Shown here: piece by piece, positions 1 to 57,807 of the stretch | Layout: every line of letters begins with the position of its first letter | Position numbering within the stretch: position 1 is the stretch's first letter | DNA from: an uncultured Gammaproteobacteria bacterium | Lineage (GTDB): Bacteria; Patescibacteriota; Microgenomatia; Daviesbacterales; UBA10151 | Assembly: GCA_964422835.1 (NCBI GenBank) | Contig: CAYRCR010000004.1 | Coordinates: forward strand, 1-57,807 | Reading direction: 5' to 3' | Length of the DNA stretch: 57,807 nt | Notes under the pieces: model-generated | Told to the model about the DNA's origin: nothing | What the model saw: the letters and a program-made list of their open reading frames with translations, nothing else | Database searches by the model: none | Translations under genes and position numbers: made by a program

Positions 1-611
1 CCGCTATGGCTCCTGTTATTTTAACCCTGTTAATCGGGCTGATACTTCTTATTGCTTTGTTAGTCCAAATGGTCAAGCTGTTTTTTGCCCTGCTTAATTC
101 ATACATCCAGTTGTTGGTTTTTACCATTGCCGGCCCTTTAATGATTGCCTTTTCTGCCATTCCCGGCAAGGGAGGGGGCATGTCTTTTTGGATCAGGGGG
201 ACGCTGGCCAATGCTTTGGTTTTTCCGGCAGTTTTTGCCACATTTTTGTTTGCGGGTTTAATTTTAGCCAACACCAATCCTGCTGACTGGCAAGTCTCCC
301 CTCCCCTTTTTGCCGGGTTCTCGGCTGAAATTTTACGGGTCATTTTGGCCTACGGCATAATTTTAGGCACTCCTGCTATCCCCGGGATGATCAGGGAAAT
401 ATTTAAAGTTAAGGGGCCGCAGGCCTTTGCCCAGGCAGCCATGGGCGGAGCCATGGCGGGGGTAGCTGTAGGTAAAGCTGGTTATGGGGCAGGAACTGGT
501 AGATTCAAAGAGGAAGCGGAAGCTTGGAGTAAAGCCAAAGCTTCAGAAAGAGCATCTGGTACAGCTGCTCCAGTTACCTATAAACCTTGGTACCGTATTT
601 TTGGAAGGTAA
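1..611 (+). CDS. Polytopic membrane protein, possibly the VirB6/TrbL/PrgH-like channel component of a T4SS; the 5' end probably lies outside the window
   Basis: The frame is open to the window edge. It has several hydrophobic helices followed by a Gly/Ala-rich tail, and it sits next to PrgI-like and VirB4-like genes. The family assignment comes from context only. Confidence 0.4.
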   Translation, partial: AMAPVILTLLIGLILLIALLVQMVKLFFALLNSYIQLLVFTIAGPLMIAFSAIPGKGGGMSFWIRGTLANALVFPAVFATFLFAGLILANTNPADWQVSPPLFAGFSAEILRVILAYGIILGTPAIPGMIREIFKVKGPQAFAQAAMGGAMAGVAVGKAGYGAGTGRFKEEAEAWSKAKASERASGTAAPVTYKPWYRIFGR

Positions 612-667
612 CAACAAGCGATGGTATTATATTACTCCCAGTAAAATTAGTAATTCAGTAATAGGGT

Positions 668-2689
668 TTATTTTAGGGAAATTGCTTGTTTAAAAAATTC
701 ACGCAGCATGGCCATAAATATGCCCGGAGGATTAGTTCTATAAAATGCCAATAAGAGAAGCTGGGTAGCCTGATCATTAGGCTTGCCATCCAATAATAAT
801 AATTTCTTCTTAATATCTTTTGCCTGTTCATCAGTCACCATGCCCCTAGTCCTTAAATTATCTACAGATACACTTATATCATCAAAATTAATATTTTTTT
901 GCTTAAACCTGCCAAATCTATCTTTCATCTGGAAAGAAAGGAGTCCTAGGGCAAGTTGAGCAAAAGCATCTTCCCTATAAACTTTACCTTTTGCTCTTTC
1001 TTGATCAGGATCTAACCCATCCTCTATGTCTTTAGTGATAGATGGGAAATTTTCAAAAGAACCACGCAAATCAAGTAAAACTTTTAATGACGGATCTCTG
1101 GCTAGCTTATCAGGATCAAGCAAACCCGCCCTAATTTTATCAGCCATCATTAAATTAAAAGCATAAAAAATCCCGGTAAGGGCATTCTCACCTTTGGTTG
1201 TCCATTTAATTTTAGTTGGGTCAAATTTATATTCTGCGTCCATTTGAATAATTCCATTCCGTTTCACAATAATCTTTTCTTTTATATTTCCTTGTTCGTC
1301 TTTTTTAACTAATATTTTATCCTGATCTGGATTAGGTTCACCTTCAGGGACGAAAGCCGGACCATCTTTAAAATTATTTGGATCTGTTAAAAATTTTTCA
1401 TCCAAAAAACTTGATAAAAAATCTTTACTGCCAAAATAAAGCGATGGTCTAATTCGAGGTTCTCCTGCCCTAGCATTTTCTGTAAATAATGAGGAATAGA
1501 GTAATCTTTTAACGGCAAATTCACCCGTACCGGCGAATGATTCACTAGAACCCCAAATTATTTTTTCCTTCAGTTCATTCCAATTCTCCATTATTTCAGC
1601 CGGGCGAAGTGACAAGAGCCTGTTCCGATCCTCTTCGTTAACATCAGATTTAAAAACAGGTCTATCAGCCAGTGCTGCCCGCATCCACATTCTCCAAATT
1701 GTTTCCGCCTGCCTTACCGACCATATATATTCCTGGACAGCTAATTTCCCTTCGGTGCTGTCTAGTACAGTTTCCTGGGAAACAAAATCATCCTCCTTGG
1801 CTCGATCAAGCGCCATCTGTTGCCTGATTTTTTCTATCTGGAAGGCATTGGCCAGCGCCGGATTATTTTCCCTAATTACTGTACCTTCCGGCGTATATTC
1901 AATTTTTTGGGAACGAGTCTCAAAATCCATAAATGATTTGGCTACATCTTTATGGGATAATACCGAGTCTGCAAATGTCATAAAACCTGCTGTTTCTATC
2001 AATTTTGTAAAAGCATCAATAGTCCCTCCAGCATTGGGTGTTAAAAGCCATGCTTCGAAAATTTGAACCCTGGCCCGGAAAAATTTTTGGGCTTCAATAT
2101 CCAGTCGCGGCAAAACAGAAGTAATACTTAAGTAATTGGGGTCATAGGCCAATGATTGATATGACCGGCCGGATGACTCTAATTTACTCATTCGGCTGGA
2201 TAGCCATTCAATTTGTCCTTCTTTATCTTTGGGCGATTCCTCGCTCGTCACAAGTTCACTTTGAACCCTATTTCTATAATAATCCTTTTTTAACCCATGA
2301 AGCTCTTCGGGTAATTCTTTCTCTTTTTCCTCTGAAAGCTCTTCTTCGATCAAAGTACTCACTGAAGGACTGGGCATTCTTTTAGCCCGACCTTCCTCTA
2401 CAATAACATCTATCAATTTATCCAATTGATCCAATAAACCAGCTTGTTTTGCCTGTTGTATAAATGTTAATTTGGCTTGATTAAGTTGATCTAATTTTTG
2501 TTTTAATTCAGCTATTTTTTGCGGGTCCCGCTCAAGCGCAAGCTGGCTTATGGTATTATGACTAGCCGCAGACACCTCTTTGTAAGTTGTCCCCGGTAAT
2601 GTTCTACTTAACTCTGTATCACCTGGTTCACTCATTCTTTTTCTTTCCATAGAGCATGGTATTATATGCCCTACTTTTTCATCTTTCAA
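668..2689 (-). CDS. Large hypothetical protein (673 aa) with a coiled-coil-like N-terminal third
   Basis: A long uninterrupted ORF with normal amino-acid composition. I recognise no family motif. It is divergent from the PrgI-like gene. Confidence 0.6.
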   Translation of the reverse strand: MKDEKVGHIIPCSMERKRMSEPGDTELSRTLPGTTYKEVSAASHNTISQLALERDPQKIAELKQKLDQLNQAKLTFIQQAKQAGLLDQLDKLIDVIVEEGRAKRMPSPSVSTLIEEELSEEKEKELPEELHGLKKDYYRNRVQSELVTSEESPKDKEGQIEWLSSRMSKLESSGRSYQSLAYDPNYLSITSVLPRLDIEAQKFFRARVQIFEAWLLTPNAGGTIDAFTKLIETAGFMTFADSVLSHKDVAKSFMDFETRSQKIEYTPEGTVIRENNPALANAFQIEKIRQQMALDRAKEDDFVSQETVLDSTEGKLAVQEYIWSVRQAETIWRMWMRAALADRPVFKSDVNEEDRNRLLSLRPAEIMENWNELKEKIIWGSSESFAGTGEFAVKRLLYSSLFTENARAGEPRIRPSLYFGSKDFLSSFLDEKFLTDPNNFKDGPAFVPEGEPNPDQDKILVKKDEQGNIKEKIIVKRNGIIQMDAEYKFDPTKIKWTTKGENALTGIFYAFNLMMADKIRAGLLDPDKLARDPSLKVLLDLRGSFENFPSITKDIEDGLDPDQERAKGKVYREDAFAQLALGLLSFQMKDRFGRFKQKNINFDDISVSVDNLRTRGMVTDEQAKDIKKKLLLLDGKPNDQATQLLLLAFYRTNPPGIFMAMLREFFKQAISLK

Positions 2690-2824
2690 GTCAATAGTAC
2701 ACCAGATATTTCAAAAAAGAAATACATTATATATAAAAAGCATCGAATTGGTTTAGATTGCCCTAATAAGACCTCATTTGAGCCCCTTGAACCCATAATT
2801 TTCACGCGGTAAGGTTCATAGTAG

Positions 2825-3727
2825 ATGGAACACGCTGTCCCGCAAAATGTCACCTCTTTTGAGTTCCATTTGGTTGGGGATATGACCCTGAAGCAATTTG
2901 CCTACCTGGGTTCCGGGTTGGGGATTGCTTTTTTGGTCTATTCAACCCTTTTCCAAACCCTACCCTATGTGGCAGCCCCCATTATAGTTATATCGGCCCT
3001 CTCGGGTGTTGCTCTGGCTTTTTTGCCAGTTCTTGACAGGCCCCTGGATCATTTTGTGCTGGCTTTTTTCAAAGCGATTTACTCCCCGACCAAAGGGGAA
3101 GTTAAACTTCCCCCGGGTACAAACAGGCTGCAACTGTTCCTGAAGCCGGCTCAACCGGCACCGGATAAACCTCAACAGACACCAAAAATTGTACCTGTCA
3201 ACCCCGGCTTGACACCAATTTCCCCCATACCCGATCAGGGCAAGAAAATTATTGAGCTTTTGCAACAAAATGCCGTTTTACAAAAAAAACTACTGGAAGT
3301 TGAACAAAATCTGCAAACCTTAAAACAGACCACCTCTATCCCCCGGCCCCCGCTTCCTGCCTCCCCGCCGGCCGGCGGGCCTGTTCCAACGCCTATTTAC
3401 CCCAAACCCCCCAAAGCCGTGGTAGTAGAACCTGTCAAACCCGTCAAAACCCAAATGCTCCTAACTTCATTCCCCAACGTGATAAACGGGGTGGTGGAAG
3501 AAGACGGTGATTTCCTGGAGGGAGTTATTGTCATCATCCATAACAAAGACAATATTCCGGTCAGGGCCCTAAAAACCAATAAACTAGGGCAATTTTCCGG
3601 TGCTACCCCGCTACCAAGCGGAGTCTACACTGTGACTCTGGAAAAAGAAGATTATAAATTTGATACCCTGCAAATTACCTTAACCGGGGAAATTTTATCG
3701 CCCCTGAAACTTAAACCAAGAAAATGA
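2825..3727 (+). CDS. PrgI-family (VirB3-like) T4SS membrane protein with a Pro-rich linker and a C-terminal beta-sandwich-like domain
   Basis: The N-terminus 'VPQNVTSFEFHLVGDMTLKQFAYLGSGLGIAFLV' fits the PrgI pattern (VPQ..., G.xTLKQFxYL plus TM helices). Its stop overlaps the next start as ATGA. Confidence 0.65.
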   Translation: MEHAVPQNVTSFEFHLVGDMTLKQFAYLGSGLGIAFLVYSTLFQTLPYVAAPIIVISALSGVALAFLPVLDRPLDHFVLAFFKAIYSPTKGEVKLPPGTNRLQLFLKPAQPAPDKPQQTPKIVPVNPGLTPISPIPDQGKKIIELLQQNAVLQKKLLEVEQNLQTLKQTTSIPRPPLPASPPAGGPVPTPIYPKPPKAVVVEPVKPVKTQMLLTSFPNVINGVVEEDGDFLEGVIVIIHNKDNIPVRALKTNKLGQFSGATPLPSGVYTVTLEKEDYKFDTLQITLTGEILSPLKLKPRK

Positions 3728-4446
3728 CGCCAAGTAAGCATTTTTTACCTATTGAAGATATAAGAGGCGACCTGATTATTTTAAAAAACGGCAATGTCGC
3801 CCTGGTGCTTTCCACCTCGGCTGTTAATTTTGCCCTGCTTTTCGAAACAGAACAAATTTCCATCATTGAATCTTTTGCGGGACTTTTAAATTCCCTCTCC
3901 TTCCCCATCCAAATATCAATTATGTCACGGCGTTTAGATGTATCCTCATATCTGACAACACTGGAACAAGCCAAGGCGCGCCAGAGTAACCCCTTGCTCC
4001 GGGCTTACACTGACCATTTCCGGGGCTTTGTAGAAAGCATCATTAAGGAAAATAATGTTTTGGATAAACAATTTTATGTCACAATAAGCGCTTCCGGAAC
4101 AGAACTCGGCATAGGTAGAATTAACCTCCAGGAAAAACTTCGGCGGGCAGCCACCATTTTATCACCCCGGAGAGACCACCTTATAAAACAGCTTTCCCGG
4201 CTCGGGATAAAAGCCCAGCAGCTCAATACTGTTGAGTTAGTCAAGCTCTTTTACTCGATTTATAATCCAAATACAGAGACAGTAAACCCTCCTGCCACAT
4301 CTGCCACTCCCCACCCCAAACTAGCCCGGCTTGCCCCACCCCCGCCTATTACCCCATCTCCCCCCACCACTGCCCGTCCGGTAGGAGGACCAACCAACAG
4401 CCCCCTTTCTCCCCCTTTTGTTGTGGAGGAATTGCCGGATGAATAA
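3724..4446 (+). CDS. VirB4/PrgJ N-terminal-domain-like protein with a Pro-rich tail
   Basis: 'IEDIRGDLIILKNGNVALVLSTSAVNFALLFETEQISIIESFAGLLNSLSFPIQISIMSRRLDVSSYL' resembles the N-terminal domain of Gram-positive VirB4/TraC ATPases. The ORF overlaps the start of the ATPase ORF (ATGAATAA). Confidence 0.5.
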   Translation: MTPSKHFLPIEDIRGDLIILKNGNVALVLSTSAVNFALLFETEQISIIESFAGLLNSLSFPIQISIMSRRLDVSSYLTTLEQAKARQSNPLLRAYTDHFRGFVESIIKENNVLDKQFYVTISASGTELGIGRINLQEKLRRAATILSPRRDHLIKQLSRLGIKAQQLNTVELVKLFYSIYNPNTETVNPPATSATPHPKLARLAPPPPITPSPPTTARPVGGPTNSPLSPPFVVEELPDE

Positions 4447-6133
4447 CATCCAGGATACTATTGCCCCGGAAAGCTTGGAACTTGATTTTAACCATCTCCG
4501 GCTAAATCAGACATTGAACCGCACATTTTTTGTATCAGGCTATCCCCGCTTTGTTGAGCCAAACTGGCTGGAGCCATTAATAGATTTTGAACACTCTCTG
4601 CGTATTTCCATGTTTATCTATCCCAGTAAATCAGCCGGAGTATTGGAAGATTTAAAGCGGAAAATTGCCGAGATGGAAGCCACTATTCAAACAGACACAG
4701 AACGCGGCCGGGAAGTTGACCCTTCGGTTTTGGCCAGTTTAGAAGACGCGCAGGAACTCCAGGCCCAACTGGTACGCGGTGCGGAACGCTTTTTTGAATA
4801 TAGCCTTTATGTCACAGTCCCGGCGGGCACGCCCGGCGAGCTAAACAACATTTCACAACTTGTTTCCTCAACACTGGGCAGTATCTCTATTACTGCCAGG
4901 CCCGCTACTCTGGAGATGAACGACGGTTTTACCTCCACCATCCCTTTAGGCGAGGATCCTCTTTACCTCGTCCATAATATGGATACCACCTCCCTGGCCA
5001 CCACTTTTCCTTTCACCACCTCCGAGTTGACTTCGCCTACCGGCGTAGTCTATGGGATCAACGAGCATAATGACTCCCTGATAATTTTTGACAGGTTTTC
5101 CCAGGAAAATGCCAATTCTGTAATTCTCGCCACATCCGGGGCCGGCAAATCCTATTTTGTTAAATTGGAAGCTCTCCGGTCTTTAATGCTGGGAGCCGAG
5201 GTGATTATTGTTGACCCGGAACGGGAGTATGTTAATTTGGCAACAGCCATTGGGGGTGACTACATCAACTTTTCCACCTCCTCGCCGGTCAAAATCAATC
5301 CATTTGACCTACCAAAAATGGAAACCAGCGAAGAAGATGAGCTGGGCCGCAAGATATTATCTTTAACCGGGTTTTTAAAACTGGTGCTGGGCGACTTGAC
5401 TCAAAACGAGGCTGCCCTGCTGGACCGGGCTCTAAATACCACCTACCGGCAAAAGGGCATAGTAGCGGGCAAACCTTATGACAAAATTGAACCGCCTTTG
5501 ATGGAAGATTTATATAAAGTGCTTTTAGGCATGGAAGATGCAACTTCCCAGGGTCTGGCCGCCAGGCTGGAACGGTTTATTAAAGGATCGCTGGCCGGCA
5601 TTTTCTCTTCCCGCTCCAATATTGAAATTAAAAATCAATTAACTGTCTTTTCCGTGCGGGACTTGCCTGATGCCCTCCGGCCGCTGGCAATTTACTTGAT
5701 CCTGGATTATATCTGGACCAAAATCAGGCATACACAAAAAAAGAGAATCCTGATTGTGGATGAAGCTTGGTATCTAATGAAATACCCCGACTCTGCCAGC
5801 TTCCTTGTCGAAATGGTCAAGCGCGCCCGCAAATATTTTCTGGGGGTTACTACCATCAGCCAGGATATTGAGGATTTTTGGGGGGCAAACCACGGCAAGG
5901 AAATTATTGCCAATTCCTCAATGCAAGTGCTTTTTAAGCAGGCTCCGATTTCCATTGAAAAGATCGGCGAGACGTTTAATTTATCACAAGGGGAGAAACG
6001 TCTGCTGCTTTCTGCCGGGGTGGGCAGGGGTTTGTTTTTTGCCGGCAATATCCATATTGCCATGAGAGTTGTGGCATCAGACGAAGAGCATAAATTGATT
6101 ACCACCAACCCAACGGAAATTTTAGGAAAATGA
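4439..6133 (+). CDS. VirB4/TraC/PrgJ-like T4SS ATPase
   Basis: Walker A 'ATSGAGKSYF' and Walker B 'ILIVDEAWYL' are present. I prefer the ATG at 4439, which is preceded by GGAGGA, over the 4418 ORF start in the track. Confidence 0.85.
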   Translation: MNNIQDTIAPESLELDFNHLRLNQTLNRTFFVSGYPRFVEPNWLEPLIDFEHSLRISMFIYPSKSAGVLEDLKRKIAEMEATIQTDTERGREVDPSVLASLEDAQELQAQLVRGAERFFEYSLYVTVPAGTPGELNNISQLVSSTLGSISITARPATLEMNDGFTSTIPLGEDPLYLVHNMDTTSLATTFPFTTSELTSPTGVVYGINEHNDSLIIFDRFSQENANSVILATSGAGKSYFVKLEALRSLMLGAEVIIVDPEREYVNLATAIGGDYINFSTSSPVKINPFDLPKMETSEEDELGRKILSLTGFLKLVLGDLTQNEAALLDRALNTTYRQKGIVAGKPYDKIEPPLMEDLYKVLLGMEDATSQGLAARLERFIKGSLAGIFSSRSNIEIKNQLTVFSVRDLPDALRPLAIYLILDYIWTKIRHTQKKRILIVDEAWYLMKYPDSASFLVEMVKRARKYFLGVTTISQDIEDFWGANHGKEIIANSSMQVLFKQAPISIEKIGETFNLSQGEKRLLLSAGVGRGLFFAGNIHIAMRVVASDEEHKLITTNPTEILGK

Positions 6134-6134
6134 T

Positions 6135-8300
6135 ATGGCAGTCCTTGACCTCAAAAACATTGAACCTAATATTCTGCGCAAAACCCTAGATCTGGTTGAA
6201 CTTTACAATAAAAATAGCAGATTTAGGGAAACCTTTGATAAAAATCTTCCCAATAAATGGGCTACTTTCCGTGGTTTACCTCTTAAAACCTATATCAAAG
6301 TATTAACCACTACCACCAGGTATAAACGGTATTTTAATGAGATCAAAAAAAATTCCGAGGCCACTAAGGAGTTATTTTTTAATTTCTATAAAGATCCATC
6401 GGGTTATGCCAAATTGCACAGGGATTTTACCCTCAACCAATTTACATCCGGACTTACGAAAGAGGAGTTAGCCTTGGCTAAACAAATCGAAGAAGTACCT
6501 CAAAAAAGTGAGGGGCATAAAAAGCTGGTCTCCAGACTGCATGATAAAAGTACCGGGCAGAGTCTTACCTCCTCCATTAAGAAAATTTTAGGACAAAAGG
6601 AGGAAGAGGGGCAAATTACTGAATTGGAAGATGTTGTAAAAGAAACCGTAACCCCAACCCAAACCCCTTCCCAAATAGAAAGTGCAGAAGTTCCAGTGCT
6701 ACGCGGTAGCCCAGGATTCCAGATGCCATCCTTCGTCAAAAATTTAGCTTCAGGTGCCAAAATTTTGGCTAGGAAGTTAATCGTTAAATTTGCCCCGAAT
6801 ATTTTTTCCGGCACAATTGGGGGTCTTGTTGGCAGTGCGCTCTTTGGCGTCAGAGGCAGCTTAGTCGGTGCAGGTATTGGCCTAGTCTTCCCCAACGCTT
6901 TAAAAAACAGTGTCTTACGGGGATTTTTAGGAGCAAGCACTAAAGCCGTAGTTGGGACAGGCACAAAAGCTGCCGGGGCTGCAGCAGTAAGGTCTGGTCT
7001 TCTGGCAGCAGGTGCGGGAGGAGGCCCGGTCGGGTGGGTTGCTACCATCGGAGTAACACTGGCTACCAGCAAGACAGTCCGCAATGTGGTAATCGGGATA
7101 ATCGGAGGCCTTTTTATTCTACCTTTAATCTTGGGCTTAAACAAACAACTGGCATTTTTTCCTCCTCCCGGAGCAGTTGAGACGGCCGTCCTTCCTCCGG
7201 GATATCTTCCTCCGGGGTCTTCCGAGCCGTCTTCTGATATTTCCTCCTGCCAGTTTGTCCGAAGTGATCATAGCCCCAAAGGCGCTTCCTATCAAAGCAC
7301 ACAACTACTTGCTTACTTTCAGGAAGCTTCAAATTTAACAGGTATCCCCCCGGCTCTTTTGGCAGCTTTTATGAGGGTTGAATCCCCCGGGCTTACTTCT
7401 TACACCGACGAGGCCCTGTCAAGATACCAATGTGCAGAAAGCCCTACCGGAGCTTTAGGGGTAATGCAAATCCAGCCTGCCGGTACTGTCGGCCACTCCC
7501 CGGGAGGTGTGGCCCAGGGGGCAAAACTTTTAGGGCTTACCTACAACAACCTGACCCGGGCGGATTTTTGTGACATCCGCACAAGTATCATCATGGGCGC
7601 CGGTTTTATGCTTTATAAAATGGGTGTAACTTCCTGGGATCCTGCCTGGACAGGAGATAAACAAATGATTGACAAACTGGTCACAGGTTATTATGGATGC
7701 CTAAATTACGGCGGCGGCGATCCGACCAAATGCACCGGCCCTTACAACTATGGGGATGACGTCTGGGAGAGTATCCAAAATTGTAAACCGGCTGCCCCAT
7801 TACCCCCATCTTCTGCCACTATCTCCTCATGCCCGATTCCGGGAGGGGTAGCAACCTGTGGCAGCCTTAACACTTCCAGGGCAAGTTGCAGCCATTGCGG
7901 GGCAGGCTACGAACCATATACCACAGCCTTTTGCCCTCCACCCTGGGGTAAAGCCGGTTACGACGGGACCCAGTACGCTCTTGATATTGGCGGAACTTCC
8001 GGCCAGGAATTTTTCTTACCAACAATTGACGGCCGTGTTATACAATGGACATACATCAGTGAATTGGGTGGTACTAATGGGCAAATTCAAAAATACATCG
8101 GCAAAAACGCCATTGGCGACTCATATCTGCTTTATTTCCATCATACCCAAAGTGGCAGTGGTAACGGGAAATCCGGAATCTCCGGGGATTTGGCAGGACA
8201 AATTTGCCTGGGATGCAATATTGGCAATACCCACCTCCATGTACAATTGGCTGACGGATCAGGCAGTTGGCTGGATAGCGCACAATATTTTTGCAAATAA
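6135..8300 (+). CDS. T4SS-associated bifunctional cell-wall hydrolase (lytic transglycosylase SLT domain plus M23/LytM-like C-terminal domain), PrgK/VirB1-like
   Basis: SLT-like 'AAFMRVESPG...GALGVMQIQP' is present. The C-terminus carries M23-like 'YALDIGG...LLYFHHTQ...GNTHLHVQL'. The central region is Gly/Ala-rich and hydrophobic. Confidence 0.7.
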   Translation: MAVLDLKNIEPNILRKTLDLVELYNKNSRFRETFDKNLPNKWATFRGLPLKTYIKVLTTTTRYKRYFNEIKKNSEATKELFFNFYKDPSGYAKLHRDFTLNQFTSGLTKEELALAKQIEEVPQKSEGHKKLVSRLHDKSTGQSLTSSIKKILGQKEEEGQITELEDVVKETVTPTQTPSQIESAEVPVLRGSPGFQMPSFVKNLASGAKILARKLIVKFAPNIFSGTIGGLVGSALFGVRGSLVGAGIGLVFPNALKNSVLRGFLGASTKAVVGTGTKAAGAAAVRSGLLAAGAGGGPVGWVATIGVTLATSKTVRNVVIGIIGGLFILPLILGLNKQLAFFPPPGAVETAVLPPGYLPPGSSEPSSDISSCQFVRSDHSPKGASYQSTQLLAYFQEASNLTGIPPALLAAFMRVESPGLTSYTDEALSRYQCAESPTGALGVMQIQPAGTVGHSPGGVAQGAKLLGLTYNNLTRADFCDIRTSIIMGAGFMLYKMGVTSWDPAWTGDKQMIDKLVTGYYGCLNYGGGDPTKCTGPYNYGDDVWESIQNCKPAAPLPPSSATISSCPIPGGVATCGSLNTSRASCSHCGAGYEPYTTAFCPPPWGKAGYDGTQYALDIGGTSGQEFFLPTIDGRVIQWTYISELGGTNGQIQKYIGKNAIGDSYLLYFHHTQSGSGNGKSGISGDLAGQICLGCNIGNTHLHVQLADGSGSWLDSAQYFCK

Positions 8301-8794
8301 TGATTAAAATATTTTCAAATTTTAAAATAATGCTGGTTTTGGGGGTAGTAATTTTCGCCGCGCTCATTGCCATCTTAATTTGGCAATCATCAAAGGGCCG
8401 GGAAACCATTATTACTACTCCGGTTACTACCCCGGTTATTTTTTCGCCAACCCCCGTCCAATCATTCCGGGTTGTTTCAACCAAACCAGCTCAAGATTTA
8501 AGTAAAATATTCATCCCCATCCAACAGATAGAAATTGAGTTTAATCTTCCAATTGATCCAGCCAACCTAAGCTACACAGTTAATCCGTCTACCAAAACTA
8601 ATATCCGGTTTAAAGAGGGATCGGATAAAATTATGCTTTTATCTCCCGATCTAATGTGGACAAAGGGATTGACCACTATCACAATTTTAAAAGGCACAGG
8701 TTCGGCGGACGGAATTAAATTACAGGAAGATTATATTTATAAAATTAATACGGACTTTCCGGAAATAGCTCCGCCTGACTCGGAAGGTCTGTAG
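8300..8794 (+). CDS. Membrane-anchored protein with an Ig-like (SbsA_Ig-like) domain
   Basis: An N-terminal TM helix is followed by 'VVSTKPAQD...IEIEFNLPIDPANLSYTVNPS'. The ATG at 8300 overlaps the upstream stop (TAATG). It is a paralogue of the next gene. Confidence 0.55.
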   Translation: MIKIFSNFKIMLVLGVVIFAALIAILIWQSSKGRETIITTPVTTPVIFSPTPVQSFRVVSTKPAQDLSKIFIPIQQIEIEFNLPIDPANLSYTVNPSTKTNIRFKEGSDKIMLLSPDLMWTKGLTTITILKGTGSADGIKLQEDYIYKINTDFPEIAPPDSEGL

Positions 8795-8806
8795 TACAAT
8801 TAAAAT

Positions 8807-9265
8807 ATGAGTAATTTAAAAAAACTGGTGATTGCAGTAATTGCCATAATCGGGGCTATTTTAATAATTATTTCCCAGCGGGGTTTATACTCCCAGCCTG
8901 TCTCCCAAATACCCCAAACAACCCCAACCCCCCAAACAACCTTAGATGAAAATCCCAAAGTTGTTTCAACTAATCCCGACCCATTGGATGGCATTACCCT
9001 CTTACCTAATCAAACTATTGAAATTACTTTCAATAAGCCTCTGGAAAATGTCGGCGAGTTTAAGTACCAACTTGACCCGGCTGTAAACATCAATGTTAAA
9101 TTATCCAATGATAGAAAAACTGCAACCATCACTCCTGTGACTACTTATAAACTGGGTGCCGGATTTACCATATTTATCAAAACAGATTCTAAATTCGACG
9201 GGGGTAAAAGGCTCGATCATGAGTTGATTTACCATTTAAATACCATCGGCTACAAAGGGGTTTAG
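8807..9265 (+). CDS. Membrane-anchored Ig-like domain protein, paralogue of 8300..8794
   Basis: An N-terminal TM helix is followed by 'VVSTNPDPLDG...IEITFNKPLENVGEFKYQLDPA', the same architecture as the upstream gene. Confidence 0.55.
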   Translation: MSNLKKLVIAVIAIIGAILIIISQRGLYSQPVSQIPQTTPTPQTTLDENPKVVSTNPDPLDGITLLPNQTIEITFNKPLENVGEFKYQLDPAVNINVKLSNDRKTATITPVTTYKLGAGFTIFIKTDSKFDGGKRLDHELIYHLNTIGYKGV

Positions 9266-10377
9266 AGATTAACGGGCATAATAATATAAGAAAGATCTTC
9301 CTCCCCGACAGGTTTAAACATGGCCGCTGATAAATTACCGGACAACTCAATACTGACTTGACCGCTCGTAGCAGCAGTCAGGACGTCCTGTAAAAATTTT
9401 GTATTGAAGGCAATTTCCAACTCTTCCCCTTCGGCAGACGCCTCGATTTCCTTTTTTTGGCTGCCCAATTCCTTGGCTTCAGAGGAGAGGATTAATTTAT
9501 CTTTTTTATTTTGTAATTTAACTACATTGGCTTCACTGCGGGCCAGTACCGACGCTAATTTAACCGCTTTTAAAAATTCTTCCCTATCCACTATTACCCT
9601 GGCTTTAAAATTTTCCGGAATAATTTTTTCCCAGGCCGGAAACTGGCCATCAATCAGTCTGGTTGAAACCTGGGTTGTCCCAAAAGAAAAAACCATCTGG
9701 TTGCCATCATCAGACGTGGCGATTTTTACTCCATCAGGTTCACCCCCCAAAATATTCTTTTCTTCCAAAATTAGCCTTATTACCTCCTCCAGTGTCCGGC
9801 GCGGCACCAAAGCGCGGAACAGTGCAGATTCCCCTGTCGGTACTAATTTATGGGCAAGGCGATAGCCATCCGTTGCCACAAGCTGCAGTTTTTTACCTTT
9901 AATTTCCAGTAAAATTCCTGTTAAAATCGGCCTGGAATCATCGGCGGCCGCGGCAAAAGTTACCTTTGGTAAAGACTTTACCAAAACCTCTGTTTCAATT
10001 ATCACAGCTTCTTTACCGGAGAGTGGAATTGAGGGAAATTCAGAGGCTGAAATACCATTTAAAGTAGAAGAAAAAGTTGGAGTGGAAATTTCTATATTCT
10101 GACCGTCGGATGAAAATTCCAGTTTTTCCCCGGTTAAATTTCCTACCATCTCCACCAAAGTTTTGGCCGGTACCGTCACCTCCCCCTCTTCAATAATTTC
10201 TGCTGATATTTTCTTGACTACCCCTATTTCTAAATTAGTGGCGGAGAGCTTCAATTTTCCCTTTTCGGCGCTGATTAAAATATTGCCCAAAACCGGCAAA
10301 GTAGATCTGACACCTATTGAGCGTGCTACCGAGGAAAGGCTGGGGAAAAAATCCTGCTGAAGAATACTAAATTTCAT
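9262..10377 (-). CDS. dnaN: DNA polymerase III beta sliding clamp
   Basis: The 371-aa product starts 'MKFSILQQDFFPSLSSVARSIGVRSTLPVLGNILISAEKGKLKLSATNLEIG', typical of DnaN. It lies downstream of dnaA. Confidence 0.93.
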   Translation of the reverse strand: MKFSILQQDFFPSLSSVARSIGVRSTLPVLGNILISAEKGKLKLSATNLEIGVVKKISAEIIEEGEVTVPAKTLVEMVGNLTGEKLEFSSDGQNIEISTPTFSSTLNGISASEFPSIPLSGKEAVIIETEVLVKSLPKVTFAAAADDSRPILTGILLEIKGKKLQLVATDGYRLAHKLVPTGESALFRALVPRRTLEEVIRLILEEKNILGGEPDGVKIATSDDGNQMVFSFGTTQVSTRLIDGQFPAWEKIIPENFKARVIVDREEFLKAVKLASVLARSEANVVKLQNKKDKLILSSEAKELGSQKKEIEASAEGEELEIAFNTKFLQDVLTAATSGQVSIELSGNLSAAMFKPVGEEDLSYIIMPVNL

Positions 10378-10829
10378 TCCTGATCCTTTCTAGTAGTGAC
10401 AAAACGGTGAACTTCTTCTTCGGTGACTTTAATCAACCTAAAATGGATCCGGCCATTTTGTACTAAATTTTTAATATGTTTCTCTTCGTCTGTCAAGGTA
10501 GGAAAATTACCGGATTTCACTTCTATAAAATCAATCCGCTCGTTGTTTTTAATCCCAATAAAATCAATCGGCCAGCCTAAAGGAATAATCCGGTCATAAT
10601 CCAAGCGGAGCTCGGCATAGGTTAAAAGTTCGGCCATTTTACCTTTTTGAGGATTAATTGAACCCTGAATGGTTTGTAAAACTCTAACAGGCAGATCCTG
10701 AACATTTTTATATAAACCAATTAAATCTGTTGGAATTTCCTGGTTTCCTTTTCTATGTAACCTGCCAAATAAATAGGCAACTAAAACAATTAAACATATA
10801 ACAACTAAATAGACCCAATTAGTATCCAT
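10374..10829 (-). CDS. Membrane-anchored endonuclease related to archaeal Holliday-junction resolvase (COG4741/Endonuc_Holl-like)
   Basis: An N-terminal TM helix is followed by 'PIDFIGIKNNERIDFIEVKSGNFPTLTDEEKHIKNLVQNGRIHF', a D...E-x-K nuclease core. Its stop overlaps the dnaN start by 4 nt. Confidence 0.5.
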   Translation of the reverse strand: MDTNWVYLVVICLIVLVAYLFGRLHRKGNQEIPTDLIGLYKNVQDLPVRVLQTIQGSINPQKGKMAELLTYAELRLDYDRIIPLGWPIDFIGIKNNERIDFIEVKSGNFPTLTDEEKHIKNLVQNGRIHFRLIKVTEEEVHRFVTTRKDQE

Positions 10830-11020
10830 TATTTATTTATCCACAACTTACGTGAAATTACTTTTATATCTATAATCAGTAGTAGTACTAATAGATATGG
10901 TGTATATGTGGGCATATTAAAAAAACAGGCTTAATTTTTGCATTAATTTCGTGTGTAAAAAGTATACCATAAATGTGGATATCTTGGTGGATAAGTTGTG
11001 TATTGGTGTGGATAAAATCA
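10830..11020. promoter_or_regulatory. DnaA-box cluster, a candidate oriC segment, in the AT-rich spacer downstream of dnaA
   Basis: The boxes are TTATCCACA at 10838..10846, TGTGGATAT at 10974..10982, GGTGGATAA at 10987..10995 and TGTGGATAA at 11008..11016. The surrounding sequence is strongly AT-rich. Confidence 0.6.
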
Positions 11021-12364
11021 TTATTGTAAAGATTGTCTGACTTCCAGTAGTATTCTTTGGAGTTCCCTGTCTTTATCCCTGTTTTTGGAAATTTTTTCCA
11101 CTCCATGCATAATGGTGGTATGGTCCCGTCCCCCTAAAAGTTCACCGATCCGCTCGTAAGGCAATTTACACTCTTGGTAAAGGAGGTACATAATAAGATG
11201 CCGGGGTAAGACTAATTCCTTCTTGCGCCTTGGCCCTATTATATCAGCCATTTTAATATTGAAATACTGGTTAATTCCTGAAATAACTTTTTTATAATCT
11301 AATTTTTGCCCCGCCGCGGTTGGATGTCCAAGCAGTTTTTTTACTTCATCAAAACAAACAGGTTTGCCTGAAAGTTTTAAAGTCTGGATAATTTGGATAA
11401 GTTTTCCCTCAAGCTCCCGGGCATTGGTGGGCATAGCCTCGGCGATAGCAGTTAAACATTCTTCGGCAATAGATTCCTTTCGTTCGGCACATTTGGCACG
11501 GAGGATCGCAACCCGGGTATCAAAATCCGGATTTTGAATATCAACCATTAGTCCTCCCTGGAAACGCGAAGCCAGGCGGCTTTCCAATTTTTGCATTTCC
11601 CCGGGTGGCCGATCCGATGTTAAGACTATTTGGGCGTTTTTTGCCTGGAGCTCATTAAATGTATGGAAGAACTCTTCCTGGGTGGAATCACGCCCGGCAA
11701 TAAACTGTACATCATCAATTAAAAGCAAATCACAGGACCGGTATTTATTTCTAAAAGGATTAGTTTTTTTAGTTTGGATGCTCTCAATAAGATCATTAGT
11801 AAAACGCTCGGAAGAGCAATAGATGATTTTTATGCCGGGATTCTTTTTGGCTAAACTATTGCCGACCGCCTGCATTAAATGGGTCTTGCCTACTCCGGTT
11901 CCGCCGTAAATAAATAGAGGGTTATAAGAAACACCCGGATTTTGGATGACTGCTTGAGCTGCGGCATAGGCTAAATTATTGGAAAGCCCCACGACAAAAG
12001 ATTCCATAGTATATTTTGGATTTAAATTTAATACGGCAGTTTGGGACTTGTTTGGAGTAAGCGCGAAATCTATATCCATTAAATCTTCTTTTTGGATAAG
12101 GCCCGGGTTGACTTTAAACTGCACCTTTATTTCAGGGCCAAAAACTTCCCCCACGGCTGAACCTAAAACATTTGACAGTTTGGTTGAAAGCTGCTCTTTA
12201 ATATAGGCAGATTGTACTTCCACTGTTAAAACCCCATCCCCTGCCTCGGCTTTTGTCTGGGCGAACCAGGCCTTAAAATTAGAGGTAGAAACCTGGTTTT
12301 TTATTATTTCCAGAACTCTTCTCCAGTTATCCACAGTATGTAATTTAGTGGATAAGTTATCCAC
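11021..12364 (-). CDS. dnaA: Chromosomal replication initiator protein DnaA
   Basis: AAA+ Walker A 'GGTGVGKTHL', 'LLIDDVQF' and the C-terminal DNA-binding helix region are present. The start is ambiguous. The ORF opens with GTG at 12364, and an in-frame GTG at 12334 would give 'MDNWRRVLEIIKN'. Confidence 0.93.
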   Translation of the reverse strand: MDNLSTKLHTVDNWRRVLEIIKNQVSTSNFKAWFAQTKAEAGDGVLTVEVQSAYIKEQLSTKLSNVLGSAVGEVFGPEIKVQFKVNPGLIQKEDLMDIDFALTPNKSQTAVLNLNPKYTMESFVVGLSNNLAYAAAQAVIQNPGVSYNPLFIYGGTGVGKTHLMQAVGNSLAKKNPGIKIIYCSSERFTNDLIESIQTKKTNPFRNKYRSCDLLLIDDVQFIAGRDSTQEEFFHTFNELQAKNAQIVLTSDRPPGEMQKLESRLASRFQGGLMVDIQNPDFDTRVAILRAKCAERKESIAEECLTAIAEAMPTNARELEGKLIQIIQTLKLSGKPVCFDEVKKLLGHPTAAGQKLDYKKVISGINQYFNIKMADIIGPRRKKELVLPRHLIMYLLYQECKLPYERIGELLGGRDHTTIMHGVEKISKNRDKDRELQRILLEVRQSLQ

Positions 12365-12366
12365 AT
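12328..12366. promoter_or_regulatory. Three DnaA boxes overlapping the dnaA 5' end (candidate autoregulation or oriC part)
   Basis: The boxes are TTATCCACA at 12328..12336, AGTGGATAA at 12348..12356 and TTATCCACA at 12358..12366. A further TTATCCAC lies at 13263..13270, upstream of rpmH. Confidence 0.55.
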
Positions 12367-12447
12367 GGCAATAGAGCTAAAATATCACGAAGTGGATCAA
12401 GTTTTTTCCAGGTTGATAGTTTTTAGTTCATCAAGTATAATTTCTTC

Positions 12448-12840
12448 ATGCCGAAAAGAGTTTATCAATTCGACTCGATTTTTCAACTTTTTCCCAAAGT
12501 AAAATTAGTTTATTTGTTTGGATCCAGGGCTGTTGGTCAAGAAGGTCCCCTAAGTGATTATGATTTTGCAGCCTACATAGACGAACAGGATGTTAAAAAA
12601 AGATTTAATGTAAGGTTAGATTTATTAGACAAGCTTTCCCGGGAGTTAAGAACTGATAATATAGACCTGTCCGTTCTAAATGATATTCAAAGCCCGGAGT
12701 TAAAATATTCGATCATATCTAGTGGCCGGTTGATTTATAAGAAGGAGCCTTACAAGGTGTTGATTGAACCACGGATCTTAAGTGAATATTTTGATTTTAC
12801 TGATAGTCTCCAAAGATATGGTTTAACTAAAAATATATGA
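12448..12840 (+). CDS. mntA: MntA-type minimal nucleotidyltransferase antitoxin
   Basis: The GSX10DXD motif 'GSRAVGQEGPLSDYD' is present. The gene overlaps the downstream DUF86 gene by 4 nt. Its first 7 codons duplicate the rpmH start. Confidence 0.8.
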   Translation: MPKRVYQFDSIFQLFPKVKLVYLFGSRAVGQEGPLSDYDFAAYIDEQDVKKRFNVRLDLLDKLSRELRTDNIDLSVLNDIQSPELKYSIISSGRLIYKKEPYKVLIEPRILSEYFDFTDSLQRYGLTKNI

Positions 12841-13259
12841 CGGACAATTTTATTATTGAATCCAAGATAAGCTCGATTCAAAAATATCTGCAAATTTTAA
12901 AAGGATTCCAAAACTATTCTCAGAAACAAATAGAAGGAGACGTCCATTTAAGGGGGTCAGCTGAACGTTATCTTTATTTACTGACTCAGTCCGTGCTTGA
13001 TTTGGCAGAGGCTATAATTTCTTTTAAAGATTTACGCCGCCCGCAAACATATAGCGAGTCTTTTGATATTTTACATGAGGAGAAACTTATTTCCCCGGAC
13101 TTAACAGAAAAGCTGGTGAAAATGGCCAAATTTAGAAACATCATTTCCCGTGATTATGAGGATTTGGATTTTACAATTATTTATGACGTTTTACAAAAGC
13201 ATTTGCAGGATATTGAAGAATTTTTATCTGTGGTAGAAGATAAATTAAACATTCATTAG
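12837..13259 (+). CDS. hepT: HepT/DUF86 HEPN-domain toxin homologue with a variant active-site motif
   Basis: DUF86-like helical protein paired with MntA. The motif region reads 'FRNIISRDYEDLD', with Arg where the Rx4HxY consensus has His. Confidence 0.75.
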   Translation: MTDNFIIESKISSIQKYLQILKGFQNYSQKQIEGDVHLRGSAERYLYLLTQSVLDLAEAIISFKDLRRPQTYSESFDILHEEKLISPDLTEKLVKMAKFRNIISRDYEDLDFTIIYDVLQKHLQDIEEFLSVVEDKLNIH

Positions 13260-13305
13260 TTTTTATCCACTGGTGAACTTATTTTAATTATGTTAGAATT
13301 TCTCC

Positions 13306-13443
13306 ATGCCGAAAAGAGTTTACCAGCCCAAAAAATTAAAAAGGCTAAGAAAGCATGGTTTCCGCGAAAGGATGCAAACTTCTGATGGGAAAAAAGTTCT
13401 AGCCAGAAGAAGGGCTAAAGGCCGGAGGAAGTTAAGTGTATAG
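13306..13443 (+). CDS. rpmH: 50S ribosomal protein L34 (absent from the supplied ORF track)
   Basis: My own translation gives '[45 protein letters not shown]' (45 aa) with TAG at 13441..13443. Its position upstream of rnpA is canonical. Confidence 0.9.
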
Positions 13444-13523
13444 CGTTCAGGGTATAGCGTATAGTTAAAACAATAATTGTTTACAACTAAGCGCTAGACA
13501 CTAATAACTATACCCTATTTTGT

Positions 13524-13895
13524 ATGCTTCCTAAAAGTAAAAGATTAAATCTCAAGAAGGATTTTAAATGGGTGGCATCTGGACAAAAAATAGAAGATTC
13601 CCTAATGAAGATTTTTTACAGATCTTGTGATCCCTCGACTCAGTTTACCCTGAGCTTGTCGAAGGGCTCAGGACCTTCAGTTGGGATTGCATTATCAACC
13701 TCGGTTTTTCGAAAAGCAGTTGATCGAAACAGGGCAAGACGCTTAACTTCCAAAGCGTTTGAGGGACTTTATGATAAAATACCCCGGAACCTGAATATTG
13801 TGGCTATGCCCAAGGCCGGAATTCTGGATAAAAAGTCTGGGGAAGTAATAAAGGACTTGGAAGAATTACTAATGAAAAACGATCTTTTGAAGTGA
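13524..13895 (+). CDS. rnpA: RNase P protein component
   Basis: 'AVDRNRARRLTSKAF' matches the RNR motif region, and the rpmH-rnpA-yidD-yidC synteny is standard. The gene contains a hairpin-module insertion at 13647..13672. Confidence 0.85.
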   Translation: MLPKSKRLNLKKDFKWVASGQKIEDSLMKIFYRSCDPSTQFTLSLSKGSGPSVGIALSTSVFRKAVDRNRARRLTSKAFEGLYDKIPRNLNIVAMPKAGILDKKSGEVIKDLEELLMKNDLLK

Positions 13896-13987
13896 GAAAT
13901 GAGAAGTGAGAATTTGAAATCTTGAATTCAAGAATTCTTGACATCAAAAATTCAATATCAAAAATATCCCACATCTCACGTCAAAAC
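13884..13987. repeat. MITE-like palindromic repeat, copy A (full length, overlaps the rnpA stop codon)
   Basis: The terminal inverted repeats are 'CTTTTGAAGTGAGAAATGAGAAGTGAGA' and 'TCCCACATCTCACGTCAAAAC'. The palindromic core is 'CTTGAATTCAAGAATTCTTGACATCAA'. Related copies lie at 24854, 44626 and 46723. Confidence 0.75.
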
Positions 13988-13995
13988 ATCTAATT

Positions 13996-14196
13996 ATGAA
14001 AATACTTGTCATTATTTTAATAGACTTTTATAGAAACTTTTTATCCTTTGACCGGGGGTTATTGTCATTCCTCTCTCCGGGTGGGGCTTGCAGGCAGTCT
14101 CCTACCTGCTCTATGTATACAAGACAAATGGTTCTAAAGTATGGTACAGTTAGAGGGTTGTATTTGGGAGTTAAAAGAATATTATCATGCAGGTAA
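13996..14196 (+). CDS. yidD: Membrane protein insertion efficiency factor YidD
   Basis: 'CRQSPTCSMYTRQMVLKYGTVRGLYLGVKRILSC' is the YidD signature. The gene lies immediately upstream of yidC. Confidence 0.85.
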   Translation: MKILVIILIDFYRNFLSFDRGLLSFLSPGGACRQSPTCSMYTRQMVLKYGTVRGLYLGVKRILSCR

Positions 14197-15041
14197 TCGG
14201 AGATATTTTTAATCTTTTTTTCTACGGCCCTATTTTAAATGTATTAGTGGGGATTTATCATGCTTTGAATTTTGTCCATCTTCCCGGGGCATTGGGCTTT
14301 GCAATTATTCTAATGACTGTTTTAATCAGACTGGCAGTTTGGCCGCTAATGGCCTCTCAAATGAAATCTGTTAAAAAAATGGCCGAACTTAAACCCCACA
14401 TTGATGCCCTGAAGGAAAAACATAAAGGTGATAAACAAGCTTTTGCCAGCGCCCAGATGGCCCTTTATAAGGAACATGGGGTTAATCCGGCCGGCGGGTG
14501 TCTCCCCTCTTTATTACAGTTCCCGATTATTATTGCCCTGTATCAGACAATATTTGCTTTTTTCTCCGATGGGTCGGGTTTGGAGAAAATTAACCAGGCT
14601 TTATACCTGCCTGCCTGGCATTTGCCATCTGCCCCGGACTTAACCTTTTTTGGCCTGAATTTGGCTACCAAGCCTTCGGATTTTTTGGTTTCCGCTTTTA
14701 TTCTGGTCCCGCTTGTTACGGCCGGATTGCAATTTGCCCAGTCAAAAATGATGGCTCAAAAACCTGTGGCGGTTTACAAAACAGATAAACCAAAGGAAAT
14801 AAAAGAAAAGGGGAAAAGCGAGGATGCTATGGCAGCCATGCAGGGCCAGATGATGTATATGATGCCTTTAATGGTGGGATGGTTTGCTTTCCAGTTCCCC
14901 ATAGGCATTGCCCTTTACTGGAACACTTTTACTATTTTGGGAATTGTCCAGCAACATAAGATTTCGGGCTGGGGTGGATTGGAAGGATGGATTAAAAAAG
15001 TGCAAAGTTTAACCCCTCGGCTTCGCTCGGGACAAGAGTGA
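14187..15041 (+). CDS. yidC: Membrane protein insertase YidC (short form)
   Basis: 'LIRLAVWPL', 'HGVNPAGGCLP.LLQFPI' and 'ALYW..' match the YidC/Oxa1 core. Synteny with yidD and jag supports the call. Confidence 0.9.
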   Translation: MQVIGDIFNLFFYGPILNVLVGIYHALNFVHLPGALGFAIILMTVLIRLAVWPLMASQMKSVKKMAELKPHIDALKEKHKGDKQAFASAQMALYKEHGVNPAGGCLPSLLQFPIIIALYQTIFAFFSDGSGLEKINQALYLPAWHLPSAPDLTFFGLNLATKPSDFLVSAFILVPLVTAGLQFAQSKMMAQKPVAVYKTDKPKEIKEKGKSEDAMAAMQGQMMYMMPLMVGWFAFQFPIGIALYWNTFTILGIVQQHKISGWGGLEGWIKKVQSLTPRLRSGQE

Positions 15042-15099
15042 AAAGTGTAAAGTTTTTCTTCATTGACTGATCCCAAGATTTAATCTATACTTACTCCTC

Positions 15100-15612
15100 A
15101 TGGAGGATAAAGTTTCAGAAGTTCTGGAAAATATACTTGGCATGATGGCCCTGGAAGGGTCTTTTGAAGTTGAGGAAAACAAAGAAGATGTCAGGGCAAC
15201 TATTGAAACAGCCGATCCGGGGAGATTAATTGGTTTCCGTGGTGAAACCCTGGATGCCCTGCAGCTTCTGGTCAACCAGATTGTTTCCCGCCAAAACCCG
15301 GACAGTGATTTCAAGAGAGTTGTGATAGACGTGGAAGGTTGGAGAAAGAATAAAGAGGAAGATTTAGCTAAACGCGCCAAGGGTTGGGCCCAGGAGGTTA
15401 AGGAATCGGGCAAAGAGATGGAGCTTGAGCCCATGCCTTCATGGCAGCGGAGAATTGTTCACTTGGCAATTGAAGAAGTAGAAGGAGTAACCTCAGAAAG
15501 TATTGGTGAAGGCTGGGATAGACATCTGGTGATTAAAACTGCCGTGGAAAAATCTGCTCCCAAGAAACCTGCTAAAAAATCTTTCAAAAAAACCCCAAAG
15601 GCTGTAGAATAA
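15100..15612 (+). CDS. jag: Jag/KhpB-like RNA-binding protein (KH plus R3H domains)
   Basis: 'LIGFRGETLDALQLLV' is KH-like and 'MPSWQRRIVHLAI' is R3H-like. The gene lies downstream of yidC. Confidence 0.8.
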   Translation: MEDKVSEVLENILGMMALEGSFEVEENKEDVRATIETADPGRLIGFRGETLDALQLLVNQIVSRQNPDSDFKRVVIDVEGWRKNKEEDLAKRAKGWAQEVKESGKEMELEPMPSWQRRIVHLAIEEVEGVTSESIGEGWDRHLVIKTAVEKSAPKKPAKKSFKKTPKAVE

Positions 15613-15616
15613 TTTA

Positions 15617-16855
15617 GTGGGAAGAATCAGGAAAATTTCCGAACAAACTTTATGGCAAATATTGGGTCGGGTTGTATCCACTGTTGTTTCTATTGTCACC
15701 TTGGGTTTTATCACACGTTCCCTGGGGGTATCTAATACCGGAGTATATACTTTAGCTCTTGCTTATCTGGCCTTTTTTAACTTACTGGCGGATTTAGGTA
15801 TTAACGCTCATATAGTACCCTTTCTTTTACTGCCTAAGTCTTCCTTGGAGTGGCGTAAGTTTTTAGGACTCCGGATTTTTCTTTCGATACTGCTTTTGGC
15901 TTTCTCTGTGATTTTAATCTTATTTTGGCCAGGACTTGACCCGTTATTTAAGGTTGTGGTTTTGGCGGGAAACGGGTTGATTATGACCTATGCCATCCAT
16001 TTGACAACAGTGGCTTTTTTTCAAAGTAGGTTGCGCTATGACTTATCTGCCCTTACCCTTATCAGTTCTTCCCTTTTTACATTGATGATAATTTACCTTG
16101 TACTTGAATTAAATCTGGGAGTTTTAGGGGTGATGTTTGCTCAACTATCCGGTTCGGTAGTGATGGCATCATTAGCCTTAATTTTGGTGGGCAGATTTAT
16201 CAAACTCTCCCCCATTTTTAATTTTTCTTATATGGCAGGGATTTTTAAAAACAGCTGGCCGCTTGCTTTAACAATGATAGTCAATATGGTTTATTTCCGG
16301 CTCGATGCGTTTATTTTGAAGTTTTACAAAAGTTTTGCCGAGGTGGGAGTTTATAATGTGGCTTATCAGATTTTTCAGGCGGCTCTTTTTATTCCCGGCT
16401 ATATCATGAATAGCGCCTATCCCTTACTCATTTCAGATTTTAATGAAAATAAAAATAAATTCCTGGCCAATCTGAAAAAATCAATGTTTATAATGACCGG
16501 GTTGTCTTTTGTATCAACTACTTTTGCCTATTTGCTGGCGCCGTTTATCATCAGTGTAATTACGGGAAACCATAATTTTACCGGTTCTGTTTCAGCCCTC
16601 CGTATTTTATCCCTTTCGTTTCCGGCTTTTTTCCTGACCTCTATTTTGATGTGGGTACAGATAATCTTTAAAAAATACAAAACTCTTCTGCTAATCTATC
16701 TTCTGGGATTTTCAGTTAATGCTCTGGCTAATTTTATCTTTATCCCGCGATATTCTTATCTGGCAGCCTCATGGATAACTGTGATGAGCGAATACTTGAT
16801 TTTAGTGGTGCAGGCAGCCATACTGATACCTGCCCTGCGGAAGAAAGACTTATGA
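15617..16855 (+). CDS. MOP-superfamily polysaccharide/oligosaccharide flippase (Wzx-like)
   Basis: A 412-aa protein with about 12 hydrophobic helices and an N-terminal pattern typical of polysaccharide biosynthesis flippases. It has a GTG start. Confidence 0.6.
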   Translation: MGRIRKISEQTLWQILGRVVSTVVSIVTLGFITRSLGVSNTGVYTLALAYLAFFNLLADLGINAHIVPFLLLPKSSLEWRKFLGLRIFLSILLLAFSVILILFWPGLDPLFKVVVLAGNGLIMTYAIHLTTVAFFQSRLRYDLSALTLISSSLFTLMIIYLVLELNLGVLGVMFAQLSGSVVMASLALILVGRFIKLSPIFNFSYMAGIFKNSWPLALTMIVNMVYFRLDAFILKFYKSFAEVGVYNVAYQIFQAALFIPGYIMNSAYPLLISDFNENKNKFLANLKKSMFIMTGLSFVSTTFAYLLAPFIISVITGNHNFTGSVSALRILSLSFPAFFLTSILMWVQIIFKKYKTLLLIYLLGFSVNALANFIFIPRYSYLAASWITVMSEYLILVVQAAILIPALRKKDL

Positions 16856-17259
16856 GAAAAATTGTACTTTTTACTGATGGAGGTTCAAGAAATAATCCGG
16901 GCAAAGCTGCTGCAGCTTATGTTATCTATGAGGATGGGCAGAAAGTATATGAGGATGGCAATTATTTAGGAATTGCCACTAATAATGAGGCGGAATATGA
17001 AGCAGTTAAATTGGGTTTGGGCAAACTTATGGAAATGGGAAGGGCAGGAGTAGGAGTGGAAGTAAGGTGTGATTCGCGTTTGGCGGTGGAACAACTTAGG
17101 GGAAATTTTAAGGTCAAAAACCCCCGGATGAAGGCTTTGGTTGAAGGTGTCAAAACACTTGAACAAAATTTCAGTAGGGTTTCTTATGTTTTAATTCCCC
17201 GGGAAGAAAATTTTCAGGCAGACTTCCTGGTTAACCAAACTCTGGACAGGTACCAATAA
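16852..17259 (+). CDS. rnhA: RNase HI-family ribonuclease
   Basis: 'IVLFTDGGSRNNPG', 'NNEAEYEAVKLGL' and 'CDSRLAV' supply the DEDD catalytic residues. I prefer the ATG at 16852, which overlaps the upstream stop as ATGA. Confidence 0.8.
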   Translation: MRKIVLFTDGGSRNNPGKAAAAYVIYEDGQKVYEDGNYLGIATNNEAEYEAVKLGLGKLMEMGRAGVGVEVRCDSRLAVEQLRGNFKVKNPRMKALVEGVKTLEQNFSRVSYVLIPREENFQADFLVNQTLDRYQ

Positions 17260-17353
17260 CCTGAACCATTAATATACCTTTCCTCTCTCTTGATTTTATA
17301 TAAAATAAGGCACATCATGTGTAAAAATGTATTAAAATATCATAAAGAATAAT

Positions 17354-19792
17354 ATGATAAACCTTTCACGAAACACACCAATAGCTTTAGTCGTGGGAGC
17401 GGCAGGGTTTATCGGTTCCAGTGTGGCAGATAAACTCCTGGAAAAGGGTATCCAGGTAGTGGGGGTGGATAATTTATCCACCGGGAAAAAAGAAAACCTT
17501 GATACCGCTTCCCGCTCTAAAAAGTTCCACTTTCTAAACCAGGATATGGGCAGTTTGCTGCCGGTTGATTTGCCCAGGCTTGACTATGCCTATTTTATTA
17601 TTTCCGAAACATCTGATAGGGACGATTACTGTGGGGCTTTGGATAATTTTTTAAAGGTTTGCAATAATTTCTTACCCAAAATTGTGCTTACTTCATCGAT
17701 TGATCTATATGGGGAAAAGGGCGAAAGTGCGGTTTTGCAAATGGCGGAAAGACGCATAGCAGAATTTACCAAAGAGAAAAACGCCAATGCCAGGGTGGTG
17801 AGACTGGCCTCTGTTTTTGGACCAAGGATGCATTTTAGGGGAACCGACCCGATTTTGAAACTGATTTTTGCCGCAGCCACGGATGCTTTACAAAAAGAGC
17901 CCACGCCTCTGGATTTTACCACCCGTGCGCTGTATATTGCTGATGTTGCGGACTTACTTCTTAAATCAACCCTGCATGGGGCAACCGCCCAAAAAATCTA
18001 CGACGGCGCGAGGCTTGTTCCTGTGAAAGTAGCAGAAATTAAACAGGTGCTGCTTGATCCTGTCTGGCATGAGATGAAAAAGTTTGAGCCGACAGAACTT
18101 CCTCCCTGGAATAGTCCAAATTTGGAAAAAACCGTATCGGAGCTTTCCTGGAAACCTAAAGCCAAACTGGTTGAAGCTTTGAAAAGCACGTTGCATTTTC
18201 TGCTGAATAATCCCGGATATTTGGAAGCTCAAGGTGGCGCAGGCTGGCCGGAGCAGGAAGAAAAGGCTGACAACGAGAAAAACAAAGAAAGGGAACAACT
18301 CATAAAAGAATTCAGGATGGGTGAGAGGGAAGTAAAAAAAAATGTGGACAAAATCAATATGGAAGGGCCTTTTAAGTTTATGCTTACTCTGGTTATTTTA
18401 GCTTTATTTACTGCAGCAGTTATTTACCCGGCAGGCGCCCTTGCCTGGAATTACATTTCAATAGGGCAATATACAAAGCAGGGGGAGAATGCCTCCGGGG
18501 AACATAATTTTGCCAATATGCTTTTCCTTTTTGAAAAGGCAGATAAAGCTGAAGCTGAAGTAAAAGGAGCCCTGGCTTCTTTTAAAAGGTTAGATGTCGG
18601 GGGAATATTGCCGGGAAATATCACTTCAGACCTTGATGTTTTATCTGCCAAACGAAGTACCGCCAGGGGAGAAAGGGAAATTATGGAAGCCTTGCAGGTT
18701 ATTTCAGGTGGGGGAAAAGGTGATGAAATAAGCCGGCACCTGGAACGGGCGGATGCTTATTTTGCCAAAGCAGAGCAAAAAATAAGTAATTTAGGCGGTG
18801 ATACATTCTATATCGAGAGGGTAAGGAAAGCGGTTGCATTTTTACCCAAAATAATTCCGCAGTCGGGGGAGAAAATTTACCTGATAGTTTTGTTTGATGA
18901 AAATAATTTGAAAATCGGAGGAGGGGAAATTAAATCATTATCAGAAGCTAAATTTAAGGACGGAAAACTTCTGGAAATAAAGGAAGATAGTATGAATTTG
19001 AATAAACAGGTTTTATCTGTCATGGCCGAGCCTGATTTCCCAAGCTCCGCTAAAACAATTTTGGCACTCTTTCAAAGCCAAACCGGTCGGGCAGCGGATG
19101 GAGTGATAGCCTGGGACAACGTTGCAGCCCAGGATTTAAATGAGTTATTTTATCTTCCGGGCAGGAACTTCTTATTTGCCCTGTGGGGGCCAAACGAAGC
19201 ATTTGCCGGTAAACACACGGTTGCATACATGGTAGATCCGGAGATAGAAAGTTATCTGTTATCCGAAAATTTTGGGGGCCGGATGTTTCTGGAACCAAAA
19301 GAAAAGGATGGGATGAGGCGGGATTTTTTGTCAGTGTTGACGGAAGGAGTACCTCTTCACAAAATTGGGGTGGAGAAAATAATTAATACTGACGGAAAGG
19401 TTACAACAAAACTGGTTTTAAGTAGTTTGGGCGCAAATTTTGGCAAGGTTAGGGTATACCTTGAGGTGGGGGAGCAGCTTATAAACTTAAATGCCAAGTC
19501 TTTGTCCGATTTTGGCAGGGTAGGGTATGAGTTTGAAAATGTGGGAGCAGAGAATTTAGTTTTAGAGTTTACCAGCCAAAAGAAGGCGGATTTTACAAAG
19601 GGAAAGCTGGATTATATTCTTGATATAGCCAAACAAGTGGGGGCGGGCAGTACTCCTTTGGAATTTAAGCTGCGCTATCCGGCAGGGTATAGTGCAAAAT
19701 CTGGAGGGGGAGAGGCTAATATTCCCCAGGAACTTTCCTTTACCTCGGATCTTGCCCAAGATAGAGACTTTGACATTATCCTTGCGCAGTAG
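17354..19792 (+). CDS. Fusion protein: N-terminal NAD-dependent sugar epimerase/dehydratase, a TM helix, and a large C-terminal domain of about 450 aa and unknown function
   Basis: The Rossmann motif 'VVGAAGFIGSSV' opens the protein. A hydrophobic helix 'FKFMLTLVILALFTAAVIYPAGALAW' lies near residue 350. I recognise no motif after that. Confidence 0.6.
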   Translation: MINLSRNTPIALVVGAAGFIGSSVADKLLEKGIQVVGVDNLSTGKKENLDTASRSKKFHFLNQDMGSLLPVDLPRLDYAYFIISETSDRDDYCGALDNFLKVCNNFLPKIVLTSSIDLYGEKGESAVLQMAERRIAEFTKEKNANARVVRLASVFGPRMHFRGTDPILKLIFAAATDALQKEPTPLDFTTRALYIADVADLLLKSTLHGATAQKIYDGARLVPVKVAEIKQVLLDPVWHEMKKFEPTELPPWNSPNLEKTVSELSWKPKAKLVEALKSTLHFLLNNPGYLEAQGGAGWPEQEEKADNEKNKEREQLIKEFRMGEREVKKNVDKINMEGPFKFMLTLVILALFTAAVIYPAGALAWNYISIGQYTKQGENASGEHNFANMLFLFEKADKAEAEVKGALASFKRLDVGGILPGNITSDLDVLSAKRSTARGEREIMEALQVISGGGKGDEISRHLERADAYFAKAEQKISNLGGDTFYIERVRKAVAFLPKIIPQSGEKIYLIVLFDENNLKIGGGEIKSLSEAKFKDGKLLEIKEDSMNLNKQVLSVMAEPDFPSSAKTILALFQSQTGRAADGVIAWDNVAAQDLNELFYLPGRNFLFALWGPNEAFAGKHTVAYMVDPEIESYLLSENFGGRMFLEPKEKDGMRRDFLSVLTEGVPLHKIGVEKIINTDGKVTTKLVLSSLGANFGKVRVYLEVGEQLINLNAKSLSDFGRVGYEFENVGAENLVLEFTSQKKADFTKGKLDYILDIAKQVGAGSTPLEFKLRYPAGYSAKSGGGEANIPQELSFTSDLAQDRDFDIILAQ

Positions 19793-19835
19793 CTTCAGAT
19801 ATGTTAAATTACGTTGTTACGGGTATACTTAATAT

Positions 19836-20624
19836 ATGGACAGAATTCCTTTAAAGGCTGTGGAACGTGAAATACTTGGTAAAAAAGTGGCCAGGCTCCG
19901 CCGTGATGGTTTAATCCCGGCCCATGTTTTTGGCAACAAAATTGAAACTGAACATGTGTCAGTCAATACTTTGGAGTTTAAAAAAGTTTACAGTGAGGCA
20001 GGGGAGACAGGTTTGGTTGATTTAAAAATAGGCGGCAGAAACCTGCCTGCCGGCAGGCAGGAAGTCCGTCCGGTACTGATCCGTGAAGTCCAACTCGATC
20101 CTTTGACAGATGCTCCACTTCATGTTGATTTTTACCAGGTCAATTTGTCGGAAAAAGTAACAGTGGCGGTTCCGGTGAGCCTAATTGGGGACGAACCGGA
20201 GATTGTCCATACCGGCGAAGCTGTTGTTATCCAACCTCTTATGGAAGTTGAAGTTGAGGCTTTACCGGATAATTTACCGGAAAAAATTGAAGTTGATATT
20301 ACTACACTTCGCGCCATTGATGATGCAATATTGGTTTCTAGCTTGAAGGTGCCGGAAGGTGTGACAGTTGTGACTGACCCTGAAGCGGTGGTGGTAAAAC
20401 TTGATAATGCTGTGACAGAAGAGATGAAGAAGCTAATGGAAGAGCAGGCGGCAGAACAAGCTGCAGCGGCTGCCGCCCCGCCAGCCGGCGGGGAAGCTGC
20501 TGCTGAGGGAGAAGCTCCTGCAGAAGGTGAGATTACGGAAGGTGAAGCTGCGGAGGGCAATGGTCCTGAAGAATCGAAGGGCGAGGCAGAAAAAAAACCA
20601 GCCGAAGAAAAATCCAGACAATAA
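19836..20624 (+). CDS. rplY: 50S ribosomal protein L25/Ctc with an Ala/Glu-rich C-terminal tail
   Basis: 'GKKVARLRRDGLIPAHVFG' is the L25 N-terminal signature. The C-terminal 70 aa are low complexity (A/E/G). Confidence 0.85.
   Translation: MDRIPLKAVEREILGKKVARLRRDGLIPAHVFGNKIETEHVSVNTLEFKKVYSEAGETGLVDLKIGGRNLPAGRQEVRPVLIREVQLDPLTDAPLHVDFYQVNLSEKVTVAVPVSLIGDEPEIVHTGEAVVIQPLMEVEVEALPDNLPEKIEVDITTLRAIDDAILVSSLKVPEGVTVVTDPEAVVVKLDNAVTEEMKKLMEEQAAEQAAAAAAPPAGGEAAAEGEAPAEGEITEGEAAEGNGPEESKGEAEKKPAEEKSRQ
20042..20061. repeat. Perfect 20-bp palindrome inside rplY
   Basis: CCTGCCTGCCGGCAGGCAGG reads identically on both strands. It encodes 'LPAGRQ' within the L25 body. Confidence 0.9.
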
Positions 20625-20632
20625 ATTCATTC

Positions 20633-21481
20633 ATGGAAAGAATAAAAGTGCCTGATTGGCACGCTTTTTTATCTGATGCGGAAATGACAGGCGCATTAAC
20701 ACATACCCCCCCGGGTAAAGCTCCTAATTCATGGAAAACTACACTAAGAATCATCCAAATTTATGGCAGAACTCCATTGACAGTGACAGATTTAAGTGAA
20801 ATATTTTCTCCGCGGATAAGCCGTCAGGCTGTTGACGTCCGTTTGCGTACAGGTGTCCGGATAATACATGGGAGGCTGCCGCAGGGAATTCAGGGAAAAT
20901 ATTCTTTAGAAGGTCTTTTAAAATCCAAACCGGAGTCCCTTTCTAAGAGGGTTGCCAGATCTATCAGAGTAAATGGTTTGGCTGGAGCGGTGGTTGAGGG
21001 TATGAATAAAACAGGGGGAGATGTAGCCCAAGCTATGCAAGTATTGGACTTCACAAACCCCCGCCAAAAAATAGTATTGAAAAACAGACTAAGAGCCTGG
21101 GGACTGCTGGGAAAATCAGTTGTGGCGGAAAGTCTTGATTTAATTGATAAATTAAGGGATTCCGGCGTACCGATTGAAGAAAAGCGGCGGCTTCTTGCGG
21201 GTGTTAAACACCATACTTTACAAATTCATAAAGGCGGGGAAGATCCCCTTTTTATCTCAGTCCAAAAATTGACACAAAGAGCCAATTTGACGTGTGGTCC
21301 GGGTAGCATGAGAATGAGAGAGATTGTTAATTGTCTTAGGAGAGCAAAATTATTAGGGTCCACACCTCATTATATTGATGGCCGGGATGTCTATTATCAT
21401 TTTGTTTTAGCCAAAGATACAGAACCATTGAAAGTGTTAGCCGAGACGTTTTTTGAACCCCAAGCGGTAAAAGTGAGTTAA
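20633..21481 (+). CDS. Hypothetical protein (282 aa), possibly with an HTH
   Basis: The ORF is intact. The segment 'LTVTDLSEIFSPRISRQAVDVRLRTG' looks like a sigma-region-4/HTH element. No firm family. Confidence 0.45.
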   Translation: MERIKVPDWHAFLSDAEMTGALTHTPPGKAPNSWKTTLRIIQIYGRTPLTVTDLSEIFSPRISRQAVDVRLRTGVRIIHGRLPQGIQGKYSLEGLLKSKPESLSKRVARSIRVNGLAGAVVEGMNKTGGDVAQAMQVLDFTNPRQKIVLKNRLRAWGLLGKSVVAESLDLIDKLRDSGVPIEEKRRLLAGVKHHTLQIHKGGEDPLFISVQKLTQRANLTCGPGSMRMREIVNCLRRAKLLGSTPHYIDGRDVYYHFVLAKDTEPLKVLAETFFEPQAVKVS

Positions 21482-21494
21482 ATTTGCGGTAAAT

Positions 21495-23639
21495 TCAGGC
21501 ACAAGATTCAACAGGCCAATGGGCAAGCAGAATTGATCCTTCCTGAGAAAATTTTTGCCAAAGTTCCTCAGAGATAAATGGCATGAATGGATGGAGAAGC
21601 AATAAACAGGTTTTGAAAACATACTCCAAACATGGCTGAGCTTCATTTCTCCTTTTTTTTGACCATTCCACATAACTATCGGCAAACTTATGCCAAATAA
21701 AATCATAAAGTTCATCAACCGCCAAATGGAGTTGATAATTTTCCAGGTGTTTAGTAACTATATCCACTAATCCATTTAGATATTGGATGATTTCAGTATC
21801 CTCATTGTGTGAGAAATCAGAAGAAGTTTTGGCATCTTCCGGCTTTAATTCGTAAATAAACTTGTAAATATTTTTTAGTTTTGTGCCAAAATTCCTGAAG
21901 TTTTTGCATCTTTCATCCATTAGCTGCCTTGAGGTTTTACCATCCCGGCCGGGGATGGAATAAGTGTAAAGCGCCATCCGGACAGCGTCCGTACCCCAAG
22001 CCTCCCGTAGGACATTGGGGTCAATGCCGTTACCCAAGGATTTGGAAAACTTGCGGCCCTCAAGGTCGCGTAACATGCCATGGAAGAACATGTTTTTAAA
22101 AGGGACTTGTTTTTTAAAATATAGGGAAATCATAATCATCCGGGCAATCCAGAGATATTTTATTTCCGGGGCAGTAATCTCAAAATCCCAGGGAAAATAT
22201 CTTTTCACTTCCTCGCTCTTCTCTGGCCAGCCCAAAGTGGAAATGGGCCAAAGGCCCGAGGAAAACCAGGTATCAAGTAATTTTTCTTCCTGTACCCAAC
22301 CCTCACCCGGAGATTCCAGTGACACTTTTATCTCATCGCCCCGGTACCAAATGGGAATCCTGTGTCCCCACCACAAAGACCTTGAAATACACCAGTCATG
22401 AATATTTTTGAGCCAATCGGTTAAAATCTTGGCATAGGATTTGGGGTAAAAATTAATCTGGCCCGCTTTAATGGCCTCTATTGCCGGTATGGCCAAAGTC
22501 TCCATTTTGACAAACCATTCCTCGGAGATAAGTGGTTCGACGACGGTTTTACATCTTTCACAAACTGGCACCGAATGAGTGTATTCTTCCTCTTTTTCAA
22601 TAGCACCGCTTTCTCTTAAGATTTCAACCGCCTTGGTTCTTGCTTCCTCGATTTTTAAGCCAGCTAAGTCTCCAGCAAGTTCCGTCATCCGGCCGGTTTT
22701 ATCGATTGCATGTAAGATGGGTAAATTGTTGTCTTTGCCTATTTCAAAATCCAAAGGATCATGCCCCGGGGTAATCTTTAAGGCTCCTGTGCCAAATTCT
22801 TTATCAACCCGTCTGTCTTCAATTATCTGCACGCGATTGCCCCCGACCCCTTTTTCTTTATAGAGGGGTTTTTCAGCTTCTTGCCCAATATACTGTTTGT
22901 ATTTCGGATGATTTGGGTAGACTGCAATTGCTACATCGGCGTAGATAGTTTCAGGACGGCCTGTGGCAATTGTAACGTATTCATTTGTACCTCGGCCAAC
23001 GATTCGGTACTTTATGAAATATAGCTTCTCCTTTTTCTCCTGGTATTCCATTTCCACATCTTCAATGGCAGTGCCGCATTTGGGGCACCATTCTACAATG
23101 TAGGTCCCTTTATAAATAAGGCCCGCGTCATAGTAAGTTTTAAATTCCTCAAAAACTGCTTTTTGCCTCTTTTCATCAAAAGTAAAAACTTCCCTGGACC
23201 AGTCAGCAGAAATTCCAAAAACTGTCCAGTTACTCCGAAATGATTCATAGACCTCGTCTTTAAACTGCCAGGCCCTTTTAAGCCAGGCTTCCCGGCCTAA
23301 TTTTCTTTTTGATAATCCCTCTTTAGTCAAAAGTTTTTCCAGGGCTCCCTCGAAGGCAATGCCGGCATGATCAACTCCGGGTAAAAGCAAAACATCGTAT
23401 CCCTGCATTCTTCTGAACCGGGCTGTAGCGTCCAAAATGGCATGTTGCATGGCATGGCCCAAGTGCAGTTCCCCTGTTAAATTGGGGGGAGGCATGAGGA
23501 GTGAGTATGGTTTTTTTAAAGATGAGGGGTCAGCCCGAAACAGGCCATTTTCTTCCCAAAATTTATAAATGGATGTTTCATCCATTTTCAAGCTCTGCTT
23601 ATACCAGTCTTGTTCCGTTTCCTGATTATCAGTTTTCAT
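21495..23639 (-). CDS. valS: Valine--tRNA ligase (short form lacking the C-terminal coiled coil)
   Basis: 'PPPNLTGELHLGHA' is the HIGH region, 'PGVDHAGIA' is present, and 'KFSKSLGN' is the KMSKS motif. Confidence 0.88.
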   Translation of the reverse strand: MKTDNQETEQDWYKQSLKMDETSIYKFWEENGLFRADPSSLKKPYSLLMPPPNLTGELHLGHAMQHAILDATARFRRMQGYDVLLLPGVDHAGIAFEGALEKLLTKEGLSKRKLGREAWLKRAWQFKDEVYESFRSNWTVFGISADWSREVFTFDEKRQKAVFEEFKTYYDAGLIYKGTYIVEWCPKCGTAIEDVEMEYQEKKEKLYFIKYRIVGRGTNEYVTIATGRPETIYADVAIAVYPNHPKYKQYIGQEAEKPLYKEKGVGGNRVQIIEDRRVDKEFGTGALKITPGHDPLDFEIGKDNNLPILHAIDKTGRMTELAGDLAGLKIEEARTKAVEILRESGAIEKEEEYTHSVPVCERCKTVVEPLISEEWFVKMETLAIPAIEAIKAGQINFYPKSYAKILTDWLKNIHDWCISRSLWWGHRIPIWYRGDEIKVSLESPGEGWVQEEKLLDTWFSSGLWPISTLGWPEKSEEVKRYFPWDFEITAPEIKYLWIARMIMISLYFKKQVPFKNMFFHGMLRDLEGRKFSKSLGNGIDPNVLREAWGTDAVRMALYTYSIPGRDGKTSRQLMDERCKNFRNFGTKLKNIYKFIYELKPEDAKTSSDFSHNEDTEIIQYLNGLVDIVTKHLENYQLHLAVDELYDFIWHKFADSYVEWSKKRRNEAQPCLEYVFKTCLLLLHPFMPFISEELWQKFSQEGSILLAHWPVESCA

Positions 23640-23826
23640 AAAAATGTGTTATTGCCAGTAAATATGGGAGGGTTGCATGAGTTAACCACTCATCACATTC
23701 ACCCGGTATATATACTCCTCCCTTACTGATTAAATCTACTTGTCCGAGTTCTACGTTTTCGTCTTCATTCGTGATGACAATTGGTTCTGAAAGTATTAAT
23801 AATGATTGAAATTGCTCTTTGCCCAT
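23629..23826 (-). CDS. Small hypothetical protein (65 aa)
   Basis: ORF evidence only. It overlaps the valS start by 11 nt. No motif. Confidence 0.3.
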   Translation of the reverse strand: MGKEQFQSLLILSEPIVITNEDENVELGQVDLISKGGVYIPGECDEWLTHATLPYLLAITHFYEN

Positions 23827-23884
23827 ACAGGGCTAAGTATAGGGTTTAGAGGTATTATGGTCAACTGTTGCCTAAATTATCTTT

Positions 23885-25174
23885 CTATCCAGACAGTGAC
23901 AGGTTGGGGTTGGCTTGGAGGGTTAGGGGATCGGCTGGTTTAAAATTATAGAAAGCAGCCGCTGCGATGTAAGCTGCATTGTCTGTACAAAGAGATGGGG
24001 GAGGCATGAACACAGTTCGCGCTTGCGCGCTAAAAACCCCGGCATGTGGTATTTTTAATTTAGCCTTTGCAACGAGCTGACTGGACAACATTTGGTTGGC
24101 AGCCACCCCTCCGGCCACGACAATTTGGGTCACATTATTAACTTTTGTGGCCTGAATAGTTTTTGTGATCAATACATCAAGGATGGCTTGTTGTATAGAG
24201 GCGCAGAGATTATTCATTATTTGTTCTCGCTCGGGGTCCTGCCGCTCCAGTTTCCCGTCGTCCGTCCTCATCGTCATTGCGGGCGCGGCGTCGGGAGCCC
24301 TCTTGCGCGTCACCCCTCGCTCCATTTCCTGAACTAAATTAAGTACCGCTGTTTTGAGTCCCGAAAAAGAGAAGTCAAAATCTTTGGAATTAATCATTGG
24401 CCGGGGTAATTTGTAGGCTTTGGGGTTGCCTTTTTCTGCCAGTTTGGAAATAATGGGGCCTCCGGGGTATCCTAAACCCAAAAGCCTGGCGCACTTATCA
24501 AAACATTCTCCGGCCGCATCATCCCGTGTTCCTCCTAAATATTCATACTTGCCATGACTCTTAAAGAGAACCAGGTCTGTATGCCCTCCGGAAACAAGAA
24601 GGCCAATACAGGGGAAGCTGGGGGTTATAGGAGCTTCTCGATTCGAAGACTCTCTCGAAGAAGAACTATTGTTCGAGCGCAGTCGAGAACTTTCCTCTTG
24701 TTGTATCCAATTTGCATAAAAATGACCCAGTAAGTGATTGACCGGCACTAAAGGTTTTTGCCAGATTATGGATAAGACCTTGGCAGTTTCAACACCAACG
24801 AGTAGTGAGCCGATCAGTCCCGGGCCTTCTGTTACAGCAATGGCATCTATTTTGGAAATGAGATGTGAGAGGTGAGATGTTTTTGATATCGAATTCTTAA
24901 TATCAAGATCTCTTGACTTCAAAGAATCAGGTTCACACTTCTCATTTCCCACTTCAAAAGCTCTAAGCAGTGTTTCTTCAATAACCGGAATAATGGATTT
25001 TAACTGTTCCCGGGCAGCCTGTTCCGGGATAACCCCACCATATTTAGACTGCAGATCAGCCGAGGAGGCGACGATATTGGATAATAAAGTTACTCTATCT
25101 CCCTCTTTTTGAACGACTGCAGCAGCCGTTTCATCACAACTACTCTCTATTCCCAGGATTATTTTTGGTTTCAT
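23885..25174 (-). CDS. tsaD: tRNA N6-adenosine threonylcarbamoyltransferase TsaD carrying three insertion segments
   Basis: 'ILGIESSCDETAAAVV', 'GPGLIGSLLVG', 'LLVSGGHTDL' and 'FSFSGLKT' are conserved TsaD/Kae1 blocks. The product is 429 aa, compared with about 340 aa for typical TsaD. Confidence 0.9.
   Translation of the reverse strand: MKPKIILGIESSCDETAAAVVQKEGDRVTLLSNIVASSADLQSKYGGVIPEQAAREQLKSIIPVIEETLLRAFEVGNEKCEPDSLKSRDLDIKNSISKTSHLSHLISKIDAIAVTEGPGLIGSLLVGVETAKVLSIIWQKPLVPVNHLLGHFYANWIQQEESSRLRSNNSSSSRESSNREAPITPSFPCIGLLVSGGHTDLVLFKSHGKYEYLGGTRDDAAGECFDKCARLLGLGYPGGPIISKLAEKGNPKAYKLPRPMINSKDFDFSFSGLKTAVLNLVQEMERGVTRKRAPDAAPAMTMRTDDGKLERQDPEREQIMNNLCASIQQAILDVLITKTIQATKVNNVTQIVVAGGVAANQMLSSQLVAKAKLKIPHAGVFSAQARTVFMPPPSLCTDNAAYIAAAAFYNFKPADPLTLQANPNLSLSG
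24854..24960. repeat. MITE-like palindromic repeat, copy C (inverted orientation, in frame inside tsaD)
   Basis: The reverse complement 'CTTTTGAAGTGGGAAATGAGAAGTGTGAA...GATATCAAAAACATCTCACCTCTCACATCTCATTTCC' aligns with copy A. It encodes roughly 'FEVGNEKCEPDSLKSRDLDIKNSISKTSHLSHLIS'. Confidence 0.75.
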
Positions 25175-25202
25175 GTTGCTATTGTACCAAATCCCAAAAA
25201 TT

Positions 25203-25576
25203 TTTAACCCCGACGGTACTGAAGTCTTTTCTTTAAAAGATTTTCGCGGTACCCGCCCTCTCTTTTGTGTTTTTCCTCAACAGCATTAATTTGTTTATCT
25301 AAGTCTTTCTAAACGGACGATGTCCCCAAAATCTTCCAGGACTTCCACGCTTGAAGCTTTGGCTACATCGTATAATTTGAGCTTGGAAGATAGACTTCTT
25401 TCTGCCGAACCTTCGACTATATTTTGTTTATAGGAACGGAGGGCCTGTTTTATTTAGTCCCTTTGCCTGGAGTCTTCATATTTAGAATAATATTTGGGTA
25501 CAAAATCCCAGCCTAAATCAAAAGCAAGTTGGGCCAACTTATAGCTAATGAGGGATCTGTGCCCAGCCTCTGCCAT
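25203..25576 (-). pseudogene. Disrupted four-helix-bundle protein gene (23S rRNA IVS-protein-like family)
   Basis: The minus-strand translation reads 'MAEAGHRSLISYKLAQLAFDLGWDFVPKYYSKYEDSRQRD*IKQALRSYKQNIVEGSAERSLSSKLKLYDVAKASSVEVLEDF'. It contains in-frame stops, and the track shows no intact ORF here. Confidence 0.45.
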
Positions 25577-26220
25577 AAAATCAGCATAGCATAAAAAATT
25601 TAATAGAATTCGGGTTGTGTAATTTGCTATAATCTAGTCAATGGGTGAGATAGTTCTATTTCCGTGCGGGATAATTCCATTTCAAAGACCTGAAGTTAAA
25701 GGGTGTGTTAAAGGGCTTGAAGTTGAAGGAGGTTTTTATGTTGATCCTGAAGCTGAAGGGAGGATCACCCAAGAGGTTTTGGAGGAAACTAGAGGAGGTG
25801 CTTTTAATATAGGGGGGTTGCGGGGGTGTCAACGGTGGGCGAATTCTTCAGCCCCCAGAGCTCAAATAATTGAGTTTAGAAAAGAGCCCGAATTCCCCTA
25901 GCCAGAAATATTACAACAATCAACGATCGTTCAGTATTGTAAGATTTATGACACAATCCCATCTCCGAGGCGGGAGTTTCTGGATTATCCCCCGAAATCG
26001 TTGAGTTTTATATTTATATAACGGGCTCGTTTATGAGATTAATCTTAAAGAGAAAATAATTAAGTGATTGACATAAAAATTGTTTTAGGGGATTAGTCTA
26101 GTTTCATTACGCTTCAATTATGAAATTCAGGGTTGATGAAAGAATATTTTAAATTAAAATTCTTTTGGGTCAATTAAAACAAGATCAAAATTGGGGTAGG
26201 TTGAGGTATAAACTAGCCTG

Positions 26221-26469
26221 GTGGGGGTTTCAATGCCCATCGCTTTAAAAATTGGCGGATATATCCTTCTGGATATTGGGGTTGCAGAAACATATATTTT
26301 GGATTTTGAAAAAAATATTTACGATAGATGGATTTCGGTAAGTTTAATTAAGAAAATCCGCAACAATAAAAAATTTCCTTCTGCCAAAGGATTAATTATC
26401 CAAATGAAAAAAGATGAATCAGAAGCAAAAAAATATTTTGAATACCACGGCGTTTCCAGGAAACTTTAG
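26221..26469 (+). pseudogene. Riboflavin kinase C-terminal fragment (5'-truncated remnant of a ribF-like gene)
   Basis: 'ETYILDFEKNIYDRWISVSLIKKIRNNKKFPSAKGLIIQMKKDESEAKKYF' resembles the end of the riboflavin kinase domain. The frame is closed by TAA at 26209..26211, so the N-terminal two-thirds is missing. Confidence 0.45.
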
Positions 26470-26482
26470 TTTAAGATTAAAG

Positions 26483-26911
26483 TCAATAAAAGAATGTATA
26501 TTTTATACCATTAAAAGAATATATTAGGATTGGTAAATAAATTAAAGCGGTTAATATTAAGAATATTTTATGTGTGTAATTCTTAGTTAATCTAATATGA
26601 ATGACTAATCCTGTGACGGCGTAAATTTCTAGGGTTGGAAAAAGATAGAATACGGTTAAAAGTAATATTATATCCGGTATATTAGACCAAAAATAATGAT
26701 ACGGTAGAAAAATAAAGCTTTGGGAGAATTGATGAAGAAATGGATTATTGATTTTAGGCGTTCCCGCTTCTTGTATGGATAGATCTGGTAAAGTGTAAAG
26801 ACTCCCAGCTCCGTCTATAAGCATACTTAAATAGAAGTAAAAACCGATAGAGAAGATTAATAGAACCAGTTTAAGTGGAAATATTTTTGTCATATGATAT
26901 TTATTATACAA
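26483..26911 (-). CDS. Hypothetical integral membrane protein (142 aa)
   Basis: Four hydrophobic helices in a very AT-rich gene. No motif. Confidence 0.45.
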   Translation of the reverse strand: MYNKYHMTKIFPLKLVLLIFSIGFYFYLSMLIDGAGSLYTLPDLSIQEAGTPKINNPFLHQFSQSFIFLPYHYFWSNIPDIILLLTVFYLFPTLEIYAVTGLVIHIRLTKNYTHKIFLILTALIYLPILIYSFNGIKYTFFY

Positions 26912-26939
26912 AATATATGATCAATAATCATAAAAAGTG

Positions 26940-26968
26940 TTGACATTTGGGTAGTATTTGGGCTAAAA
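26940..26968 (+). promoter_or_regulatory. Near-consensus sigma70-type promoter for the Bro-N/nuclease operon
   Basis: TTGACA (26940..26945), a 17-nt spacer, then TAAAAT (26963..26968). The ATG follows 9 nt later at 26978. Confidence 0.5.
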
Positions 26969-26977
26969 TGAAAGTTT

Positions 26978-27808
26978 ATGAGCAATAATAGATTGGCAAT
27001 TTTTGAAGGTAAAAAAATCCGCAAGTATTGGGATAAAAAACAAGAAAGATGGTACTTCTCTGTTGTGGATATTATCCAGACTTTAATTGACCAGCCGGAA
27101 TTTCAAATTGCCCGCAAGTACTGGAATAAGCTTAATGAAAGGCTTAGGAAGGAAGGAAGCGAGGTGGTGACAAATTGTCACCGACTGAAATTGGAAGCGT
27201 CTGATGGAAAAAAGTATTTAACGGATGCTGCAGATGTCGAAACTTTATTCCGCATCATTCAATCCGTTCCTAGCCCCAAAGCAGAACCAATAAAACTTTG
27301 GCTTGCCAAGGTTGCGCAAGAAAGAATTCAGGAAATGGCGGATCCCGAAAAAGCACTTAATAGAAGCCGTGATTATTGGCAAAGGATGGGCAGGAGTGGA
27401 AAATGGATTCAGCAAAGGATGATGGGGCAGGAAATCCGCAATAAATTAACCGATTACTGGAAGAATAATGAAGTGAAAGAAAAAGATGAATACGCAATTT
27501 TGACTAATATCATTCATGAGGAGTGGAGCGAATTAACTGTGAAAGAGCACAAAAAATTAAAGAAATTAAAAACTGAAAATTTACGCGACCATATGACTGA
27601 CGCAGAACTTGTGTTTACTGCTCTGGCGGAACTTTCTACCCGCCAAATCGCAGAGGTAGATCAAACCAAGGGTCTGGAAGAAAATAAAATTCCGGCTCAA
27701 AAAGGCGGTAGAATTGCCAGAAATGCCAGATTGGAACTCGAAGAAAAAACCGGCAAAAAAGTTGTCAGTAAATTAAATTATCTCCCCGGACAAAAAAGGT
27801 TAAAATAG
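26978..27808 (+). CDS. Bro-N domain DNA-binding protein (DinD/antirepressor-like)
   Basis: 'LAIFEGKKIRKYWDKKQERWYFSVVDIIQTL' fits the Bro-N pattern. A long helical C-terminal region follows. Confidence 0.65.
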   Translation: MSNNRLAIFEGKKIRKYWDKKQERWYFSVVDIIQTLIDQPEFQIARKYWNKLNERLRKEGSEVVTNCHRLKLEASDGKKYLTDAADVETLFRIIQSVPSPKAEPIKLWLAKVAQERIQEMADPEKALNRSRDYWQRMGRSGKWIQQRMMGQEIRNKLTDYWKNNEVKEKDEYAILTNIIHEEWSELTVKEHKKLKKLKTENLRDHMTDAELVFTALAELSTRQIAEVDQTKGLEENKIPAQKGGRIARNARLELEEKTGKKVVSKLNYLPGQKRLK

Positions 27809-27813
27809 AGGAG

Positions 27814-28647
27814 ATGATAACCCCAAAACATATTGGTTTTGTTAAAGATGCCATATTTTTATCCAATACTTCCTTGCGGGATTTTATAAAATGTCCCAGG
27901 GCGTATTATTTGAAAAATATTTACAAAGACCCACGTAATGGTTATAGGATCCAGATTGCTTCCCCTTATCTTACTTTAGGGACTTTAGTCCATGAAACAA
28001 TCAAGTGGTTTCTGGACAGTAGACAGCAACTTCCCCTATCTTCCCTGGAAGAACAATACCGCAATTTATGGCACAGATTCCAAGGCAAAAGAGGAGGTTT
28101 TACATCCAAAGAAGAAGAGGCTTCATTTGGTAAGCGGGGCCTTGAAATGCTTTCAAATTTCGGAGAGAACTGGAAAAAGCTTGAAGCAAAAATGCCCCCT
28201 GTTTCTTTTCCCAAATACCCCCTGACTGATAATATTATTTTGACAGGCAACATGGATTTTGTGGGAGCCTTGCCGGACGGGAGCTTGCATGTTGTGGATT
28301 TTAAAACCGGAACCCGCGATGAGGATGACCCCATTCAACTCTACATTTATGCCATTTTGGCTGAAAATAATTATGGTAAGGATGTGACTTGTGCCAGCTT
28401 TTGGTACCTTGACCGGGACGATACTCCCAAAGATATTGTGCTTGATCCCCTTGAGCCAAAAATTGAGGAGTTAACCCAAAGAGGTTTGGAGATTGAAAAG
28501 GGATTAAAGGAGGGGAAATGGGAGTGTCCCCGCGGGGATGAAGGGTGCTTTGAATGCCGGGATTATGAAAAGATTTTAGCAGGTAAAGGAGAATGGGTTT
28601 TTACAGATCACAACTTCAAAAAAGAAATTTTCTTTTTATCAAAATAG
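27814..28647 (+). CDS. PD-(D/E)XK nuclease, Cas4/RecB-like, with a four-Cys Fe-S cluster signature
   Basis: The N-terminal 'CPRAYYL' Cys is present, together with 'MDFVG...HVVDFKTG' (D...D-x-K), 'IQLYIYA' (QxxxY) and the C-terminal 'CPRGDEGCFEC'. The gap from the Bro-N gene is 5 nt. Confidence 0.8.
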   Translation: MITPKHIGFVKDAIFLSNTSLRDFIKCPRAYYLKNIYKDPRNGYRIQIASPYLTLGTLVHETIKWFLDSRQQLPLSSLEEQYRNLWHRFQGKRGGFTSKEEEASFGKRGLEMLSNFGENWKKLEAKMPPVSFPKYPLTDNIILTGNMDFVGALPDGSLHVVDFKTGTRDEDDPIQLYIYAILAENNYGKDVTCASFWYLDRDDTPKDIVLDPLEPKIEELTQRGLEIEKGLKEGKWECPRGDEGCFECRDYEKILAGKGEWVFTDHNFKKEIFFLSK

Positions 28648-28651
28648 TTTT

Positions 28652-30121
28652 TTAAGAATAATTCGGGATCCCCATCTTTTTAATTAATTTTCTGACTTCG
28701 TCTCTGTCGGCATTGACATATTTGCTGTCATACTCTTCTGCTGTTAATGTCTCGCCATTTGCATCTATCAGCACCGGAAATTTTAAAGCCATTCTTAAAT
28801 ATTTAACATCCGAATAAAAAACTTGTTTGCTTTTGAGTAAAATATGGTCTTTATCTATTTGATAATTTATTTGTAACCCCAGATGTTGATGTAGTTTATC
28901 TATGTCCTCGCGGGCGGGTTGTCTTTTGATTGCCTTTCTACAAATGTTTTTTTGGGAGACGGGACAAGACGGGGAACAATAATATTTTTGTCGGATCCAT
29001 TGGCAGTTATAGTCCGGTTGGTTGAAGAGATAACTTATGGCACAGGAAGTTTTCTTAAAGTAAGGAATTTTCGCTTTCGCTAAAATAGCATCAACCATGT
29101 TTCTGCTTTCGGGCAGCATTTTTTTGCATGAATCATGGATGTTAAGCCCAATGTCATGTTTTGGGTCAATAAAAATACCCTGTTTGGCCATGTACTCAAT
29201 AATGTTGACATCCAGTTTTATGGGAGAGCGGACAATGCAATGAAAGTACTTTTCGCCTAAATCAACTATTTTCCGGGCACAATTTTCGGAATCGTTAACG
29301 CCGCGGATAATGGGGCGGTAATAAAGTACCTTTTTTAAGCGCGATTTTGACAAATTCTTCATGGTCAGAAGCCTTTTTTCTACTACCACTCGTTCATATT
29401 TTTGGGGCAGGCAGGAGAATGTCACAAAGATAATCGGCCGGATATTTTTATATTCCTGCAGGCGGGTGATGATTTGATCCGTCATGTATTCTTTGGTGAT
29501 CAAACCGACGATATTGGTAAGCTTCATTCTTTCCAGGCCGTCAAGTATTTCAAAAGTGGTCCCGGTCACACCAGTTTGAAACGGATCAGTGGCACTGTTG
29601 TGAATGGCCAGAGGAATATTCGGGTGGTAATATTTATGACTTTTTAAGTTGTCCAAGATTTCAGAAACCTCGCAAAATTTTTCCGGAATAAACTTATTCC
29701 TTATATCCCAGCCGTGTTTATAGCAATAGACACAGTTATTGCGGCATCCTGCAACGGCATTCAAACATAAAAAGTTTTTAGCCAAAACAATAGGTTTGAG
29801 CTTAACCTTTAATTTTCCCCTGGAGGTTTGTCGTTGGGTTTCCCGAACCTTATATTTGGCAAGACTTGTCCGAAGCTCCTTTTTCAGGTCAATGTTGCAA
29901 GTATTGGCAAGGCTGATAAGAGAATAAAAGGCATCGCCCAACTCTCTGGCCAGATCCGGATTATAAATGTGGCCCCTTTTACCGTAATCGGTCAATTCCA
30001 AAACTTCTTTGGCAATTTCCCCCACTTCACTTGAGAGATCAAGGCAACAAAGTTCCGGGGTATTGGCAAGATTTAATTTCTTGCTAACCTCTCGGACTTC
30101 TTTTTGCAGACTAATCAACAT
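28652..30121 (-). CDS. Fusion protein: N-terminal MazG-like NTP pyrophosphohydrolase domain plus a radical SAM domain (SplB-like) and a Cys-rich C-terminal region
   Basis: The MazG-like helices are 'LSSEVGEIAKEVLEL...LARELGDAFYSLISLANTCNIDL'. The radical SAM motif is 'GCRNNCVYCY' (CX3CX2C). A later Cys cluster reads 'CAISYLFNQPDYNCQWIRQKYYCSPSCPVSQKNIC'. Confidence 0.8.
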   Translation of the reverse strand: MLISLQKEVREVSKKLNLANTPELCCLDLSSEVGEIAKEVLELTDYGKRGHIYNPDLARELGDAFYSLISLANTCNIDLKKELRTSLAKYKVRETQRQTSRGKLKVKLKPIVLAKNFLCLNAVAGCRNNCVYCYKHGWDIRNKFIPEKFCEVSEILDNLKSHKYYHPNIPLAIHNSATDPFQTGVTGTTFEILDGLERMKLTNIVGLITKEYMTDQIITRLQEYKNIRPIIFVTFSCLPQKYERVVVEKRLLTMKNLSKSRLKKVLYYRPIIRGVNDSENCARKIVDLGEKYFHCIVRSPIKLDVNIIEYMAKQGIFIDPKHDIGLNIHDSCKKMLPESRNMVDAILAKAKIPYFKKTSCAISYLFNQPDYNCQWIRQKYYCSPSCPVSQKNICRKAIKRQPAREDIDKLHQHLGLQINYQIDKDHILLKSKQVFYSDVKYLRMALKFPVLIDANGETLTAEEYDSKYVNADRDEVRKLIKKMGIPNYS

Positions 30122-30124
30122 AAG

Positions 30125-30751
30125 TTATTTTTTTCTAAAGCGCGAGGTGGCAATTTCCAGCATGGTTGGGGTATGTTTGGCTACAAGGTCAATGGAGGCG
30201 CGTATTTCTTCGGGCAGTGTTAGGAAAATTTTACAGCCTTCTTTAAGCCGTGCCAGCCTGATATTGCCGATAGAGTCCATGAGGGTGTCAGGGTAAAAAT
30301 TGATCCAACACTGTTGAAAATTACTCATGGAATAAGGATGATCAGGAGGCGCGTAATGCTCGCGCGGCAGAAAGTCGCGGAATAGGCTTGCTTTGAATGT
30401 TTTATCCAACACTTCGGGATGCTTTTGATCAGCTTCCCAGAGCACTTCCCAGCTGAAATGCTCCAAGTTTGCTGCCCAATCCCAAGGTTCCGGTTCCGGC
30501 GGGACAATGTATTTTCCCCTTAAAGCTGCCACAACGGCCCCGCTTAGACAAAAATGCGCCCATTCAGCAATGGTCGGGCAGCGATTTTCTCTAATACATG
30601 AAGCTACCAGTGCTCTCTCCAAACTAAAATCAAAATCCCAGTTATGAGGTTCCTTATCAAACCATAGCCTGTCTTTACTCCAACAAGTTGGAGCTTTGTA
30701 TAAAAGTTTCCCGGGCAGTGTTAATGTATTGGCTTTCGTTAAACATTCCAT
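30125..30751 (-). CDS. Hypothetical Trp/Cys-rich protein (208 aa), first gene of the operon with the MazG-radical SAM gene
   Basis: The ORF is intact and is separated by 3 nt from the downstream radical SAM gene. I recognise no motif. Confidence 0.6.
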   Translation of the reverse strand: MECLTKANTLTLPGKLLYKAPTCWSKDRLWFDKEPHNWDFDFSLERALVASCIRENRCPTIAEWAHFCLSGAVVAALRGKYIVPPEPEPWDWAANLEHFSWEVLWEADQKHPEVLDKTFKASLFRDFLPREHYAPPDHPYSMSNFQQCWINFYPDTLMDSIGNIRLARLKEGCKIFLTLPEEIRASIDLVAKHTPTMLEIATSRFRKK

Positions 30752-30808
30752 TTGGTTATTCCCACAAACAGAATAATTTTTTACCAGATTTTTATCCAGT
30801 TCATAGAA

Positions 30809-30860
30809 TTTGACTCAAAAAGCTTTGACCAAGTCAAACTTGGCTTCGCCATGATACAAT
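30809..30860 (+). promoter_or_regulatory. Candidate operator and -10 element in the divergent promoter region
   Basis: TTTGACTCAAA lies at 30809..30819. The palindrome TTTGAC-CAA-GTCAAA lies at 30824..30838. TACAAT lies at 30855..30860, only 6 nt before the ATG at 30867. Confidence 0.4.
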
Positions 30861-30866
30861 CCGAGC

Positions 30867-31532
30867 ATGCATCCTATCAAAAAACAAATTTTACATGCCT
30901 TAATTACCAATTCCTTTTTATCTTATTCCAAACTTAAGCCTGAAGGGCTGGAAGGAAATATTTTTATGTATCACTTGAAGCAATTAACCAATGATGGTTT
31001 GGTACAAAAAAGAGATGATGGTAAGTATGAACTGACCCTGGAAGGCCAGAATTTTTCTGACAGCTTAAGTTTGAAAACTTTAAATCCCCGGATCCAGCCC
31101 AAAATTGTCACTTTGCTTGTTTGCCAGAACAATAAAGGAGAATTTTTGCTTTACAAAAGAGGCAAACAGCCTTTCTTGGGCCTTATTGGTTTTCCTTATG
31201 GGAAAATCCATCTGGGGGAGAAAATTGCTGCGGCGGCAGAAAGGGAACTTTTGGAAAAAACCGGACTTAAAACAAAACCCGTGCATCGGGGTGATGTTTA
31301 CCTGACCATATTCAAAAATGGCCAAGTTTTTACCCAGATGTTTTGCCATGTTTTTACGAGCAAAAATACCAAAGGGGAATTGATACAAAGATCAGAAATA
31401 GGACAATGTTTTTGGGAAAAAATTAATAACCCCAAAGACCCAAAATTTATGTCCGGATTTGCGGAAGTTTTTTCTTTGGTCAAAAAGAGAAACAGGGGAT
31501 TATTTTTTACAGAGCTTACCTATAACCTGTAA
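30867..31532 (+). CDS. Winged-HTH plus Nudix-domain protein (possible Nudix-type transcriptional regulator)
   Basis: The N-terminus 'KKQILHALITNSFLSYSKLKPEG...MYHLKQLTNDGLVQKRDDGKYELT' looks like a wHTH. The Nudix box reads 'GKIHLGEKIAAAAERELLEKTGL', with REUXEK in place of REUXEE. Confidence 0.75.
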   Translation: MHPIKKQILHALITNSFLSYSKLKPEGLEGNIFMYHLKQLTNDGLVQKRDDGKYELTLEGQNFSDSLSLKTLNPRIQPKIVTLLVCQNNKGEFLLYKRGKQPFLGLIGFPYGKIHLGEKIAAAAERELLEKTGLKTKPVHRGDVYLTIFKNGQVFTQMFCHVFTSKNTKGELIQRSEIGQCFWEKINNPKDPKFMSGFAEVFSLVKKRNRGLFFTELTYNL

Positions 31533-32103
31533 TATCCAAACGGTTGCTGGTAAATGGCAGGAAAGTTAGAGATAGATGGGGTGTCTCATTTCCCTCCTCG
31601 TAAAGATATCTAAGATCAACATGGTCTAACCTGGTAGGTAAAAAACCAAGAGTGCAATTACCCGCACCTCCAAAAATAGGAGTGAGCCTTTCCAAAATTC
31701 TGCGTTTATAAGGAAGTAAAGGAGTTTCACCTTGAATTTCTGTGAGGATGATGTGAGTAGCTGTATTTCTTGCGCTGGTCATCGCTTCTTCAATTTGACT
31801 GGAGTTTTGGTAAAACAGTAGAGCCAAATTAGGAGGGGGGGTGATTAACATCCCAACACCTACACTTAATGATACTGTCTGATAACCTTCCGTAGATTGT
31901 GCAGCAGCGTCTTTTAGCCCTTGTGCCAAGTATGAAAATAGAGTGAATCTGACTTCAGAACTGATAATTCCCGACATTGCTTTTATATCAGTAGCTTCAA
32001 CAACTGTGCTTTGTTCATAGTGTGGTTGTTGCGCCATAATTGCATCGGCAATTGATTCGCACGCTTGTTGTCTGATCTGGGCTCTGGAAATTTCAGTTGT
32101 CAT
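31516..32103 (-). CDS. Hypothetical protein (195 aa)
   Basis: Intact ORF with no motif. Its 3' end overlaps the Nudix gene 3' end by 17 nt in convergent orientation. Confidence 0.5.
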   Translation of the reverse strand: MTTEISRAQIRQQACESIADAIMAQQPHYEQSTVVEATDIKAMSGIISSEVRFTLFSYLAQGLKDAAAQSTEGYQTVSLSVGVGMLITPPPNLALLFYQNSSQIEEAMTSARNTATHIILTEIQGETPLLPYKRRILERLTPIFGGAGNCTLGFLPTRLDHVDLRYLYEEGNETPHLSLTFLPFTSNRLDITGYR

Positions 32104-32142
32104 AATGGGAGGATTATATAGTAAATCAAACCCGCGGTCAAA

Positions 32143-32706
32143 CTAGCCCAAGGAAATTTCTGCTAAAGTGTTGTGAGTATGGAAGCCGTGTTCGGGGATT
32201 GACTCAAAAAGCTTAATTGAAGAGATGATGATCGGCTCAAATTGGTTTACCAAGGCAATGCGCTCAAATTCTGTTTGGACTTGTGGTAATAATTCGTATC
32301 CATTGGAAGTTTTAGCCACGGCAATATGCGGGATATAACGGCGTTCATCAATATCCAGACCGAGGGCAATTAGCCCATCCTTAATCCTTTCTCTGACAAT
32401 GAACAACTTTTCAATATCCCCTTTGACACCCACCCATAGGGTCCGGGGATTATCGAGGTGCGGGAAGCCGTCAATATAGGCCGGAGTAACCAGAAAAGGG
32501 GGAATATCTTTGACGGCATTTTTGATCACTTCAACAAACGTTTCTTTCATTTGATCGGGCTGTTCTCCAATAAAAGCCAAGGTTAAATGAAGTTTTTCAT
32601 TATCAGTTAAACGGGAACCGGGGATTAGCTCCCCGATTTTGTGCTGGACAACCTCGAGTTGTTTTTTACATTCTTCAGGAATTTCCAAAGCTATGAAATA
32701 TCTCAT
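32143..32706 (-). CDS. thpR: RNA 2',3'-cyclic phosphodiesterase / 2'-5' RNA ligase family (ThpR/LigT)
   Basis: 'MRYFIALEIP', 'HLTLAFIG' and 'PHIAVAK' give the two H-x-T/S-x-like motifs, the second with Ala. I prefer the ATG at 32706 over the 32778 ORF start in the track. Confidence 0.72.
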   Translation of the reverse strand: MRYFIALEIPEECKKQLEVVQHKIGELIPGSRLTDNEKLHLTLAFIGEQPDQMKETFVEVIKNAVKDIPPFLVTPAYIDGFPHLDNPRTLWVGVKGDIEKLFIVRERIKDGLIALGLDIDERRYIPHIAVAKTSNGYELLPQVQTEFERIALVNQFEPIIISSIKLFESIPEHGFHTHNTLAEISLG

Positions 32707-32758
32707 AAGTTGCTTAAGTTGCCTAAGTATCTTGGGTAACTTAATAGTATTATACCAA

Positions 32759-34510
32759 CTATTCCTTTGTCCCCACAAGATAGATTGCTTGCCAGGGTTT
32801 GTATGATGAAAACCATTTATCTGAAATTATAGTTTCGCTATCCCTTTTAACTGTTCTATAAAATGTAACATTGGCCCCCCAGGCCGGCCAGTCAACCTGT
32901 TTGACTTCTCCGCGGGGTAAGGTTGGATCATCCTGGCGAAGCTCTGGGGGTGGCGGAGTCTGATCTGCCACAACTGGTTTGGTAATTGAAACAGTTCTTC
33001 CATCCGGTGCCCCATACAAGTCAACATATAAACTGGTTCCATAGATATAGGCTTGAACTAAAATATGGGCACCAGTGTCATTTTTAAACTGGAAATCAAC
33101 ACTTGGTGCAAAAACCGTGGCATCAAGACCGGGGGGGAAACCCTGCTCATAATATCCTACCCGGTAAGCATGGGCAGTGCGCTTGACGATTGGCAATCCA
33201 GAGTTAAGTGCTGCCCGAAATAAAGTGGTTGAAACTTGGCAAACTCCTCCGCCGTCATCCAAAACTGTCCGGCCTTCTTTTATCACATAGGCTTGTTTAT
33301 AGCCTGATGCGGCGGAGATATCGCCGACAGTCCTGTTGAATGAAAAAACTGCCCCGGGGGCAATTAAGGTTCCGTTAATTCTTGAGGCTGCCAATTTGAT
33401 ATTATAAATCCTGTTTTCAATAGAACCCGCGAAATGCGACAGTCCTCCTCCCAAAAGTCCGGTAATACCAAAAGAATTAGTTTCGGCAGTACCGGTTTGG
33501 GGTTTGGTTACCTTAACCGGCAAGGCAATTTCAGCGGATGCAGAGGCCACTGGGTTTAAGAGAGTTTGTGATAGCATTTCCGCGGTTTGTGAAATATCAA
33601 GCTCTTTTCCTTCTTCAGCCGGTTTAAATTCCCTGACTCTTTTGGTGTTTGGGTCAAAAACAAACTTAGCATCCTGGACCGGACGGTTAATTTGCAAAGA
33701 TAGATCTTCTAAAAATTTGGCAACTTTTTCCCGGCTGATAATGTCTTTTCCCTCTTTAGTGTCTAAAAGGGAGAGCAGGATTTGCTGGTTAATTTCCAGG
33801 GAGTTTTCTTCAAAACGTAAAGTTAGTGTTTTTCCGCTCATATTTTCCAGTATTTTTTGAAAATCCTGTGCTTTCTCTGTTGTAAATTTGGGTTGGGAGG
33901 AACGGGTGGGTAAATTTTTTGGGGGAGATTCTGTCAAGTTGAGGTAATTTTGGATTTGCGAAATGAGTATTTCTCTGTCAACTTCCAAGCCCTCCTCTGA
34001 CGGGACAACAGTAACTTTTTCACCCAAAATAATTTGGGCAGGCTTTGGGTCCTTTTTAATTTCCAGGTTGATTTGGTTCATTTGTAAAGTCAGGGCATTT
34101 AGGTTTCCAAAAGATATTTTTGGGGTAATATCTTTGCCAAAAAGCAGGATGTAAGTTGCCTCATAGATATTTTTGAAAAAATCACTGCCGTGGCCCGGGG
34201 AATATGCATCTTTTACAGCCTGTTCAATTTCTATTTTAGGAACAGCTTTTTTAAGGTCTAAAGTGAAATTTTGGTTTTGGTAAGCAAGGGGGAGGATAGA
34301 TACTTTTTGATTGTACTCCCGCGCCAGAGTTTTTTGAGCTGTGAGGGTAGCTTGTCCCCCTACATTGGTTCCCGAAATTTTTACTCTGGGTAAGATTTTA
34401 TTACTGAAATAAAAAATGGGGCCTAGAAAGATATAAATTAAAATTATACATATCAGTAAAAATTTTAGATTTAGCCGTATTTTTTTTATCCTTTTTAACG
34501 TAAATTTCAT
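32759..34510 (-). CDS. VanW-family protein with an N-terminal TM anchor and a C-terminal G5-like domain
   Basis: 'AHAYRVGYYEQGFPPGLDATVFAPSVDFQFKNDT' is the VanW core. The G5-like tail is 'GEVKQVDWPAWGANVTFYRTV'. I prefer the start at 34510 ('MKFTLKRIKK'); the ORF extends to 34546. Confidence 0.78.
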   Translation of the reverse strand: MKFTLKRIKKIRLNLKFLLICIILIYIFLGPIFYFSNKILPRVKISGTNVGGQATLTAQKTLAREYNQKVSILPLAYQNQNFTLDLKKAVPKIEIEQAVKDAYSPGHGSDFFKNIYEATYILLFGKDITPKISFGNLNALTLQMNQINLEIKKDPKPAQIILGEKVTVVPSEEGLEVDREILISQIQNYLNLTESPPKNLPTRSSQPKFTTEKAQDFQKILENMSGKTLTLRFEENSLEINQQILLSLLDTKEGKDIISREKVAKFLEDLSLQINRPVQDAKFVFDPNTKRVREFKPAEEGKELDISQTAEMLSQTLLNPVASASAEIALPVKVTKPQTGTAETNSFGITGLLGGGLSHFAGSIENRIYNIKLAASRINGTLIAPGAVFSFNRTVGDISAASGYKQAYVIKEGRTVLDDGGGVCQVSTTLFRAALNSGLPIVKRTAHAYRVGYYEQGFPPGLDATVFAPSVDFQFKNDTGAHILVQAYIYGTSLYVDLYGAPDGRTVSITKPVVADQTPPPPELRQDDPTLPRGEVKQVDWPAWGANVTFYRTVKRDSETIISDKWFSSYKPWQAIYLVGTKE

Positions 34511-34544
34511 ATCAGTATTGTAACAGAAATGATATAATTTGGGC

Positions 34545-35735
34545 ATGAAGAAAATCTCTCTTTTGGTTGTTGTTTTGGCAATACTGTCAGGAATTGCCTT
34601 TTGGCGGGTTTTGCCGAGACTTTTGCAAGGAGGAAGTATTAGTCAAACTAATTTAATTGTTTGGGGGTTTGATGAGGAAGAAACAGTAAAACCACAGCTT
34701 ATTCTATACCAACAAAACAATCCCGGCGTAAATATTACATATGTCAAACAATCACTCTTAAATTATGTGCCCCGTGTACAGACTCAAATTAGTGCTATGC
34801 CGAAAGTTATGAGTGCCCCGGACATATTTTTATTCCATAGCTCATTTTGGCCGGCTTTTTTGCCCCTCCTGCAGGAAGTACCGGATGCTGTTACTGTTTT
34901 GCCGATTGTCAGCCAAACTTTAACGGCTGACAAAAAAATATATGGTTTGCCAAAAGAGGTATCAGGGCTGGCAATGTTTTATAACATTGATATTTTAAAA
35001 GGGGCAGGTGTTGGGGTGCCCAGGAGCTGGTCAGAGTTTACCGAGACGGCGAAAGCTGTAACAGTTAAAGACTCGGAGGGCAAAATCCAGACAGCAGGTG
35101 CAGCCTTGGGAACGACAGAAAACGTTTCTTTTTGGCCGGAGATTTTGTCCCTGTTATTTTTGCAACAACCCGGGGCAGATCTTTCCTCTCCCTCGACTTC
35201 AGCCGGAGCAGATGTGTTGAAATTTTACACTTCCTTTGTGCTTGACCCGCAGAAAAAAGTTTGGGATACAACCCTGCCTTCTTCTTCAGAAATGTTTGCC
35301 CAGGGAAGGTTGGCTTTTTATTTTGCTCCAAGAAGTGAGGTACAAGTTTTAAATGAAACTGCTCCGGGTTTAAATTTTGCTACGGCTGTGGTGCCGCAAC
35401 TGTCCGGGAGGGTCATAACCCAGGGAGGAGTTTGGGTTTGGGGGGTGTCAAAAACAACCCAACACTCTGCGGAGGCTTGGGATTTGGCAAAATTTTTAAG
35501 TTCGGGAAATCCTCCTGATTTAAAAGATCCGAAGCTTTCAAGCTTTGCTCTCCAGGGGCCATATTATAAAGGATGGTATTTAAATTCGGGTGTTGGATGG
35601 ATCAATGATGAAATGATTAAAAATTATGCCGGGGCCGTCAATGGAGTTTTGCAGGGCAAGGATGCTTTGTCTTCCTTGCAGGTAACCCAAGCCTCCATAA
35701 AAGAAACTTTAAAAACTTATGGTGTGGCAAAATGA
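34545..35735 (+). CDS. Extracellular solute-binding protein (ABC transporter family 1-like)
   Basis: A signal/anchor 'MKKISLLVVVLAILSG' is followed by 'LIVWGFDEEE...NPGVNITYVKQ', typical of sugar-binding SBPs. No adjacent permease or ATPase genes. Confidence 0.6.
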   Translation: MKKISLLVVVLAILSGIAFWRVLPRLLQGGSISQTNLIVWGFDEEETVKPQLILYQQNNPGVNITYVKQSLLNYVPRVQTQISAMPKVMSAPDIFLFHSSFWPAFLPLLQEVPDAVTVLPIVSQTLTADKKIYGLPKEVSGLAMFYNIDILKGAGVGVPRSWSEFTETAKAVTVKDSEGKIQTAGAALGTTENVSFWPEILSLLFLQQPGADLSSPSTSAGADVLKFYTSFVLDPQKKVWDTTLPSSSEMFAQGRLAFYFAPRSEVQVLNETAPGLNFATAVVPQLSGRVITQGGVWVWGVSKTTQHSAEAWDLAKFLSSGNPPDLKDPKLSSFALQGPYYKGWYLNSGVGWINDEMIKNYAGAVNGVLQGKDALSSLQVTQASIKETLKTYGVAK

Positions 35736-36094
35736 ATATGGATTGGAAAGAGGCATTTAAGAAAGGAACAGAATTGACTTTGGCGACATGTTCTTTGGAT
35801 AGGAAACCAAATGCCAATATTGTATTGTCCTTGGGATTTGTGGATGGTAAGTTGCTCATTGCGGATGCCAAGATGGAAACAACTATCAGAAATCTGCAGG
35901 AGAATAATAAAATTTGTGTGGTGGTAAAAGAGGGTGGGGAGTATTTTAAAATAAAAGGAAATGTTGAGATTTTTGAGTCGGGCAGATATTTTGATATTTG
36001 TAATGAGTCGGATAAAAAATATTCCACCAAACATGCCATTTTAATAACTATTGAAGAAGTTTTTGATTTGGACGAAGTCAAAAAGATTGTATGA
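35732..36094 (+). CDS. Pyridoxamine 5'-phosphate oxidase-family FMN-binding protein
   Basis: 'ELTLATCSLDRKPNANIVLSLGFVDGKLLIADAKMETTIRNLQENNKICVVV' matches the split-barrel PNPOx-like pattern. Confidence 0.6.
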   Translation: MNMDWKEAFKKGTELTLATCSLDRKPNANIVLSLGFVDGKLLIADAKMETTIRNLQENNKICVVVKEGGEYFKIKGNVEIFESGRYFDICNESDKKYSTKHAILITIEEVFDLDEVKKIV

Positions 36095-36114
36095 AAATAT
36101 AGTATAATAGCTTT

Positions 36115-36333
36115 ATGCTGGCAATTGATTGGACTCACATTTATAAAAACTACAAAGGCCTTTGGGTGGCCTTAAAAGATGATGAGGTAACTGTGATCTC
36201 TGCTGGAAAAAGCTTGAAGGAAACTTCAAAGAAAGCTGAAAAAAAAGGCTTTAAGGAGCCCATTTTCTATTACGTACCCAAGAAATTAACTTATTTTGTC
36301 GGGAAAGTTGCAAAAAGTGAAATTAAAATATAG
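36115..36333 (+). CDS. Small DUF5678-like protein
   Basis: 'YKNYKGLWVALKDDEVTVISAGKSLKE' resembles DUF5678 family members, from my memory of that family. It overlaps the downstream aspartyl protease gene. Confidence 0.4.
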   Translation: MLAIDWTHIYKNYKGLWVALKDDEVTVISAGKSLKETSKKAEKKGFKEPIFYYVPKKLTYFVGKVAKSEIKI

Positions 36334-36736
36334 GCGGGTAGATTTATTTTCCCCGTTCTCAAAAAAGCAGAAATTATTAAGACCAATAATTCCGGTTAGT
36401 TTAAAATATAAACAGCACTCGATTCATTACGAAGCTTTGATTGACTCAGGGGCTGATTTTTGTATTTTCCCGACAGGGATCGCCAATAAACTGGGCTTGG
36501 ATTTTAAAAAAGCACAAAAAATTTATTTTTCAGGGGCAACAGGGGAGCCAGTTGTTGGTTTTGTCGGCAAGGTAGCCTTACAAATTGGAGAAACCACTTC
36601 AGAGACGAAGATCGTTTTTACTGACCTTGATGAAAAAATGGCCTTGCTTGGCCAACACGGTTTTTTTGAGCTATTCAAGATTAAATTTAATTTTAAGCAG
36701 GAAGAAATAGAAATTATCCCGTATAATACTAATTAA
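36296..36736 (+). CDS. Retropepsin-like aspartyl protease (single domain)
   Basis: The 'ALIDSGADFCIFP' D-S-G-A active-site motif sits in a protein of about 140 aa. The exact start is uncertain because of the overlap with the upstream ORF. Confidence 0.62.
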   Translation: MSGKLQKVKLKYRRVDLFSPFSKKQKLLRPIIPVSLKYKQHSIHYEALIDSGADFCIFPTGIANKLGLDFKKAQKIYFSGATGEPVVGFVGKVALQIGETTSETKIVFTDLDEKMALLGQHGFFELFKIKFNFKQEEIEIIPYNTN

Positions 36737-36737
36737 A

Positions 36738-37064
36738 ATGGAATTACTTAAAATTGTTGTTTTTGTACCAATAAGTTATGTCAATATTGTACTTGGAGCA
36801 ATTGGTAACGCCGGGGCGGGTCTAATTGGCAATTATTCTCATTGCACCTTTTCTATTAAAGGGATAGGAAGATTCCGGCCGCTCGAAGGTGCGAAGCCTT
36901 TTATTGGTAGTGTTGGGAAATTGGAGGAGCTAGAAGAGGAAAGAGTGGAATTTGTTTGTCCAAAAGAAAAAGCTAGAGATGTAATTTCAGCCATTAAAAA
37001 AGTTCATCCATATGAGGAAGTGGCCTTGGATATTTACCCATTATTAGATGAAGAGGATTTATAA
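36738..37064 (+). CDS. Small PII-like/NIF3-insert-like protein (COG3323-like)
   Basis: 'KIVVFVPISYVNIVLGAIGNAGAGLIGNYSHCTFSIKGIGRFRPLEGAKPFIGSVGKLEELEEERVEF' resembles the YqfO/NIF3 inserted domain. Confidence 0.5.
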   Translation: MELLKIVVFVPISYVNIVLGAIGNAGAGLIGNYSHCTFSIKGIGRFRPLEGAKPFIGSVGKLEELEEERVEFVCPKEKARDVISAIKKVHPYEEVALDIYPLLDEEDL

Positions 37065-37097
37065 AATATCACACATCGGATGTATGATATTGTCCGC

Positions 37098-37125
37098 TTG
37101 ACATACATAGAATTTTATGTATAAT
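37098..37125 (+). promoter_or_regulatory. Near-consensus promoter with an embedded inverted repeat, upstream of the Phd/RelE-type TA pair
   Basis: TTGACA (37098..37103), a 16-nt spacer, then TATAAT (37120..37125). The spacer contains ACATACAT...ATGTAT inverted repeats, a plausible autoregulation operator. Confidence 0.5.
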
Positions 37126-37135
37126 TATATGTAAT

Positions 37136-37420
37136 ATGAATATACCTTTGGGAAATTTTGTTTCTGTATCTGATGTTCAAAGAGATTACCGCAAGGTCTT
37201 TGATAAAGCCAAAAGGACCAAAGAAACGGTCATGGTCCTCCGTGACAATAAACCTGATGTGGCAATTATTGATGCCAAAGTCTTAACCGAAAAAGAAAAG
37301 AGACTGGAAGAACTGGAAATTGCAGACACCCTTCGGGCCATACGCATTAGCAGGAGAGAATTTAAGAGCGGCAAATTAAAGGAACTATCTATTGGAGGAT
37401 TAGCTAAGCTGGCAGAGTAA
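37136..37420 (+). CDS. Phd/YefM-family type II antitoxin
   Basis: 'VSVSDVQRDYRKVFDKAKRTKETVMVLRDNKPDVAIIDAKVL' is a typical Phd/YefM N-terminal domain. It is followed by a small toxin ORF. Confidence 0.72.
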   Translation: MNIPLGNFVSVSDVQRDYRKVFDKAKRTKETVMVLRDNKPDVAIIDAKVLTEKEKRLEELEIADTLRAIRISRREFKSGKLKELSIGGLAKLAE

Positions 37421-37429
37421 AATGCGTTT

Positions 37430-37687
37430 ATGCAGATTTTTTACTCTTCGTATTTTGCAAAGCAAATTAAAAAATTAACCCCGGAAGAAAAATCATTGCT
37501 TTCTAAATTTGAGAAAAAATTCCGCCAAAATCCATTTAGTCCAGATTTAAAAACACATAAATTATCAGGAAAACTAAAAAATTATTGGGCTTGTTCAATA
37601 AATTATAAAATAATGGTGATATTTGAGTTACAAATGAACAATAAAATCATCCTGGTTAATATAGGTGGGCATAATATTTATAGATAA
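37430..37687 (+). CDS. RelE/ParE-superfamily type II toxin
   Basis: An 85-aa product with 'KTHKLSGKLKNYWACSINYKIMVIFEL...IILVNIGGHNIY', typical of RelE/YoeB-like toxins. The gap from the antitoxin is 9 nt. Confidence 0.62.
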   Translation: MQIFYSSYFAKQIKKLTPEEKSLLSKFEKKFRQNPFSPDLKTHKLSGKLKNYWACSINYKIMVIFELQMNNKIILVNIGGHNIYR

Positions 37688-37701
37688 GATAGAATACGAG
37701 T

Positions 37702-38256
37702 ATGGCTGAAGTTAAGGTTTTAATTGAAGGATACACAAGTGCGGATTCTCCTGAAGAGTCATCATGCTCAACTGTTACTCTAATAAAAGATGGAAATTTA
37801 GTGATGGTAGTCGACCCGGGAACCCTAAGAGATCAAAAAAACTTGGTTGACAAATTAAGAGAAGAAGGTTTGGGTGTAGATGATGTAAATGTAGTTTGTA
37901 TAACCCATTCCCACATGGACCATTACAGAAACATCGGGATGTTCTCTAAAGCTAAGGCTTTGGATTATTGGGGTTTGTGGGATAGGGATACCGTTGATGA
38001 TTGGCGGAGCCAGTTTTCAAAAAATGTGGAAATTATTAAAACGCCGGGACATAATTATGACGGGATAACTCTTTTGGCATCTACGGAAAAGGGAAAAGTA
38101 GCTACTTGCGGTGATGTGTATTGGAAAGAAAATTATCCAGAAATTGACCCGTATGCCTCTGATATGAAGAAGCTAAAAGAAAGTAGAAAAAAGCTTTTAG
38201 AGTTGGCAGATTATATAATCCCCGGACATGGGAAAATGTTTAAGGTGGAGAAATAA
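37702..38256 (+). CDS. MBL-fold metallo-hydrolase
   Basis: 'ITHSHMDHY' (HxHxDH) plus the downstream 'PGH' and 'GHG' metal ligands. Confidence 0.75.
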   Translation: MAEVKVLIEGYTSADSPEESSCSTVTLIKDGNLVMVVDPGTLRDQKNLVDKLREEGLGVDDVNVVCITHSHMDHYRNIGMFSKAKALDYWGLWDRDTVDDWRSQFSKNVEIIKTPGHNYDGITLLASTEKGKVATCGDVYWKENYPEIDPYASDMKKLKESRKKLLELADYIIPGHGKMFKVEK

Positions 38257-38257
38257 T

Positions 38258-38896
38258 ATGGCGAAAAATATTTTAATTTTTGGAGCAAGTACTACATATG
38301 GAGCTTGGGACATTGAGGGTGGTTGGGTCGCAAGACTCCGGAAGTTTTTTGATGAAAAAGTTATTACCTCAAATTATCGGGACCAACATCTTGTTTATAA
38401 CTTAGGAGTTTCAGGAGATAAAAGCAGGGATATTTTAAAAAGGTTTGAAGGAGAGATGGAGGCCAGATTTGATCTTGAAGAAGAAACAATTATTCTATTC
38501 CATCTTGGGATTAATGATGCAATATTCAATCAGAAAATGAATAGTGTGGAGTGTTCTCTGGAAGAGTTTAAAGAGAACTTAACACGGCTGATAAACTTGG
38601 CAAGAAAATATTCACAGAAAATTGTAGTTATTGGATCAATGCCAGTCGATAAAAGAGTTGACCCAATGCCCTGGGCTCCAGGTAGGTCATATAAAAATGA
38701 ATATGTCAGTAAATTTAATGAAATTATGGAGGAAGTGGCGAAAGAACAAGATATCTATTTTGTAGAAATTTATAAGCGGTTTATTGATAAAGATTATTCA
38801 GATTTATTGGCAGATGGGGTGCATATAACTGCTGAAGGGCACAAAGCATTTTTTGAAATTGTCAAAGATTTTTTGCTGGGAAGCAATATTATTTAA
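38258..38896 (+). CDS. SGNH/GDSL-family hydrolase
   Basis: 'ILIFGASTTYG' is a block I variant, 'LGINDA' is block III and 'DGVHIT' is block V. I prefer the ATG at 38258, which is preceded by GGAG. Confidence 0.7.
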   Translation: MAKNILIFGASTTYGAWDIEGGWVARLRKFFDEKVITSNYRDQHLVYNLGVSGDKSRDILKRFEGEMEARFDLEEETIILFHLGINDAIFNQKMNSVECSLEEFKENLTRLINLARKYSQKIVVIGSMPVDKRVDPMPWAPGRSYKNEYVSKFNEIMEEVAKEQDIYFVEIYKRFIDKDYSDLLADGVHITAEGHKAFFEIVKDFLLGSNII

Positions 38897-39834
38897 CAGT
38901 TTCCCACTATCTGCACTTCCCTTTCCAGTTCAATACCAAAACCATCCTTAACCTTTTTGGCCAGCATTTCAGAAAGCTCAAGATAATCGATAGTCCTGCC
39001 CTTTCCTAAATTGACAAAAATATTGGCATGCTTGGAAACCTGGACATCCTTAATCCGTTTTCCACAAGCTCCGACCTGTTCCAGAAGATATCCGGCCGGA
39101 ATTTTGCCATTCCTAATTATTTTTTTAGGGATTAAAGGCAGGAATTTTTTATCCACTTTTTCAACTAAAACATTTTTAAAAAATGACCCCGGGCAGGGGG
39201 CTGTAAAAGAGTAATTTTCTTGCCTTTTGGCCAGGGTTTCATCCATCTCTTTTTGTAAATCTTCTGCCTTGCCTTTGGGAAAGTTAAAATGGGTATTCAG
39301 AATAATATATTTTCCTTTTTTGAAGATGCTGTCGCGGTAGGAAAATTGGCATCCCTTTTTATCTAAAGTAATAATGCCCGTTGTGAAAGGTGAAGCTGAA
39401 GGGTCAAAGCAGACAACTTTGCTGATATGATCGGCAATATATTGTCCATAGGCTCCGCTATTGCCAACAATTGCCCCGCCTAAAGTGCCGGGGATACCTA
39501 TCATATTTTGCATCCCCGAAAACCCATTTTTTACTGTAAACTTAACCAGTTCATTAAATAATGTACCGCTTTGAACCTGCAAGGAGAGTCCTTGGAGGCT
39601 AATGCCCTTATTTTCATTTTTGATGATAAGGCCGGGAAAGCCGTGGTCGCCAAATAATATATTGCTGCCGCTACCTAAAATAAAGTAAGGTAAATTTTGG
39701 GCAATGGCTACTTTGGCAAACCTGATTAAATCATTGGCATTTTGGGCAATCTCAAAATACTTGGCACCTCCACCAATCCTTGAAGTAGAATAATTTTTCA
39801 AAGGCACATTTTGCATGGAATAATTATACAACAC
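38893..39834 (-). CDS. murB: UDP-N-acetylenolpyruvoylglucosamine reductase
   Basis: 'STSRIGGGAKYF', 'ILGSGSNILF', 'IPGTLGGAIVGNSGAYG' and the C-terminal MurB block are present. An alternative start lies at 39816. Confidence 0.88.
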   Translation of the reverse strand: MLYNYSMQNVPLKNYSTSRIGGGAKYFEIAQNANDLIRFAKVAIAQNLPYFILGSGSNILFGDHGFPGLIIKNENKGISLQGLSLQVQSGTLFNELVKFTVKNGFSGMQNMIGIPGTLGGAIVGNSGAYGQYIADHISKVVCFDPSASPFTTGIITLDKKGCQFSYRDSIFKKGKYIILNTHFNFPKGKAEDLQKEMDETLAKRQENYSFTAPCPGSFFKNVLVEKVDKKFLPLIPKKIIRNGKIPAGYLLEQVGACGKRIKDVQVSKHANIFVNLGKGRTIDYLELSEMLAKKVKDGFGIELEREVQIVGNC

Positions 39835-39842
39835 CGCGGGGC

Positions 39843-39871
39843 TTGACAGGCTTATAATTTTTGGCTAAAAT
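39843..39871 (+). promoter_or_regulatory. Near-consensus promoter upstream of groES
   Basis: TTGACA (39843..39848), a 17-nt spacer, then TAAAAT (39866..39871). I could not find a CIRCE-like inverted repeat. Confidence 0.5.
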
Positions 39872-39901
39872 AGCAGACGTGTTAATCTCCTGCCAGATTT
39901 T

Positions 39902-40237
39902 ATGGGAAGAAAACCTAAAACTATACCCTATACCCTAAACCCTAAACCCTCGATTAGGCCTTTGGCGGGCTTTGTTTTAATTGAACCATCGGAAGCTGAA
40001 AGTAAAACTTCCTCCGGCATTATTTTGCCTGAATCTGCACAAGAAAAACCCAGCCTGGGTAAAATTTTATCCTGCGGTGAGGATCAAGTTTTAGAAAATG
40101 GCAAGACTTTAAAATGTCCTGTAAAGGCGGGGGATATGGTTTTCTATAAAAAATGGGGTGGGGATGAAATTAAAATTGATAGTAAAGAATTAAAACTTGT
40201 AAAATTCGATGATTTAATGGCTATTGTGGAGAAATAA
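39902..40237 (+). CDS. groES: Co-chaperonin GroES with a 17-aa N-terminal extension encoded by a heptamer repeat
   Basis: 'IRPLAGFVLIEP...KTSSGIILPESAQEKPSLGKILSCG...GDMVFYKKWGGDEIKIDSKELKLVKFDDLMAIVE' is the GroES fold pattern. Homology begins at residue 18. Confidence 0.85.
   Translation: MGRKPKTIPYTLNPKPSIRPLAGFVLIEPSEAESKTSSGIILPESAQEKPSLGKILSCGEDQVLENGKTLKCPVKAGDMVFYKKWGGDEIKIDSKELKLVKFDDLMAIVEK
39922..39949. repeat. Heptamer tandem repeat (TA[T/A]ACCC x4) within the groES 5' region
   Basis: It reads 'TATACCC TATACCC TAAACCC TAAACCC' directly. Confidence 0.8.
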
Positions 40238-40238
40238 T

Positions 40239-40616
40239 ATGACAGAAATAAATAAAATGAGGACGCAAGAACAACTTGAACGAGATTTAAAAAGTGTGAG
40301 ATGGAGGAAAGAGGAATTGAAGCAACCACTCCCTCGGATTTGTAATTTGTCATATCGGGAACAAATTACTACCCAGGTGAGTACATGTGAAGTAATGGAA
40401 CAGGTGTTAGAATATGTGCTTGGTCATAGACAGACATTACCTCAGGTACTTCTGGATACAGGGCTGAAAGAAACATCTGTTGCTCTGGAAGCTATTTTAG
40501 AAGGAGATCCCCCTGCTGCTGTTAATATTGGCGATAGGCGGATTCCTTTAAATGTTGCAGATGATTTCAAGGGGTTAAAACTACCTGTAATTGGAAGAGG
40601 GGATTTTAATATTTAG
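40239..40616 (+). CDS. groESL-embedded cassette ORF c1 (125 aa), unknown function, C-terminal '...VIGRGDFNI' module
   Basis: The ATG lies 1 nt after the groES stop, behind GGAG. The C-terminal 35 aa are homologous to c5. Confidence 0.6.
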   Translation: MTEINKMRTQEQLERDLKSVRWRKEELKQPLPRICNLSYREQITTQVSTCEVMEQVLEYVLGHRQTLPQVLLDTGLKETSVALEAILEGDPPAAVNIGDRRIPLNVADDFKGLKLPVIGRGDFNI

Positions 40617-40632
40617 AAGGGATAAAATATGG
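40584..40632 (+). repeat. 49-bp exact direct repeat (c1 3' end plus initiation module), partner at 42017..42065
   Basis: 'CCTGTAATTGGAAGAGGGGATTTTAATATTTAGAAGGGATAAAATATGG' is identical at both sites. Weaker similarity extends about 43 bp upstream. Confidence 0.9.
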
Positions 40633-41072
40633 CAGAAAGATTGACAACATTTGAAATTCCGGCTAGATATGAAAACTTGGATGTCTCTGACCTGGAGTGC
40701 CGGCGCGACGAGTTGTGGGGGGAAATATATGATGGTTGTTCAGGTCTATCTTTTAGTGACCCCACCCTAGGTGAGCTTGCTCTGCAAACAGAACAAAATA
40801 TTGCATATTTAGAACTAAAGGCAGTTTTGGTTGTAAAAGGAGGAAGGCAGAGGGCAGCAGATTACCTAAATGCTGTTGTTATAGATCCTCTCCGTGAATC
40901 TTTGGCAAAAATAAACGGAATCGGGGGAATTCCAGATGCATCGACGAGCCGTTTACTAGGGAGAGTTCCTCGAGATGGTGAAATATTGGGTGGGCCGGTG
41001 AGAATTGGATTTAACCAAGATGGACAAAGAATAGATGGCTTATCACCAATGTATCCTTGCCCGTGGAGATAG
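40629..41072 (+). CDS. groESL-embedded cassette ORF c2 (147 aa), unknown function
   Basis: It is preceded by 'AAGGGATAAAATATGGCAGAAAGATTGAC' and starts 'MAERL'. Confidence 0.6.
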   Translation: MAERLTTFEIPARYENLDVSDLECRRDELWGEIYDGCSGLSFSDPTLGELALQTEQNIAYLELKAVLVVKGGRQRAADYLNAVVIDPLRESLAKINGIGGIPDASTSRLLGRVPRDGEILGGPVRIGFNQDGQRIDGLSPMYPCPWR

Positions 41073-41091
41073 TAAATAAAAAGGATAAAAT

Positions 41092-41358
41092 ATGGCAGAA
41101 AGATTGACTGATGAACAAAGAGCGAGTTTTGAAGCTTTCTTTGAGCAAGAAATAGCAACTGCGAGAAAAAATACAAGGGCCAGTATTGACCCATATGGAT
41201 CAGTCTGGCTCTCCAACACTCCTGAGCAGCAAATAATGACCGGTTTATTAAATATTCAAGAAGGTTTACGTCTTGCCTTAGGAAAAGTTTCAATCGAGAA
41301 TATCGTTGTCCATCGTACGGATGGAGATTTTCCAATTAAACCTAAGGAGGGGAAATAA
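41092..41358 (+). CDS. groESL-embedded cassette ORF c3 (88 aa), unknown function
   Basis: It is preceded by 'AAAGGATAAAATATGGCAGAAAGATTGAC' and starts 'MAERL'. Confidence 0.55.
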   Translation: MAERLTDEQRASFEAFFEQEIATARKNTRASIDPYGSVWLSNTPEQQIMTGLLNIQEGLRLALGKVSIENIVVHRTDGDFPIKPKEGK

Positions 41359-41362
41359 AAAC

Positions 41363-41659
41363 ATGGCAGAAAGATTTGAAATAAAGAGAACATCGGAAGA
41401 AATAGCATCGGTATTTGATGCTACCAAAGCGCAATTTGAAAGTCTCAAAAAAGGGCCAACTGATTCTGCGATGGGAGAAGTTGTTGGATTCGGACTGGAT
41501 GCAACATTTGCGGGGATATTAATGGAGGCCAGATTGAGAGAAAGAATAGAAGTACTGCGGTTTTTGCAGGGCGAGGAAAATGAAATTTCCAGTTTAATTT
41601 CGGTAATGAATTATATGAAAACAAAAGAATCCGCTAGTGTTGGTAAAGAAGAAGGATAA
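41363..41659 (+). CDS. groESL-embedded cassette ORF c4 (98 aa), unknown function
   Basis: I prefer the internal ATG at 41363 ('ACATGGCAGAAAGATTTG', giving 'MAERF'), which lies 4 nt after the c3 stop. Confidence 0.55.
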   Translation: MAERFEIKRTSEEIASVFDATKAQFESLKKGPTDSAMGEVVGFGLDATFAGILMEARLRERIEVLRFLQGEENEISSLISVMNYMKTKESASVGKEEG

Positions 41660-41662
41660 AGT

Positions 41663-42049
41663 ATGGCAAATCAAGAAAGAAATTTTAGAGCAGCAGAGCC
41701 AGAAGGTATTAGAGAATCAATGACAAGTCTTAGGGATAGAATGGACGAGATAGTATCTTTTGTAGAACGAATGGAAATGTCGCTTGCCATCCCCCTAGTG
41801 TGTAGTGGAAGGGTGCCACTTACTGACTTGCAAACCTGGCAAAAATTAGGGTATGAACATGCAAGGCATTTTACTGATGTTTTGGATGCGCTAACTGAAG
41901 AGGTGTTTGAACAGCCGGCAGAAGCTACGATAATAGGTAATCCTCCGGAGGCCATAGAAGTTGGTGGACGGAAAATTCCTGTAAATGTGGCAGATTCTTT
42001 CAAGGGGTTGAAACCGCCTGTAATTGGAAGAGGGGATTTTAATATTTAG
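41663..42049 (+). CDS. groESL-embedded cassette ORF c5 (128 aa), unknown function, C-terminal '...VIGRGDFNI' module
   Basis: It is preceded by 'AAGGATAAAGTATGGCAAA'. Its C-terminus 'GRKIPVNVADSFKGLKPPVIGRGDFNI' parallels c1 'DRRIPLNVADDFKGLKLPVIGRGDFNI'. Confidence 0.6.
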   Translation: MANQERNFRAAEPEGIRESMTSLRDRMDEIVSFVERMEMSLAIPLVCSGRVPLTDLQTWQKLGYEHARHFTDVLDALTEEVFEQPAEATIIGNPPEAIEVGGRKIPVNVADSFKGLKPPVIGRGDFNI

Positions 42050-42065
42050 AAGGGATAAAATATGG
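42017..42065 (+). repeat. 49-bp exact direct repeat (c5 3' end plus initiation module), partner at 40584..40632
   Basis: The sequence is identical to 40584..40632. Confidence 0.9.
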
Positions 42066-42394
42066 GAGAAATATCAGACGGCGAAAAAGCATTAACAGAT
42101 CTGCAAAAAATTGATCTTGTGCGTCAGGTTGATCGTGCAGAGACGCGGGTAAAAGTTGATATTAAAGCTATAGTAGGAGCTCCTTTTCATGCAGATTTGT
42201 TGCTGCCGCTGGTTTTAAGGCTTAAGCATTTGGAAATGTTTGGGCTCGGTTTAGGGCTTGGTTGTGGAGATTTGCCTGCCAGATTTGCGGAAAATGGTTT
42301 CCTTTTGGGAACAGGAATAAAAGTAAGAGATGAAGCCGCTATTTTACGAGAGAGGGAAGAGAGAGCGAAAATGAGGGAGGTAAATAGCCCGTAA
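42062..42394 (+). CDS. groESL-embedded cassette ORF c6 (110 aa), unknown function
   Basis: It is preceded by 'AAGGGATAAAATATGGGAGAA' and contains a 'GLGLGLGCG' segment. Confidence 0.55.
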   Translation: MGEISDGEKALTDLQKIDLVRQVDRAETRVKVDIKAIVGAPFHADLLLPLVLRLKHLEMFGLGLGLGCGDLPARFAENGFLLGTGIKVRDEAAILREREERAKMREVNSP

Positions 42395-42413
42395 TTTTTT
42401 AAAAGGATAAAAT

Positions 42414-42977
42414 ATGGCAGACCAAGAAAAACAATTATTAGCAATAGATCCTACAACTGTATGCCCTGGAAAAGTGATGGGGCGTGATAACTACGCCATC
42501 GAAGATCTTCCGGTAGCTAAAGATCGACAAGGGCGGTGGTATTTCTGCCGGGGTTTGGTCACTGAAAGGTTGAATCCTTATAATAAATCAACAGGACAAT
42601 TGGAATGGGTTCAACCAGGCACTAATTTACTGGACAGAGCTAAAGCAGCATATGACAAGATGTATCAAGACCCAAGAGGCCGGGTTGTGCTGGGGTTAGC
42701 GGCAGAAGTAGTTGGGTTGGGTATGACGGGGGATTTGAGATACCCGCCGGATAATCTAGGAATATGGGTGTTAATTGGAGAAGAAGATGGTTTGGAAAGT
42801 GCGGCAGCAAGGGTTGAGTCTGATGGGGGAGCAGATTTTATGTATATGGATATTAAAAAGATTAGGGCAGGAGAAGAACAAGGGTCAAAAGATGTAGCGG
42901 CTAGTTATGAAGCTTCTGCGCGAGGGCCGTGGGGATGTCAAGTAAGAGGATGTGAACCAGAACACAGAAGATGGTAA
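42414..42977 (+). CDS. groESL-embedded cassette ORF c7 (187 aa), unknown function
   Basis: It is preceded by 'TTTTTTAAAAGGATAAAATATGGCAGA', almost the same as the groEL leader. Confidence 0.6.
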   Translation: MADQEKQLLAIDPTTVCPGKVMGRDNYAIEDLPVAKDRQGRWYFCRGLVTERLNPYNKSTGQLEWVQPGTNLLDRAKAAYDKMYQDPRGRVVLGLAAEVVGLGMTGDLRYPPDNLGIWVLIGEEDGLESAAARVESDGGADFMYMDIKKIRAGEEQGSKDVAASYEASARGPWGCQVRGCEPEHRRW

Positions 42978-42994
42978 GTTTTTTAAAGGGATAA

Positions 42995-44617
<1,623 letters not shown>

Positions 44618-44625
44618 ATAGATGT

Positions 44626-44704
44626 CTTGAAGTGAGAAATGTGAAGTGAGAACTTGAAATCTTGAATTCAAGAATTCTTGACATCAAAAATCCGATATCA
44701 AAAG
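44626..44704. repeat. MITE-like palindromic repeat, copy B (left arm plus core; right arm degenerate), just after groEL
   Basis: 'CTTGAAGTGAGAAATGTGAAGTGAGAACTTGAAATCTTGAATTCAAGAATTCTTGACATCAAAAATCCGATATCAAAAG' is nearly identical to copy A over about 75 bp. Confidence 0.8.
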
Positions 44705-44822
44705 ATTAGCAGAGATTCCCGCTACTGAGTGTAAAGAAGGGGTGGGGGTATCTATAAATCCTTTTTACTGAGCTAAATGTTCATGATCCTAGCTGGAACA
44801 CACATCACTTTGTGACTTAAAG

Positions 44823-45413
44823 CTAACAATTACCTTTTGTTTCCAATACTGGGAATCCCTTAAAATCACGTAAATACCTTAACAGAGCCGACTGGTCATC
44901 AATAAGGTTAGCTGGTAACTCATAACTTTTACCCTCTTTTAAGAAAAGATAAGGGTAGTAATGACACGAATACTTACCCTTAGATAATTGAATACCTATT
45001 CCCTTTATATCTTCCCAAAGCACTTGATGTATAGCTTTTGAGCTTACTGCATTAAGTGTAAAATCCCCAACCTCTAAATATTTAGGTGTGACTTTTATGT
45101 ATGAGCGAAAAGAAGCTAAAATAAAGATAATATAAACAGCAGTTAAGATCGCTAAAATTACTAACGCAGTCTGGGAAACTGGTCTTTTAGTGAACTTACT
45201 GATTAAAACTTCTTTTAAAGCTAAAAATCCGAAAAGAGCATAGAAAAAGTTAATTATCCAAAATCCTGCTTTTGAACCCCACACTATACAACTATCTACG
45301 TTCCCGCAATAATAACTCTCTTGGAGCTTACCAAGTAACAAACTTCCACTGACTGTTAAAATAACAATCAGAATCAACAATTGCCACTCTTCTTTAAGTA
45401 ATCTTTCTAACAT
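44823..45413 (-). CDS. Hypothetical membrane protein (196 aa)
   Basis: Three or four TM helices followed by a soluble C-terminal domain. No motif. Confidence 0.5.
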   Translation of the reverse strand: MLERLLKEEWQLLILIVILTVSGSLLLGKLQESYYCGNVDSCIVWGSKAGFWIINFFYALFGFLALKEVLISKFTKRPVSQTALVILAILTAVYIIFILASFRSYIKVTPKYLEVGDFTLNAVSSKAIHQVLWEDIKGIGIQLSKGKYSCHYYPYLFLKEGKSYELPANLIDDQSALLRYLRDFKGFPVLETKGNC

Positions 45414-45422
45414 AGTCCTTAA

Positions 45423-46529
45423 TTATGTATTAGAAAACAACGCACTAAACAGAAGCGATGCTACAGCCAAAACAACAACTCCCAACATAACATAAAGGAA
45501 AGAAAATAAAACCTTTTTTGAAGTCTTATAGGTAGGATTGTTCCAAGTTTTATTAAGCCCGAAAATAATCACAAAACCACAAAGTAATCCCGCTATACCT
45601 CCTAATATCTGACCAACAATTATCACAACTAAATAACTTAAACTCCACAGATAAGGGTGTTTGGATTTTACTTCAATATCTTTTGCTTCGATACTCTCCC
45701 CTTTTTGACTTTTAGTTACAATTTTATTTATTACATTAAAAACTGAGGTCGTTGTTGGTAGACTATAGGGGACAGCTTCATTTTCGGGAGCCCAAGCCAT
45801 TTTAAGCACTTTTCCACTTCGTAAATTAACATCAAATGTGGTAGGAAAACCAAATCCCTTCCAAAACTGGACATCTTTTATTGAAGATAAAGGAATAATA
45901 GTTAAGGGGCTTGTACTGATAATAAGTTCTTTACCTGTAGCCACAACTTTATAACGTTGCGGTGTAGTAAGTGAAGCGTACCAAGGAGGATTGAGTAAAA
46001 TAGTATTTTCGTATAAACGCTCTTTATTCCCTATATAAGTATTTAAATCTTCTTCTTGCTTTAGTTTTAATGACTTATTTTTTATCCGTACAGATAATAT
46101 TGCACTATAATTCTGAAGACCAAGAATAATTAATAGCCCAAAAAGCATAGCAAGAAAGTAAATACCACCACTTGCGTTATTAGAGGGCATAATTAAACCC
46201 ATTTGTGGTTGTATCTTTTCTATAAAATCACGCTGCTTAACATAAAACACAACCCATCCCACCAAGGCGGTAAGCCATACAAAAGCAACTTTAGAATACT
46301 GATCTGGCGTTTTCCCTCTTCCATAAATTAACGCCCAAGTTATTCCTGTTAAAAACAAAAAAGATATGAAATAGAAGTAATAAAAGCTCCAATTCAAGGA
46401 GCCATAATTCAAAGCTAAGGTAAAATAGCTGATATTTTGCCCATCTGTAGTTGTTATTCCAGACGGCAAAAACAAAAGGGTTGCTAAAATAAAAATCAGA
46501 CCAAATGAAATATAGTCGTATACTTTCAT
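45423..46529 (-). CDS. Hypothetical polytopic membrane protein (368 aa)
   Basis: Multiple TM helices flank a central soluble segment. No motif. Same strand as 44823..45413, with a 9-nt gap. Confidence 0.5.
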   Translation of the reverse strand: MKVYDYISFGLIFILATLLFLPSGITTTDGQNISYFTLALNYGSLNWSFYYFYFISFLFLTGITWALIYGRGKTPDQYSKVAFVWLTALVGWVVFYVKQRDFIEKIQPQMGLIMPSNNASGGIYFLAMLFGLLIILGLQNYSAILSVRIKNKSLKLKQEEDLNTYIGNKERLYENTILLNPPWYASLTTPQRYKVVATGKELIISTSPLTIIPLSSIKDVQFWKGFGFPTTFDVNLRSGKVLKMAWAPENEAVPYSLPTTTSVFNVINKIVTKSQKGESIEAKDIEVKSKHPYLWSLSYLVVIIVGQILGGIAGLLCGFVIIFGLNKTWNNPTYKTSKKVLFSFLYVMLGVVVLAVASLLFSALFSNT

Positions 46530-46560
46530 TTCTTCCTTATTTTTAGTATAGCACTTCTCT

Positions 46561-46588
46561 TACAGATTACAGATTACAGATTACAGAG
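46561..46588. repeat. Heptamer tandem repeat (TACAGAT x3 plus TACAGAG) upstream of the 45423..46529 gene
   Basis: It reads 'TACAGATTACAGATTACAGATTACAGAG' directly and lies about 30 nt upstream of the minus-strand start codon. Confidence 0.85.
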
Positions 46589-46722
46589 TACTACTATCTG
46601 GTAAAATAGAGACATCCTCAGAAAGGAAGATGTAATGAACTCGTGATAATTGATCCTGTGAATGACTTAAACAATAAGATTAGAGGTATTGAATTGCAAC
46701 AACTATTTACAAAGCTAGAAAA

Positions 46723-46754
46723 GATCAAAAATATCCCACATCCCACTTCAAAAG
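46723..46754. repeat. MITE-like repeat, copy D (right arm only)
   Basis: 'GATCAAAAATATCCCACATCCCACTTCAAAAG' matches the right arm of copy A and is the reverse complement of the left-arm TIR. Confidence 0.6.
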
Positions 46755-46778
46755 TTCCAATATAGTATTATATAGGTA

Positions 46779-47375
46779 ATGGCCAAGTTGCATTACAAAG
46801 AATCCCCGACAGAGAATGAAAAAAAGGCTTTTGCCCCGGTTTTGGCAGAGGATGAGGAGTTGATACTGGCTACCGGTTTGGGTCGTGCCTATCTCCGTTC
46901 CAAATTCATAGTCGGGATCATGTGGCCGGGGGGTATTTTTATAGTATTGGCTTTAGCTCTGTTCTATTTTGCCGGGTTTAATTTGAGTTTGGGTATCTTG
47001 GCAGGTTTAGCGCTGGGAGCGGTATTTTCCATGCTTCACACCATGCATGTCTACCATGCCAACCGCTACCTTTTGACCACCCGGCGGGTAATTATTAAGC
47101 AGGGTATTTTTGCCGTCAAATTGACCTCGGCCCTGTTTGATAAAATTACCCACATCGAGGTTGAACAGTCTTTCCTTGATAAATTAGTTATGAAACACGG
47201 CACAATCATTGTTAATACTGCCGGCATGAATAAAGCTGAAATTGCCTTAAAGTATGTAGATTACCCGATTGAGCTTAAAAACCTTCTTGAAAGGTTAATC
47301 AACAGGGAGAGGGAGCAATACGGCCGGGGGGTAGGGCCAATTACCACACTGGAAGGAGAAGTATTGGAGGATTAA
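46779..47375 (+). CDS. Membrane protein with a bacterial PH domain (bPH_2/YdbS-like)
   Basis: Two TM helices are followed by 'RYLLTTRRVIIKQGIFAVKLTSALFDKITHIEVEQSFLDKLVMKHGTIIVNTAG'. Confidence 0.7.
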   Translation: MAKLHYKESPTENEKKAFAPVLAEDEELILATGLGRAYLRSKFIVGIMWPGGIFIVLALALFYFAGFNLSLGILAGLALGAVFSMLHTMHVYHANRYLLTTRRVIIKQGIFAVKLTSALFDKITHIEVEQSFLDKLVMKHGTIIVNTAGMNKAEIALKYVDYPIELKNLLERLINREREQYGRGVGPITTLEGEVLED

Positions 47376-48088
47376 TTAGCTGAACCCTGCGGCGCATTTT
47401 TTCCTGAAGCAAACTTTGACCAATTTGGTATTTCCGGTAAGATAGTTTTCGGGTCAACGTACTTATCATTTTTGGTAATTTCAAGGTGTGTATGGGGGCC
47501 GGAAGTCCTCCCGGTCATGCCAACTTCTCCCAGGGTCGAGAAAGCCGAAACTGTGTCCCCGGCTTTGACGAAAATCCGGCCCATATGGCCATAAGTTGAC
47601 CTGAAACTTTGTTCGTGTTCAATCACCACAAAATGTCCCAGTCCCCAAAAACCATAGGAGGTTTCTATCACTTTACCCGGGGCAATTGGCTTAATTGGCA
47701 TGCCTAAGCCTGCGGCAATATCAACACCCGGATGCCAACTGGAATAAGAGGTTGTAAGATACCCGGGGTGGGGCAGGGCAAATGGAAATTCCAGTTTGGT
47801 GGTTTGGATATCCTGTGTTTGGGAAAATTGTTCGGCCCGGGCCAGGTTTTGCTTTATAGGCGGGATGGCCAGTGTTGGCTGATAACCCAAAAGGTAAAGG
47901 GCCAAAAAGCTCCCCAAAAGCGCTTTGGAAAATTTAAAACGGAAGATTATCGGTAGCTTTTTTAAACCCCTAAACTTAAAGCTTTTTTTCAAAAGCAGGC
48001 AAGTTAGGGCGACCCTTTTGCCTGATTTTTTAGGCAGAAGTTTTTGAATCTGCCGGATCACAAATGCAAAGTATACCAGCTCTCGCAC
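47372..48088 (-). CDS. M23-family metallopeptidase
   Basis: 'WHPGVDIAA' (HxxxD), 'GHFVVIEH' and 'TGRTSGPHTHLEI' (HxH) are present. The start is uncertain. Confidence 0.8.
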   Translation of the reverse strand: MRELVYFAFVIRQIQKLLPKKSGKRVALTCLLLKKSFKFRGLKKLPIIFRFKFSKALLGSFLALYLLGYQPTLAIPPIKQNLARAEQFSQTQDIQTTKLEFPFALPHPGYLTTSYSSWHPGVDIAAGLGMPIKPIAPGKVIETSYGFWGLGHFVVIEHEQSFRSTYGHMGRIFVKAGDTVSAFSTLGEVGMTGRTSGPHTHLEITKNDKYVDPKTILPEIPNWSKFASGKNAPQGSAN

Positions 48089-48132
48089 CTAAAATCAAAT
48101 CAAAAAGGTTTGGTATATAATAAATAAACGGT

Positions 48133-48909
48133 ATGAAAACACTTTTAAAAATAGCGGTGCTGGTAAGTATTATTACTTTAGGATTACAGTTCGGGCTTAA
48201 CCCTATACTTGATGCCCTGGGGTTTGGGGAGAGGGCAGGACTGCGAATAACTGCCAGTGCGCCCGGTAAGATAGAACTTGACGGTAAAGAGGTGGGGGAT
48301 ACACCATACCAGAATGAAAATTTAAGGCCGGGGGAGCATCAAATTAAACTTTCAGCAAAAGATGGGATTTGGCAGGGAGTGGTGGACATCGCTCCCGGTA
48401 CTGTAGCTCTTGTTAACCGGGATTTGAGGGAAGGGACAGGAGAGGTTGTGACTTTAAAGAAAGGAGCGGGGGCTTACATTACTGCCAATTCAAAAGATGC
48501 GGAGGTAACAATTGACGGTGTTTTTGCCGGCAAAACACCTCTTTCTCTCCCCTCGCTTGAAAGCGGGGAACATGTATTTTTCCTCTCTGCCGACGGTTTT
48601 ATCTCAAGGAGTATTAAGGCTACTTCGCCTCCCGGGATGAGGCTTTCTATCAATGCTGATTTGGCACTTTCCTCAACCTTTATTTTAAGTTCGCCTACCC
48701 CAATCCCGGAGCCTTTACTTACAGTCCTTTCCACTCCAACAGGGTTTTTGAGGGTGCGGGATAAAGCCTCACTTTCGGCTAAAGAAGTTGCCAGGGTCAG
48801 TTCCGGAGATACATTGACTTTGGTGGAAGAACTGCCGGGTTGGGTAAAAATAAAAACAAAAGACGGAATAGAAGGCTATGTCTCCTCACAATATATTAAG
48901 AAACAATAA
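48133..48909 (+). CDS. Secreted or anchored protein with PEGA domains and a C-terminal SH3b domain
   Basis: The PEGA-like segments are 'IELDGKEVGDTPYQNENLRPGEHQIKL' and 'VTIDGVFAGKTPLSLPSLESGEHVFFL'. The SH3b-like segment is 'LRVRDKASLSAKEVARVSSGDTLTLVEELPGWVKIKTKDGIEGYVSSQYI'. Confidence 0.7.
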   Translation: MKTLLKIAVLVSIITLGLQFGLNPILDALGFGERAGLRITASAPGKIELDGKEVGDTPYQNENLRPGEHQIKLSAKDGIWQGVVDIAPGTVALVNRDLREGTGEVVTLKKGAGAYITANSKDAEVTIDGVFAGKTPLSLPSLESGEHVFFLSADGFISRSIKATSPPGMRLSINADLALSSTFILSSPTPIPEPLLTVLSTPTGFLRVRDKASLSAKEVARVSSGDTLTLVEELPGWVKIKTKDGIEGYVSSQYIKKQ

Positions 48910-48910
48910 T

Positions 48911-49846
48911 TTATCCGCCCAGGTAATAGATAATAACTAAAACCGCTACCAGCCAAAGCAGTACCGCGGAAAGTAACGGCCGGTCTGTTAAGAGGACCCG
49001 TTCCGGGCTTTCCCCCTCTCTTTTTTCATAAATAATATAGAGGTATCTCATCACTCCGTAAATGACGAGTGGCACTGTCAGCATCAGGTATTTTGCTTCA
49101 ATAAGCGGCAGGGAAGTGGTATTAAAAAGGCCGGCAAAAAATGGTTTAATGATAATCGGCGGCTGCTGGAAGGCAAAGAGTGCATAGGTCAGCCAAGTGG
49201 AATTGGCAAACATTGAAGTCAGGATATCAAGCAGCGCTTCCGGATAATGGAGTAAGGTCTCGCGGTGCTTGGCCGCAATTTGCTGGCTCATCAGCGTTAG
49301 CTCCGAACGGCGTTTGCCGATTGCCAAAAAGAGGGAAAAGGAGATGACACAAAGCAGGAACCAGACATTGAGATGGGCATTGATTGCCCAAACTCCGGCA
49401 TAAACCCGCAGGACAAACCCGGCGGCAATTACCATAATATCAAGCAAAATTGTTGTTTTAAGGTAGGCAGAATAAAAAAGCTGTAACAGAAGATAGCCTA
49501 AGGCTGCGTAAAAAAGCGACGGGTCAACTCTGTATGAAAGGGGAAGCAGGGTGAGTATTAAAAGTAGAGCAAAACCGACGGCAAATTGAGGTGAAATTAA
49601 CCCCGAGGCGATGGGCCGTTTTCCTTTAAAAGGATGTTGTTTATCCCGTTCAATGTCAAAAACATCGTTGATAAAATAAGTAGCAGTGGAGAGTCCGCAG
49701 AAGATAAGAAAAGCTTTAAAAATCAGCAGTAAGGATAGAGGATTGTCAAGTTGCCCGGAGAAAATAAGGCCTGCGAACAGGGCAAAGTTTTTTATCCATT
49801 GTCTGGGCCGGGATGTCTTAATACACCCCCAAATGAATTTATCCAT
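48911..49846 (-). CDS. UbiA-family prenyltransferase resembling decaprenyl-phosphate phosphoribosyltransferase
   Basis: 'SRPRQWIKNFALFAGLIFSG' and 'NDVFDIERDKQHPFKGKRPIASG' are present. I prefer the start at 49846; the ORF extends to 49882. Confidence 0.7.
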   Translation of the reverse strand: MDKFIWGCIKTSRPRQWIKNFALFAGLIFSGQLDNPLSLLLIFKAFLIFCGLSTATYFINDVFDIERDKQHPFKGKRPIASGLISPQFAVGFALLLILTLLPLSYRVDPSLFYAALGYLLLQLFYSAYLKTTILLDIMVIAAGFVLRVYAGVWAINAHLNVWFLLCVISFSLFLAIGKRRSELTLMSQQIAAKHRETLLHYPEALLDILTSMFANSTWLTYALFAFQQPPIIIKPFFAGLFNTTSLPLIEAKYLMLTVPLVIYGVMRYLYIIYEKREGESPERVLLTDRPLLSAVLLWLVAVLVIIYYLGG

Positions 49847-50841
49847 AAAACAAATATCACAAAACCAACCGCCACTAAACACAATGCAAATATTTTGCTG
49901 TTTGTGTCAAATGTCAGGGCAGCTGCCCCTAACATAGCAGATACTGTCATGTAAAACAAGCTGATTCTTTGATGTGACCATCCTAAATTTAGCAGTTTAT
50001 GGTGCAAGTGTCCCCTGTCTCCCCAAACGGGGGAATGTCCTTCAAAAATTCTTCTAAAAAAAGTGTAGATAAAATCAGCTGTGGGAATGCCTAAAACCAG
50101 TAAAGATATGGCCACTTTAGCTCCGGATAATATTGCCAGTGTCGCCAGCATAAAAGCCAAAATTGTTGAGCCGGAAAACCCGGGCAAAATTTTTGCGGGA
50201 TGCCAGTTAAAAATTAAAAACCCTAAAGATGCACCTGAAGTGGCAAATGCCAATTTGGCAATGTCAATTTGGCTCATATCACCCATCAGATAAAATTTTA
50301 TAGACAAAGCTCCCAATACTCCCGCAGCTACCATGGTAATTCCCGGCATTTGCCCGTCAACACCTTTTGACCAATTGATAATTTGGGTTAAAGCCACAAT
50401 CCAAAGTATGGCCAAAAAATCGGCAATTGGTTTGTCAAACTTTAATATTTCCCCGCTTTGGAGCGGATTGGTGATAAATGAAATGCTGATGCCGCTGGCC
50501 ACTGGTAAAAGGGCGGCCAAAGCAAGCAACCCCAGTCTTAAATACGGGTTGAAAGATTTGAGCTTATCATCGGCAACCCCTATTGCAAGAAGTACAATTA
50601 ATCCTAAAATGATGCCAATGAGGTATTTTTGCATAGGTACAAATAGCATTGCTGTTGCCATGATTCCTAAAAATATTGCTATCCCCCCGGCACGGGGGAT
50701 GATGCGGTTTTGGACATGGGCAGGATGAGGGCGGAGCTTTGGGTTGTCTAAAAGGTTAAAACGTTTGGCAAGCCAGATAGTTGGAGGTATGGCGATGGTT
50801 GTAGTGATAAAGGAGAGAAGGAAACTGAAAATTATATTCAT
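49792..50841 (-). CDS. MraY/WecA-family polyprenyl-phosphate sugar-1-phosphate transferase (GT4 family)
   Basis: The protein has about 10 TM helices. 'LLDNPKLRPHPAHVQNRIIPRAGGIAIFLG', 'VGVADD' and 'WSKGVDGQMPG' are present. Confidence 0.75.
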   Translation of the reverse strand: MNIIFSFLLSFITTTIAIPPTIWLAKRFNLLDNPKLRPHPAHVQNRIIPRAGGIAIFLGIMATAMLFVPMQKYLIGIILGLIVLLAIGVADDKLKSFNPYLRLGLLALAALLPVASGISISFITNPLQSGEILKFDKPIADFLAILWIVALTQIINWSKGVDGQMPGITMVAAGVLGALSIKFYLMGDMSQIDIAKLAFATSGASLGFLIFNWHPAKILPGFSGSTILAFMLATLAILSGAKVAISLLVLGIPTADFIYTFFRRIFEGHSPVWGDRGHLHHKLLNLGWSHQRISLFYMTVSAMLGAAALTFDTNSKIFALCLVAVGFVIFVLWINSFGGVLRHPGPDNG

Positions 50842-50848
50842 AAATTAT

Positions 50849-51205
50849 TTATATGAAAATCAGTAAAATATTAACTGCCGTCACCAGAATAATGACATCA
50901 ATTAAACTCAAACCGATTGTCAAAACCCGCTTCAACACATATTGCAGGTGATGTAGTTGTGAAGCGATCAGTATATTGACGGTGGAAGTAACTAAAATAA
51001 CTGCCGGCAGAAGGAATAGTTGTTCTTTTGCGGCCAATTGCCCTTCGCCCCAAAAAAGGGAATAAAAAAGCGGTACACGGTCCGGCAGGCTGCCCCAAAA
51101 AAATAGCAGGAGGGTTAATATGAAAATTGCCGAAAGAACGGAAAATAAGATTGGGATCTTGAAGAATTTATCAGATTGCCAAAAACGTAGAAGTTGTTTT
51201 TTCAT
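50849..51205 (-). CDS. Small membrane protein (118 aa)
   Basis: Four TM helices. It overlaps the upstream GT2 gene by 4 nt. Confidence 0.5.
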   Translation of the reverse strand: MKKQLLRFWQSDKFFKIPILFSVLSAIFILTLLLFFWGSLPDRVPLFYSLFWGEGQLAAKEQLFLLPAVILVTSTVNILIASQLHHLQYVLKRVLTIGLSLIDVIILVTAVNILLIFI

Positions 51206-52998
51206 GAAAGCCTGGCTTTATTAGTCACTCTAAATTCCATGTATTTGCCGAGCATCAAGGTGGTTTGAGCGTCAATGGCCGGGATGGAAGTAATTGTCAC
51301 AAGGACTATTGGTACGAGAATCCATTGCAGGTAAGACCAGAGTCTTTTAAGAAAGGACCAGTTCCGAGGCCGCGGGGGGACAGTTTTTTCATGAACAAAA
51401 TAAGTTGAGAAAAGGCTCAAAAAAGCTCCCGTTAGAATCCAGGAAGAAAGTACCGGTAAATTGTAAGCTACTGCAGATTGGGAAAAACCTGGATTGATAA
51501 GCGGAATAAATAAACCGGCGAATGTAACAAATAGTGCCAGGGTCCCCCATTTAAAATAGCTCCAGGTGATAAAAAATAATTTATCTGTTTTATCCCAAAA
51601 GTTTAAATCTTTATTTGAAAAATATTGCCTGATGATAAAAGGCATATGTTCTACTCCATAGGCCCAGCGTTTAAGCTGTAAATATTGGTTTTTGAAAGTT
51701 TTCCAAAGGGATATATCAAGGCAGGCATCGGCAGATATGAGCATAAAATGGGGGATAACTTTATAGTCACCCTTATAAAAATAATAAGCTTTCCAAAAAA
51801 AGCCGGAATCATCGTTGATTTTATTGGGAATCCAAAGGCCAATATTAAGCAGGGAGCGCATATTGATAGACAAAGAGGAGAAATTAATATATTTATCGCT
51901 TCCTACCATTTCTGACAATTGCCAGAAGGCGGTTCCTGCCGCCAACACCCGCATTGGAGTTGGAGCTTGCCAGTAGTTATTGTTGTACAAAAATGCTCCG
52001 GTAAAAGAGCGTTTATCCCTGATATTTTTTGGGGTAGATAAATATTTATGCAAAGCTCCGGCCGGAAACTCGTGGTGGATAACAAAATCAGCATCCAAAG
52101 TGGTAACAAATACATTTTCTACATTTATACCTCTTTTTTTAAACTCTGCTGCAGCATTATTAACTATAAAATTGCGGTTGGTAGCAGGGCCGGCCAGTTC
52201 CCCAGGTAGACCATAAGGGTGAACTGTAACAAAGGCCCCGCCGATCTTGCGGGCATTTTCCTGCCAGTATTTTTGGACTGCAGTAATCTTTTCCGGGTCA
52301 TCACGCTCCTCCAACCCCACTCCGATAAAAATTTTGTCTTTCGGATAATCGGCATTGACAATGGCATCAAAGGCAGGCTTCAAGACTTCCAGGCCCTCTT
52401 TATAGGTTGGCAAAACAAAGAAATGAGAATATTTTTCCCATCCGGCAGGAAAGTCCTGTTTTATTTTTTTCAGCCAGTCTTGTTTATTGGCAAAGTCCAT
52501 TTTCCGCCAGCCGATAAAGATCAAAATAGCAATCCGCATGGCCGTAATGAACCAGTAAATATCGGCAATGATAATAAGATAAGCAACGGCATATGGTAGT
52601 GTAAAGGAAAGCCAAATTGGTGAAGTCAGGGCAATCCAGGTTAAACCCCCGGGAAAAATTTCCAGGAGGCGCTCAATTCCTTTGTCGTGTTTGGCAATAA
52701 AGTCTTTTTCTGCTTTTTCGGAAAATATAAAACTTTCAACCAATAAATGATGGAAAATAATTCCCAAACCGGCCCCAAACAGGAGAATTGCTAAAAGCAG
52801 ATTATTGGGGCTGCCCAGGATAATTTGACCCCACAGAAGCGAAGTTATACCTGCTAAGAATAAAACCGGGCCTAAAATACTATGGTGAATATTAAAATTT
52901 AAAGGGTTGGGGTGGATTTTTTTGAAGATTTGGGAGAGCACTTCTGTCACATAAAAGGCAAGGAGCCCTCCCACCAAAAATACTGCAATAAAGCGCAT
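51202..52998 (-). CDS. Membrane-embedded family 2 glycosyltransferase (processive synthase-like)
   Basis: 'VLPTYKEGLEVLKPAFDAIVNADYPKDKIFIGVGLEERDD' and 'TTLDADF' form a GT2 core flanked by multiple TM helices. Confidence 0.7.
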   Translation of the reverse strand: MRFIAVFLVGGLLAFYVTEVLSQIFKKIHPNPLNFNIHHSILGPVLFLAGITSLLWGQIILGSPNNLLLAILLFGAGLGIIFHHLLVESFIFSEKAEKDFIAKHDKGIERLLEIFPGGLTWIALTSPIWLSFTLPYAVAYLIIIADIYWFITAMRIAILIFIGWRKMDFANKQDWLKKIKQDFPAGWEKYSHFFVLPTYKEGLEVLKPAFDAIVNADYPKDKIFIGVGLEERDDPEKITAVQKYWQENARKIGGAFVTVHPYGLPGELAGPATNRNFIVNNAAAEFKKRGINVENVFVTTLDADFVIHHEFPAGALHKYLSTPKNIRDKRSFTGAFLYNNNYWQAPTPMRVLAAGTAFWQLSEMVGSDKYINFSSLSINMRSLLNIGLWIPNKINDDSGFFWKAYYFYKGDYKVIPHFMLISADACLDISLWKTFKNQYLQLKRWAYGVEHMPFIIRQYFSNKDLNFWDKTDKLFFITWSYFKWGTLALFVTFAGLFIPLINPGFSQSAVAYNLPVLSSWILTGAFLSLFSTYFVHEKTVPPRPRNWSFLKRLWSYLQWILVPIVLVTITSIPAIDAQTTLMLGKYMEFRVTNKARLS

Positions 52999-53002
52999 AA
53001 CT

Positions 53003-53842
53003 TTAGATATTATACTCTAAATTAAACAGTTTGCAGGCATTTTCAAGGGTCGCCCTGGCAACTTCCTCCACGGCTGTATTTTTCATTTGGGCAATTACCT
53101 TGGCAACTTCCAAAACATTGGCTGGCTCATTTCTTTGCCCGCGCATGCTTTGTGGGGGGAGGTATGGACAATCAGTTTCAATTAAAATTTTATCCAATGG
53201 TATTTCCTTGATAATTTGCCTCAAGGTCTCATTTTTCGGATAAGTGACAATACAGGTAAACCCTAAATAAAACCCCAGAGCTAAAACTTTTCGGGCTTGC
53301 TCCGAAGTTCCGGTAAAGCTATGAAAAACTCCGCGGGTGCCTTCTAAATGGGGGACGAAGATATCTTGCCAACTATCCCTACTGTGTATAATCATGGGTA
53401 AATTCAACTTTTTGGCCAAATCAATTTGGGCAATAAATAACTTTTTCTGCAAAGCCTTTTGTTCTTCTTCTGAAATAGTAGTGGGGGAGAAATCCACACC
53501 TGCAAAATGGTAGTCCAGCCCGCATTCTCCCGCTGCGACTATTTTTTTAGGATTACTTTGATATATTTCTTCCAACTTGCCTACGTTCTCATGTATGGAT
53601 ACATCAGAAGGCATTTTGGTCACTTCATGTGGATGAAGACCAATAGTTGAATAGAAGATAATTCCTGATTGTGACTGCGGTTCACCCTGAGCTAGCCGAA
53701 GGGCTTTTGTACTGCTATCCAAGTCTGCTCCAATATTTATGACAGTTTCAACTCCGGCCTCCTTGCTCCTTTGTAAAACAGCAGGTAAGTCATCCCTAAA
53801 ATCTTCCCAAGTTAAATGTGCATGGGTATCAATTAAATTCAT
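53003..53842 (-). CDS. tatD: TatD-family metal-dependent hydrolase/DNase
   Basis: 'LIDTHAHL', 'IGLHPHE', 'GECGLDY', 'MIIHSRD' and 'ETDCPYL' are present. A hairpin module lies at 53683..53704. Confidence 0.88.
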   Translation of the reverse strand: MNLIDTHAHLTWEDFRDDLPAVLQRSKEAGVETVINIGADLDSSTKALRLAQGEPQSQSGIIFYSTIGLHPHEVTKMPSDVSIHENVGKLEEIYQSNPKKIVAAGECGLDYHFAGVDFSPTTISEEEQKALQKKLFIAQIDLAKKLNLPMIIHSRDSWQDIFVPHLEGTRGVFHSFTGTSEQARKVLALGFYLGFTCIVTYPKNETLRQIIKEIPLDKILIETDCPYLPPQSMRGQRNEPANVLEVAKVIAQMKNTAVEEVARATLENACKLFNLEYNI

Positions 53843-55236
53843 AAGCGGGGGAAAAGGGCTGGGGCGGATTTTATCTCGCCCGAAAATTGTTTCAATATTT
53901 TTTCCGAAGTTTCGGGTAAAAAGGGTTGAAGGTTATATGCGATATCTTGAATTTCAAAAACTGTTTGAATAAGGAAACTCTTAACATCCTCGCCTTTTAA
54001 GTCCCAAGGTTTTCTTAGGTTAATTTCCTTATCGACCAGTGAGATTTTCTCCCAAATAAGGTATAAGGCATCATTTAATTTAAATTCTTCTAAGGCTAAT
54101 TCTATTGGAACATCAAAATGATCACAAGGTAATTCATTGCCGATATTGATATTATTATTCTCACAAAGTTTAGCCACGCGGGCCACAAGATTACCCAAAC
54201 CATTGGCCAGATCACTATTATATTTTTCATCAAACCAGGGAAAATCAACATCAGTGTCAGTGGAATATGGCATACTGGCGGTCAAAAGGTAACGTGTCCC
54301 ATCAACTCCATATTTTCCAAGCAGGTTTTCGGCAGATATAGCATTTCCCAGTGACTTTCCTACTTTTTTGCCGCCAATATTGTAATAACCGGTAACAAAA
54401 ATCTTCTTAGGTAAAGGTAATTTTAAGGCAAGTAAAAGTGCTGGCCAGATTACAGAATGAAACCAATTGTTGCCTTTACCAAGAAAATGTAAATCAGCCG
54501 GCCAAAATTCTTCTTTTTTGTATATTTTGGTGGCACTAAAATAATTTATTAAGGCTTCTACCCAAACATAGACAGTTTGTATCTCGTCCCAAGGAAGTTT
54601 TATTCCCCATGGCACATTTTGCCTGGAAATTGATAGGTCGCGAACCTCCTCTTCAAGTCTGGCCAGAATTTCTTTTCTTTTACTTTCCGGTTCCAATGGA
54701 ATTATCCCATCGGCAATACCTTTTTTAATTTCTGGAATGTACTTTGACAATTTGAAGAAATAATTTTCTTCTTCTTTTTGGCAAACTTGATCAGGGTGGT
54801 GTTCCGGACAAAGACCATTAACTAAATCGCGGTCGGCTTTAAACTCCTCACAGCCGATACAATAAACTCCCTTGTAGGTCGCTCTATAAATATCGCCATT
54901 TTCCTTTAATTGGGTTAATAGTTCCCCGACTATCTTGGCGTGTTCGGGGTTAGTGGTTCGCATAAAAATATCATATTTAATGTTTAGTTTTTCCCAATAT
55001 GATTGCCATTTTTTAGCCAGCTCATCTACAAATTGTTGGGGGTCTTTCTTGGCTTTTTGGGCGGCCAGTGCCACTTTTTCTCCGTGTTCATCCAGCCCTG
55101 TTAGAAAAAGGATATCTTCACCCTGAAGTTTATGATAGCGGGCAATAATATCTGAAAAAACGGTCGTGGCGATATGCCCAATATGCGGGTTGTCGTTGGC
55201 GTAATAAATTGGCGTTGTTATGTAATATTTGTTCAT
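53839..55236 (-). CDS. metG: Methionine--tRNA ligase (minimal form)
   Basis: 'YYITTPIYYANDNPHIGH' is the HIGH region, 'CIGCEEF...CPEH' is the zinc knuckle and 'KVGKSLGN' is the KMSKS motif. Confidence 0.9.
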   Translation of the reverse strand: MNKYYITTPIYYANDNPHIGHIATTVFSDIIARYHKLQGEDILFLTGLDEHGEKVALAAQKAKKDPQQFVDELAKKWQSYWEKLNIKYDIFMRTTNPEHAKIVGELLTQLKENGDIYRATYKGVYCIGCEEFKADRDLVNGLCPEHHPDQVCQKEEENYFFKLSKYIPEIKKGIADGIIPLEPESKRKEILARLEEEVRDLSISRQNVPWGIKLPWDEIQTVYVWVEALINYFSATKIYKKEEFWPADLHFLGKGNNWFHSVIWPALLLALKLPLPKKIFVTGYYNIGGKKVGKSLGNAISAENLLGKYGVDGTRYLLTASMPYSTDTDVDFPWFDEKYNSDLANGLGNLVARVAKLCENNNINIGNELPCDHFDVPIELALEEFKLNDALYLIWEKISLVDKEINLRKPWDLKGEDVKSFLIQTVFEIQDIAYNLQPFLPETSEKILKQFSGEIKSAPALFPRL

Positions 55237-55255
55237 GATGTGTATTTTAAAACAC

Positions 55256-55627
55256 TCATCTTTGTTTTGCCAGCTTGGAGATTTTGGGAATTTTCCCCCG
55301 GTAAAATTTTCTGCGGGGTTTTTTAAAAGTCTTTACTAAAAAAATGATGGATAAAATAGTAAGGATTACGGTTAGTATATTAAAGATATCAAGTGTTTTG
55401 ATGACTAAAAGAAGGATAATGCCCAATGTGATAATAAAACTTCGGAGAAAAAACCGGATAAATAAATTTAATATAAAAAATAACAGTAAAAATAAGGGAA
55501 CCCAAAAGACAATTATTTGAAAATAGGAAGCTATATCAAAAGACTTCGGGGGTACGATTTGCCAGATGACCAGACCCAAAATTCCCCCAAAAAATAAAAC
55601 TGGAAAAACCCTTTTCAATATGGGCAT
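55256..55627 (-). CDS. Small membrane protein (123 aa)
   Basis: Four TM helices and a basic C-terminal tail. No motif. Confidence 0.45.
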   Translation of the reverse strand: MPILKRVFPVLFFGGILGLVIWQIVPPKSFDIASYFQIIVFWVPLFLLLFFILNLFIRFFLRSFIITLGIILLLVIKTLDIFNILTVILTILSIIFLVKTFKKPRRKFYRGKIPKISKLAKQR

Positions 55628-55748
55628 ATTCTAATTATAATCCAGACCGGAAGATGTTTACTATGAATATTTGTTCCACTTGGGTAAACGTTACATTTAT
55701 CACTCCTATGGTATATGATATCGTGAATTGTTTATAATCGTCTAGGAT

Positions 55749-56423
55749 ATGGATTCAAATTTCAAAATTACCCATTTTGATCCAAATATTGATTCTGAAG
55801 AATCGTTAAGGGAGGCAGTGGAAAAGGCTTATGCTACTAACCGGGAATTTTTTGGGCAAGATATGGAGATAAGAGTAAACTTTCTTTACACCCGCGAAGA
55901 GATGGATCAACTTTTGAATCAAAAAACTGCGGGATGGGTTGTTGGAAATACAGTCAATAGTGAGGTAAATATATTTAGCCCGGAAGTTTTTGATAAAGTA
56001 TCACCTCATCCTAAAACCAACTTCCCTTTTACTTTGGCACATGAGATGGCCCATTTATTTATACAAAAAGTATGCGGAAGTAGATACCCCAAATGGTTGA
56101 TGGAAGGTTTGCCTGGGCAAGTTGCAGGTCAATATCAAAATAAAAAATTAGCAAAGGAACAAGTCCGTGATTTTGCTACTTTGCATACTCCCCGTGACTG
56201 GGATAATAAGCCGGGTTACTACCAGGCATTTCTATTCACTCATTACCTATTTGAACATTTCGGCAAAGAACAATTGTTGGGATTTTATAAATCTTTAAAG
56301 TGGAATAACTCATATGATGAATTTAAAGAAGAGTTTGCTAAAAAATTTGGGGCCTCATTTGATGATTGCCAAAAAGACTGGGTTGCTACTTTGGAAGACG
56401 AAAATGCTAAAATGACTGCATGA
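55749..56423 (+). CDS. Zinc metallopeptidase-like protein (HExxH, MA clan-like)
   Basis: The 'LAHEMAHLF' motif is present with a downstream 'EG' segment. No signal peptide is visible. Confidence 0.55.
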   Translation: MDSNFKITHFDPNIDSEESLREAVEKAYATNREFFGQDMEIRVNFLYTREEMDQLLNQKTAGWVVGNTVNSEVNIFSPEVFDKVSPHPKTNFPFTLAHEMAHLFIQKVCGSRYPKWLMEGLPGQVAGQYQNKKLAKEQVRDFATLHTPRDWDNKPGYYQAFLFTHYLFEHFGKEQLLGFYKSLKWNNSYDEFKEEFAKKFGASFDDCQKDWVATLEDENAKMTA

Positions 56424-56542
56424 TAATTGTACTTTCATCTAAAGCCAATGAAGATACTTTAAAAAAAGTAGCGGAAGATTTGGATGGTTATATCTGAAGA
56501 AATTAGAAAGCAAGTTGAAGAAATTGTGAGGAGCTTACTTAG

Positions 56543-56827
56543 ATGAATGCCCAAGATTTAACTTTAAACATTGCTGTTAATTTAAATAGATTATCCAAGT
56601 TTGCTTTGGAAAAAAGGCAAAAAAGAGTGAACCAATTTTTAGAAGATACTGATTATTATGTAAATCAGCTGGAGAATGCCCCCAAAAGCGATAGATTTAA
56701 TCCAACTTTTCAGGCCTTTAGAAATAAATTTTATCAATTAAAAAAGGATGTTATCCTGGATGAATATTGGGCAGAAGATATGCTCACCTGGGCTAATATC
56801 CTAACCCACAGGGCTAAACTAGCCTAA
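56543..56827 (+). CDS. Hypothetical protein (94 aa)
   Basis: ORF evidence only. The prediction is helical. Confidence 0.4.
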   Translation: MNAQDLTLNIAVNLNRLSKFALEKRQKRVNQFLEDTDYYVNQLENAPKSDRFNPTFQAFRNKFYQLKKDVILDEYWAEDMLTWANILTHRAKLA

Positions 56828-57777
56828 GTCCCCACCACTTCGAAAGTTGAGCCGGAGGGACCTTTTTGAACCTCAACCCGGACTGGAAATTCTTCTTTGA
56901 GTTCTTCCAAGTGGGTAATGACTAAGATTTTTTCAAAATCATCCTTGATGGCATTTAGGGCCTCAACTACCCTGGATCTTCCCTGGGCATCCTGGGTGCC
57001 AAAGCCCTCATCAATTACCAAAAATTGCAGTTTTGCCCCGGCCCGATGTGTTAAGAGTTTTGACAGGGCCAGGCGGATGGCGAAATTGACCCGGAACTGT
57101 TCACCGCCGGAATAGCCTTCATAAGGCCTATCTCCCATCTCGTCCGAGATAATAATATCCAAAGTTTCAATGATGCCTTTTTCCCCCGTTCCGGCAATTT
57201 TGGTCTTGGTTTCTTTTTGGGTTTCAAATCTTATTTTCATCCGGCCATCGGATAATTTATCCAAGAGCCTGTTGGCCTCATCTTCAATTTCCGGAATGGC
57301 AGTTTCAATAATCATCGCCTGGATACCTTTTTTGCCAAAAGCCAGTGAGAGTTCTTCAAAATTTTCTTTATCTTTTTGCAAAATATTTTTTTCCTCATTT
57401 TTTGCCTTTTGTAGTTTTTCCATTTGAGCAGTCCGGGAAATAAGTTCCGTGATTTGTCCCAAAGATCCCCGGGCTTGCTTTTCTTCTTCACGCTTTTCCT
57501 TTAATTCTTTTTCTATTTCTAAAACTAATTGGTCTAATTGGACTAATTTGTCTAATTGGTCAGGAAGGTCTGCCAATTCTTTTTCAAGTGCCTCAACTTG
57601 TGACTTTTTATTTACAAAAAGCGTCCTCATTTCTAAAACTACTTTTTCCTCCGATTGCAAGGTGGCCTGAATTTGTAACATTTCTTCTTTTTGTTTTTGG
57701 GCACTTTCCAGATCCTTTAATTTAATAATTAAGGCTTGGTACCTGGAAGGATCAAAAATTAGGGATTTTAGGGACAT
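56824..57777 (-). CDS. sbcC: SbcC/Rad50-family ATPase, C-terminal half only (coiled coil plus signature motif, Walker B and H-loop)
   Basis: 'YSGGEQFRVNFAIRLAL' is the ABC signature, 'LVIDEGFGTQD' is Walker B with the D-loop, and 'VITHLEE' is the H-loop. The frame is closed by TAG at 57802..57804 upstream, so there is no Walker A head in this ORF. Confidence 0.7.
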   Translation of the reverse strand: MSLKSLIFDPSRYQALIIKLKDLESAQKQKEEMLQIQATLQSEEKVVLEMRTLFVNKKSQVEALEKELADLPDQLDKLVQLDQLVLEIEKELKEKREEEKQARGSLGQITELISRTAQMEKLQKAKNEEKNILQKDKENFEELSLAFGKKGIQAMIIETAIPEIEDEANRLLDKLSDGRMKIRFETQKETKTKIAGTGEKGIIETLDIIISDEMGDRPYEGYSGGEQFRVNFAIRLALSKLLTHRAGAKLQFLVIDEGFGTQDAQGRSRVVEALNAIKDDFEKILVITHLEELKEEFPVRVEVQKGPSGSTFEVVGT

Positions 57778-57807
57778 GCAAGGTTTCGGGAGTTTGTAGA
57801 GCTAGTC

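Follow-up and report, generated by a model that had tools for sequence, protein, structure and literature searches.

The HepT/MntA (HEPN/MNT) pair SO_3166/SO_3165 of Shewanella oneidensis is a described example of a type VII toxin–antitoxin system (PDB 5YEP, 6M6U), in which the MntA adenylyltransferase is recognized by the motif GSX10DXD (PMC7641770). The stretch of DNA analysed here (the window, 57,807 nucleotides, from a groundwater member of the Daviesbacteria within the CPR) contains a pair of this family between dnaA and rpmH. As in SO_3166/SO_3165, the antitoxin gene is the first of a two-gene operon and MntA carries GSX10DXD; the alignment of the window HepT with SO_3166 spans 133 residues and takes in the poly-AMPylated tyrosine. 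Unlike in the Shewanella pair, the first seven residues of MntA and the core promoter of its gene are copied from rpmH, the HepT allele has arginine for the histidine of RX4H, and a whole CPR clade keeps the pair at one chromosomal position, between dnaA and rpmH.

The locus invites comparison with several other arrangements. The rnk-citT junction of the Cit+ lineage in the E. coli long-term evolution experiment is reportedly a case of promoter capture by local duplication. Here too a new short-range duplication junction would place a gene under the signals of its neighbour, and the donor is intact; unlike at rnk-citT, the duplication that is left measures only 32 nt, the junction falls within the two coding regions and creates a seven-codon N-terminal fusion, the signals appear to be of the leaderless mRNA type, and no intermediate is observed. 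Short direct repeats around a discrete two-gene cassette are also reminiscent of the target-site duplications of transposable and integrative elements, from which the locus differs in the 32-nt length of the repeat, in the lack of a transposase, integrase or terminal inverted repeats, in an ‘insert’ that begins inside mntA, and in the presence of orthologous cassettes at the same site without the repeat. Leaderless mRNAs are widespread in Actinobacteria (Mycobacterium), Deinococcus and archaea; Cortes et al. (2013) is among the references of PMC12641261. In sequence, the window resembles such systems in having −10 hexamers that end 6–7 nt before the start codon and no Shine-Dalgarno (SD) sequence. 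Finally, gene order and a cluster of DnaA boxes follow the canonical divergent arrangement of dnaA and rpmH-rnpA-yidD-yidC-jag at oriC, except that the spacer in this clade is a variable cargo site, occupied in many lineages by the toxin–antitoxin pair.

The repeated start region of mntA and rpmH

The direct repeat consists of copy A at 12436–12467 (TATAATTTCTTCATGCCGAAAAGAGTTTATCA) and copy B at 13294–13325 (TAGAATTTCTCCATGCCGAAAAGAGTTTACCA), both on the plus strand, identical at 29 of 32 positions and 858 nt apart from start to start. It forms the single outlier family in a repeat search. Each copy contains a −10 hexamer, a 6-nt spacer, an ATG and rpmH codons 1–7. In copy A, TATAAT (12436–12441) and TTCTTC precede the ATG at 12448, and the seven codons, encoding MPKRVYQ, open mntA. 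In copy B, TAGAAT follows TGT, forming an extended −10, and is separated by TTCTCC from the ATG at 13306 that begins rpmH. Copy B appears to be the original and copy A the derived one; the left flank of copy B, TTATGT, resembles the flanks of native rpmH promoters in related lineages (TTATGC in L127, TTGTGA in L107), which share its TGn extended −10. The original prediction described a 29-nt repeat, which is real and extends 3 nt further to the left, taking in the whole −10 hexamer; its descriptions of a repeat that heads both genes, of hexamers ending 6 nt before either ATG (TATAAT-6-ATG and TAGAAT-6-ATG) and of starts that lack an upstream SD sequence all hold. Because the rpmH copy reads TAT in one haplotype (L009), the original identity of the repeat would have been 30/32.

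A search of the 57.8-kb window that allowed three mismatches returned copies A and B alone, and none of 100 dinucleotide-preserving shuffles yielded two matches to the 32-mer (chance expectation 0.00). Similarity ends abruptly on either side of the 32 nt: whether aligned locally or semi-globally, the flanks score no better than shuffled sequences (p = 0.1–0.25), and a longer, decayed duplication covering the whole spacer (DnaA box, GATCA block and promoter) was rejected for this reason. An assembly artefact is ruled out: 14 independent contigs from different samples (NCBI, JGI, ENA and Logan) contain both copies and agree in the three positions at which these differ, and three runs give joint-free contigs that span both copies. 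Contigs of eight DNA runs contained no joints diagnostic of a precise deletion between the repeats, of a tandem duplication or of a native-start mntA, although contigs would miss rare variants; neither a tandem-duplication intermediate nor a native-start mntA at >90% identity was found.

The repeats bracket a pair of genes that is positioned between the divergent dnaA (11021–12364, minus strand) and rpmH (13306–13443, plus strand), which encodes an intact L34 of 45 aa and has its own −10 hexamer 6 nt upstream. The neighbourhood comprises dnaN, a Holliday-resolvase-like gene, dnaA, rpmH, rnpA, yidD, yidC and jag. DnaA boxes (TTATCCAC) lie at 12327, 12348 (minus strand) and 12357, at the 5′ end and promoter of dnaA, and an isolated DnaA-box-like TTATCCAC occupies 13263–13270 on the plus strand, between the hepT stop codon and the rpmH −10 hexamer. 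The window contains 11 such boxes versus 1.7 expected, and 7 of them fall in 10837–13270. A block of the form (A/T)(A/G)GATCA(A/G)... at 12390–12407 (plus strand) is conserved in all Daviesbacteria dnaA-proximal spacers, filled or empty. No transposase, integrase or recombinase gene is found among the genes near the cassette, and there are no inverted repeats at its ends (12468 and 13293). The G+C content of mntA–hepT is 0.34 (GC3 0.31–0.34) versus 0.40–0.45 in the flanks; relatives likewise have a pair richer in A+T than the surrounding sequence, with a gap somewhat smaller than in the window.

The mntA gene (12448–12840, plus strand) encodes a chimeric antitoxin/adenylyltransferase of 130 aa, with residues 1–7 derived from L34 and residues 8–130 aligning to residues 11–133 of the proteins of relatives. 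It matches Pfam Polbeta/NTP_transf_2 (67.5 bits for Polbeta) and NCBIfam MntA_antitoxin (76 bits, cutoff 60). The GSX10DXD motif is intact (G25-S26-(RAVGQEGPLS)-D37-Y38-D39), and G25, S26, D37 and D39 are invariant across 49 homologues. A 140-aa version of ‘MntA’ (P0001) proved to be a TGA read-through, produced when genes were called under a different genetic code. Among 119 MntA homologues, up to 82% identical, none begins with MPKRVYQ, which marks the L34-type N-terminus as a derived feature. The native N-terminus of the homologues is variable and ∼3 residues longer. This comparison, which the original prediction had proposed, leaves the first seven codons of mntA as those of L34. All relatives share a conserved L34 start, MPKR(T/V)(Y/W)QP. 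Copy A has the window-specific GTT codon for Val5 of rpmH, along with the ancestral TAT, and since GTT is the state of rpmH in this lineage, copying ran from rpmH to mntA.

Pfam and NCBIfam matches in MntA begin at residues 10–16 and alignments to PDB entries at residues 14–15. An AlphaFold2 model has a mean pLDDT of 86, and residues 1–10 (pLDDT 65) include the start of a helix spanning residues 3–13. In this model the seven L34 residues would do no more than start helix α1, outside the nucleotidyltransferase core, and they probably have no ribosomal role. The gene is under purifying selection and its motifs are intact.

The dnaA–rpmH spacer in related lineages

Orthologous mntA–hepT pairs are present at the same place in at least seven related lineages (L095, L115, L098/L099, L100, L104, L107 and L123). 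In L095, L115, L098/L099, L100, L104 and L123 the pair adjoins the dnaA spacer directly; in L107 its upstream flank has the GATCA block and the contig ends before dnaA. Wherever the contigs of relatives extend far enough, the pair is upstream of rpmH. Every one of these filled sites has a native 133-aa MntA and lacks an mntA/rpmH repeat. More distant homologous pairs (≤57% identity) are not beside dnaA. A scan of metagenome contigs with a HepT alignment listed 13 loci and brought L115 and L123 into the comparison without yielding any near relative of the window, and a scan of genome contigs with DnaA gave relatives at ≤43% identity among the matches listed, too distant to serve in comparing empty sites.

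Empty spacers, which the original prediction suggested looking for, occur in L110–112, L126 and L127, where dnaA and rpmH are 70–122 bp apart; they are too diverged for their boundaries to be compared with those in the window. The nearest relatives by DnaA (66–69% identity) have either an empty site (L126, L127 and L110) or other cargo (L108 and L109), and no relative above 69% DnaA identity was found that could date the rearrangement. Cargo in the spacers of relatives includes Bestrophin-like, DUF3800, PIN/DUF433 and zf_Tbcl genes, and some of this other cargo is bracketed by direct repeats (29 nt in L115 and ∼100 nt in L100). In the empty sites of L126 and L127, a native rpmH promoter with the layout −35/17/−10/6/ATG lies in the dnaA spacer; in L127 it reads TTGATC-17-TAATCT-TACTCC-ATG.

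L095 and L115 are separated by a deep split from the rest (51–56% identity in DnaA, 66–72% in the pair), and identities of the pair track those of the flanking genes. In the phylogeny L095 is the outgroup, and within the remaining radiation there is support for L109+L110 only. The most parsimonious reading is therefore that the locus already had the pair when the radiation began and that lineages with empty sites have lost it, making it a long-term resident of the origin-proximal spacer in this CPR clade.

Origin of the chimeric gene

The original prediction read the repeat as a target-site duplication left by entry of the cassette. That reading is not supported by the comparison with relatives: the pairs of the seven related filled sites are at the same position, have the native mntA start and carry no mntA/rpmH repeat, the divergence of the pair parallels that of its hosts, and neither terminal inverted repeats nor a nearby recombinase gene are found. 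Most likely the 32-base copy arose when a long-resident pair underwent a small rearrangement on the spot, and is not an insertion scar. The account that we favour, and consider probable, is that the 5′ end of the resident mntA was later rebuilt from the neighbouring rpmH by illegitimate recombination.

In the sequence of events that we infer, a type VII mntA–hepT operon would long have resided between dnaA and rpmH in the Daviesbacteria clade. Recombination would then have joined rpmH codon 7 to mntA codon ∼11 at 1–2 nt of microhomology (...CA|A...), with the −10 hexamer as the left boundary of the exchange, so that the −10, 6-nt spacer and first ∼10 codons of mntA were replaced by the 32-nt rpmH core. 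The exchange could most simply have proceeded by tandem duplication of an 858-bp unit, from mntA codon 11 to rpmH codon 7, and subsequent deletion of the upstream copy between the two −10 hexamers, or in one step by templated repair or template switching. Only products that expressed the antitoxin would have survived, which would account for the exact in-frame, promoter-preserving outcome, and rpmH would be expressed from its own retained copy.

Some observations sit less easily with a rebuilding in place. The closest relatives by DnaA are empty or hold other cargo, so retention of the pair in the window requires several independent losses; the pair has a lower G+C content than its flanks; and the intermediate allele is absent from the contigs searched. 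With empty sites in relatives, loss followed by re-insertion is possible in the window's lineage. A 5′-truncated mntA–hepT from a related genome might then have entered an empty site after rpmH codon 7, by staggered-end insertion, Campbell-type integration of an 858-bp circle or homology-facilitated illegitimate recombination, leaving the core on both sides; the start and −35 that rpmH first had would then be those of copy A. We regard this history as unlikely. It draws on the empty sites of L126, L127 and L110–112 among the closest relatives by DnaA, and on the rpmH promoters of empty sites, which match the context of copy A in place and architecture, including the TTGATC −35 of L127; by the L126/L127 promoter context, copy A could equally be the original rpmH start. 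The G+C deficit of the pair (7–8 points under the flanks), the direct repeats around the other cargo of L115 and L100, and a locus clearly variable in its cargo point the same way.

Against such a re-entry, the seven related pairs at this locus have a native 5′ end free of an rpmH repeat, and the pair is an old occupant of the site that has diverged in step with its host. Loss and in-frame regain at an identical site would be less parsimonious. Between the copies, the non-coding part of the repeat matches at 10 of 12 nt, yet it varies freely among lineages; a single genome or species must therefore be the source of both copies, and a divergent donor for copy B is less plausible. The sequence flanking copy B resembles the extended −10 of a native rpmH, and that flanking copy A does not. 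Terminal inverted repeats and a nearby transposase or integrase are lacking, and a target duplication of 32 nt would be atypical of known bacterial elements.

Rebuilding in place would make the locus a clean natural case in which duplication of 32 nt gives a gene the core promoter and translation start of its neighbour. Where leaderless mRNAs are apparently the rule, as in this organism, the promoter, transcription start and start codon would constitute one compact, copyable unit. The find is nonetheless modest: no new mechanism is needed, and any functional effect of the swap is putative.

Promoter geometry and the toxin allele

The predicted promoter of mntA–hepT (12413–12441, plus strand) has a −35 TTGATA at 12413–12418, a 17-nt spacer and the −10 TATAAT. 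With 11/12 matches to the sigma-70 consensus it is the best promoter in 12250–14250, and it is a hybrid because its −35 lies outside the duplication. At the level of sequence, the proposal that the pair has captured the expression signal of rpmH is a fair reading for the stretch from the −10 to the ATG, and does not extend to the −35, which was not copied. RNA polymerase would use TTGATA-17-TATAAT, with a predicted transcription start at or beside the A of the ATG at 12448. The mntA–hepT mRNA would then be leaderless, and would share its first ∼21 nt with the rpmH mRNA. In relatives, the native mntA has a −10 hexamer 6–7 nt before the ATG and a −35 located 17 nt upstream; given this similar layout, an exchange from −10 to −10 keeps the promoter architecture.

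The same geometry recurs at other genes. In 25 of 61 genes a TANNNT ends 5–10 nt ahead of the start codon, with a peak of 9 genes at 6 nt versus ∼1.3 expected. SD-like motifs are rare among gene starts, AAGGA/AGGGA being used at some internal operon genes, and pyrimidine-rich spacers recur ahead of leaderless-type starts. The leaderless transcripts of the original prediction are consistent with this genome-wide enrichment and with the position of the −10 hexamers 6 nt before SD-less starts, and stay predicted. Six metatranscriptome runs of the same studies contained no sequence from the mntA/rpmH locus, an Rfam scan of 10300–15200 gave no RNA family at E ≤ 1, and folding the initial 60 nt of the two mRNAs, and likewise of the mntA mRNAs of relatives, revealed nothing unusual (z −0.4 to 0.5). 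We found no literature specific to leaderless initiation in CPR. The start of a VanW-like gene, at 34538–34553 on the minus strand, reads TTTCTTCATGCCCAAA.

This start matches copy A at 15 specified bases, with 0.01 such matches expected, and together with the recurrent pyrimidine-rich spacers it could suggest that the two copies resemble one another through a favoured leaderless start context (−10, TTCTYC, ATG CCN AAA) and chance. Convergence of this kind is effectively refuted by the continuation of the identity through codons 4–7 (AGAGTTTAYCA), which encode the L34-specific RVYQ absent from every MntA homologue, and by the 0.00 chance matches expected for the 32-mer.

The hepT gene (12837–13259, plus strand) encodes a HEPN RNase toxin of 140 aa, and its start overlaps the mntA stop in ATGA (12837–12840), in the antitoxin-first operon order; through this overlap its translation may be coupled to that of mntA. 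HepT matches NCBIfam HepT_toxin (115 bits, cutoff 60) and Pfam HepT-like (101 bits), and both proteins exceed the curated cutoffs of the type VII family models. The toxin departs from the RX4HXY motif, whose Arg and His are catalytic and whose Tyr is the acceptor, reading R100-NIIS-R105-D-Y107 with arginine in place of the catalytic histidine. R105 aligns with H102 of SO_3166 and is histidine in all relatives. Codon 105 (13149–13151, plus strand) is CGT (Arg) in the window and 11 contigs, and CAT (His) in L003, L009 and L011, the minor alleles of the population. By descent the locus is a HepT/MntA module, and the toxin allele in the window probably does not have full RNase activity. MntA, with its intact GSX10DXD, would AMPylate HepT on Tyr107.

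These features bear on whether the copied start matters at all. The same structure might be a neutral scar in a decaying module, devoid of regulatory meaning, whose repeats mainly predispose the cassette to clean loss; we consider this doubtful, though less so than re-insertion. It would fit the arginine at a polymorphic catalytic position and the differences between two haplotypes (3 nonsynonymous and 0 synonymous in hepT, 0 nonsynonymous and 2 synonymous in mntA), as well as the hepT frameshift in L123 and the loss of the pair in several relatives. The native mntA promoter of relatives is already of the leaderless type, so the swap changed little in kind, and if the two repeats recombined, an intact rpmH driven by TTGATA-17-TATAAT would result. 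Decay is harder to reconcile with a chimeric allele fixed in 14/14 contigs from several studies with no deletion joints, with purifying selection on mntA and its intact motifs, and with the persistence of the histidine allele. Repeated loss of the pair, added cargo and a segregating active-site polymorphism in the toxin provide material for the study of toxin–antitoxin evolution in reduced genomes.

A broader and quite improbable extension is that the Daviesbacteria dnaA–rpmH spacer is a recurrent cargo-capture site, in which genes newly arrived or rearranged come to be expressed through duplication of the leaderless promoter-plus-start module already there. The rpmH core of 32 nt would then be a portable leaderless initiation cassette, tying synthesis of the toxin–antitoxin pair to that of a ribosomal protein, through both transcription and initiation at a 5′-terminal AUG, as a growth-rate-linked switch. 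Hints in this direction are the direct repeats around the cargo of L115 and L100 and the third gene in the window that starts with TTTCTTCATGCCCAAA.

The repeat and the N-terminus of MntA

The locus is a HepT/MntA toxin–antitoxin module whose 5′ end was captured from rpmH, the gene for ribosomal protein L34. On the minus strand, dnaN (9262–10377), a Holliday-resolvase-like gene (10374–10829) and dnaA (11021–12364) precede the plus-strand genes mntA (12448–12840), hepT (12837–13259), rpmH (13306–13443) and rnpA (13524–13895), followed by yidD, yidC and jag. Both encoded proteins exceed NCBIfam equivalog cutoffs, that of mntA for the type VII MntA antitoxin model and that of hepT for the HepT toxin model. 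The window sequence is matched by NCBI contig MFEC01000034.1 (assembly GCA_001777495.1) from a groundwater CPR genome, and the proteins nearest to its DnaA, at most 69% identical, are labelled Candidatus Daviesbacteria by their sources.

The direct repeat described in the original prediction is borne out, and covers 32 nt with 29 of 32 positions identical: copy A (12436–12467) heads mntA and copy B (13294–13325) heads rpmH. Each contains a −10 hexamer (TATAAT in A, TAGAAT in B), a 6-nt spacer (TTCTTC and TTCTCC), the ATG and 20 coding nucleotides specifying MPKRVYQ. No similarity was found in the flanks beyond the repeat, on either side of either copy, and shuffles of the window gave no second match to it. 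Both copies are present in 14 contigs from independent assemblies and are spanned by contigs of three runs. The rpmH copy of L009, a 99.2% identical haplotype from the same population, reads TAT, as the mntA copy does. This is also the state of rpmH in relatives, so the copies were 30/32 identical when made.

The L34-type start of MntA is a derived feature, absent from all 119 MntA homologues compared, which are up to 82% identical; L34 itself starts MPKR(T/V)(Y/W)QPKK in every relative. The homologues have a native N-terminus that is variable. Close homologues contain 133 residues versus 130 in the window protein, with residues 8–130 of the latter aligning to residues 11–133 of the relatives. 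After ...TATCA, the window sequence CAATTCGACTCG can be matched again to AAATTGACATCG in mntA of the closest relative, which limits microhomology at the junction to 1–2 nt at most. Both the chimeric start of MntA and the core promoter common to the two genes are confirmed as real and as derived from rpmH.

Elsewhere in the window, the start of a VanW-like gene (34538–34553, minus strand) reads TTTCTTCATGCCCAAA (MPK...) and agrees with copy A at each of the 15 specified bases, where 0.01 matches would be expected. Its ATG lies in one CATG palindrome with that of a divergent solute-binding-protein gene, itself preceded at 6 nt by TATAAT. The resemblance could reflect a start context favoured for leaderless genes, or else a partial copy of older date.

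The dnaA–rpmH site in relatives

The comparison set consisted of contigs encoding the closest MntA and DnaA homologues. In the related Daviesbacteria contigs L095, L115, L098/L099, L100, L104 and L123, mntA–hepT adjoins the dnaA spacer and is oriented as in the window. The closest copy of the pair (80% and 87% identical) is on L107, where rpmH starts 25 nt past hepT and the upstream flank has the GATCA block of the spacer; this contig stops short of dnaA. In all of these relatives mntA has its native start with its own −10 hexamer 6–7 nt upstream, and the repeat between the mntA and rpmH starts is absent. The relatives' pairs, at the site with a native start and without the repeat, therefore do not support the proposal that the repeat is a target-site duplication left by insertion of a toxin–antitoxin cassette at the rpmH start. 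Homologous pairs of 57% identity or less are not beside dnaA. The site is empty in L110–112, L126 and L127 (dnaA–rpmH spacers of 70–122 bp) and holds a Bestrophin-like gene in L109.

Identities of the pair follow those of the flanking housekeeping genes, and the deep split of L095/L115 from the other lineages is present in both the DnaA tree and the pair tree. L095, a Daviesbacteria MAG with DnaA 52–53% identical to that of the window, is the outgroup to an unresolved radiation in a bootstrap neighbour-joining tree of DnaA, the Holliday-resolvase-like protein and DnaN. The parsimonious reading is that the pair is old and vertically inherited at this locus and has been lost repeatedly, and that the window lineage kept it and recently rebuilt its 5′ end.

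The 858-nt spacing of the copies corresponds to a unit running from about mntA codon 11 to rpmH codon 7. If this unit were duplicated in tandem, exactly the rpmH(1–7)::mntA(11–) junction would arise, preceded by the copied rpmH core promoter; a later deletion between the native mntA −10 and the duplicated rpmH −10 would then remove the first copy and automatically leave the native −35 at its 17-nt distance. The same outcome would follow if the template were switched in a single step from one −10 hexamer to the other and back again. Only in-frame, promoter-keeping products would be seen, since a cell with an active toxin would die on ceasing to express the antitoxin. Interest rises only if start-module duplication proves to be a recurrent means of wiring cargo at this origin-proximal site.

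Alternatively, a 5′-truncated cassette may have entered an empty-site ancestor after rpmH codon 7, so that copy A is the original rpmH start. This reading draws on the empty-site rpmH promoters: in L126 and L127 the native promoter lies inside the dnaA spacer as −35/17/−10/6/ATG, and TTGATC-17-TAATCT-TACTCC-ATG in L127 is organized like copy A in its context (TTGATA-17-TATAAT-TTCTTC-ATG). We consider such an insertion unlikely, however, because the same locus is home to the pair in relatives and mobile-element features are absent. In addition, the copies agree at 10 of their 12 non-coding positions, in a stretch where lineages otherwise differ freely, indicating that both copies come from one genome or species, and the left flank of copy B (TTATGT) resembles a native extended −10 (TTATGC in L127, TTGTGA in L107). 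Base composition is a weak pointer towards insertion, as the pair has lower G+C (0.34 for 12448–13259, GC3 0.31–0.34) than dnaN, dnaA, rpmH, rnpA, yidC and jag (0.40–0.45); the gap between pair and flanks in relatives has the same direction but is smaller.

Cargo also occurs downstream of hepT: DUF3800 in L100, zf_Tbcl in L104 and, in L115, a PIN/DUF433 pair that lies with a 178-aa ORF between hepT and rpmH. The native mntA–hepT of L115 is flanked by two direct copies of the dnaA-proximal block ACTATTAAAAACTAGATCAA (255–283 and 1133–1161; 29 nt, 27/29 identical). In L100, direct repeats of ~100 nt with hairpins (5829–5936 and 6879–6980), which include 28 nt without a mismatch and the TAGATCA block for a third time, bracket the DUF3800 gene, suggesting that the dnaA–rpmH spacer behaves as a cargo-stacking site.

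Expression signals and DnaA boxes

The mntA promoter, TTGATA(12413)-17-TATAAT(12436), is the top sigma-70-type match in the 2-kb region (11/12). A TANNNT hexamer ends 5–10 nt before the start codon in 25 of the 61 window ORFs, with a peak of nine genes at 6 nt (~1.3 expected per position), and Shine–Dalgarno (SD)-like tetramers are rare before these ORFs. Given both patterns, leaderless or near-leaderless initiation seems to be usual in this genome. In a second TANNNT peak, 12 genes have the hexamer directly abutting the ATG (e.g. TAAAAT-ATG). Four consecutive genes (41648–43012), for three small proteins without Pfam matches and then GroEL, have the near-common start context A(A/G)GGATAAA(A/G)T-ATGG; the SD-like AAGGA or AGGGA 8 nt upstream suggests that some genes inside operons still rely on an SD for initiation.

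Judging from its hexamer spacing, native mntA of the relatives probably already had a leaderless-type mode, so the swap would have left the expression mode unchanged. What appears to have changed is the −10 hexamer, now a consensus match, together with the spacer and 21 nucleotides at the start of the transcript. No intrinsic terminator was found on the plus strand between hepT and rpmH, and an internal AUG that lacks an SD would be poorly used, which would account for the retention of a separate core promoter by rpmH. No unusual RNA structure was found at the 5′ end of mntA or rpmH. Six metatranscriptome runs from the same studies contained no sequence of this locus. The 80-nt rpmH–rnpA spacer (13444–13523) contains a long predicted hairpin (−22.2 kcal/mol, z = −2.9); in relatives the two genes adjoin or overlap. 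Between rnpA and yidD, a palindrome-rich 77-nt stretch (13887–13963) matches unrelated-looking contigs from several groundwater and soil runs with 2–4 differences, and is possibly a short repetitive or mobile element.

The window contains 11 copies of the DnaA-box core TTATCCAC (1.7 expected), seven of which cluster around dnaA. Three of these seven (10837–11015) lie between the Holliday-resolvase-like gene and dnaA, a spacer that is the probable oriC, and three are at the dnaA 5′ end (12327–12364). An isolated box (13263–13270) between hepT and the rpmH −10 hexamer is absent from empty-site relatives, and an inverted pair is located at 17465–17481. On the minus strand (12332–12371), a TTGCCA-18-TAAATT promoter ends 7 nt before an in-frame GTG (12334) inside a DnaA box. 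The dnaA gene thus looks leaderless too, and the placement of the GTG hints that dnaA is autoregulated where it starts. L126 likewise has its GTG inside a box.

MntA and HepT proteins and their variation

The GSX10DXD motif of MntA (motif definitions for MntA and HepT from PMC7641770) is intact. Family-model matches and PDB alignments begin at residues 10–16, and helix α1 of an AlphaFold2 model (mean pLDDT 86) comprises residues 3–13, with lower confidence for residues 1–10. The L34-derived residues therefore probably form a tolerated N-terminal cap.

HepT aligns with Shewanella oneidensis SO_3166 (5YEP_B) over 133 residues and keeps the AMPylated Tyr. The motif RNIAVHDY of SO_3166 is RNIISRDY in the window protein, so that the catalytic His (H102 of SO_3166) corresponds to Arg105. 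Codon 105 (13149–13151) is CGT (Arg) in the window and 11 contigs and CAT (His) in L003, L009 and L011 of the same population, indicating that a toxin active-site polymorphism segregates; all relatives have His at this position. The window and L009 differ by 7 SNPs in 2.1 kb, five of them inside the toxin–antitoxin pair: hepT has three nonsynonymous differences (D3N, T90K and R105H) and no synonymous ones, and mntA has none and two, respectively. In L123 (837–1222), mntA is intact and a frameshift or a deletion near codons 52–62 disrupts hepT, reflecting either decay of the toxin gene to a pseudogene or a fault in the assembly. The haplotype differences and the L123 frameshift suggest that selection on the toxin is relaxed or altered, with the antitoxin conserved.

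Follow-up and report, generated by a model that had tools for sequence, protein, structure and literature searches.

The 57.8-kb window, by which we mean the whole stretch of DNA analysed here, contains four related stretches of a short palindromic repeat, designated copies A to D. Copy A lies between rnpA and yidD, copy B is embedded in tsaD, and copies C and D stand on either side of two membrane-protein ORFs behind groEL. The genes and features are as follows, in window coordinates.

13524–13895, + strand: rnpA (RNase P protein), Pfam Ribonuclease_P; the translation ends ...NDLLK followed by the stop
13881–13991, + strand: copy A, full-length, between rnpA and yidD
23885–25174, − strand: tsaD (tRNA t6A37 threonylcarbamoyltransferase subunit), 429 aa, PF00814, E = 6.7e-77
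24203–24334, − strand: third tsaD insertion hotspot, residues 281–324, GC-rich and non-palindromic
24852–24963, − strand: copy B, full-length, inverted, in frame in tsaD
42998–44617, + strand: groEL, Pfam Cpn60_TCP1, E = 1e-74
44621–44703, + strand: copy C, left arm and core, profile positions 1–83, 95% identical to A
44704–46730: 2,027-bp segment between C and D, carrying two minus-strand membrane-protein ORFs
44823–45413 and 45423–46529, − strand: the membrane-protein ORFs, no Pfam match
46731–46757, + strand: copy D, right arm, 93% identical to A (refined limits 46724–46760; profile match 46721–46760, profile positions 74–113)
46779–47375: bPH_2-domain gene, with D about 20 nt upstream

An initial annotation of this DNA had reported four copies of the element, and four related stretches are present, each at or a few bases from where it had placed them. 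In blastn-short comparisons within the window, copy A matches copy C at 95% over 77 nt (E = 2e-30), copy B at 81% over 96 nt on the opposite strand (E = 2e-8) and copy D at 93% over 30 nt (E = 3e-7); independent repeat detection returned the identical pairs. A family profile built from six full copies matches the window at these four places only, with E = 3e-30 for copy B. The similarity on which the initial annotation had made its claim depend is formally significant by both measures, and the stretches are related far beyond chance. The count of insertions is another matter. C and D share one orientation and complement each other as halves of an element; with 44704–46730 removed they rejoin without a gap, and 103 of the 114 rejoined positions are identical to A. 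The sequence ATCAAAA is found at both junctions of the 2,027-bp segment, and the arrangement of C, segment and D is unchanged in 10 other assemblies. As judged from the sequence, C and D are most likely a single copy split by the later insertion of a two-gene cassette, and the window therefore probably records three insertion events rather than four.

The element is about 105–145 bp long (about 110 bp for the window copies) with 35% GC, and its inverted symmetry spans the entire length, ends included. Each arm consists of two or three tandem heptamers (GAAGTGA GAAATGA GAAGTGA ... TCCCACA TCTCAC). The termini read (TA)GATnTTTTGAAGTG...CACnTCAAAAnATC(TA), in agreement with the terminal inverted repeats described initially. 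The palindromic, EcoRI-containing core described with them, CTTGAATTCAAGAATTCTTG, is present in copies A and C only; copy B carries TTTGAAGTCAAGAGATCTTG instead. Folding as RNA predicts a near-perfect long hairpin for copy A on both strands, at −26.3 kcal/mol (z −3.2) on the + strand and −40.7 kcal/mol (z −6.2) on the − strand, and copy B folds at −29.6 kcal/mol (z −4.3). Among six orthologous copies, 86% of cells keep their pairing. The left arm holds TAG or TGA triplets in all three frames. In intergenic copies, almost every one of the six frames is interrupted by stops; these copies have no transposase ORF and no coding capacity. A nearly open frame shared across the family encodes FEV[R/G]N[E/G]K[W/C]...SKTSHxS.

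At rnpA, the first 15 nt of copy A supply the last four codons of the gene and its TGA stop, just as the initial annotation had proposed. The rnpA products of 107 and 123 aa found across contigs differ solely in their start-codon calls. Behind groEL, copy C begins 3 nt past the stop codon, and this TAG stop lies 14 nt before the first GAAGTG of the copy.

Copy B is located within the tsaD coding sequence and encodes approximately residues 72–108 of the protein (AFEVGNEKCEPDSLKSRDLDIKNSISKTSHLSHLISK). The ORF is unbroken and reads AFEVGNEKCEPDSLKSRDLDIKNSISKTSHLSHLISK immediately ahead of the conserved IDAIAVTEGPGL, so that the in-frame placement claimed at the outset holds. Copy B is free of stops in the tsaD frame; the only internal stop that the family has in this frame, the TGA of the third heptamer, is TGT here. 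Because the frame is intact and stop-free, we infer that copy B is translated. The identical 429-aa TsaD occurs on 8 contigs from several assemblies (six of the 8 contigs listed), and the insert is therefore not a mis-assembly. The gene lies on the lagging strand as judged from GC skew, and it is assumed to be essential in this organism by analogy with other bacteria.

The window TsaD aligns with the YgjD/TsaD structures 3zet and 4ydu at a Foldseek TM-score of 0.91 (target-normalised). Relative to solved TsaDs it contains three insertions, where the PDB alignment breaks at query residues 70–105, 160–185 and 289–320. The copy B site corresponds to a 6-residue connection in the solved structures (query 70–105 versus chain residues 64–69), and this gap suggests a surface position compatible with the TsaD fold. 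The catalytic and metal-binding columns, with H147, H151 and D398, are invariant in an alignment of 120 CPR TsaDs. In an AF2 model of the window protein (pTM 0.88), the insert has a pLDDT of 58–68, compared with 92–95 for the flanking residues, and helices are predicted in and around it at 50–74, 82–85 and 92–106. The structure modelling proposed initially thus predicts that the TsaD core fold is kept and that the insert departs from it as a helical excursion, modelled at lower confidence.

The orthologue alignment, also proposed at the outset, indicates that the insert is lineage-specific. A homologous peptide is absent from 119 of 119 other CPR TsaD orthologues; the corresponding segment is 11 aa long in 74 of the 120 aligned sequences, and the longer segments are unlike the window's insert. 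A phmmer search with the 37-aa insert against 1.84 billion representative proteins gave no matches, and a profile of seven element peptides, used for a protein-level census of in-frame copies, gave no scoring candidate, both searches having low power with so short a query. The ancestral peptide in distant TsaDs that would have spoken against an insertion was thus found neither in the alignment nor by phmmer. In a syntenic relative (L038), the family is absent from the tsaD site and from the rnpA–yidD junction.

Further copies occur in at least four other MAGs, Levybacteria/Microgenomates MAGs among them, and in metagenome contigs. As far as found, the family appears to be confined to a group of Microgenomates-type CPR bacteria. 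Non-CPR matches to a 25-nt arm pattern proved to be tandem heptamer arrays rather than the element, and the left-arm pattern had no match in viral contigs. Besides tsaD, the genic hosts are an RluA-family pseudouridine synthase (loci L017, L034/L037 and L053–L056) and the protein at L033; most TsaD and RluA orthologues are without the element. In 12 RluA orthologues of 57–71% identity the site and length of the insert are constant, and the site corresponds to 3 residues in the solved structure 11wx.

Genic and intergenic copies are distinguished by their stop codons. All genic copies use one strand and frame (FEV[RG]N..K[WC]...SKTSHxS) and have no stops in it, whereas each of the 8 intergenic copies has at least one. 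The third-heptamer TGA is present in four intergenic copies (A, C and those at L009 and L008) and is replaced by TGT or TGG in genic copies. The intergenic copies also abut or overlap the stop codon of the upstream gene (7 of 7, with the stop −18 to +18 nt from the first GAAGTG). Copies are oriented with transcription in 11 of 11 independent cases (two-sided binomial p ~0.001).

The family resembles MITEs, as first suggested, in its small size, full-length inverted symmetry, multiple dispersed copies and lack of a transposase ORF. It is a partial resemblance: no target-site duplication is seen beyond a possible TA, and no autonomous partner was found. Direct repeats of at least 4 nt do not consistently flank the copies; TA adjoins many element ends, where it is indistinguishable from the palindrome's own TAGAT...ATCTA. 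The ATGAAAA on both sides of copy A, a candidate long duplication, does not recur at other copies. Neither the window nor any retrieved locus yielded an autonomous IS whose ends match those of the element. The ORFs between C and D were considered as such a partner and rejected, being membrane proteins without a Pfam match and not transposases. The sole transposase-like ORF near a copy (at L036) is a 118-aa truncated fragment outside the element, with sub-threshold matches to IS630 helix-turn-helix domains. Insertion sites are empty in relatives at about 60% identity. Within the population we found no presence/absence polymorphism: TsaD, YidC and GroEL contigs from at least 10 assemblies carry the same copies, and mobility is therefore deduced from between-species comparison only.

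Rickettsia palindromic elements (RPEs; Ogata et al. 2000) are palindromes of ~100–150 bp, without a transposase, in a reduced-genome host; they occur in intergenic regions and in frame in unrelated housekeeping genes, where they encode a conserved peptide compatible with the host protein's fold (PMC10969869). The comparison with RPEs drawn in the initial annotation is apt as an analogy, in that the window family likewise appears to combine short palindromes at intergenic and in-frame sites, one open frame, fold compatibility and a reduced genome. The likeness is one of behaviour. Unlike RPEs, the window family belongs to CPR/Patescibacteria, has tandem-heptamer arms, is co-oriented with transcription, sits on upstream stop codons and is conserved above the synonymous rate; reports of the last three properties for RPEs are not known to us. 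Bacterial MITEs (Correia/NEMIS, ERIC, RUP and IS630-derived elements with TA duplication) are similarly small, multi-copy and non-coding with terminal inverted repeats, several window-family copies have TA at both ends, and MITEs occasionally form in-frame fusions with host ORFs (PMC10969869). They differ in that the window family is symmetric over its whole length, and for it no target-site duplication, cognate IS or polymorphism was found. A third comparison is with REP/BIME sequences, which are also palindromes just 3′ of genes. These are 20–40 nt long, GC-rich, RAYT-linked and strictly extragenic, and have been proposed to serve as 3′ mRNA hairpins and as sites for protein binding; the window family, at 105–145 nt and 35% GC, has neither that size nor that composition and also lies inside ORFs. 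The literature searched contained no description of MITE/RPE-like in-frame repeats in CPR, and our verdict is that this is a new RPE-like repeat family in a phylum new for such elements.

We favour, with a probability of roughly 0.75, the reading that this is a selfish, MITE/RPE-like palindromic family that survives at permissive sites and is translated in tsaD as a helical excursion. The element would act as selfish DNA whose copies persist in compact genomes at permissive positions alone. Positions of one kind would lie on or just after a stop codon, where a TAG or TGA of the element terminates the host gene, as at rnpA; the other kind would be a surface connection of a protein, accommodated through the nearly open frame. 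In the TsaD model, the excursion comprises ~35 residues, is helical and departs from the N-terminal subdomain where helix α1 ends; the catalytic core would be untouched. Spread may have been mediated in trans by a transposase of the IS630/Tc1 type, with which the terminal TA is compatible.

The nucleotide-level conservation of the RluA copies is unlike that predicted for a purely selfish, decaying insert. Among six orthologous RluA copies (15 pairs), 244 of 285 synonymous codons (86%) are identical inside the element, compared with 1084 of 2312 (47%) outside; amino-acid identity within the element is equal to or lower than that outside, and codon periodicity is absent. Genic copies cluster by orthology, apart from intergenic copies of the same MAG, and gene conversion or concerted evolution is for this reason not supported as the source of the conservation. 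The RluA copies have been inherited vertically over a long time, and at least that copy no longer acts as mobile DNA. Together with the locked orientation, conservation above the host synonymous rate implies some constraint on the DNA or RNA sequence itself.

These observations favour an alternative that we regard as possible, though not probable: the element itself would have a function in cis, as a nucleic-acid module whose hairpin is built of heptamer iterons, with the peptide as a by-product. It might be a site read by a CPR protein, or might act in mRNA 3′-end stability, termination or translation pausing. The orientation with transcription, the precise placement at stop codons and the constant insert length in the 12 RluA orthologues agree with such a module, as does the synonymous identity. 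However, compensatory covariation was absent among 8 family members and among the 6 orthologous copies, so that structural selection on the hairpin is not demonstrated; the hairpin is no more stable on the sense strand than on the antisense strand, if anything less so. No Rfam family matches anywhere in the window. The hairpins are not followed by a T-tract, which argues against a terminator, and the promoter-like TTGACA-16-AAAAAT of copy A is not kept in C or in other members. That most TsaD and RluA orthologues manage without the element also counts against such a module.

The insert could also go untranslated, through ribosome bypass as in phage T4 gene 60 and the mitochondrial 'byp' elements or through removal from the RNA, but we consider this very unlikely. 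In its favour, the element forms a stable hairpin within an ORF, and palindromic mobile inserts that the ribosome bypasses are known. Such inserts need be neither open nor in frame, and stops are frequent in them. The genic copies show neither stops nor loss of frame: all are open in the same frame, their length preserves it across more than 12 orthologues, and precisely the in-frame family stop is changed to TGT or TGG. An open frame and a replaced stop count against bypass or removal because a skipped segment needs neither. No intron or ribozyme family match was found.

Palindromic inserts of other kinds occur at the same positions. In other CPR lineages the same three TsaD loops contain in-frame palindromic inserts of unrelated sequence, including 'GTCAT...ATGAC' inserts that encode peptides such as VIPANAGIQ...LDPRLRGDD and HPEFISGS and are strongly palindromic (z −3.4 to −5.4). 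They resemble copy B in loop, frame and symmetry but are unrelated to it in sequence and GC-richer; we found no description of their peptide motifs in the literature searched. The third insertion hotspot of the window tsaD is GC-rich as well (61% overall and 66% in its core, versus 41% for the window), and its peptide resembles '..RTSDG..RQDPE' inserts in other CPR TsaDs. It occurs once in the window, gives no fold signal and is likely a relic of a different repeat family. That the tsaD segment is a hypervariable loop produced by slippage or duplication, its likeness to the repeats coincidental or the other copies derived from tsaD, is close to negligible as an explanation: the loop is length-variable in 45 of the 120 CPR TsaDs, but the segment is significantly similar to intergenic copies down to the full inverted symmetry, the family occurs in other genomes, unrelated genes and spacers, and the many same-loop palindromes of other families are better explained by recurrent colonisation than by slippage.

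Palindromes that colonise essential genes in frame have been regarded as peculiar to Rickettsia. A 2024 review of MITEs merely speculated that it extends further (PMC10969869). If the window repeats are the selfish, translated palindromes that we favour, they would be a second, independent case in a very different reduced-genome lineage, the ultra-small CPR bacteria of groundwater. TsaD and RluA loops would be repeated targets of unrelated palindromes, which would account for some of the unusual variation in length among CPR proteins, would be relevant to the calling of genes and to homology modelling in CPR MAGs, and would provide natural experiments on surface sites that tolerate additions of 30–40 residues. 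A broader and more doubtful proposal is that a large fraction of the lineage-specific 'extra' segments of CPR housekeeping proteins are in-frame palindromic repeats of several families, as in the three loops of TsaD and the hairpin loop of RluA, and that the present family, instead of decaying, is under purifying selection within ORFs with its orientation locked; coding sequence would then harbour an RNA or DNA function in cis, such as a recognition site for a heptamer-binding protein or a hairpin in the mRNA. Whether the repeats are purely selfish DNA or have a nucleic-acid function becomes testable through the orientation rule and the conservation at synonymous sites.

The element, a palindromic repeat of about 110 bp, is present in the window as the four related stretches reported in the initial annotation: copy A after rnpA, copy B within tsaD, and copies C and D after groEL. 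Their mutual similarity is significant in formal blastn-short alignments across the window, where copy A matches C at 95% over 77 nt (E = 2e-30), B on the opposite strand at 81% over 96 nt (E = 2e-8) and D at 93% over 30 nt (E = 3e-7). Repeat detection recovers the same copy pairs, and a family profile built from six full-length members matches only these four places in the window.

Features of the window discussed in the text
Copy A, 13881-13991: near-perfect hairpin
tsaD, 23885-25174, minus strand: uninterrupted ORF of 429 aa, Pfam TsaD 6.7e-77
Third tsaD insert, 24203-24334 (residues 281-324): GC 61%, core 66%, window 41%; encodes ERGVTRKRAPDAAPAMTMRTDDGKLERQDPEREQ
groES, 39902-40237: separated from groEL
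groEL, 42998-44617: separated from groES
Segment between C and D, 44704-46730: 2,027 bp, two ORFs on the minus strand, both predicted to encode membrane proteins, neither with a Pfam match

Copy A folds at -26.3 kcal/mol (z -3.2) as written and at -40.7 (z -6.2) as its complement. Each arm contains two or three tandem heptamers (GAAGTGA GAAATGA GAAGTGA / TCCCACA TCTCACG), and the element is bounded by GATnTTTTGAAGTG ... CACnTCAAAAnATC, often with TA just outside. The EcoRI-containing core described for the element occurs in copies A and C and is specific to them, not a general feature. Copies C and D have the same orientation and cover profile positions 1-83 and 74-113, respectively. When the 2,027 bp between them are taken out, they align colinearly and without gaps to copy A (103/114 identical), with ATCAAAA at both junctions. 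C and D are therefore probably one copy, and the four stretches correspond to three insertions, one split later, rather than four. The intervening segment lacks inverted ends of its own and is an apparent insertion that duplicated 7 bp (ATCAAAA) of the element copy's site. The arrangement is unchanged in ten other assemblies. A tandem heptamer, CAGATTA, at about 46563-46590 is present as three units in the window and one other assembly and as two in nine others, a length polymorphism within the population.

The tsaD product retains the invariant histidines and aspartate of its family, and its closest relatives are proteins of the Patescibacteria, or candidate phyla radiation (CPR), at only 59-61% identity. 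Eight contigs (six shown), drawn from several assemblies, encode exactly this protein, which rules out an assembly artefact. Alignment with solved TsaDs is broken at three places.

Breaks in the alignment of the window's TsaD with solved structures
Break 1: query 70-105 (36 residues), chain 64-69 (6 residues)
Break 2: query 160-185 (26 residues), chain 124-125 (2 residues)
Break 3: query 289-320 (32 residues), chain 227-228 (2 residues)

Of 120 CPR orthologues, 74 have 11 residues at the first site, and none of the 45 longer CPR versions resembles the window's peptide. The 37-residue insert peptide also has no phmmer match among 1.84 billion representatives, indicating that the insertion is lineage-specific, as had been proposed. 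An AlphaFold2 model based on the 120-sequence alignment (mean pLDDT 87.6, pTM 0.88) keeps the TsaD core and matches the YgjD/TsaD structures 3zet and 4ydu with a TM-score of 0.91, normalised to the target. Residues ~72-107 are modelled as extending helix α1, followed by one short and one return helix, with pLDDT of 58-68 between flanks of 92-95; the insert is thus predicted to form an excursion that starts at the end of α1 and leaves the core intact. Helices α1 and α2 form the TsaB-TsaD dimer interface in published structures.

In the tsaD frame, an intergenic copy such as A contains a single internal stop, the third heptamer's TGA (GAA GTG AGA AAT GAG AAG TGA). The corresponding triplet is TGT in copy B, leaving the frame unbroken as first described, and TGG in the other in-frame copies of relatives, which have no stops in this frame; each of the eight intergenic copies has one or more. 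We read the tsaD insert as translated on these sequence grounds, since a bypassed or excised segment would need neither an open frame nor a length that keeps the sequence after it in frame, and TsaD carrying the insert is presumably active.

When one genome per species was scanned for a 25-nt left-arm pattern, true members were confined to metagenome-assembled genomes (MAGs) of CPR: Levyibacteriota JACPTT01, Microgenomates JACOYE01 and a bin of 37% GC that is labelled Gammaproteobacteria and has CPR-like genes. Metagenomes yielded five further loci. Pattern matches in Bacteroidota, Latescibacterota, Desulfobacterota and Acidobacteriota MAGs (L010, L011, L013, L014, L016, L018-L022) were rejected as members, being tandem (G/A)TG(A/G)GAA heptamer arrays of, for example, ~18 units in L018. 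Several of these adjoin gene starts, and in a Pyrinomonadaceae chromosome (L014, 3933-4025) the motif forms a palindrome.

Seven intergenic copies follow a co-directional gene (rnpA, groEL, rho, pgk, rpsP, yidC and a glyoxalase-like gene); in every case that gene's stop codon falls between -18 and +18 nt from the first GAAGTG, and the left arm has TGA in all three frames. The element itself provides the stop in four of the seven: rnpA (...NDLLK*), where the annotation already claimed this for copy A, pgk (...LEVRNEK*), the TAG of TAGAT, and TCTTAG. Orientation relative to transcription is the same in 11/11 independent copies, genic ones included (two-sided binomial p ~0.001). GC skew switches at ~10-12 kb, beside dnaA, so the plus strand is leading over the remaining window and tsaD is lagging-strand encoded. 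Copy B is inverted along with tsaD; orientation therefore tracks transcription rather than replication.

In-frame copies in the tsaD-type strand and frame also occur in an RluA-family pseudouridine synthase (L017, L034/L037) and in a protein without Pfam match that appears HAD-like by eye (L033). The RluA insert, at a position occupied by three residues in structure 11wx, was recovered by homologue search in 12 orthologues (57-71% identity), at one site and nearly always with 31 residues, indicating that this copy is old and vertically inherited. The remaining orthologues have a loop of 19-23 residues or unrelated inserts; long sequences were over-represented among the 65 aligned, so fractions are not frequencies. 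Nucleotide constraint was examined in six orthologous copies.

Nucleotide constraint in 15 pairs of RluA-family genes
Nucleotide identity: element 0.75-0.91; rest of gene 0.63-0.78
Third-position identity: element 0.72-0.94; rest of gene 0.38-0.59
Identical codons for identical residues: element 244/285 (86%); rest of gene 1084/2312 (47%)

The contrast has the same direction in 15/15 pairs, amino-acid identity in the element is equal to or below that of the rest of the gene, and the six copies have no codon periodicity inside the element. Gene conversion is not supported as the cause, because genic copies are closer to each other (75-91%) than to their own MAG's intergenic copies (77-79%). This constraint is the main argument for a less favoured alternative reading, in which the element would have a function at the nucleic-acid level. 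Pairing is retained in 86% of cells through conservation of both arms, with no compensatory changes among family members and the six RluA copies, so selection for the hairpin as such is not demonstrated.

Mobility was not found among same-population contigs of several assemblies, nor target-site duplications at the copies, nor an autonomous partner in the window and fetched loci. The only transposase-like sequence near any copy is a truncated 118-aa ORF (2129-2485) on locus L036, with sub-threshold IS630/HTH transposase matches, followed by ATP-synthase genes and 100 nt from a degenerate, interrupted copy (1853-2026). We assign the repeats to a new family of a known kind, that of palindromic repeats readable in frame, like miniature inverted-repeat transposable elements or Rickettsia palindromic elements (RPEs); the claim is one of likeness to RPEs in behaviour, not of membership in their families. 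The initial reading was essentially right. Three features merit particular attention: the placement at stop codons, the orientation fixed to transcription and the conservation of nucleotides inside ORFs. The literature searched contains no description of such in-frame repeats in the host's phylum.

The contig derives from Rifle aquifer groundwater metagenomes (GCA_001777495.1, ANAN16 scaffolds), and no tRNA, tmRNA or Rfam family was detected in the whole 57.8-kb window. An MNT (NTP_transf_2)/HepT toxin-antitoxin pair (12448-13259) lies at the minimum of GC skew, with dnaA on one side and rpmH on the other, and is bracketed by a 32-bp direct repeat (12436-12467 and 13294-13325, 29/32 identical). 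The repeat comprises the rpmH upstream region and codons 1-7 (MPKRVYQ), so the MNT gene starts with the rpmH N-terminus; the pair looks like a cassette insertion with a duplicated target. The groESL operon is interrupted, unusually, by seven small ORFs without Pfam match (40224-42977), two of which end in a common 42-aa C-terminal module (69% identity); a 39-nt stretch covering ribosome-binding site and start is common to five gene starts.

Among CPR bacteria, all three sites of insertion in TsaD are hypervariable, and a given peptide motif can return at one site in one orthologue and at another site in the next. Among 12 long inserts tested, from five orthologues with DNA, eight are strong palindromes (z -3.4 to -5.4). 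The palindromic inserts of other CPR TsaDs are of a GTCAT...ATGAC type unrelated to the window's family; they lie in frame in the same three loops (L038, 10202-10306; tsaD genes of L049-L052) and encode VIPANAGIQ..LDPRLRGDD, HPEFISGS and other peptides. The window's third tsaD insert is no longer palindromic, and other CPR TsaDs have peptides similar to it (..RGAP..RTSDG..RQDPE) at their second or third hotspot, suggesting a decayed copy of another widespread repeat. A 2024 review treats RPEs as the outstanding case and others as merely conjectured (PMC10969869), and the literature searched does not describe palindromic in-frame loop colonisation in CPR. Given the hypervariable TsaD sites and the palindromic inserts of other orthologues, it seems to be a trait of CPR in general that palindromic repeats colonise the same surface loops, in frame and repeatedly.

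Follow-up and report, generated by a model that had tools for sequence, protein, structure and literature searches.

The locus described here lies in a window (the whole stretch of DNA that was analysed) of 57,807 nucleotides from a Daviesbacteria-like genome of the candidate phyla radiation (CPR). Its genes and features are as follows.

26978 to 27808, plus strand: Bro-N protein, PADLOC candidate PDC-S13 (PDLC04920, E 1e-117; phrog_15286, E 2e-89).
27814 to 28647, plus strand: Cas4-like PD-(D/E)XK nuclease, convergent to the fusion gene (PF12705, E 4.7e-19; syntenic in loci L008 and L010).
28652 to 30121, minus strand: MazG–radical SAM fusion gene, 489 aa (ORF; 23 homologous clusters at 54-71% identity and one at 34%; AF2 pLDDT 81.6, pTM 0.79).
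28940 to 29056, minus strand: C-terminal Cys segment KKTSC…C…CP..Q…C, aa 356-394 (alignments of the close family and of wider relatives).
29132 to 29800, minus strand: radical SAM partial-TIM-barrel core, aa ~108-330 (pLDDT mostly >90; weak match to Pfam Radical_SAM).
29723 to 29746, minus strand: CX3CX2C motif CRNNCVYC (C126, C130 and C133).
29837 to 30061, minus strand: MazG-type all-alpha NTP pyrophosphohydrolase domain, aa 21-95 (PF03819, E 9.4e-6).
30125 to 30751, minus strand: gene for a 208-aa Trp/Cys-rich protein, close-coupled upstream of the fusion gene (ORF).
30809 to 30838, no strand: operator-like palindromes in the divergent intergenic region, TTTGACTCAAA (30809-30819) and TTTGACcaaGTCAAA (30824-30838).
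30867 to 31532, plus strand: wHTH-Nudix protein, 221 aa, divergent neighbour (Pfam NUDIX, E 1.5e-13; weak N-terminal wHTH matches).

An earlier note on this DNA had described two ORFs, of 489 and 208 aa, lying 3 nt apart. Both are present where it placed them, the spacer from the 208-aa gene to the fusion gene reading TAA-CTT-ATG, and profile searches bore out the neighbours that it named, namely a Cas4-like nuclease, a Bro-N protein and a Nudix regulator-like protein. Its statement that the locus is richer in AT than its neighbours did not hold: GC content is 0.415 across the fusion and 208-aa genes and 0.410 over the window, while the flanks of 8.6 kb have 0.414 and 0.389. The Bro-N gene is an insertion relative to L008 and L010, and is missing from both of these syntenic loci. 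As regards the pseudogenes that the earlier note also mentioned, long ORFs are missing from positions 25175-26482, a TsaD fragment lies at 13880-13978, and no Rfam family was matched anywhere in the window.

The N-terminal MazG-type domain proposed in the earlier note is confirmed by a PF03819 score of 26.3 bits on the fusion, above the Pfam gathering cut-off of 22, and by its closest solved structures being those of YpjD (2gta and 5ie9; family profile versus 2gta, E 4e-8). The metal-binding residues are likewise found on alignment: the acidic residues E32, E35, E39, E60 and D63 are kept as EXXE…E…EXXD in 17 of 17 MazG-bearing members, and the motif S-E32-V-G-E35…E39 with E60-L-G-D63 aligns to EELGE…EEIGD of YpjD. 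In all of this the domain resembles MazG/YpjD-type pyrophosphohydrolases; it differs from them in being covalently joined to a radical SAM enzyme and in carrying Ser at the first Glu position of the canonical EEXXE. The AF2 model of the region is helical at low confidence, with a pLDDT of only 35-59. Since the domain is missing in one subclade (P0018-P0022 and locus L006), it would appear to be dispensable for radical SAM activity.

The CX3CX2C motif is real, being invariant in 23 of 23 close family members and kept in at least 90% of 149 relatives. Foldseek gave as best matches of the core the PFL-activating enzyme (3c8f, E 3.7e-5) and, second, spore photoproduct lyase (4fhg, E 9e-5, TM 0.43), with a probability of 1.00 to both of these as well as to BioB and RlmN-like enzymes. 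Together, the motif and the modelled partial (beta/alpha)6 TIM-barrel fold place the core in the radical SAM superfamily. The five-Cys segment that follows it is also genuine: C360, C382, C386 and C394 are invariant and C373 is not, and the segment is kept even in plasmid-borne and TIR-fused relatives. It constitutes a putative auxiliary Fe-S or Zn site.

The likeness to SplB and DNA photolyase suggested at the outset can be retained in part: the core does fall in the COG1533 branch, but the protein is a member of neither the SplB nor the PA0069 family. Its radical SAM module is part of a large clade, uncurated and within this SplB/COG1533-like branch, that comprises 1222 clusters (>1200 at 50% identity). 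The best NCBIfam match was PA0069 (NF033668), which covers the core only and scores 17.5 bits where the cut-off is 360, while the SplB profile TIGR04070 gave no match to the fusion at E ≤ 0.1 and matched 2 of 73 relatives, weakly. Spore photoproduct lyase gave no sequence match among solved structures; there, searches with family and broad profiles brought up nothing beyond MazG-like proteins and radical SAM N-termini of a generic kind. The module shares with SplB and the uncharacterised PA0069, Rv2578c and ‘radical SAM mobile pair B’ families a place in the COG1533 branch by weak profile matches and a CX3CX2C motif near the start of a partial TIM barrel; however, it scores far under every family cut-off, and its C-terminal half, with KTSC…DYN…CxxCP..Q…C, is peculiar to its clade. 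No MazG fusion was found reported in the literature for any of these families.

Viperin was absent both from the PADLOC matches of the fusion and from its top 50 fold matches. As judged from profiles and models, then, the clade is distinct from spore photoproduct lyase, PA0069 and viperin. PADLOC-DB v2.0 had no model matching the fusion, the 208-aa protein or any of the plasmid-borne radical SAM relatives; within the wider family it recognised only the exonuclease of the cassette (as DEDDh) and, in fused relatives, the TIR portion. The impression that the domain fusion is uncharacterised has therefore stood, there being no PADLOC v2 model, no close solved structure and no MazG–radical SAM fusion found in the literature. 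Two known radical SAM defence systems were considered as relatives and rejected: HXS is a peptide maturase, and Ophion, a viperin-like radical SAM protein with PHP and PRTase partners (bioRxiv 10.1101/2025.09.30.679545), is viperin-like. Phage sequences yielded little: a viral-contig scan with the close family gave no match, tblastn against phage records gave no radical SAM relatives (P0134 matching solely via its nucleotidyltransferase domain), and a BFVD fold search returned only generic phage radical SAM proteins.

The association with MazG recurs among distant family members, in which tandem MazG-like modules are found at the N-terminus (P0107 and P0129) or the C-terminus (P0088, P0092 and P0156); the profile of these modules has YpjD as its best solved structure and aligns with the MazG domain of the window (hhalign E 2e-4), both with weak scores. 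TIR or nucleoside-deoxyribosyltransferase-like fusions occur in 14 of the best 150 relatives, and further radical SAM fusions are to TCAD9 with an APH kinase, to a sugar-1-phosphate nucleotidyltransferase (NTP-transferase) and to GT2. Going by their family assignments, the non-MazG fusion domains all act on nucleotides. On plasmids, the radical SAM gene forms a cassette with an exonuclease resembling ExoX and Pol III epsilon and with an AAA_28 P-loop protein, in 10 of the 12 contexts read. A gene for an aldo/keto reductase, or for an HD phosphohydrolase with a weak likeness to dGTPases, sometimes follows this cassette, and in Streptomyces thymidylate-synthase-like and NDK genes precede it. One cassette is set among an anti-phage dGTPase, GIY-YIG, WYL and TIR genes, and other settings hold CBASS, ABC-3C with VapC, RelE with HNH, and VapBC with an integrase. 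This vicinity to defence genes was seen, on a qualitative reading, in 5-6 alphaproteobacterial plasmid contexts and not in Daviesbacteria-type or Streptomyces contexts. Taken together, the family-level fusions and plasmid cassette partners point to the nucleotide-centred chemistry and the link to conflict that the earlier note had proposed.

Within Daviesbacteria-type genomes the neighbours of the fusion are mostly housekeeping, repair or nucleotide-metabolism genes, including those for DNA-alkylation repair, GIY-YIG, YfbR-like HD, NrdR, LigT and hydrogenase maturation proteins. No recognised defence system adjoins the fusion in these genomes except the PDC-S13 candidate, and a defence island in the genome of the window is not supported. 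L010 and L008 have flanks that are 97% identical, but in L008 two unrelated genes exactly replace the fusion while the 208-aa gene is kept; because it is so precisely swapped out between two related genomes, the fusion gene is accessory, a behaviour to which the presence of the clade in just 3 of the 185,579 species-representative genomes also points. The possibility that the two genes of L008, of 198 and 231 aa, are a split fusion gene was rejected by tblastn and blastp.

Orthologues of the wHTH-Nudix gene divergently adjoin the fusion or the 208-aa gene in L001/2/12, L010, L011 and L008, which makes it a more regular neighbour of the fusion than the 208-aa gene. The 11-mer TTTGA(C/G)TCAAA is invariant in five aligned intergenic regions; the palindrome occurs once in the window, against 0.04 occurrences expected, and once in each Nudix-bearing locus, at the same site. 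A longer palindrome, TTTGACnnnGTCAAA, was rejected as the conserved operator, being specific to the window, and the shorter TTTGA(C/G)TCAAA is the conserved element. The wHTH-Nudix protein is likely a regulator, and would probably control the divergent promoter through this operator, possibly by sensing a nucleotide ligand. It resembles NrtR-type Nudix regulators in its Nudix fold and winged helix, its adjacent divergent targets and its conserved palindromic operator, but differs in that the order is reversed, with the wHTH N-terminal and the Nudix domain C-terminal, and in matching the NCBIfam ADPR-responsive repressor at only E 0.085. With a Nudix box close to canonical (RELLEK), it may still have catalytic activity. 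A gene slot like this one, plainly accessory and open to exchange and served by a conserved regulator and operator, is rarely met with in CPR bacteria.

We tentatively favour a reading in which the fusion carries out radical chemistry, its substrate being a free nucleotide, and likely takes part in conflict. The 489-aa protein would be a bifunctional nucleotide-processing enzyme: its MazG domain would split pyrophosphate from a (d)NTP to leave the (d)NMP, and its radical SAM domain would modify that nucleotide, or the triphosphate prior to cleavage, by means of a 5'-deoxyadenosyl radical. In doing so, the enzyme would draw on the canonical nucleotide pool to make, or to limit, a non-canonical nucleotide, and its biological role would likely lie in conflict with phages or mobile DNA. 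A similar logic is found in the phage T4 route to modified dNTPs, which runs from a dCTPase through a thymidylate-synthase-like hydroxymethylase to kinases, and in viperin with its kinase partner. The T4 dCTPase gp56 is a MazG/YpjD-type all-alpha pyrophosphohydrolase and feeds the hydroxymethyl-dC pathway. Since relatives of the fusion in cultured bacteria lie in plasmid defence islands with nucleotide-processing partners, it is a credible candidate for a new nucleotide-modifying defence enzyme. Against this reading count the repair-linked character of its nearest curated relatives (SplB, PA0069 and Rv2578c), the SOS regulation of COG1533 genes, the mainly housekeeping-type neighbours in Daviesbacteria-type genomes, the failure of PADLOC to match either protein, the existence of a subclade devoid of MazG, the low AF2 confidence in the MazG domain and the weak scores of the distant tandem MazG-like modules.

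It is tempting to extend this reading to the whole radical SAM clade and to see in it the core enzyme of a family of anti-phage systems that has yet to be named, although we regard this wider proposal as possible rather than probable. The clade would make or destroy a non-canonical (deoxy)nucleotide taken from the pool of the cell. The phosphate state of this nucleotide would be set by one or another of several interchangeable helpers (an AAA_28 kinase, NDK, an HD hydrolase or a fused MazG domain), and the proofreading-type exonuclease would protect host DNA. On this view the MazG fusion of Daviesbacteria would represent the system pared down to one protein, with a wHTH-Nudix repressor that senses nucleotides in control of it. 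Such a family would resemble pVips with their adjacent nucleotide kinases, and Ophion, in logic only, pairing radical SAM proteins with enzymes of nucleotide phosphorylation or salvage in defence islands and plausibly yielding a modified nucleotide. It differs from them in its branch of the radical SAM superfamily and in its partners (MazG, the ExoX-like exonuclease, AAA_28 and HD). Viperin, which performs radical SAM chemistry on nucleotides, is among the few immune mechanisms common to bacteria and humans. If the proposal is true, the clade would be a second, unrelated radical SAM lineage with viperin-like logic, and would widen the known range of nucleotide analogues with antiviral action. 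The recurrent partners (MazG, HD, P-loop, NDK, thymidylate-synthase-like and ExoX-like exonuclease proteins) furnish a concrete biochemical hypothesis. Moreover, as the family is large, generically labelled and carried on plasmids of culturable Agrobacterium, Sinorhizobium, Gluconobacter and Streptomyces, it is directly testable; A. vitis T60/94 and S. meliloti M162, the latter on pSymA, are among the carriers of the cassette.

Of the other explanations, the one that fares best, though we think it rather unlikely, is that the protein repairs or avoids damage to DNA or RNA. An SplB-like radical SAM domain would reverse or process a nucleic-acid lesion while the MazG domain, in the manner of the MazG and MutT house-cleaning enzymes, sanitised (d)NTPs that had been damaged, and the exonuclease and P-loop protein of the cassette would be partners in excision and end-healing. 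This agrees with the closest curated families being PA0069, Rv2578c and spore photoproduct lyase, the last of which is also the second fold match, and with the IMG label of ‘DNA repair photolyase’ given to relatives. The CPR neighbours are also of a suitable kind, including Nudix (MutT-like), RecB/Cas4-like nuclease and LigT 2H phosphoesterase genes, those for GIY-YIG and DNA-alkylation repair proteins and, at a distance of less than 7 kb, RecR; the cassette exonuclease resembles both ExoX and the proofreading epsilon subunit. Furthermore, COG1533 genes are SOS-regulated in several phyla (PMC8565304). The SplB-type matches, however, lie far under their cut-offs and extend over no more than the core that radical SAM proteins have in common; the C-terminal half is specific to the family. 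The sugar-nucleotidyltransferase, GT2, TIR and TCAD9 fusions are hard to explain for a repair lyase, an extremely patchy distribution with swapping between close relatives is atypical of core repair genes, and the plasmid cassettes repeatedly adjoin CBASS, dGTPase, TIR and toxin–antitoxin genes. Were the protein a repair enzyme instead, the family would define a new SplB-like repair activity.

A purely biosynthetic role seems improbable. Here the enzyme would make a modified deoxynucleotide for hypermodification of self-DNA, or a nucleoside or nucleotide-sugar natural product, with MazG supplying the monophosphate substrate. The setting in Streptomyces is the most suggestive of this: on linear plasmids the cassette sits between thymidylate-synthase-like and NDK genes and an aldo/keto reductase gene, cassettes lie near genes annotated as DUF6415 ‘natural product biosynthesis’, and immediately upstream in the S. 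anthocyanicus locus are genes for GT4, aldolase and MurA-like proteins. The NTP-transferase and GT2 fusions in the family would also fit. DNA hypermodification pathways are typically phage-borne, yet the radical SAM module was in no phage genome record searched. Moreover, no other biosynthetic genes lie beside the fusion in the window or in other Daviesbacteria-type loci, and the alphaproteobacterial contexts resemble defence islands, not biosynthetic clusters.

The favoured reading, of a nucleotide-modifying fusion enzyme, does not call for the 208-aa protein, which contains 9 Trp and 7 Cys. The earlier description of this protein as having no recognisable motif was sound, as no meaningful Pfam, NCBIfam, PADLOC or PHROG family match was obtained. 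Its relatives amount to only three other clusters in 5.8 billion sequences, together with homologues in L010, L015 and L016, and its AF2 model (pLDDT 40.5) is unusable. Our neighbourhood survey covered 10 distinct contexts of the fusion, of which 2 have the 208-aa gene alongside; of the 4 informative contexts of the 208-aa gene, 2 have the fusion alongside. By the refuting condition that the earlier note itself had set, a lack of conserved linkage, the claim of a conserved two-gene system fails. It is accordingly very unlikely that the protein is an obligate sensor, substrate or chaperone in a true two-component system: the 3-nt spacing in the window, the overlap of the genes in L010 and the persistence of the 208-aa gene as the first gene of the variable slot in L008, L010 and the window, as might befit a conserved adaptor with swappable cargo, are set against its absence from 8 of the 10 distinct fusion contexts (L001/2/12 and L011 carry the Nudix gene only, L003/14 and L004 an unrelated protein of 212-215 aa, and L005, L006, L009 and L013 other neighbours), its occurrence without the fusion in L008 and L015, and the disparity between its few relatives (three other clusters and three from loci) and the 1222 radical SAM clusters. 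The 208-aa protein appears instead to be an optional, lineage-restricted companion. The upstream genes in L003 and L004, considered as divergent relatives of it, were negative by HMM and form a family of their own at 47% identity.

The 489-aa fusion of MazG and radical SAM domains, an undescribed domain combination, is part of an uncharacterised clade inside a known superfamily and is not categorically new; its main value is that the family can be tested in culturable hosts. The observations of the earlier note were largely correct. Its interpretation has partial support: the nucleotide-centred, conflict-like view holds at family level, whereas the two-gene system it proposed does not. The relevant features of the window are:

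13880-13978, plus strand, TsaD-like fragment, 33 aa, 70% identity
23885-25174, minus strand, TsaD, 429 aa
26483-26911, minus strand, membrane-like ORF, 142 aa, very low GC (0.28)
26978-27808, plus strand, Bro-N protein, matching PADLOC candidate PDC-S13 (E 1e-117) and phrog_15286 over nearly its whole length
28652-30121, minus strand, fusion ORF, 489 aa
30125-30751, minus strand, ORF of the 208-aa protein
30867-31532, plus strand, wHTH-Nudix gene
31516-32103, minus strand, 195-aa ORF, convergent with the Nudix gene and overlapping its 3' end by 17 nt

The ORF calls bear out the two-ORF layout, with a spacer of 3 nt (TAA-CTT-ATG). Residues 21-95 match Pfam MazG at 26.3 bits against a gathering score of 22, confirming the N-terminal MazG domain seen on first reading, and the top solved relatives of this domain are the MazG-like YpjD (2gta) and 5ie9. 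The Pfam radical SAM model gives a weak match to the fusion (E 0.086). All 23 family members have the invariant CX3CX2C motif (C126/C130/C133). The family alignment gave an AlphaFold model of high confidence at residues ~110-450 (pLDDT mostly >90), whose best fold matches are radical SAM enzymes with PFL-activating enzyme and spore photoproduct lyase at the top. The five-Cys segment is likewise present (C360, C373, C382, C386, C394), with four of the five residues invariant. The impression that the locus is AT-rich was mistaken, the GC fraction being 0.415 at the locus and 0.410 in the window.

An exhaustive profile search over 1.84 billion representatives retrieved 1222 relatives of the radical SAM module at E ≤ 1e-3 and 116 at E ≤ 1e-30. 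These are mostly standalone proteins of ~350 aa, named 'DNA repair photolyase' in IMG, which have in common the core motifs and a C-terminal motif, KTSC…DYN…CxxCP..Q…C. The closest curated families (PA0069, Rv2578c, 'radical SAM mobile pair B' and spore photoproduct lyase) score far under their cut-offs, and searches of solved structures by sequence profile and by fold gave no close match. Thus, the module represents an uncurated clade within the SplB/COG1533-like branch, outside every characterised family.

Domain fusions were surveyed among the best 150 of the 1222 relatives. Fourteen have, at the N-terminus, a TIR or nucleoside-2-deoxyribosyltransferase-like domain with a common linker, P0127 matching TIR_2 at E 1e-24 and PADLOC TIR models too; one carries TCAD9 with an APH-type kinase, two a sugar-1-phosphate nucleotidyltransferase and two a C-terminal GT2 domain. 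A further five have in common a ~200-aa extension, which is N-terminal (P0107, P0129) or C-terminal (P0088, P0092, P0156). The best solved-structure match of its profile is YpjD (weak, E 0.0095), with DE(I/L)SDVL aligning to the metal-binding EEIGDVLF; Pfam MazG and MazG-like matches are weak, and hhalign pairs it with the MazG domain of the window at E 2e-4. Every one of these lines is weak, and the extension looks MazG-like. The radical SAM module has thus probably been joined by a MazG-type pyrophosphatase more than once, in independent architectures, and this repeated joining argues that the pairing is functional.

The fusion clade itself is small, comprising 23 clusters among 5.8 billion proteins with one named member, Candidatus Daviesbacteria. 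Among 185,579 species-representative genomes, three contain the clade (a MAG of Daviesbacteria, DBS2-1.bin86, which is an unclassified MAG, and one labelled Niyogibacteria), and none of the viral contigs scanned for it does. Five clusters (P0018-P0022) are without the MazG domain; at locus L006, an NrdR gene 137 nt upstream leaves no space for one. Comparison of two loci syntenic with the window, L010 with the fusion and L008 without it, is revealing: their PDDEXK–TsaD flanks are 97% identical and their LigT–Nudix–208-aa flanks 80-83% identical, and in L008 two unrelated genes, encoding 198 and 231 aa, stand boundary to boundary in place of the fusion. This exact replacement identifies the fusion as an accessory, swappable gene. 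The two L008 genes overlap (3298-4586), forming alternative cargo behind the same 208-aa-type gene, and their products have no family match in Pfam, PHROG or PADLOC. L013 (MHMS01000006.1) has a copy of the fusion at 66% identity but comes from a MAG that is labelled Candidatus Niyogibacteria and assigned to another CPR lineage, Parcubacteria, which points to either horizontal transfer or a binning or labelling error.

By tblastn, the radical SAM module was found on 36 plasmids. Ten of the 12 annotated plasmid contexts read contain a three-gene cassette, in which the radical SAM gene is accompanied by genes for a 3'-5' exonuclease (RNase_T/DEDDh family, most similar to ExoX and Pol III epsilon) and for a ~195-aa AAA_28 P-loop protein. 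It was noted at L017 6911-9206, L019, L020, L021, L023 and L025-L028, on plasmids of Agrobacterium, Labrenzia, Streptomyces, Mesorhizobium, Gluconobacter, Sinorhizobium and Rhizobium. The cassette often has additional genes: an HD-domain protein (weakly dGTPase-like) or an aldo/keto reductase can come after it, and the Streptomyces cassettes are preceded by thymidylate-synthase-like and nucleoside-diphosphate-kinase genes. It frequently lies among CBASS, dGTPase, TIR, ABC-3C and toxin–antitoxin genes. In the Alphaproteobacteria, its surroundings include anti-phage dGTPase, GIY-YIG, WYL and TIR genes in A. vitis, a CBASS operon and TcmP–DUF5131 in S. meliloti, an ABC-three-component system (ABC-3C) and VapC in Rhizobium, RelE and HNH in Gluconobacter, VapBC, an integrase and a large helicase in Mesorhizobium, and a large N6-methylase in Labrenzia. 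PADLOC v2 holds no model for the radical SAM protein, and a literature search for the cassette or the MazG–radical SAM fusion found no published description; the cassette is apparently unnamed so far. The RefSeq 'radical SAM protein' CDSs of L019 (7085-8047) and L021 (6172-7131) begin downstream of CX3CX2C, and in Labrenzia the tblastn match starts ~84 nt upstream of the annotated start, so these start codons are probably mis-called.

All recurrent partners (MazG, HD, AAA_28 P-loop, NDK, thymidylate-synthase-like, TIR/deoxyribosyltransferase-like and sugar-nucleotidyltransferase) act on the phosphate chain, glycosidic bond or base of a nucleotide. The MazG domain would convert a (d)NTP to the (d)NMP and pyrophosphate, and the radical SAM domain would modify the resulting nucleotide, or the triphosphate prior to cleavage. 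In larger cassettes, kinases would bring the product back to the triphosphate level and the proofreading-type exonuclease may excise it from host DNA. The set of MazG-type NTP pyrophosphatase, thymidylate-synthase-like enzyme, kinase and NDK parallels the pathway by which T4 makes modified dNTPs. The accessory behaviour of the gene, together with the defence-island settings, suggests that it has a role in phage or plasmid conflict, and nucleotide modification with such a role is the model that we tentatively prefer. The two radical SAM defence systems retrieved from the literature, Ophion (viperin-like rSAM, PHP and PRTase; bioRxiv 10.1101/2025.09.30.679545) and HXS (a peptide maturase), lie in other radical SAM branches and serve as analogies only.

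A function in DNA or RNA repair seems rather unlikely, albeit with several observations in its favour: the closest relatives that bear names are repair enzymes, COG1533 genes are under SOS regulation (PMC8565304), and the CPR neighbours are repair- or nucleotide-sanitising-like (Nudix, RecB/Cas4-like nuclease, LigT, DNA-alkylation repair, GIY-YIG). Biosynthesis or self-DNA hypermodification, suggested by the Streptomyces contexts, is weakened by the absence of the radical SAM module from the phage genome records searched, and we consider it improbable.

An obligate system of the fusion and the 208-aa protein is disfavoured by the context survey and is very improbable. The upstream gene differs among the 10 distinct genomic contexts of the fusion, and the 208-aa protein lies 5' of it in two, the window and syntenic L010, which contradicts a conserved two-gene system. 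Elsewhere, the fusion stands directly opposite a divergent wHTH-Nudix gene (L001/L002/L012 and L011), follows an unrelated family of 212-215 aa (L003/L014 and L004) or has yet other upstream arrangements (L005, L006, L009, L013), and 208-aa homologues occur without the fusion in L008 and L015. Together with the L010/L008 swap, this makes the 208-aa protein a non-obligate partner. Containing 9 Trp and 7 Cys, it has no match in the protein family databases searched and is rarer than the fusion clade, its relatives being three other clusters and homologues in L010, L015 and L016. In L016, a shorter Nudix gene (145-651, 168 aa, without the wHTH) lies just upstream of the homologue; the 208-aa protein thus tracks Nudix genes more consistently than it does the fusion.

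Indeed, the wHTH-Nudix gene is the most regular neighbour. A palindrome, TTTGA(C/G)TCAAA, preceded by a GTCAAA half-site, is invariant in the divergent intergenic regions of the window, L010, L008, L001 and L011, where the sequence around it has diverged and the Nudix proteins fall to 47% identity. The window has a single copy of the 11-mer, where chance would give 0.04, and each Nudix-bearing locus has exactly one, at that position; in Nudix-less loci it is absent save for one intragenic match. Hexamers resembling promoters lie on both strands, flanking or overlapping it. Another perfect palindrome, TTTGACcaaGTCAAA, is confined to the window. The two palindromes (30809-30838 in the window, within the intergenic region 30752-30866) jointly resemble an operator for the wHTH-Nudix protein that overlaps the divergent promoter-like sites, and by analogy with NrtR-type regulators we infer that this protein may repress both divergent promoters.

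The Bro-N gene and the 142-aa ORF are missing from syntenic L008 and L010, which points to a separate insertion, located between the PD-(D/E)XK nuclease and TsaD genes. The 195-aa ORF matches no family and lacks an equivalent in these two loci, which instead have a ~270-aa gene next to LigT. TsaD, with Ser/Arg-rich low-complexity inserts, is 429 aa long in the window and 364 aa in L008 and L010.
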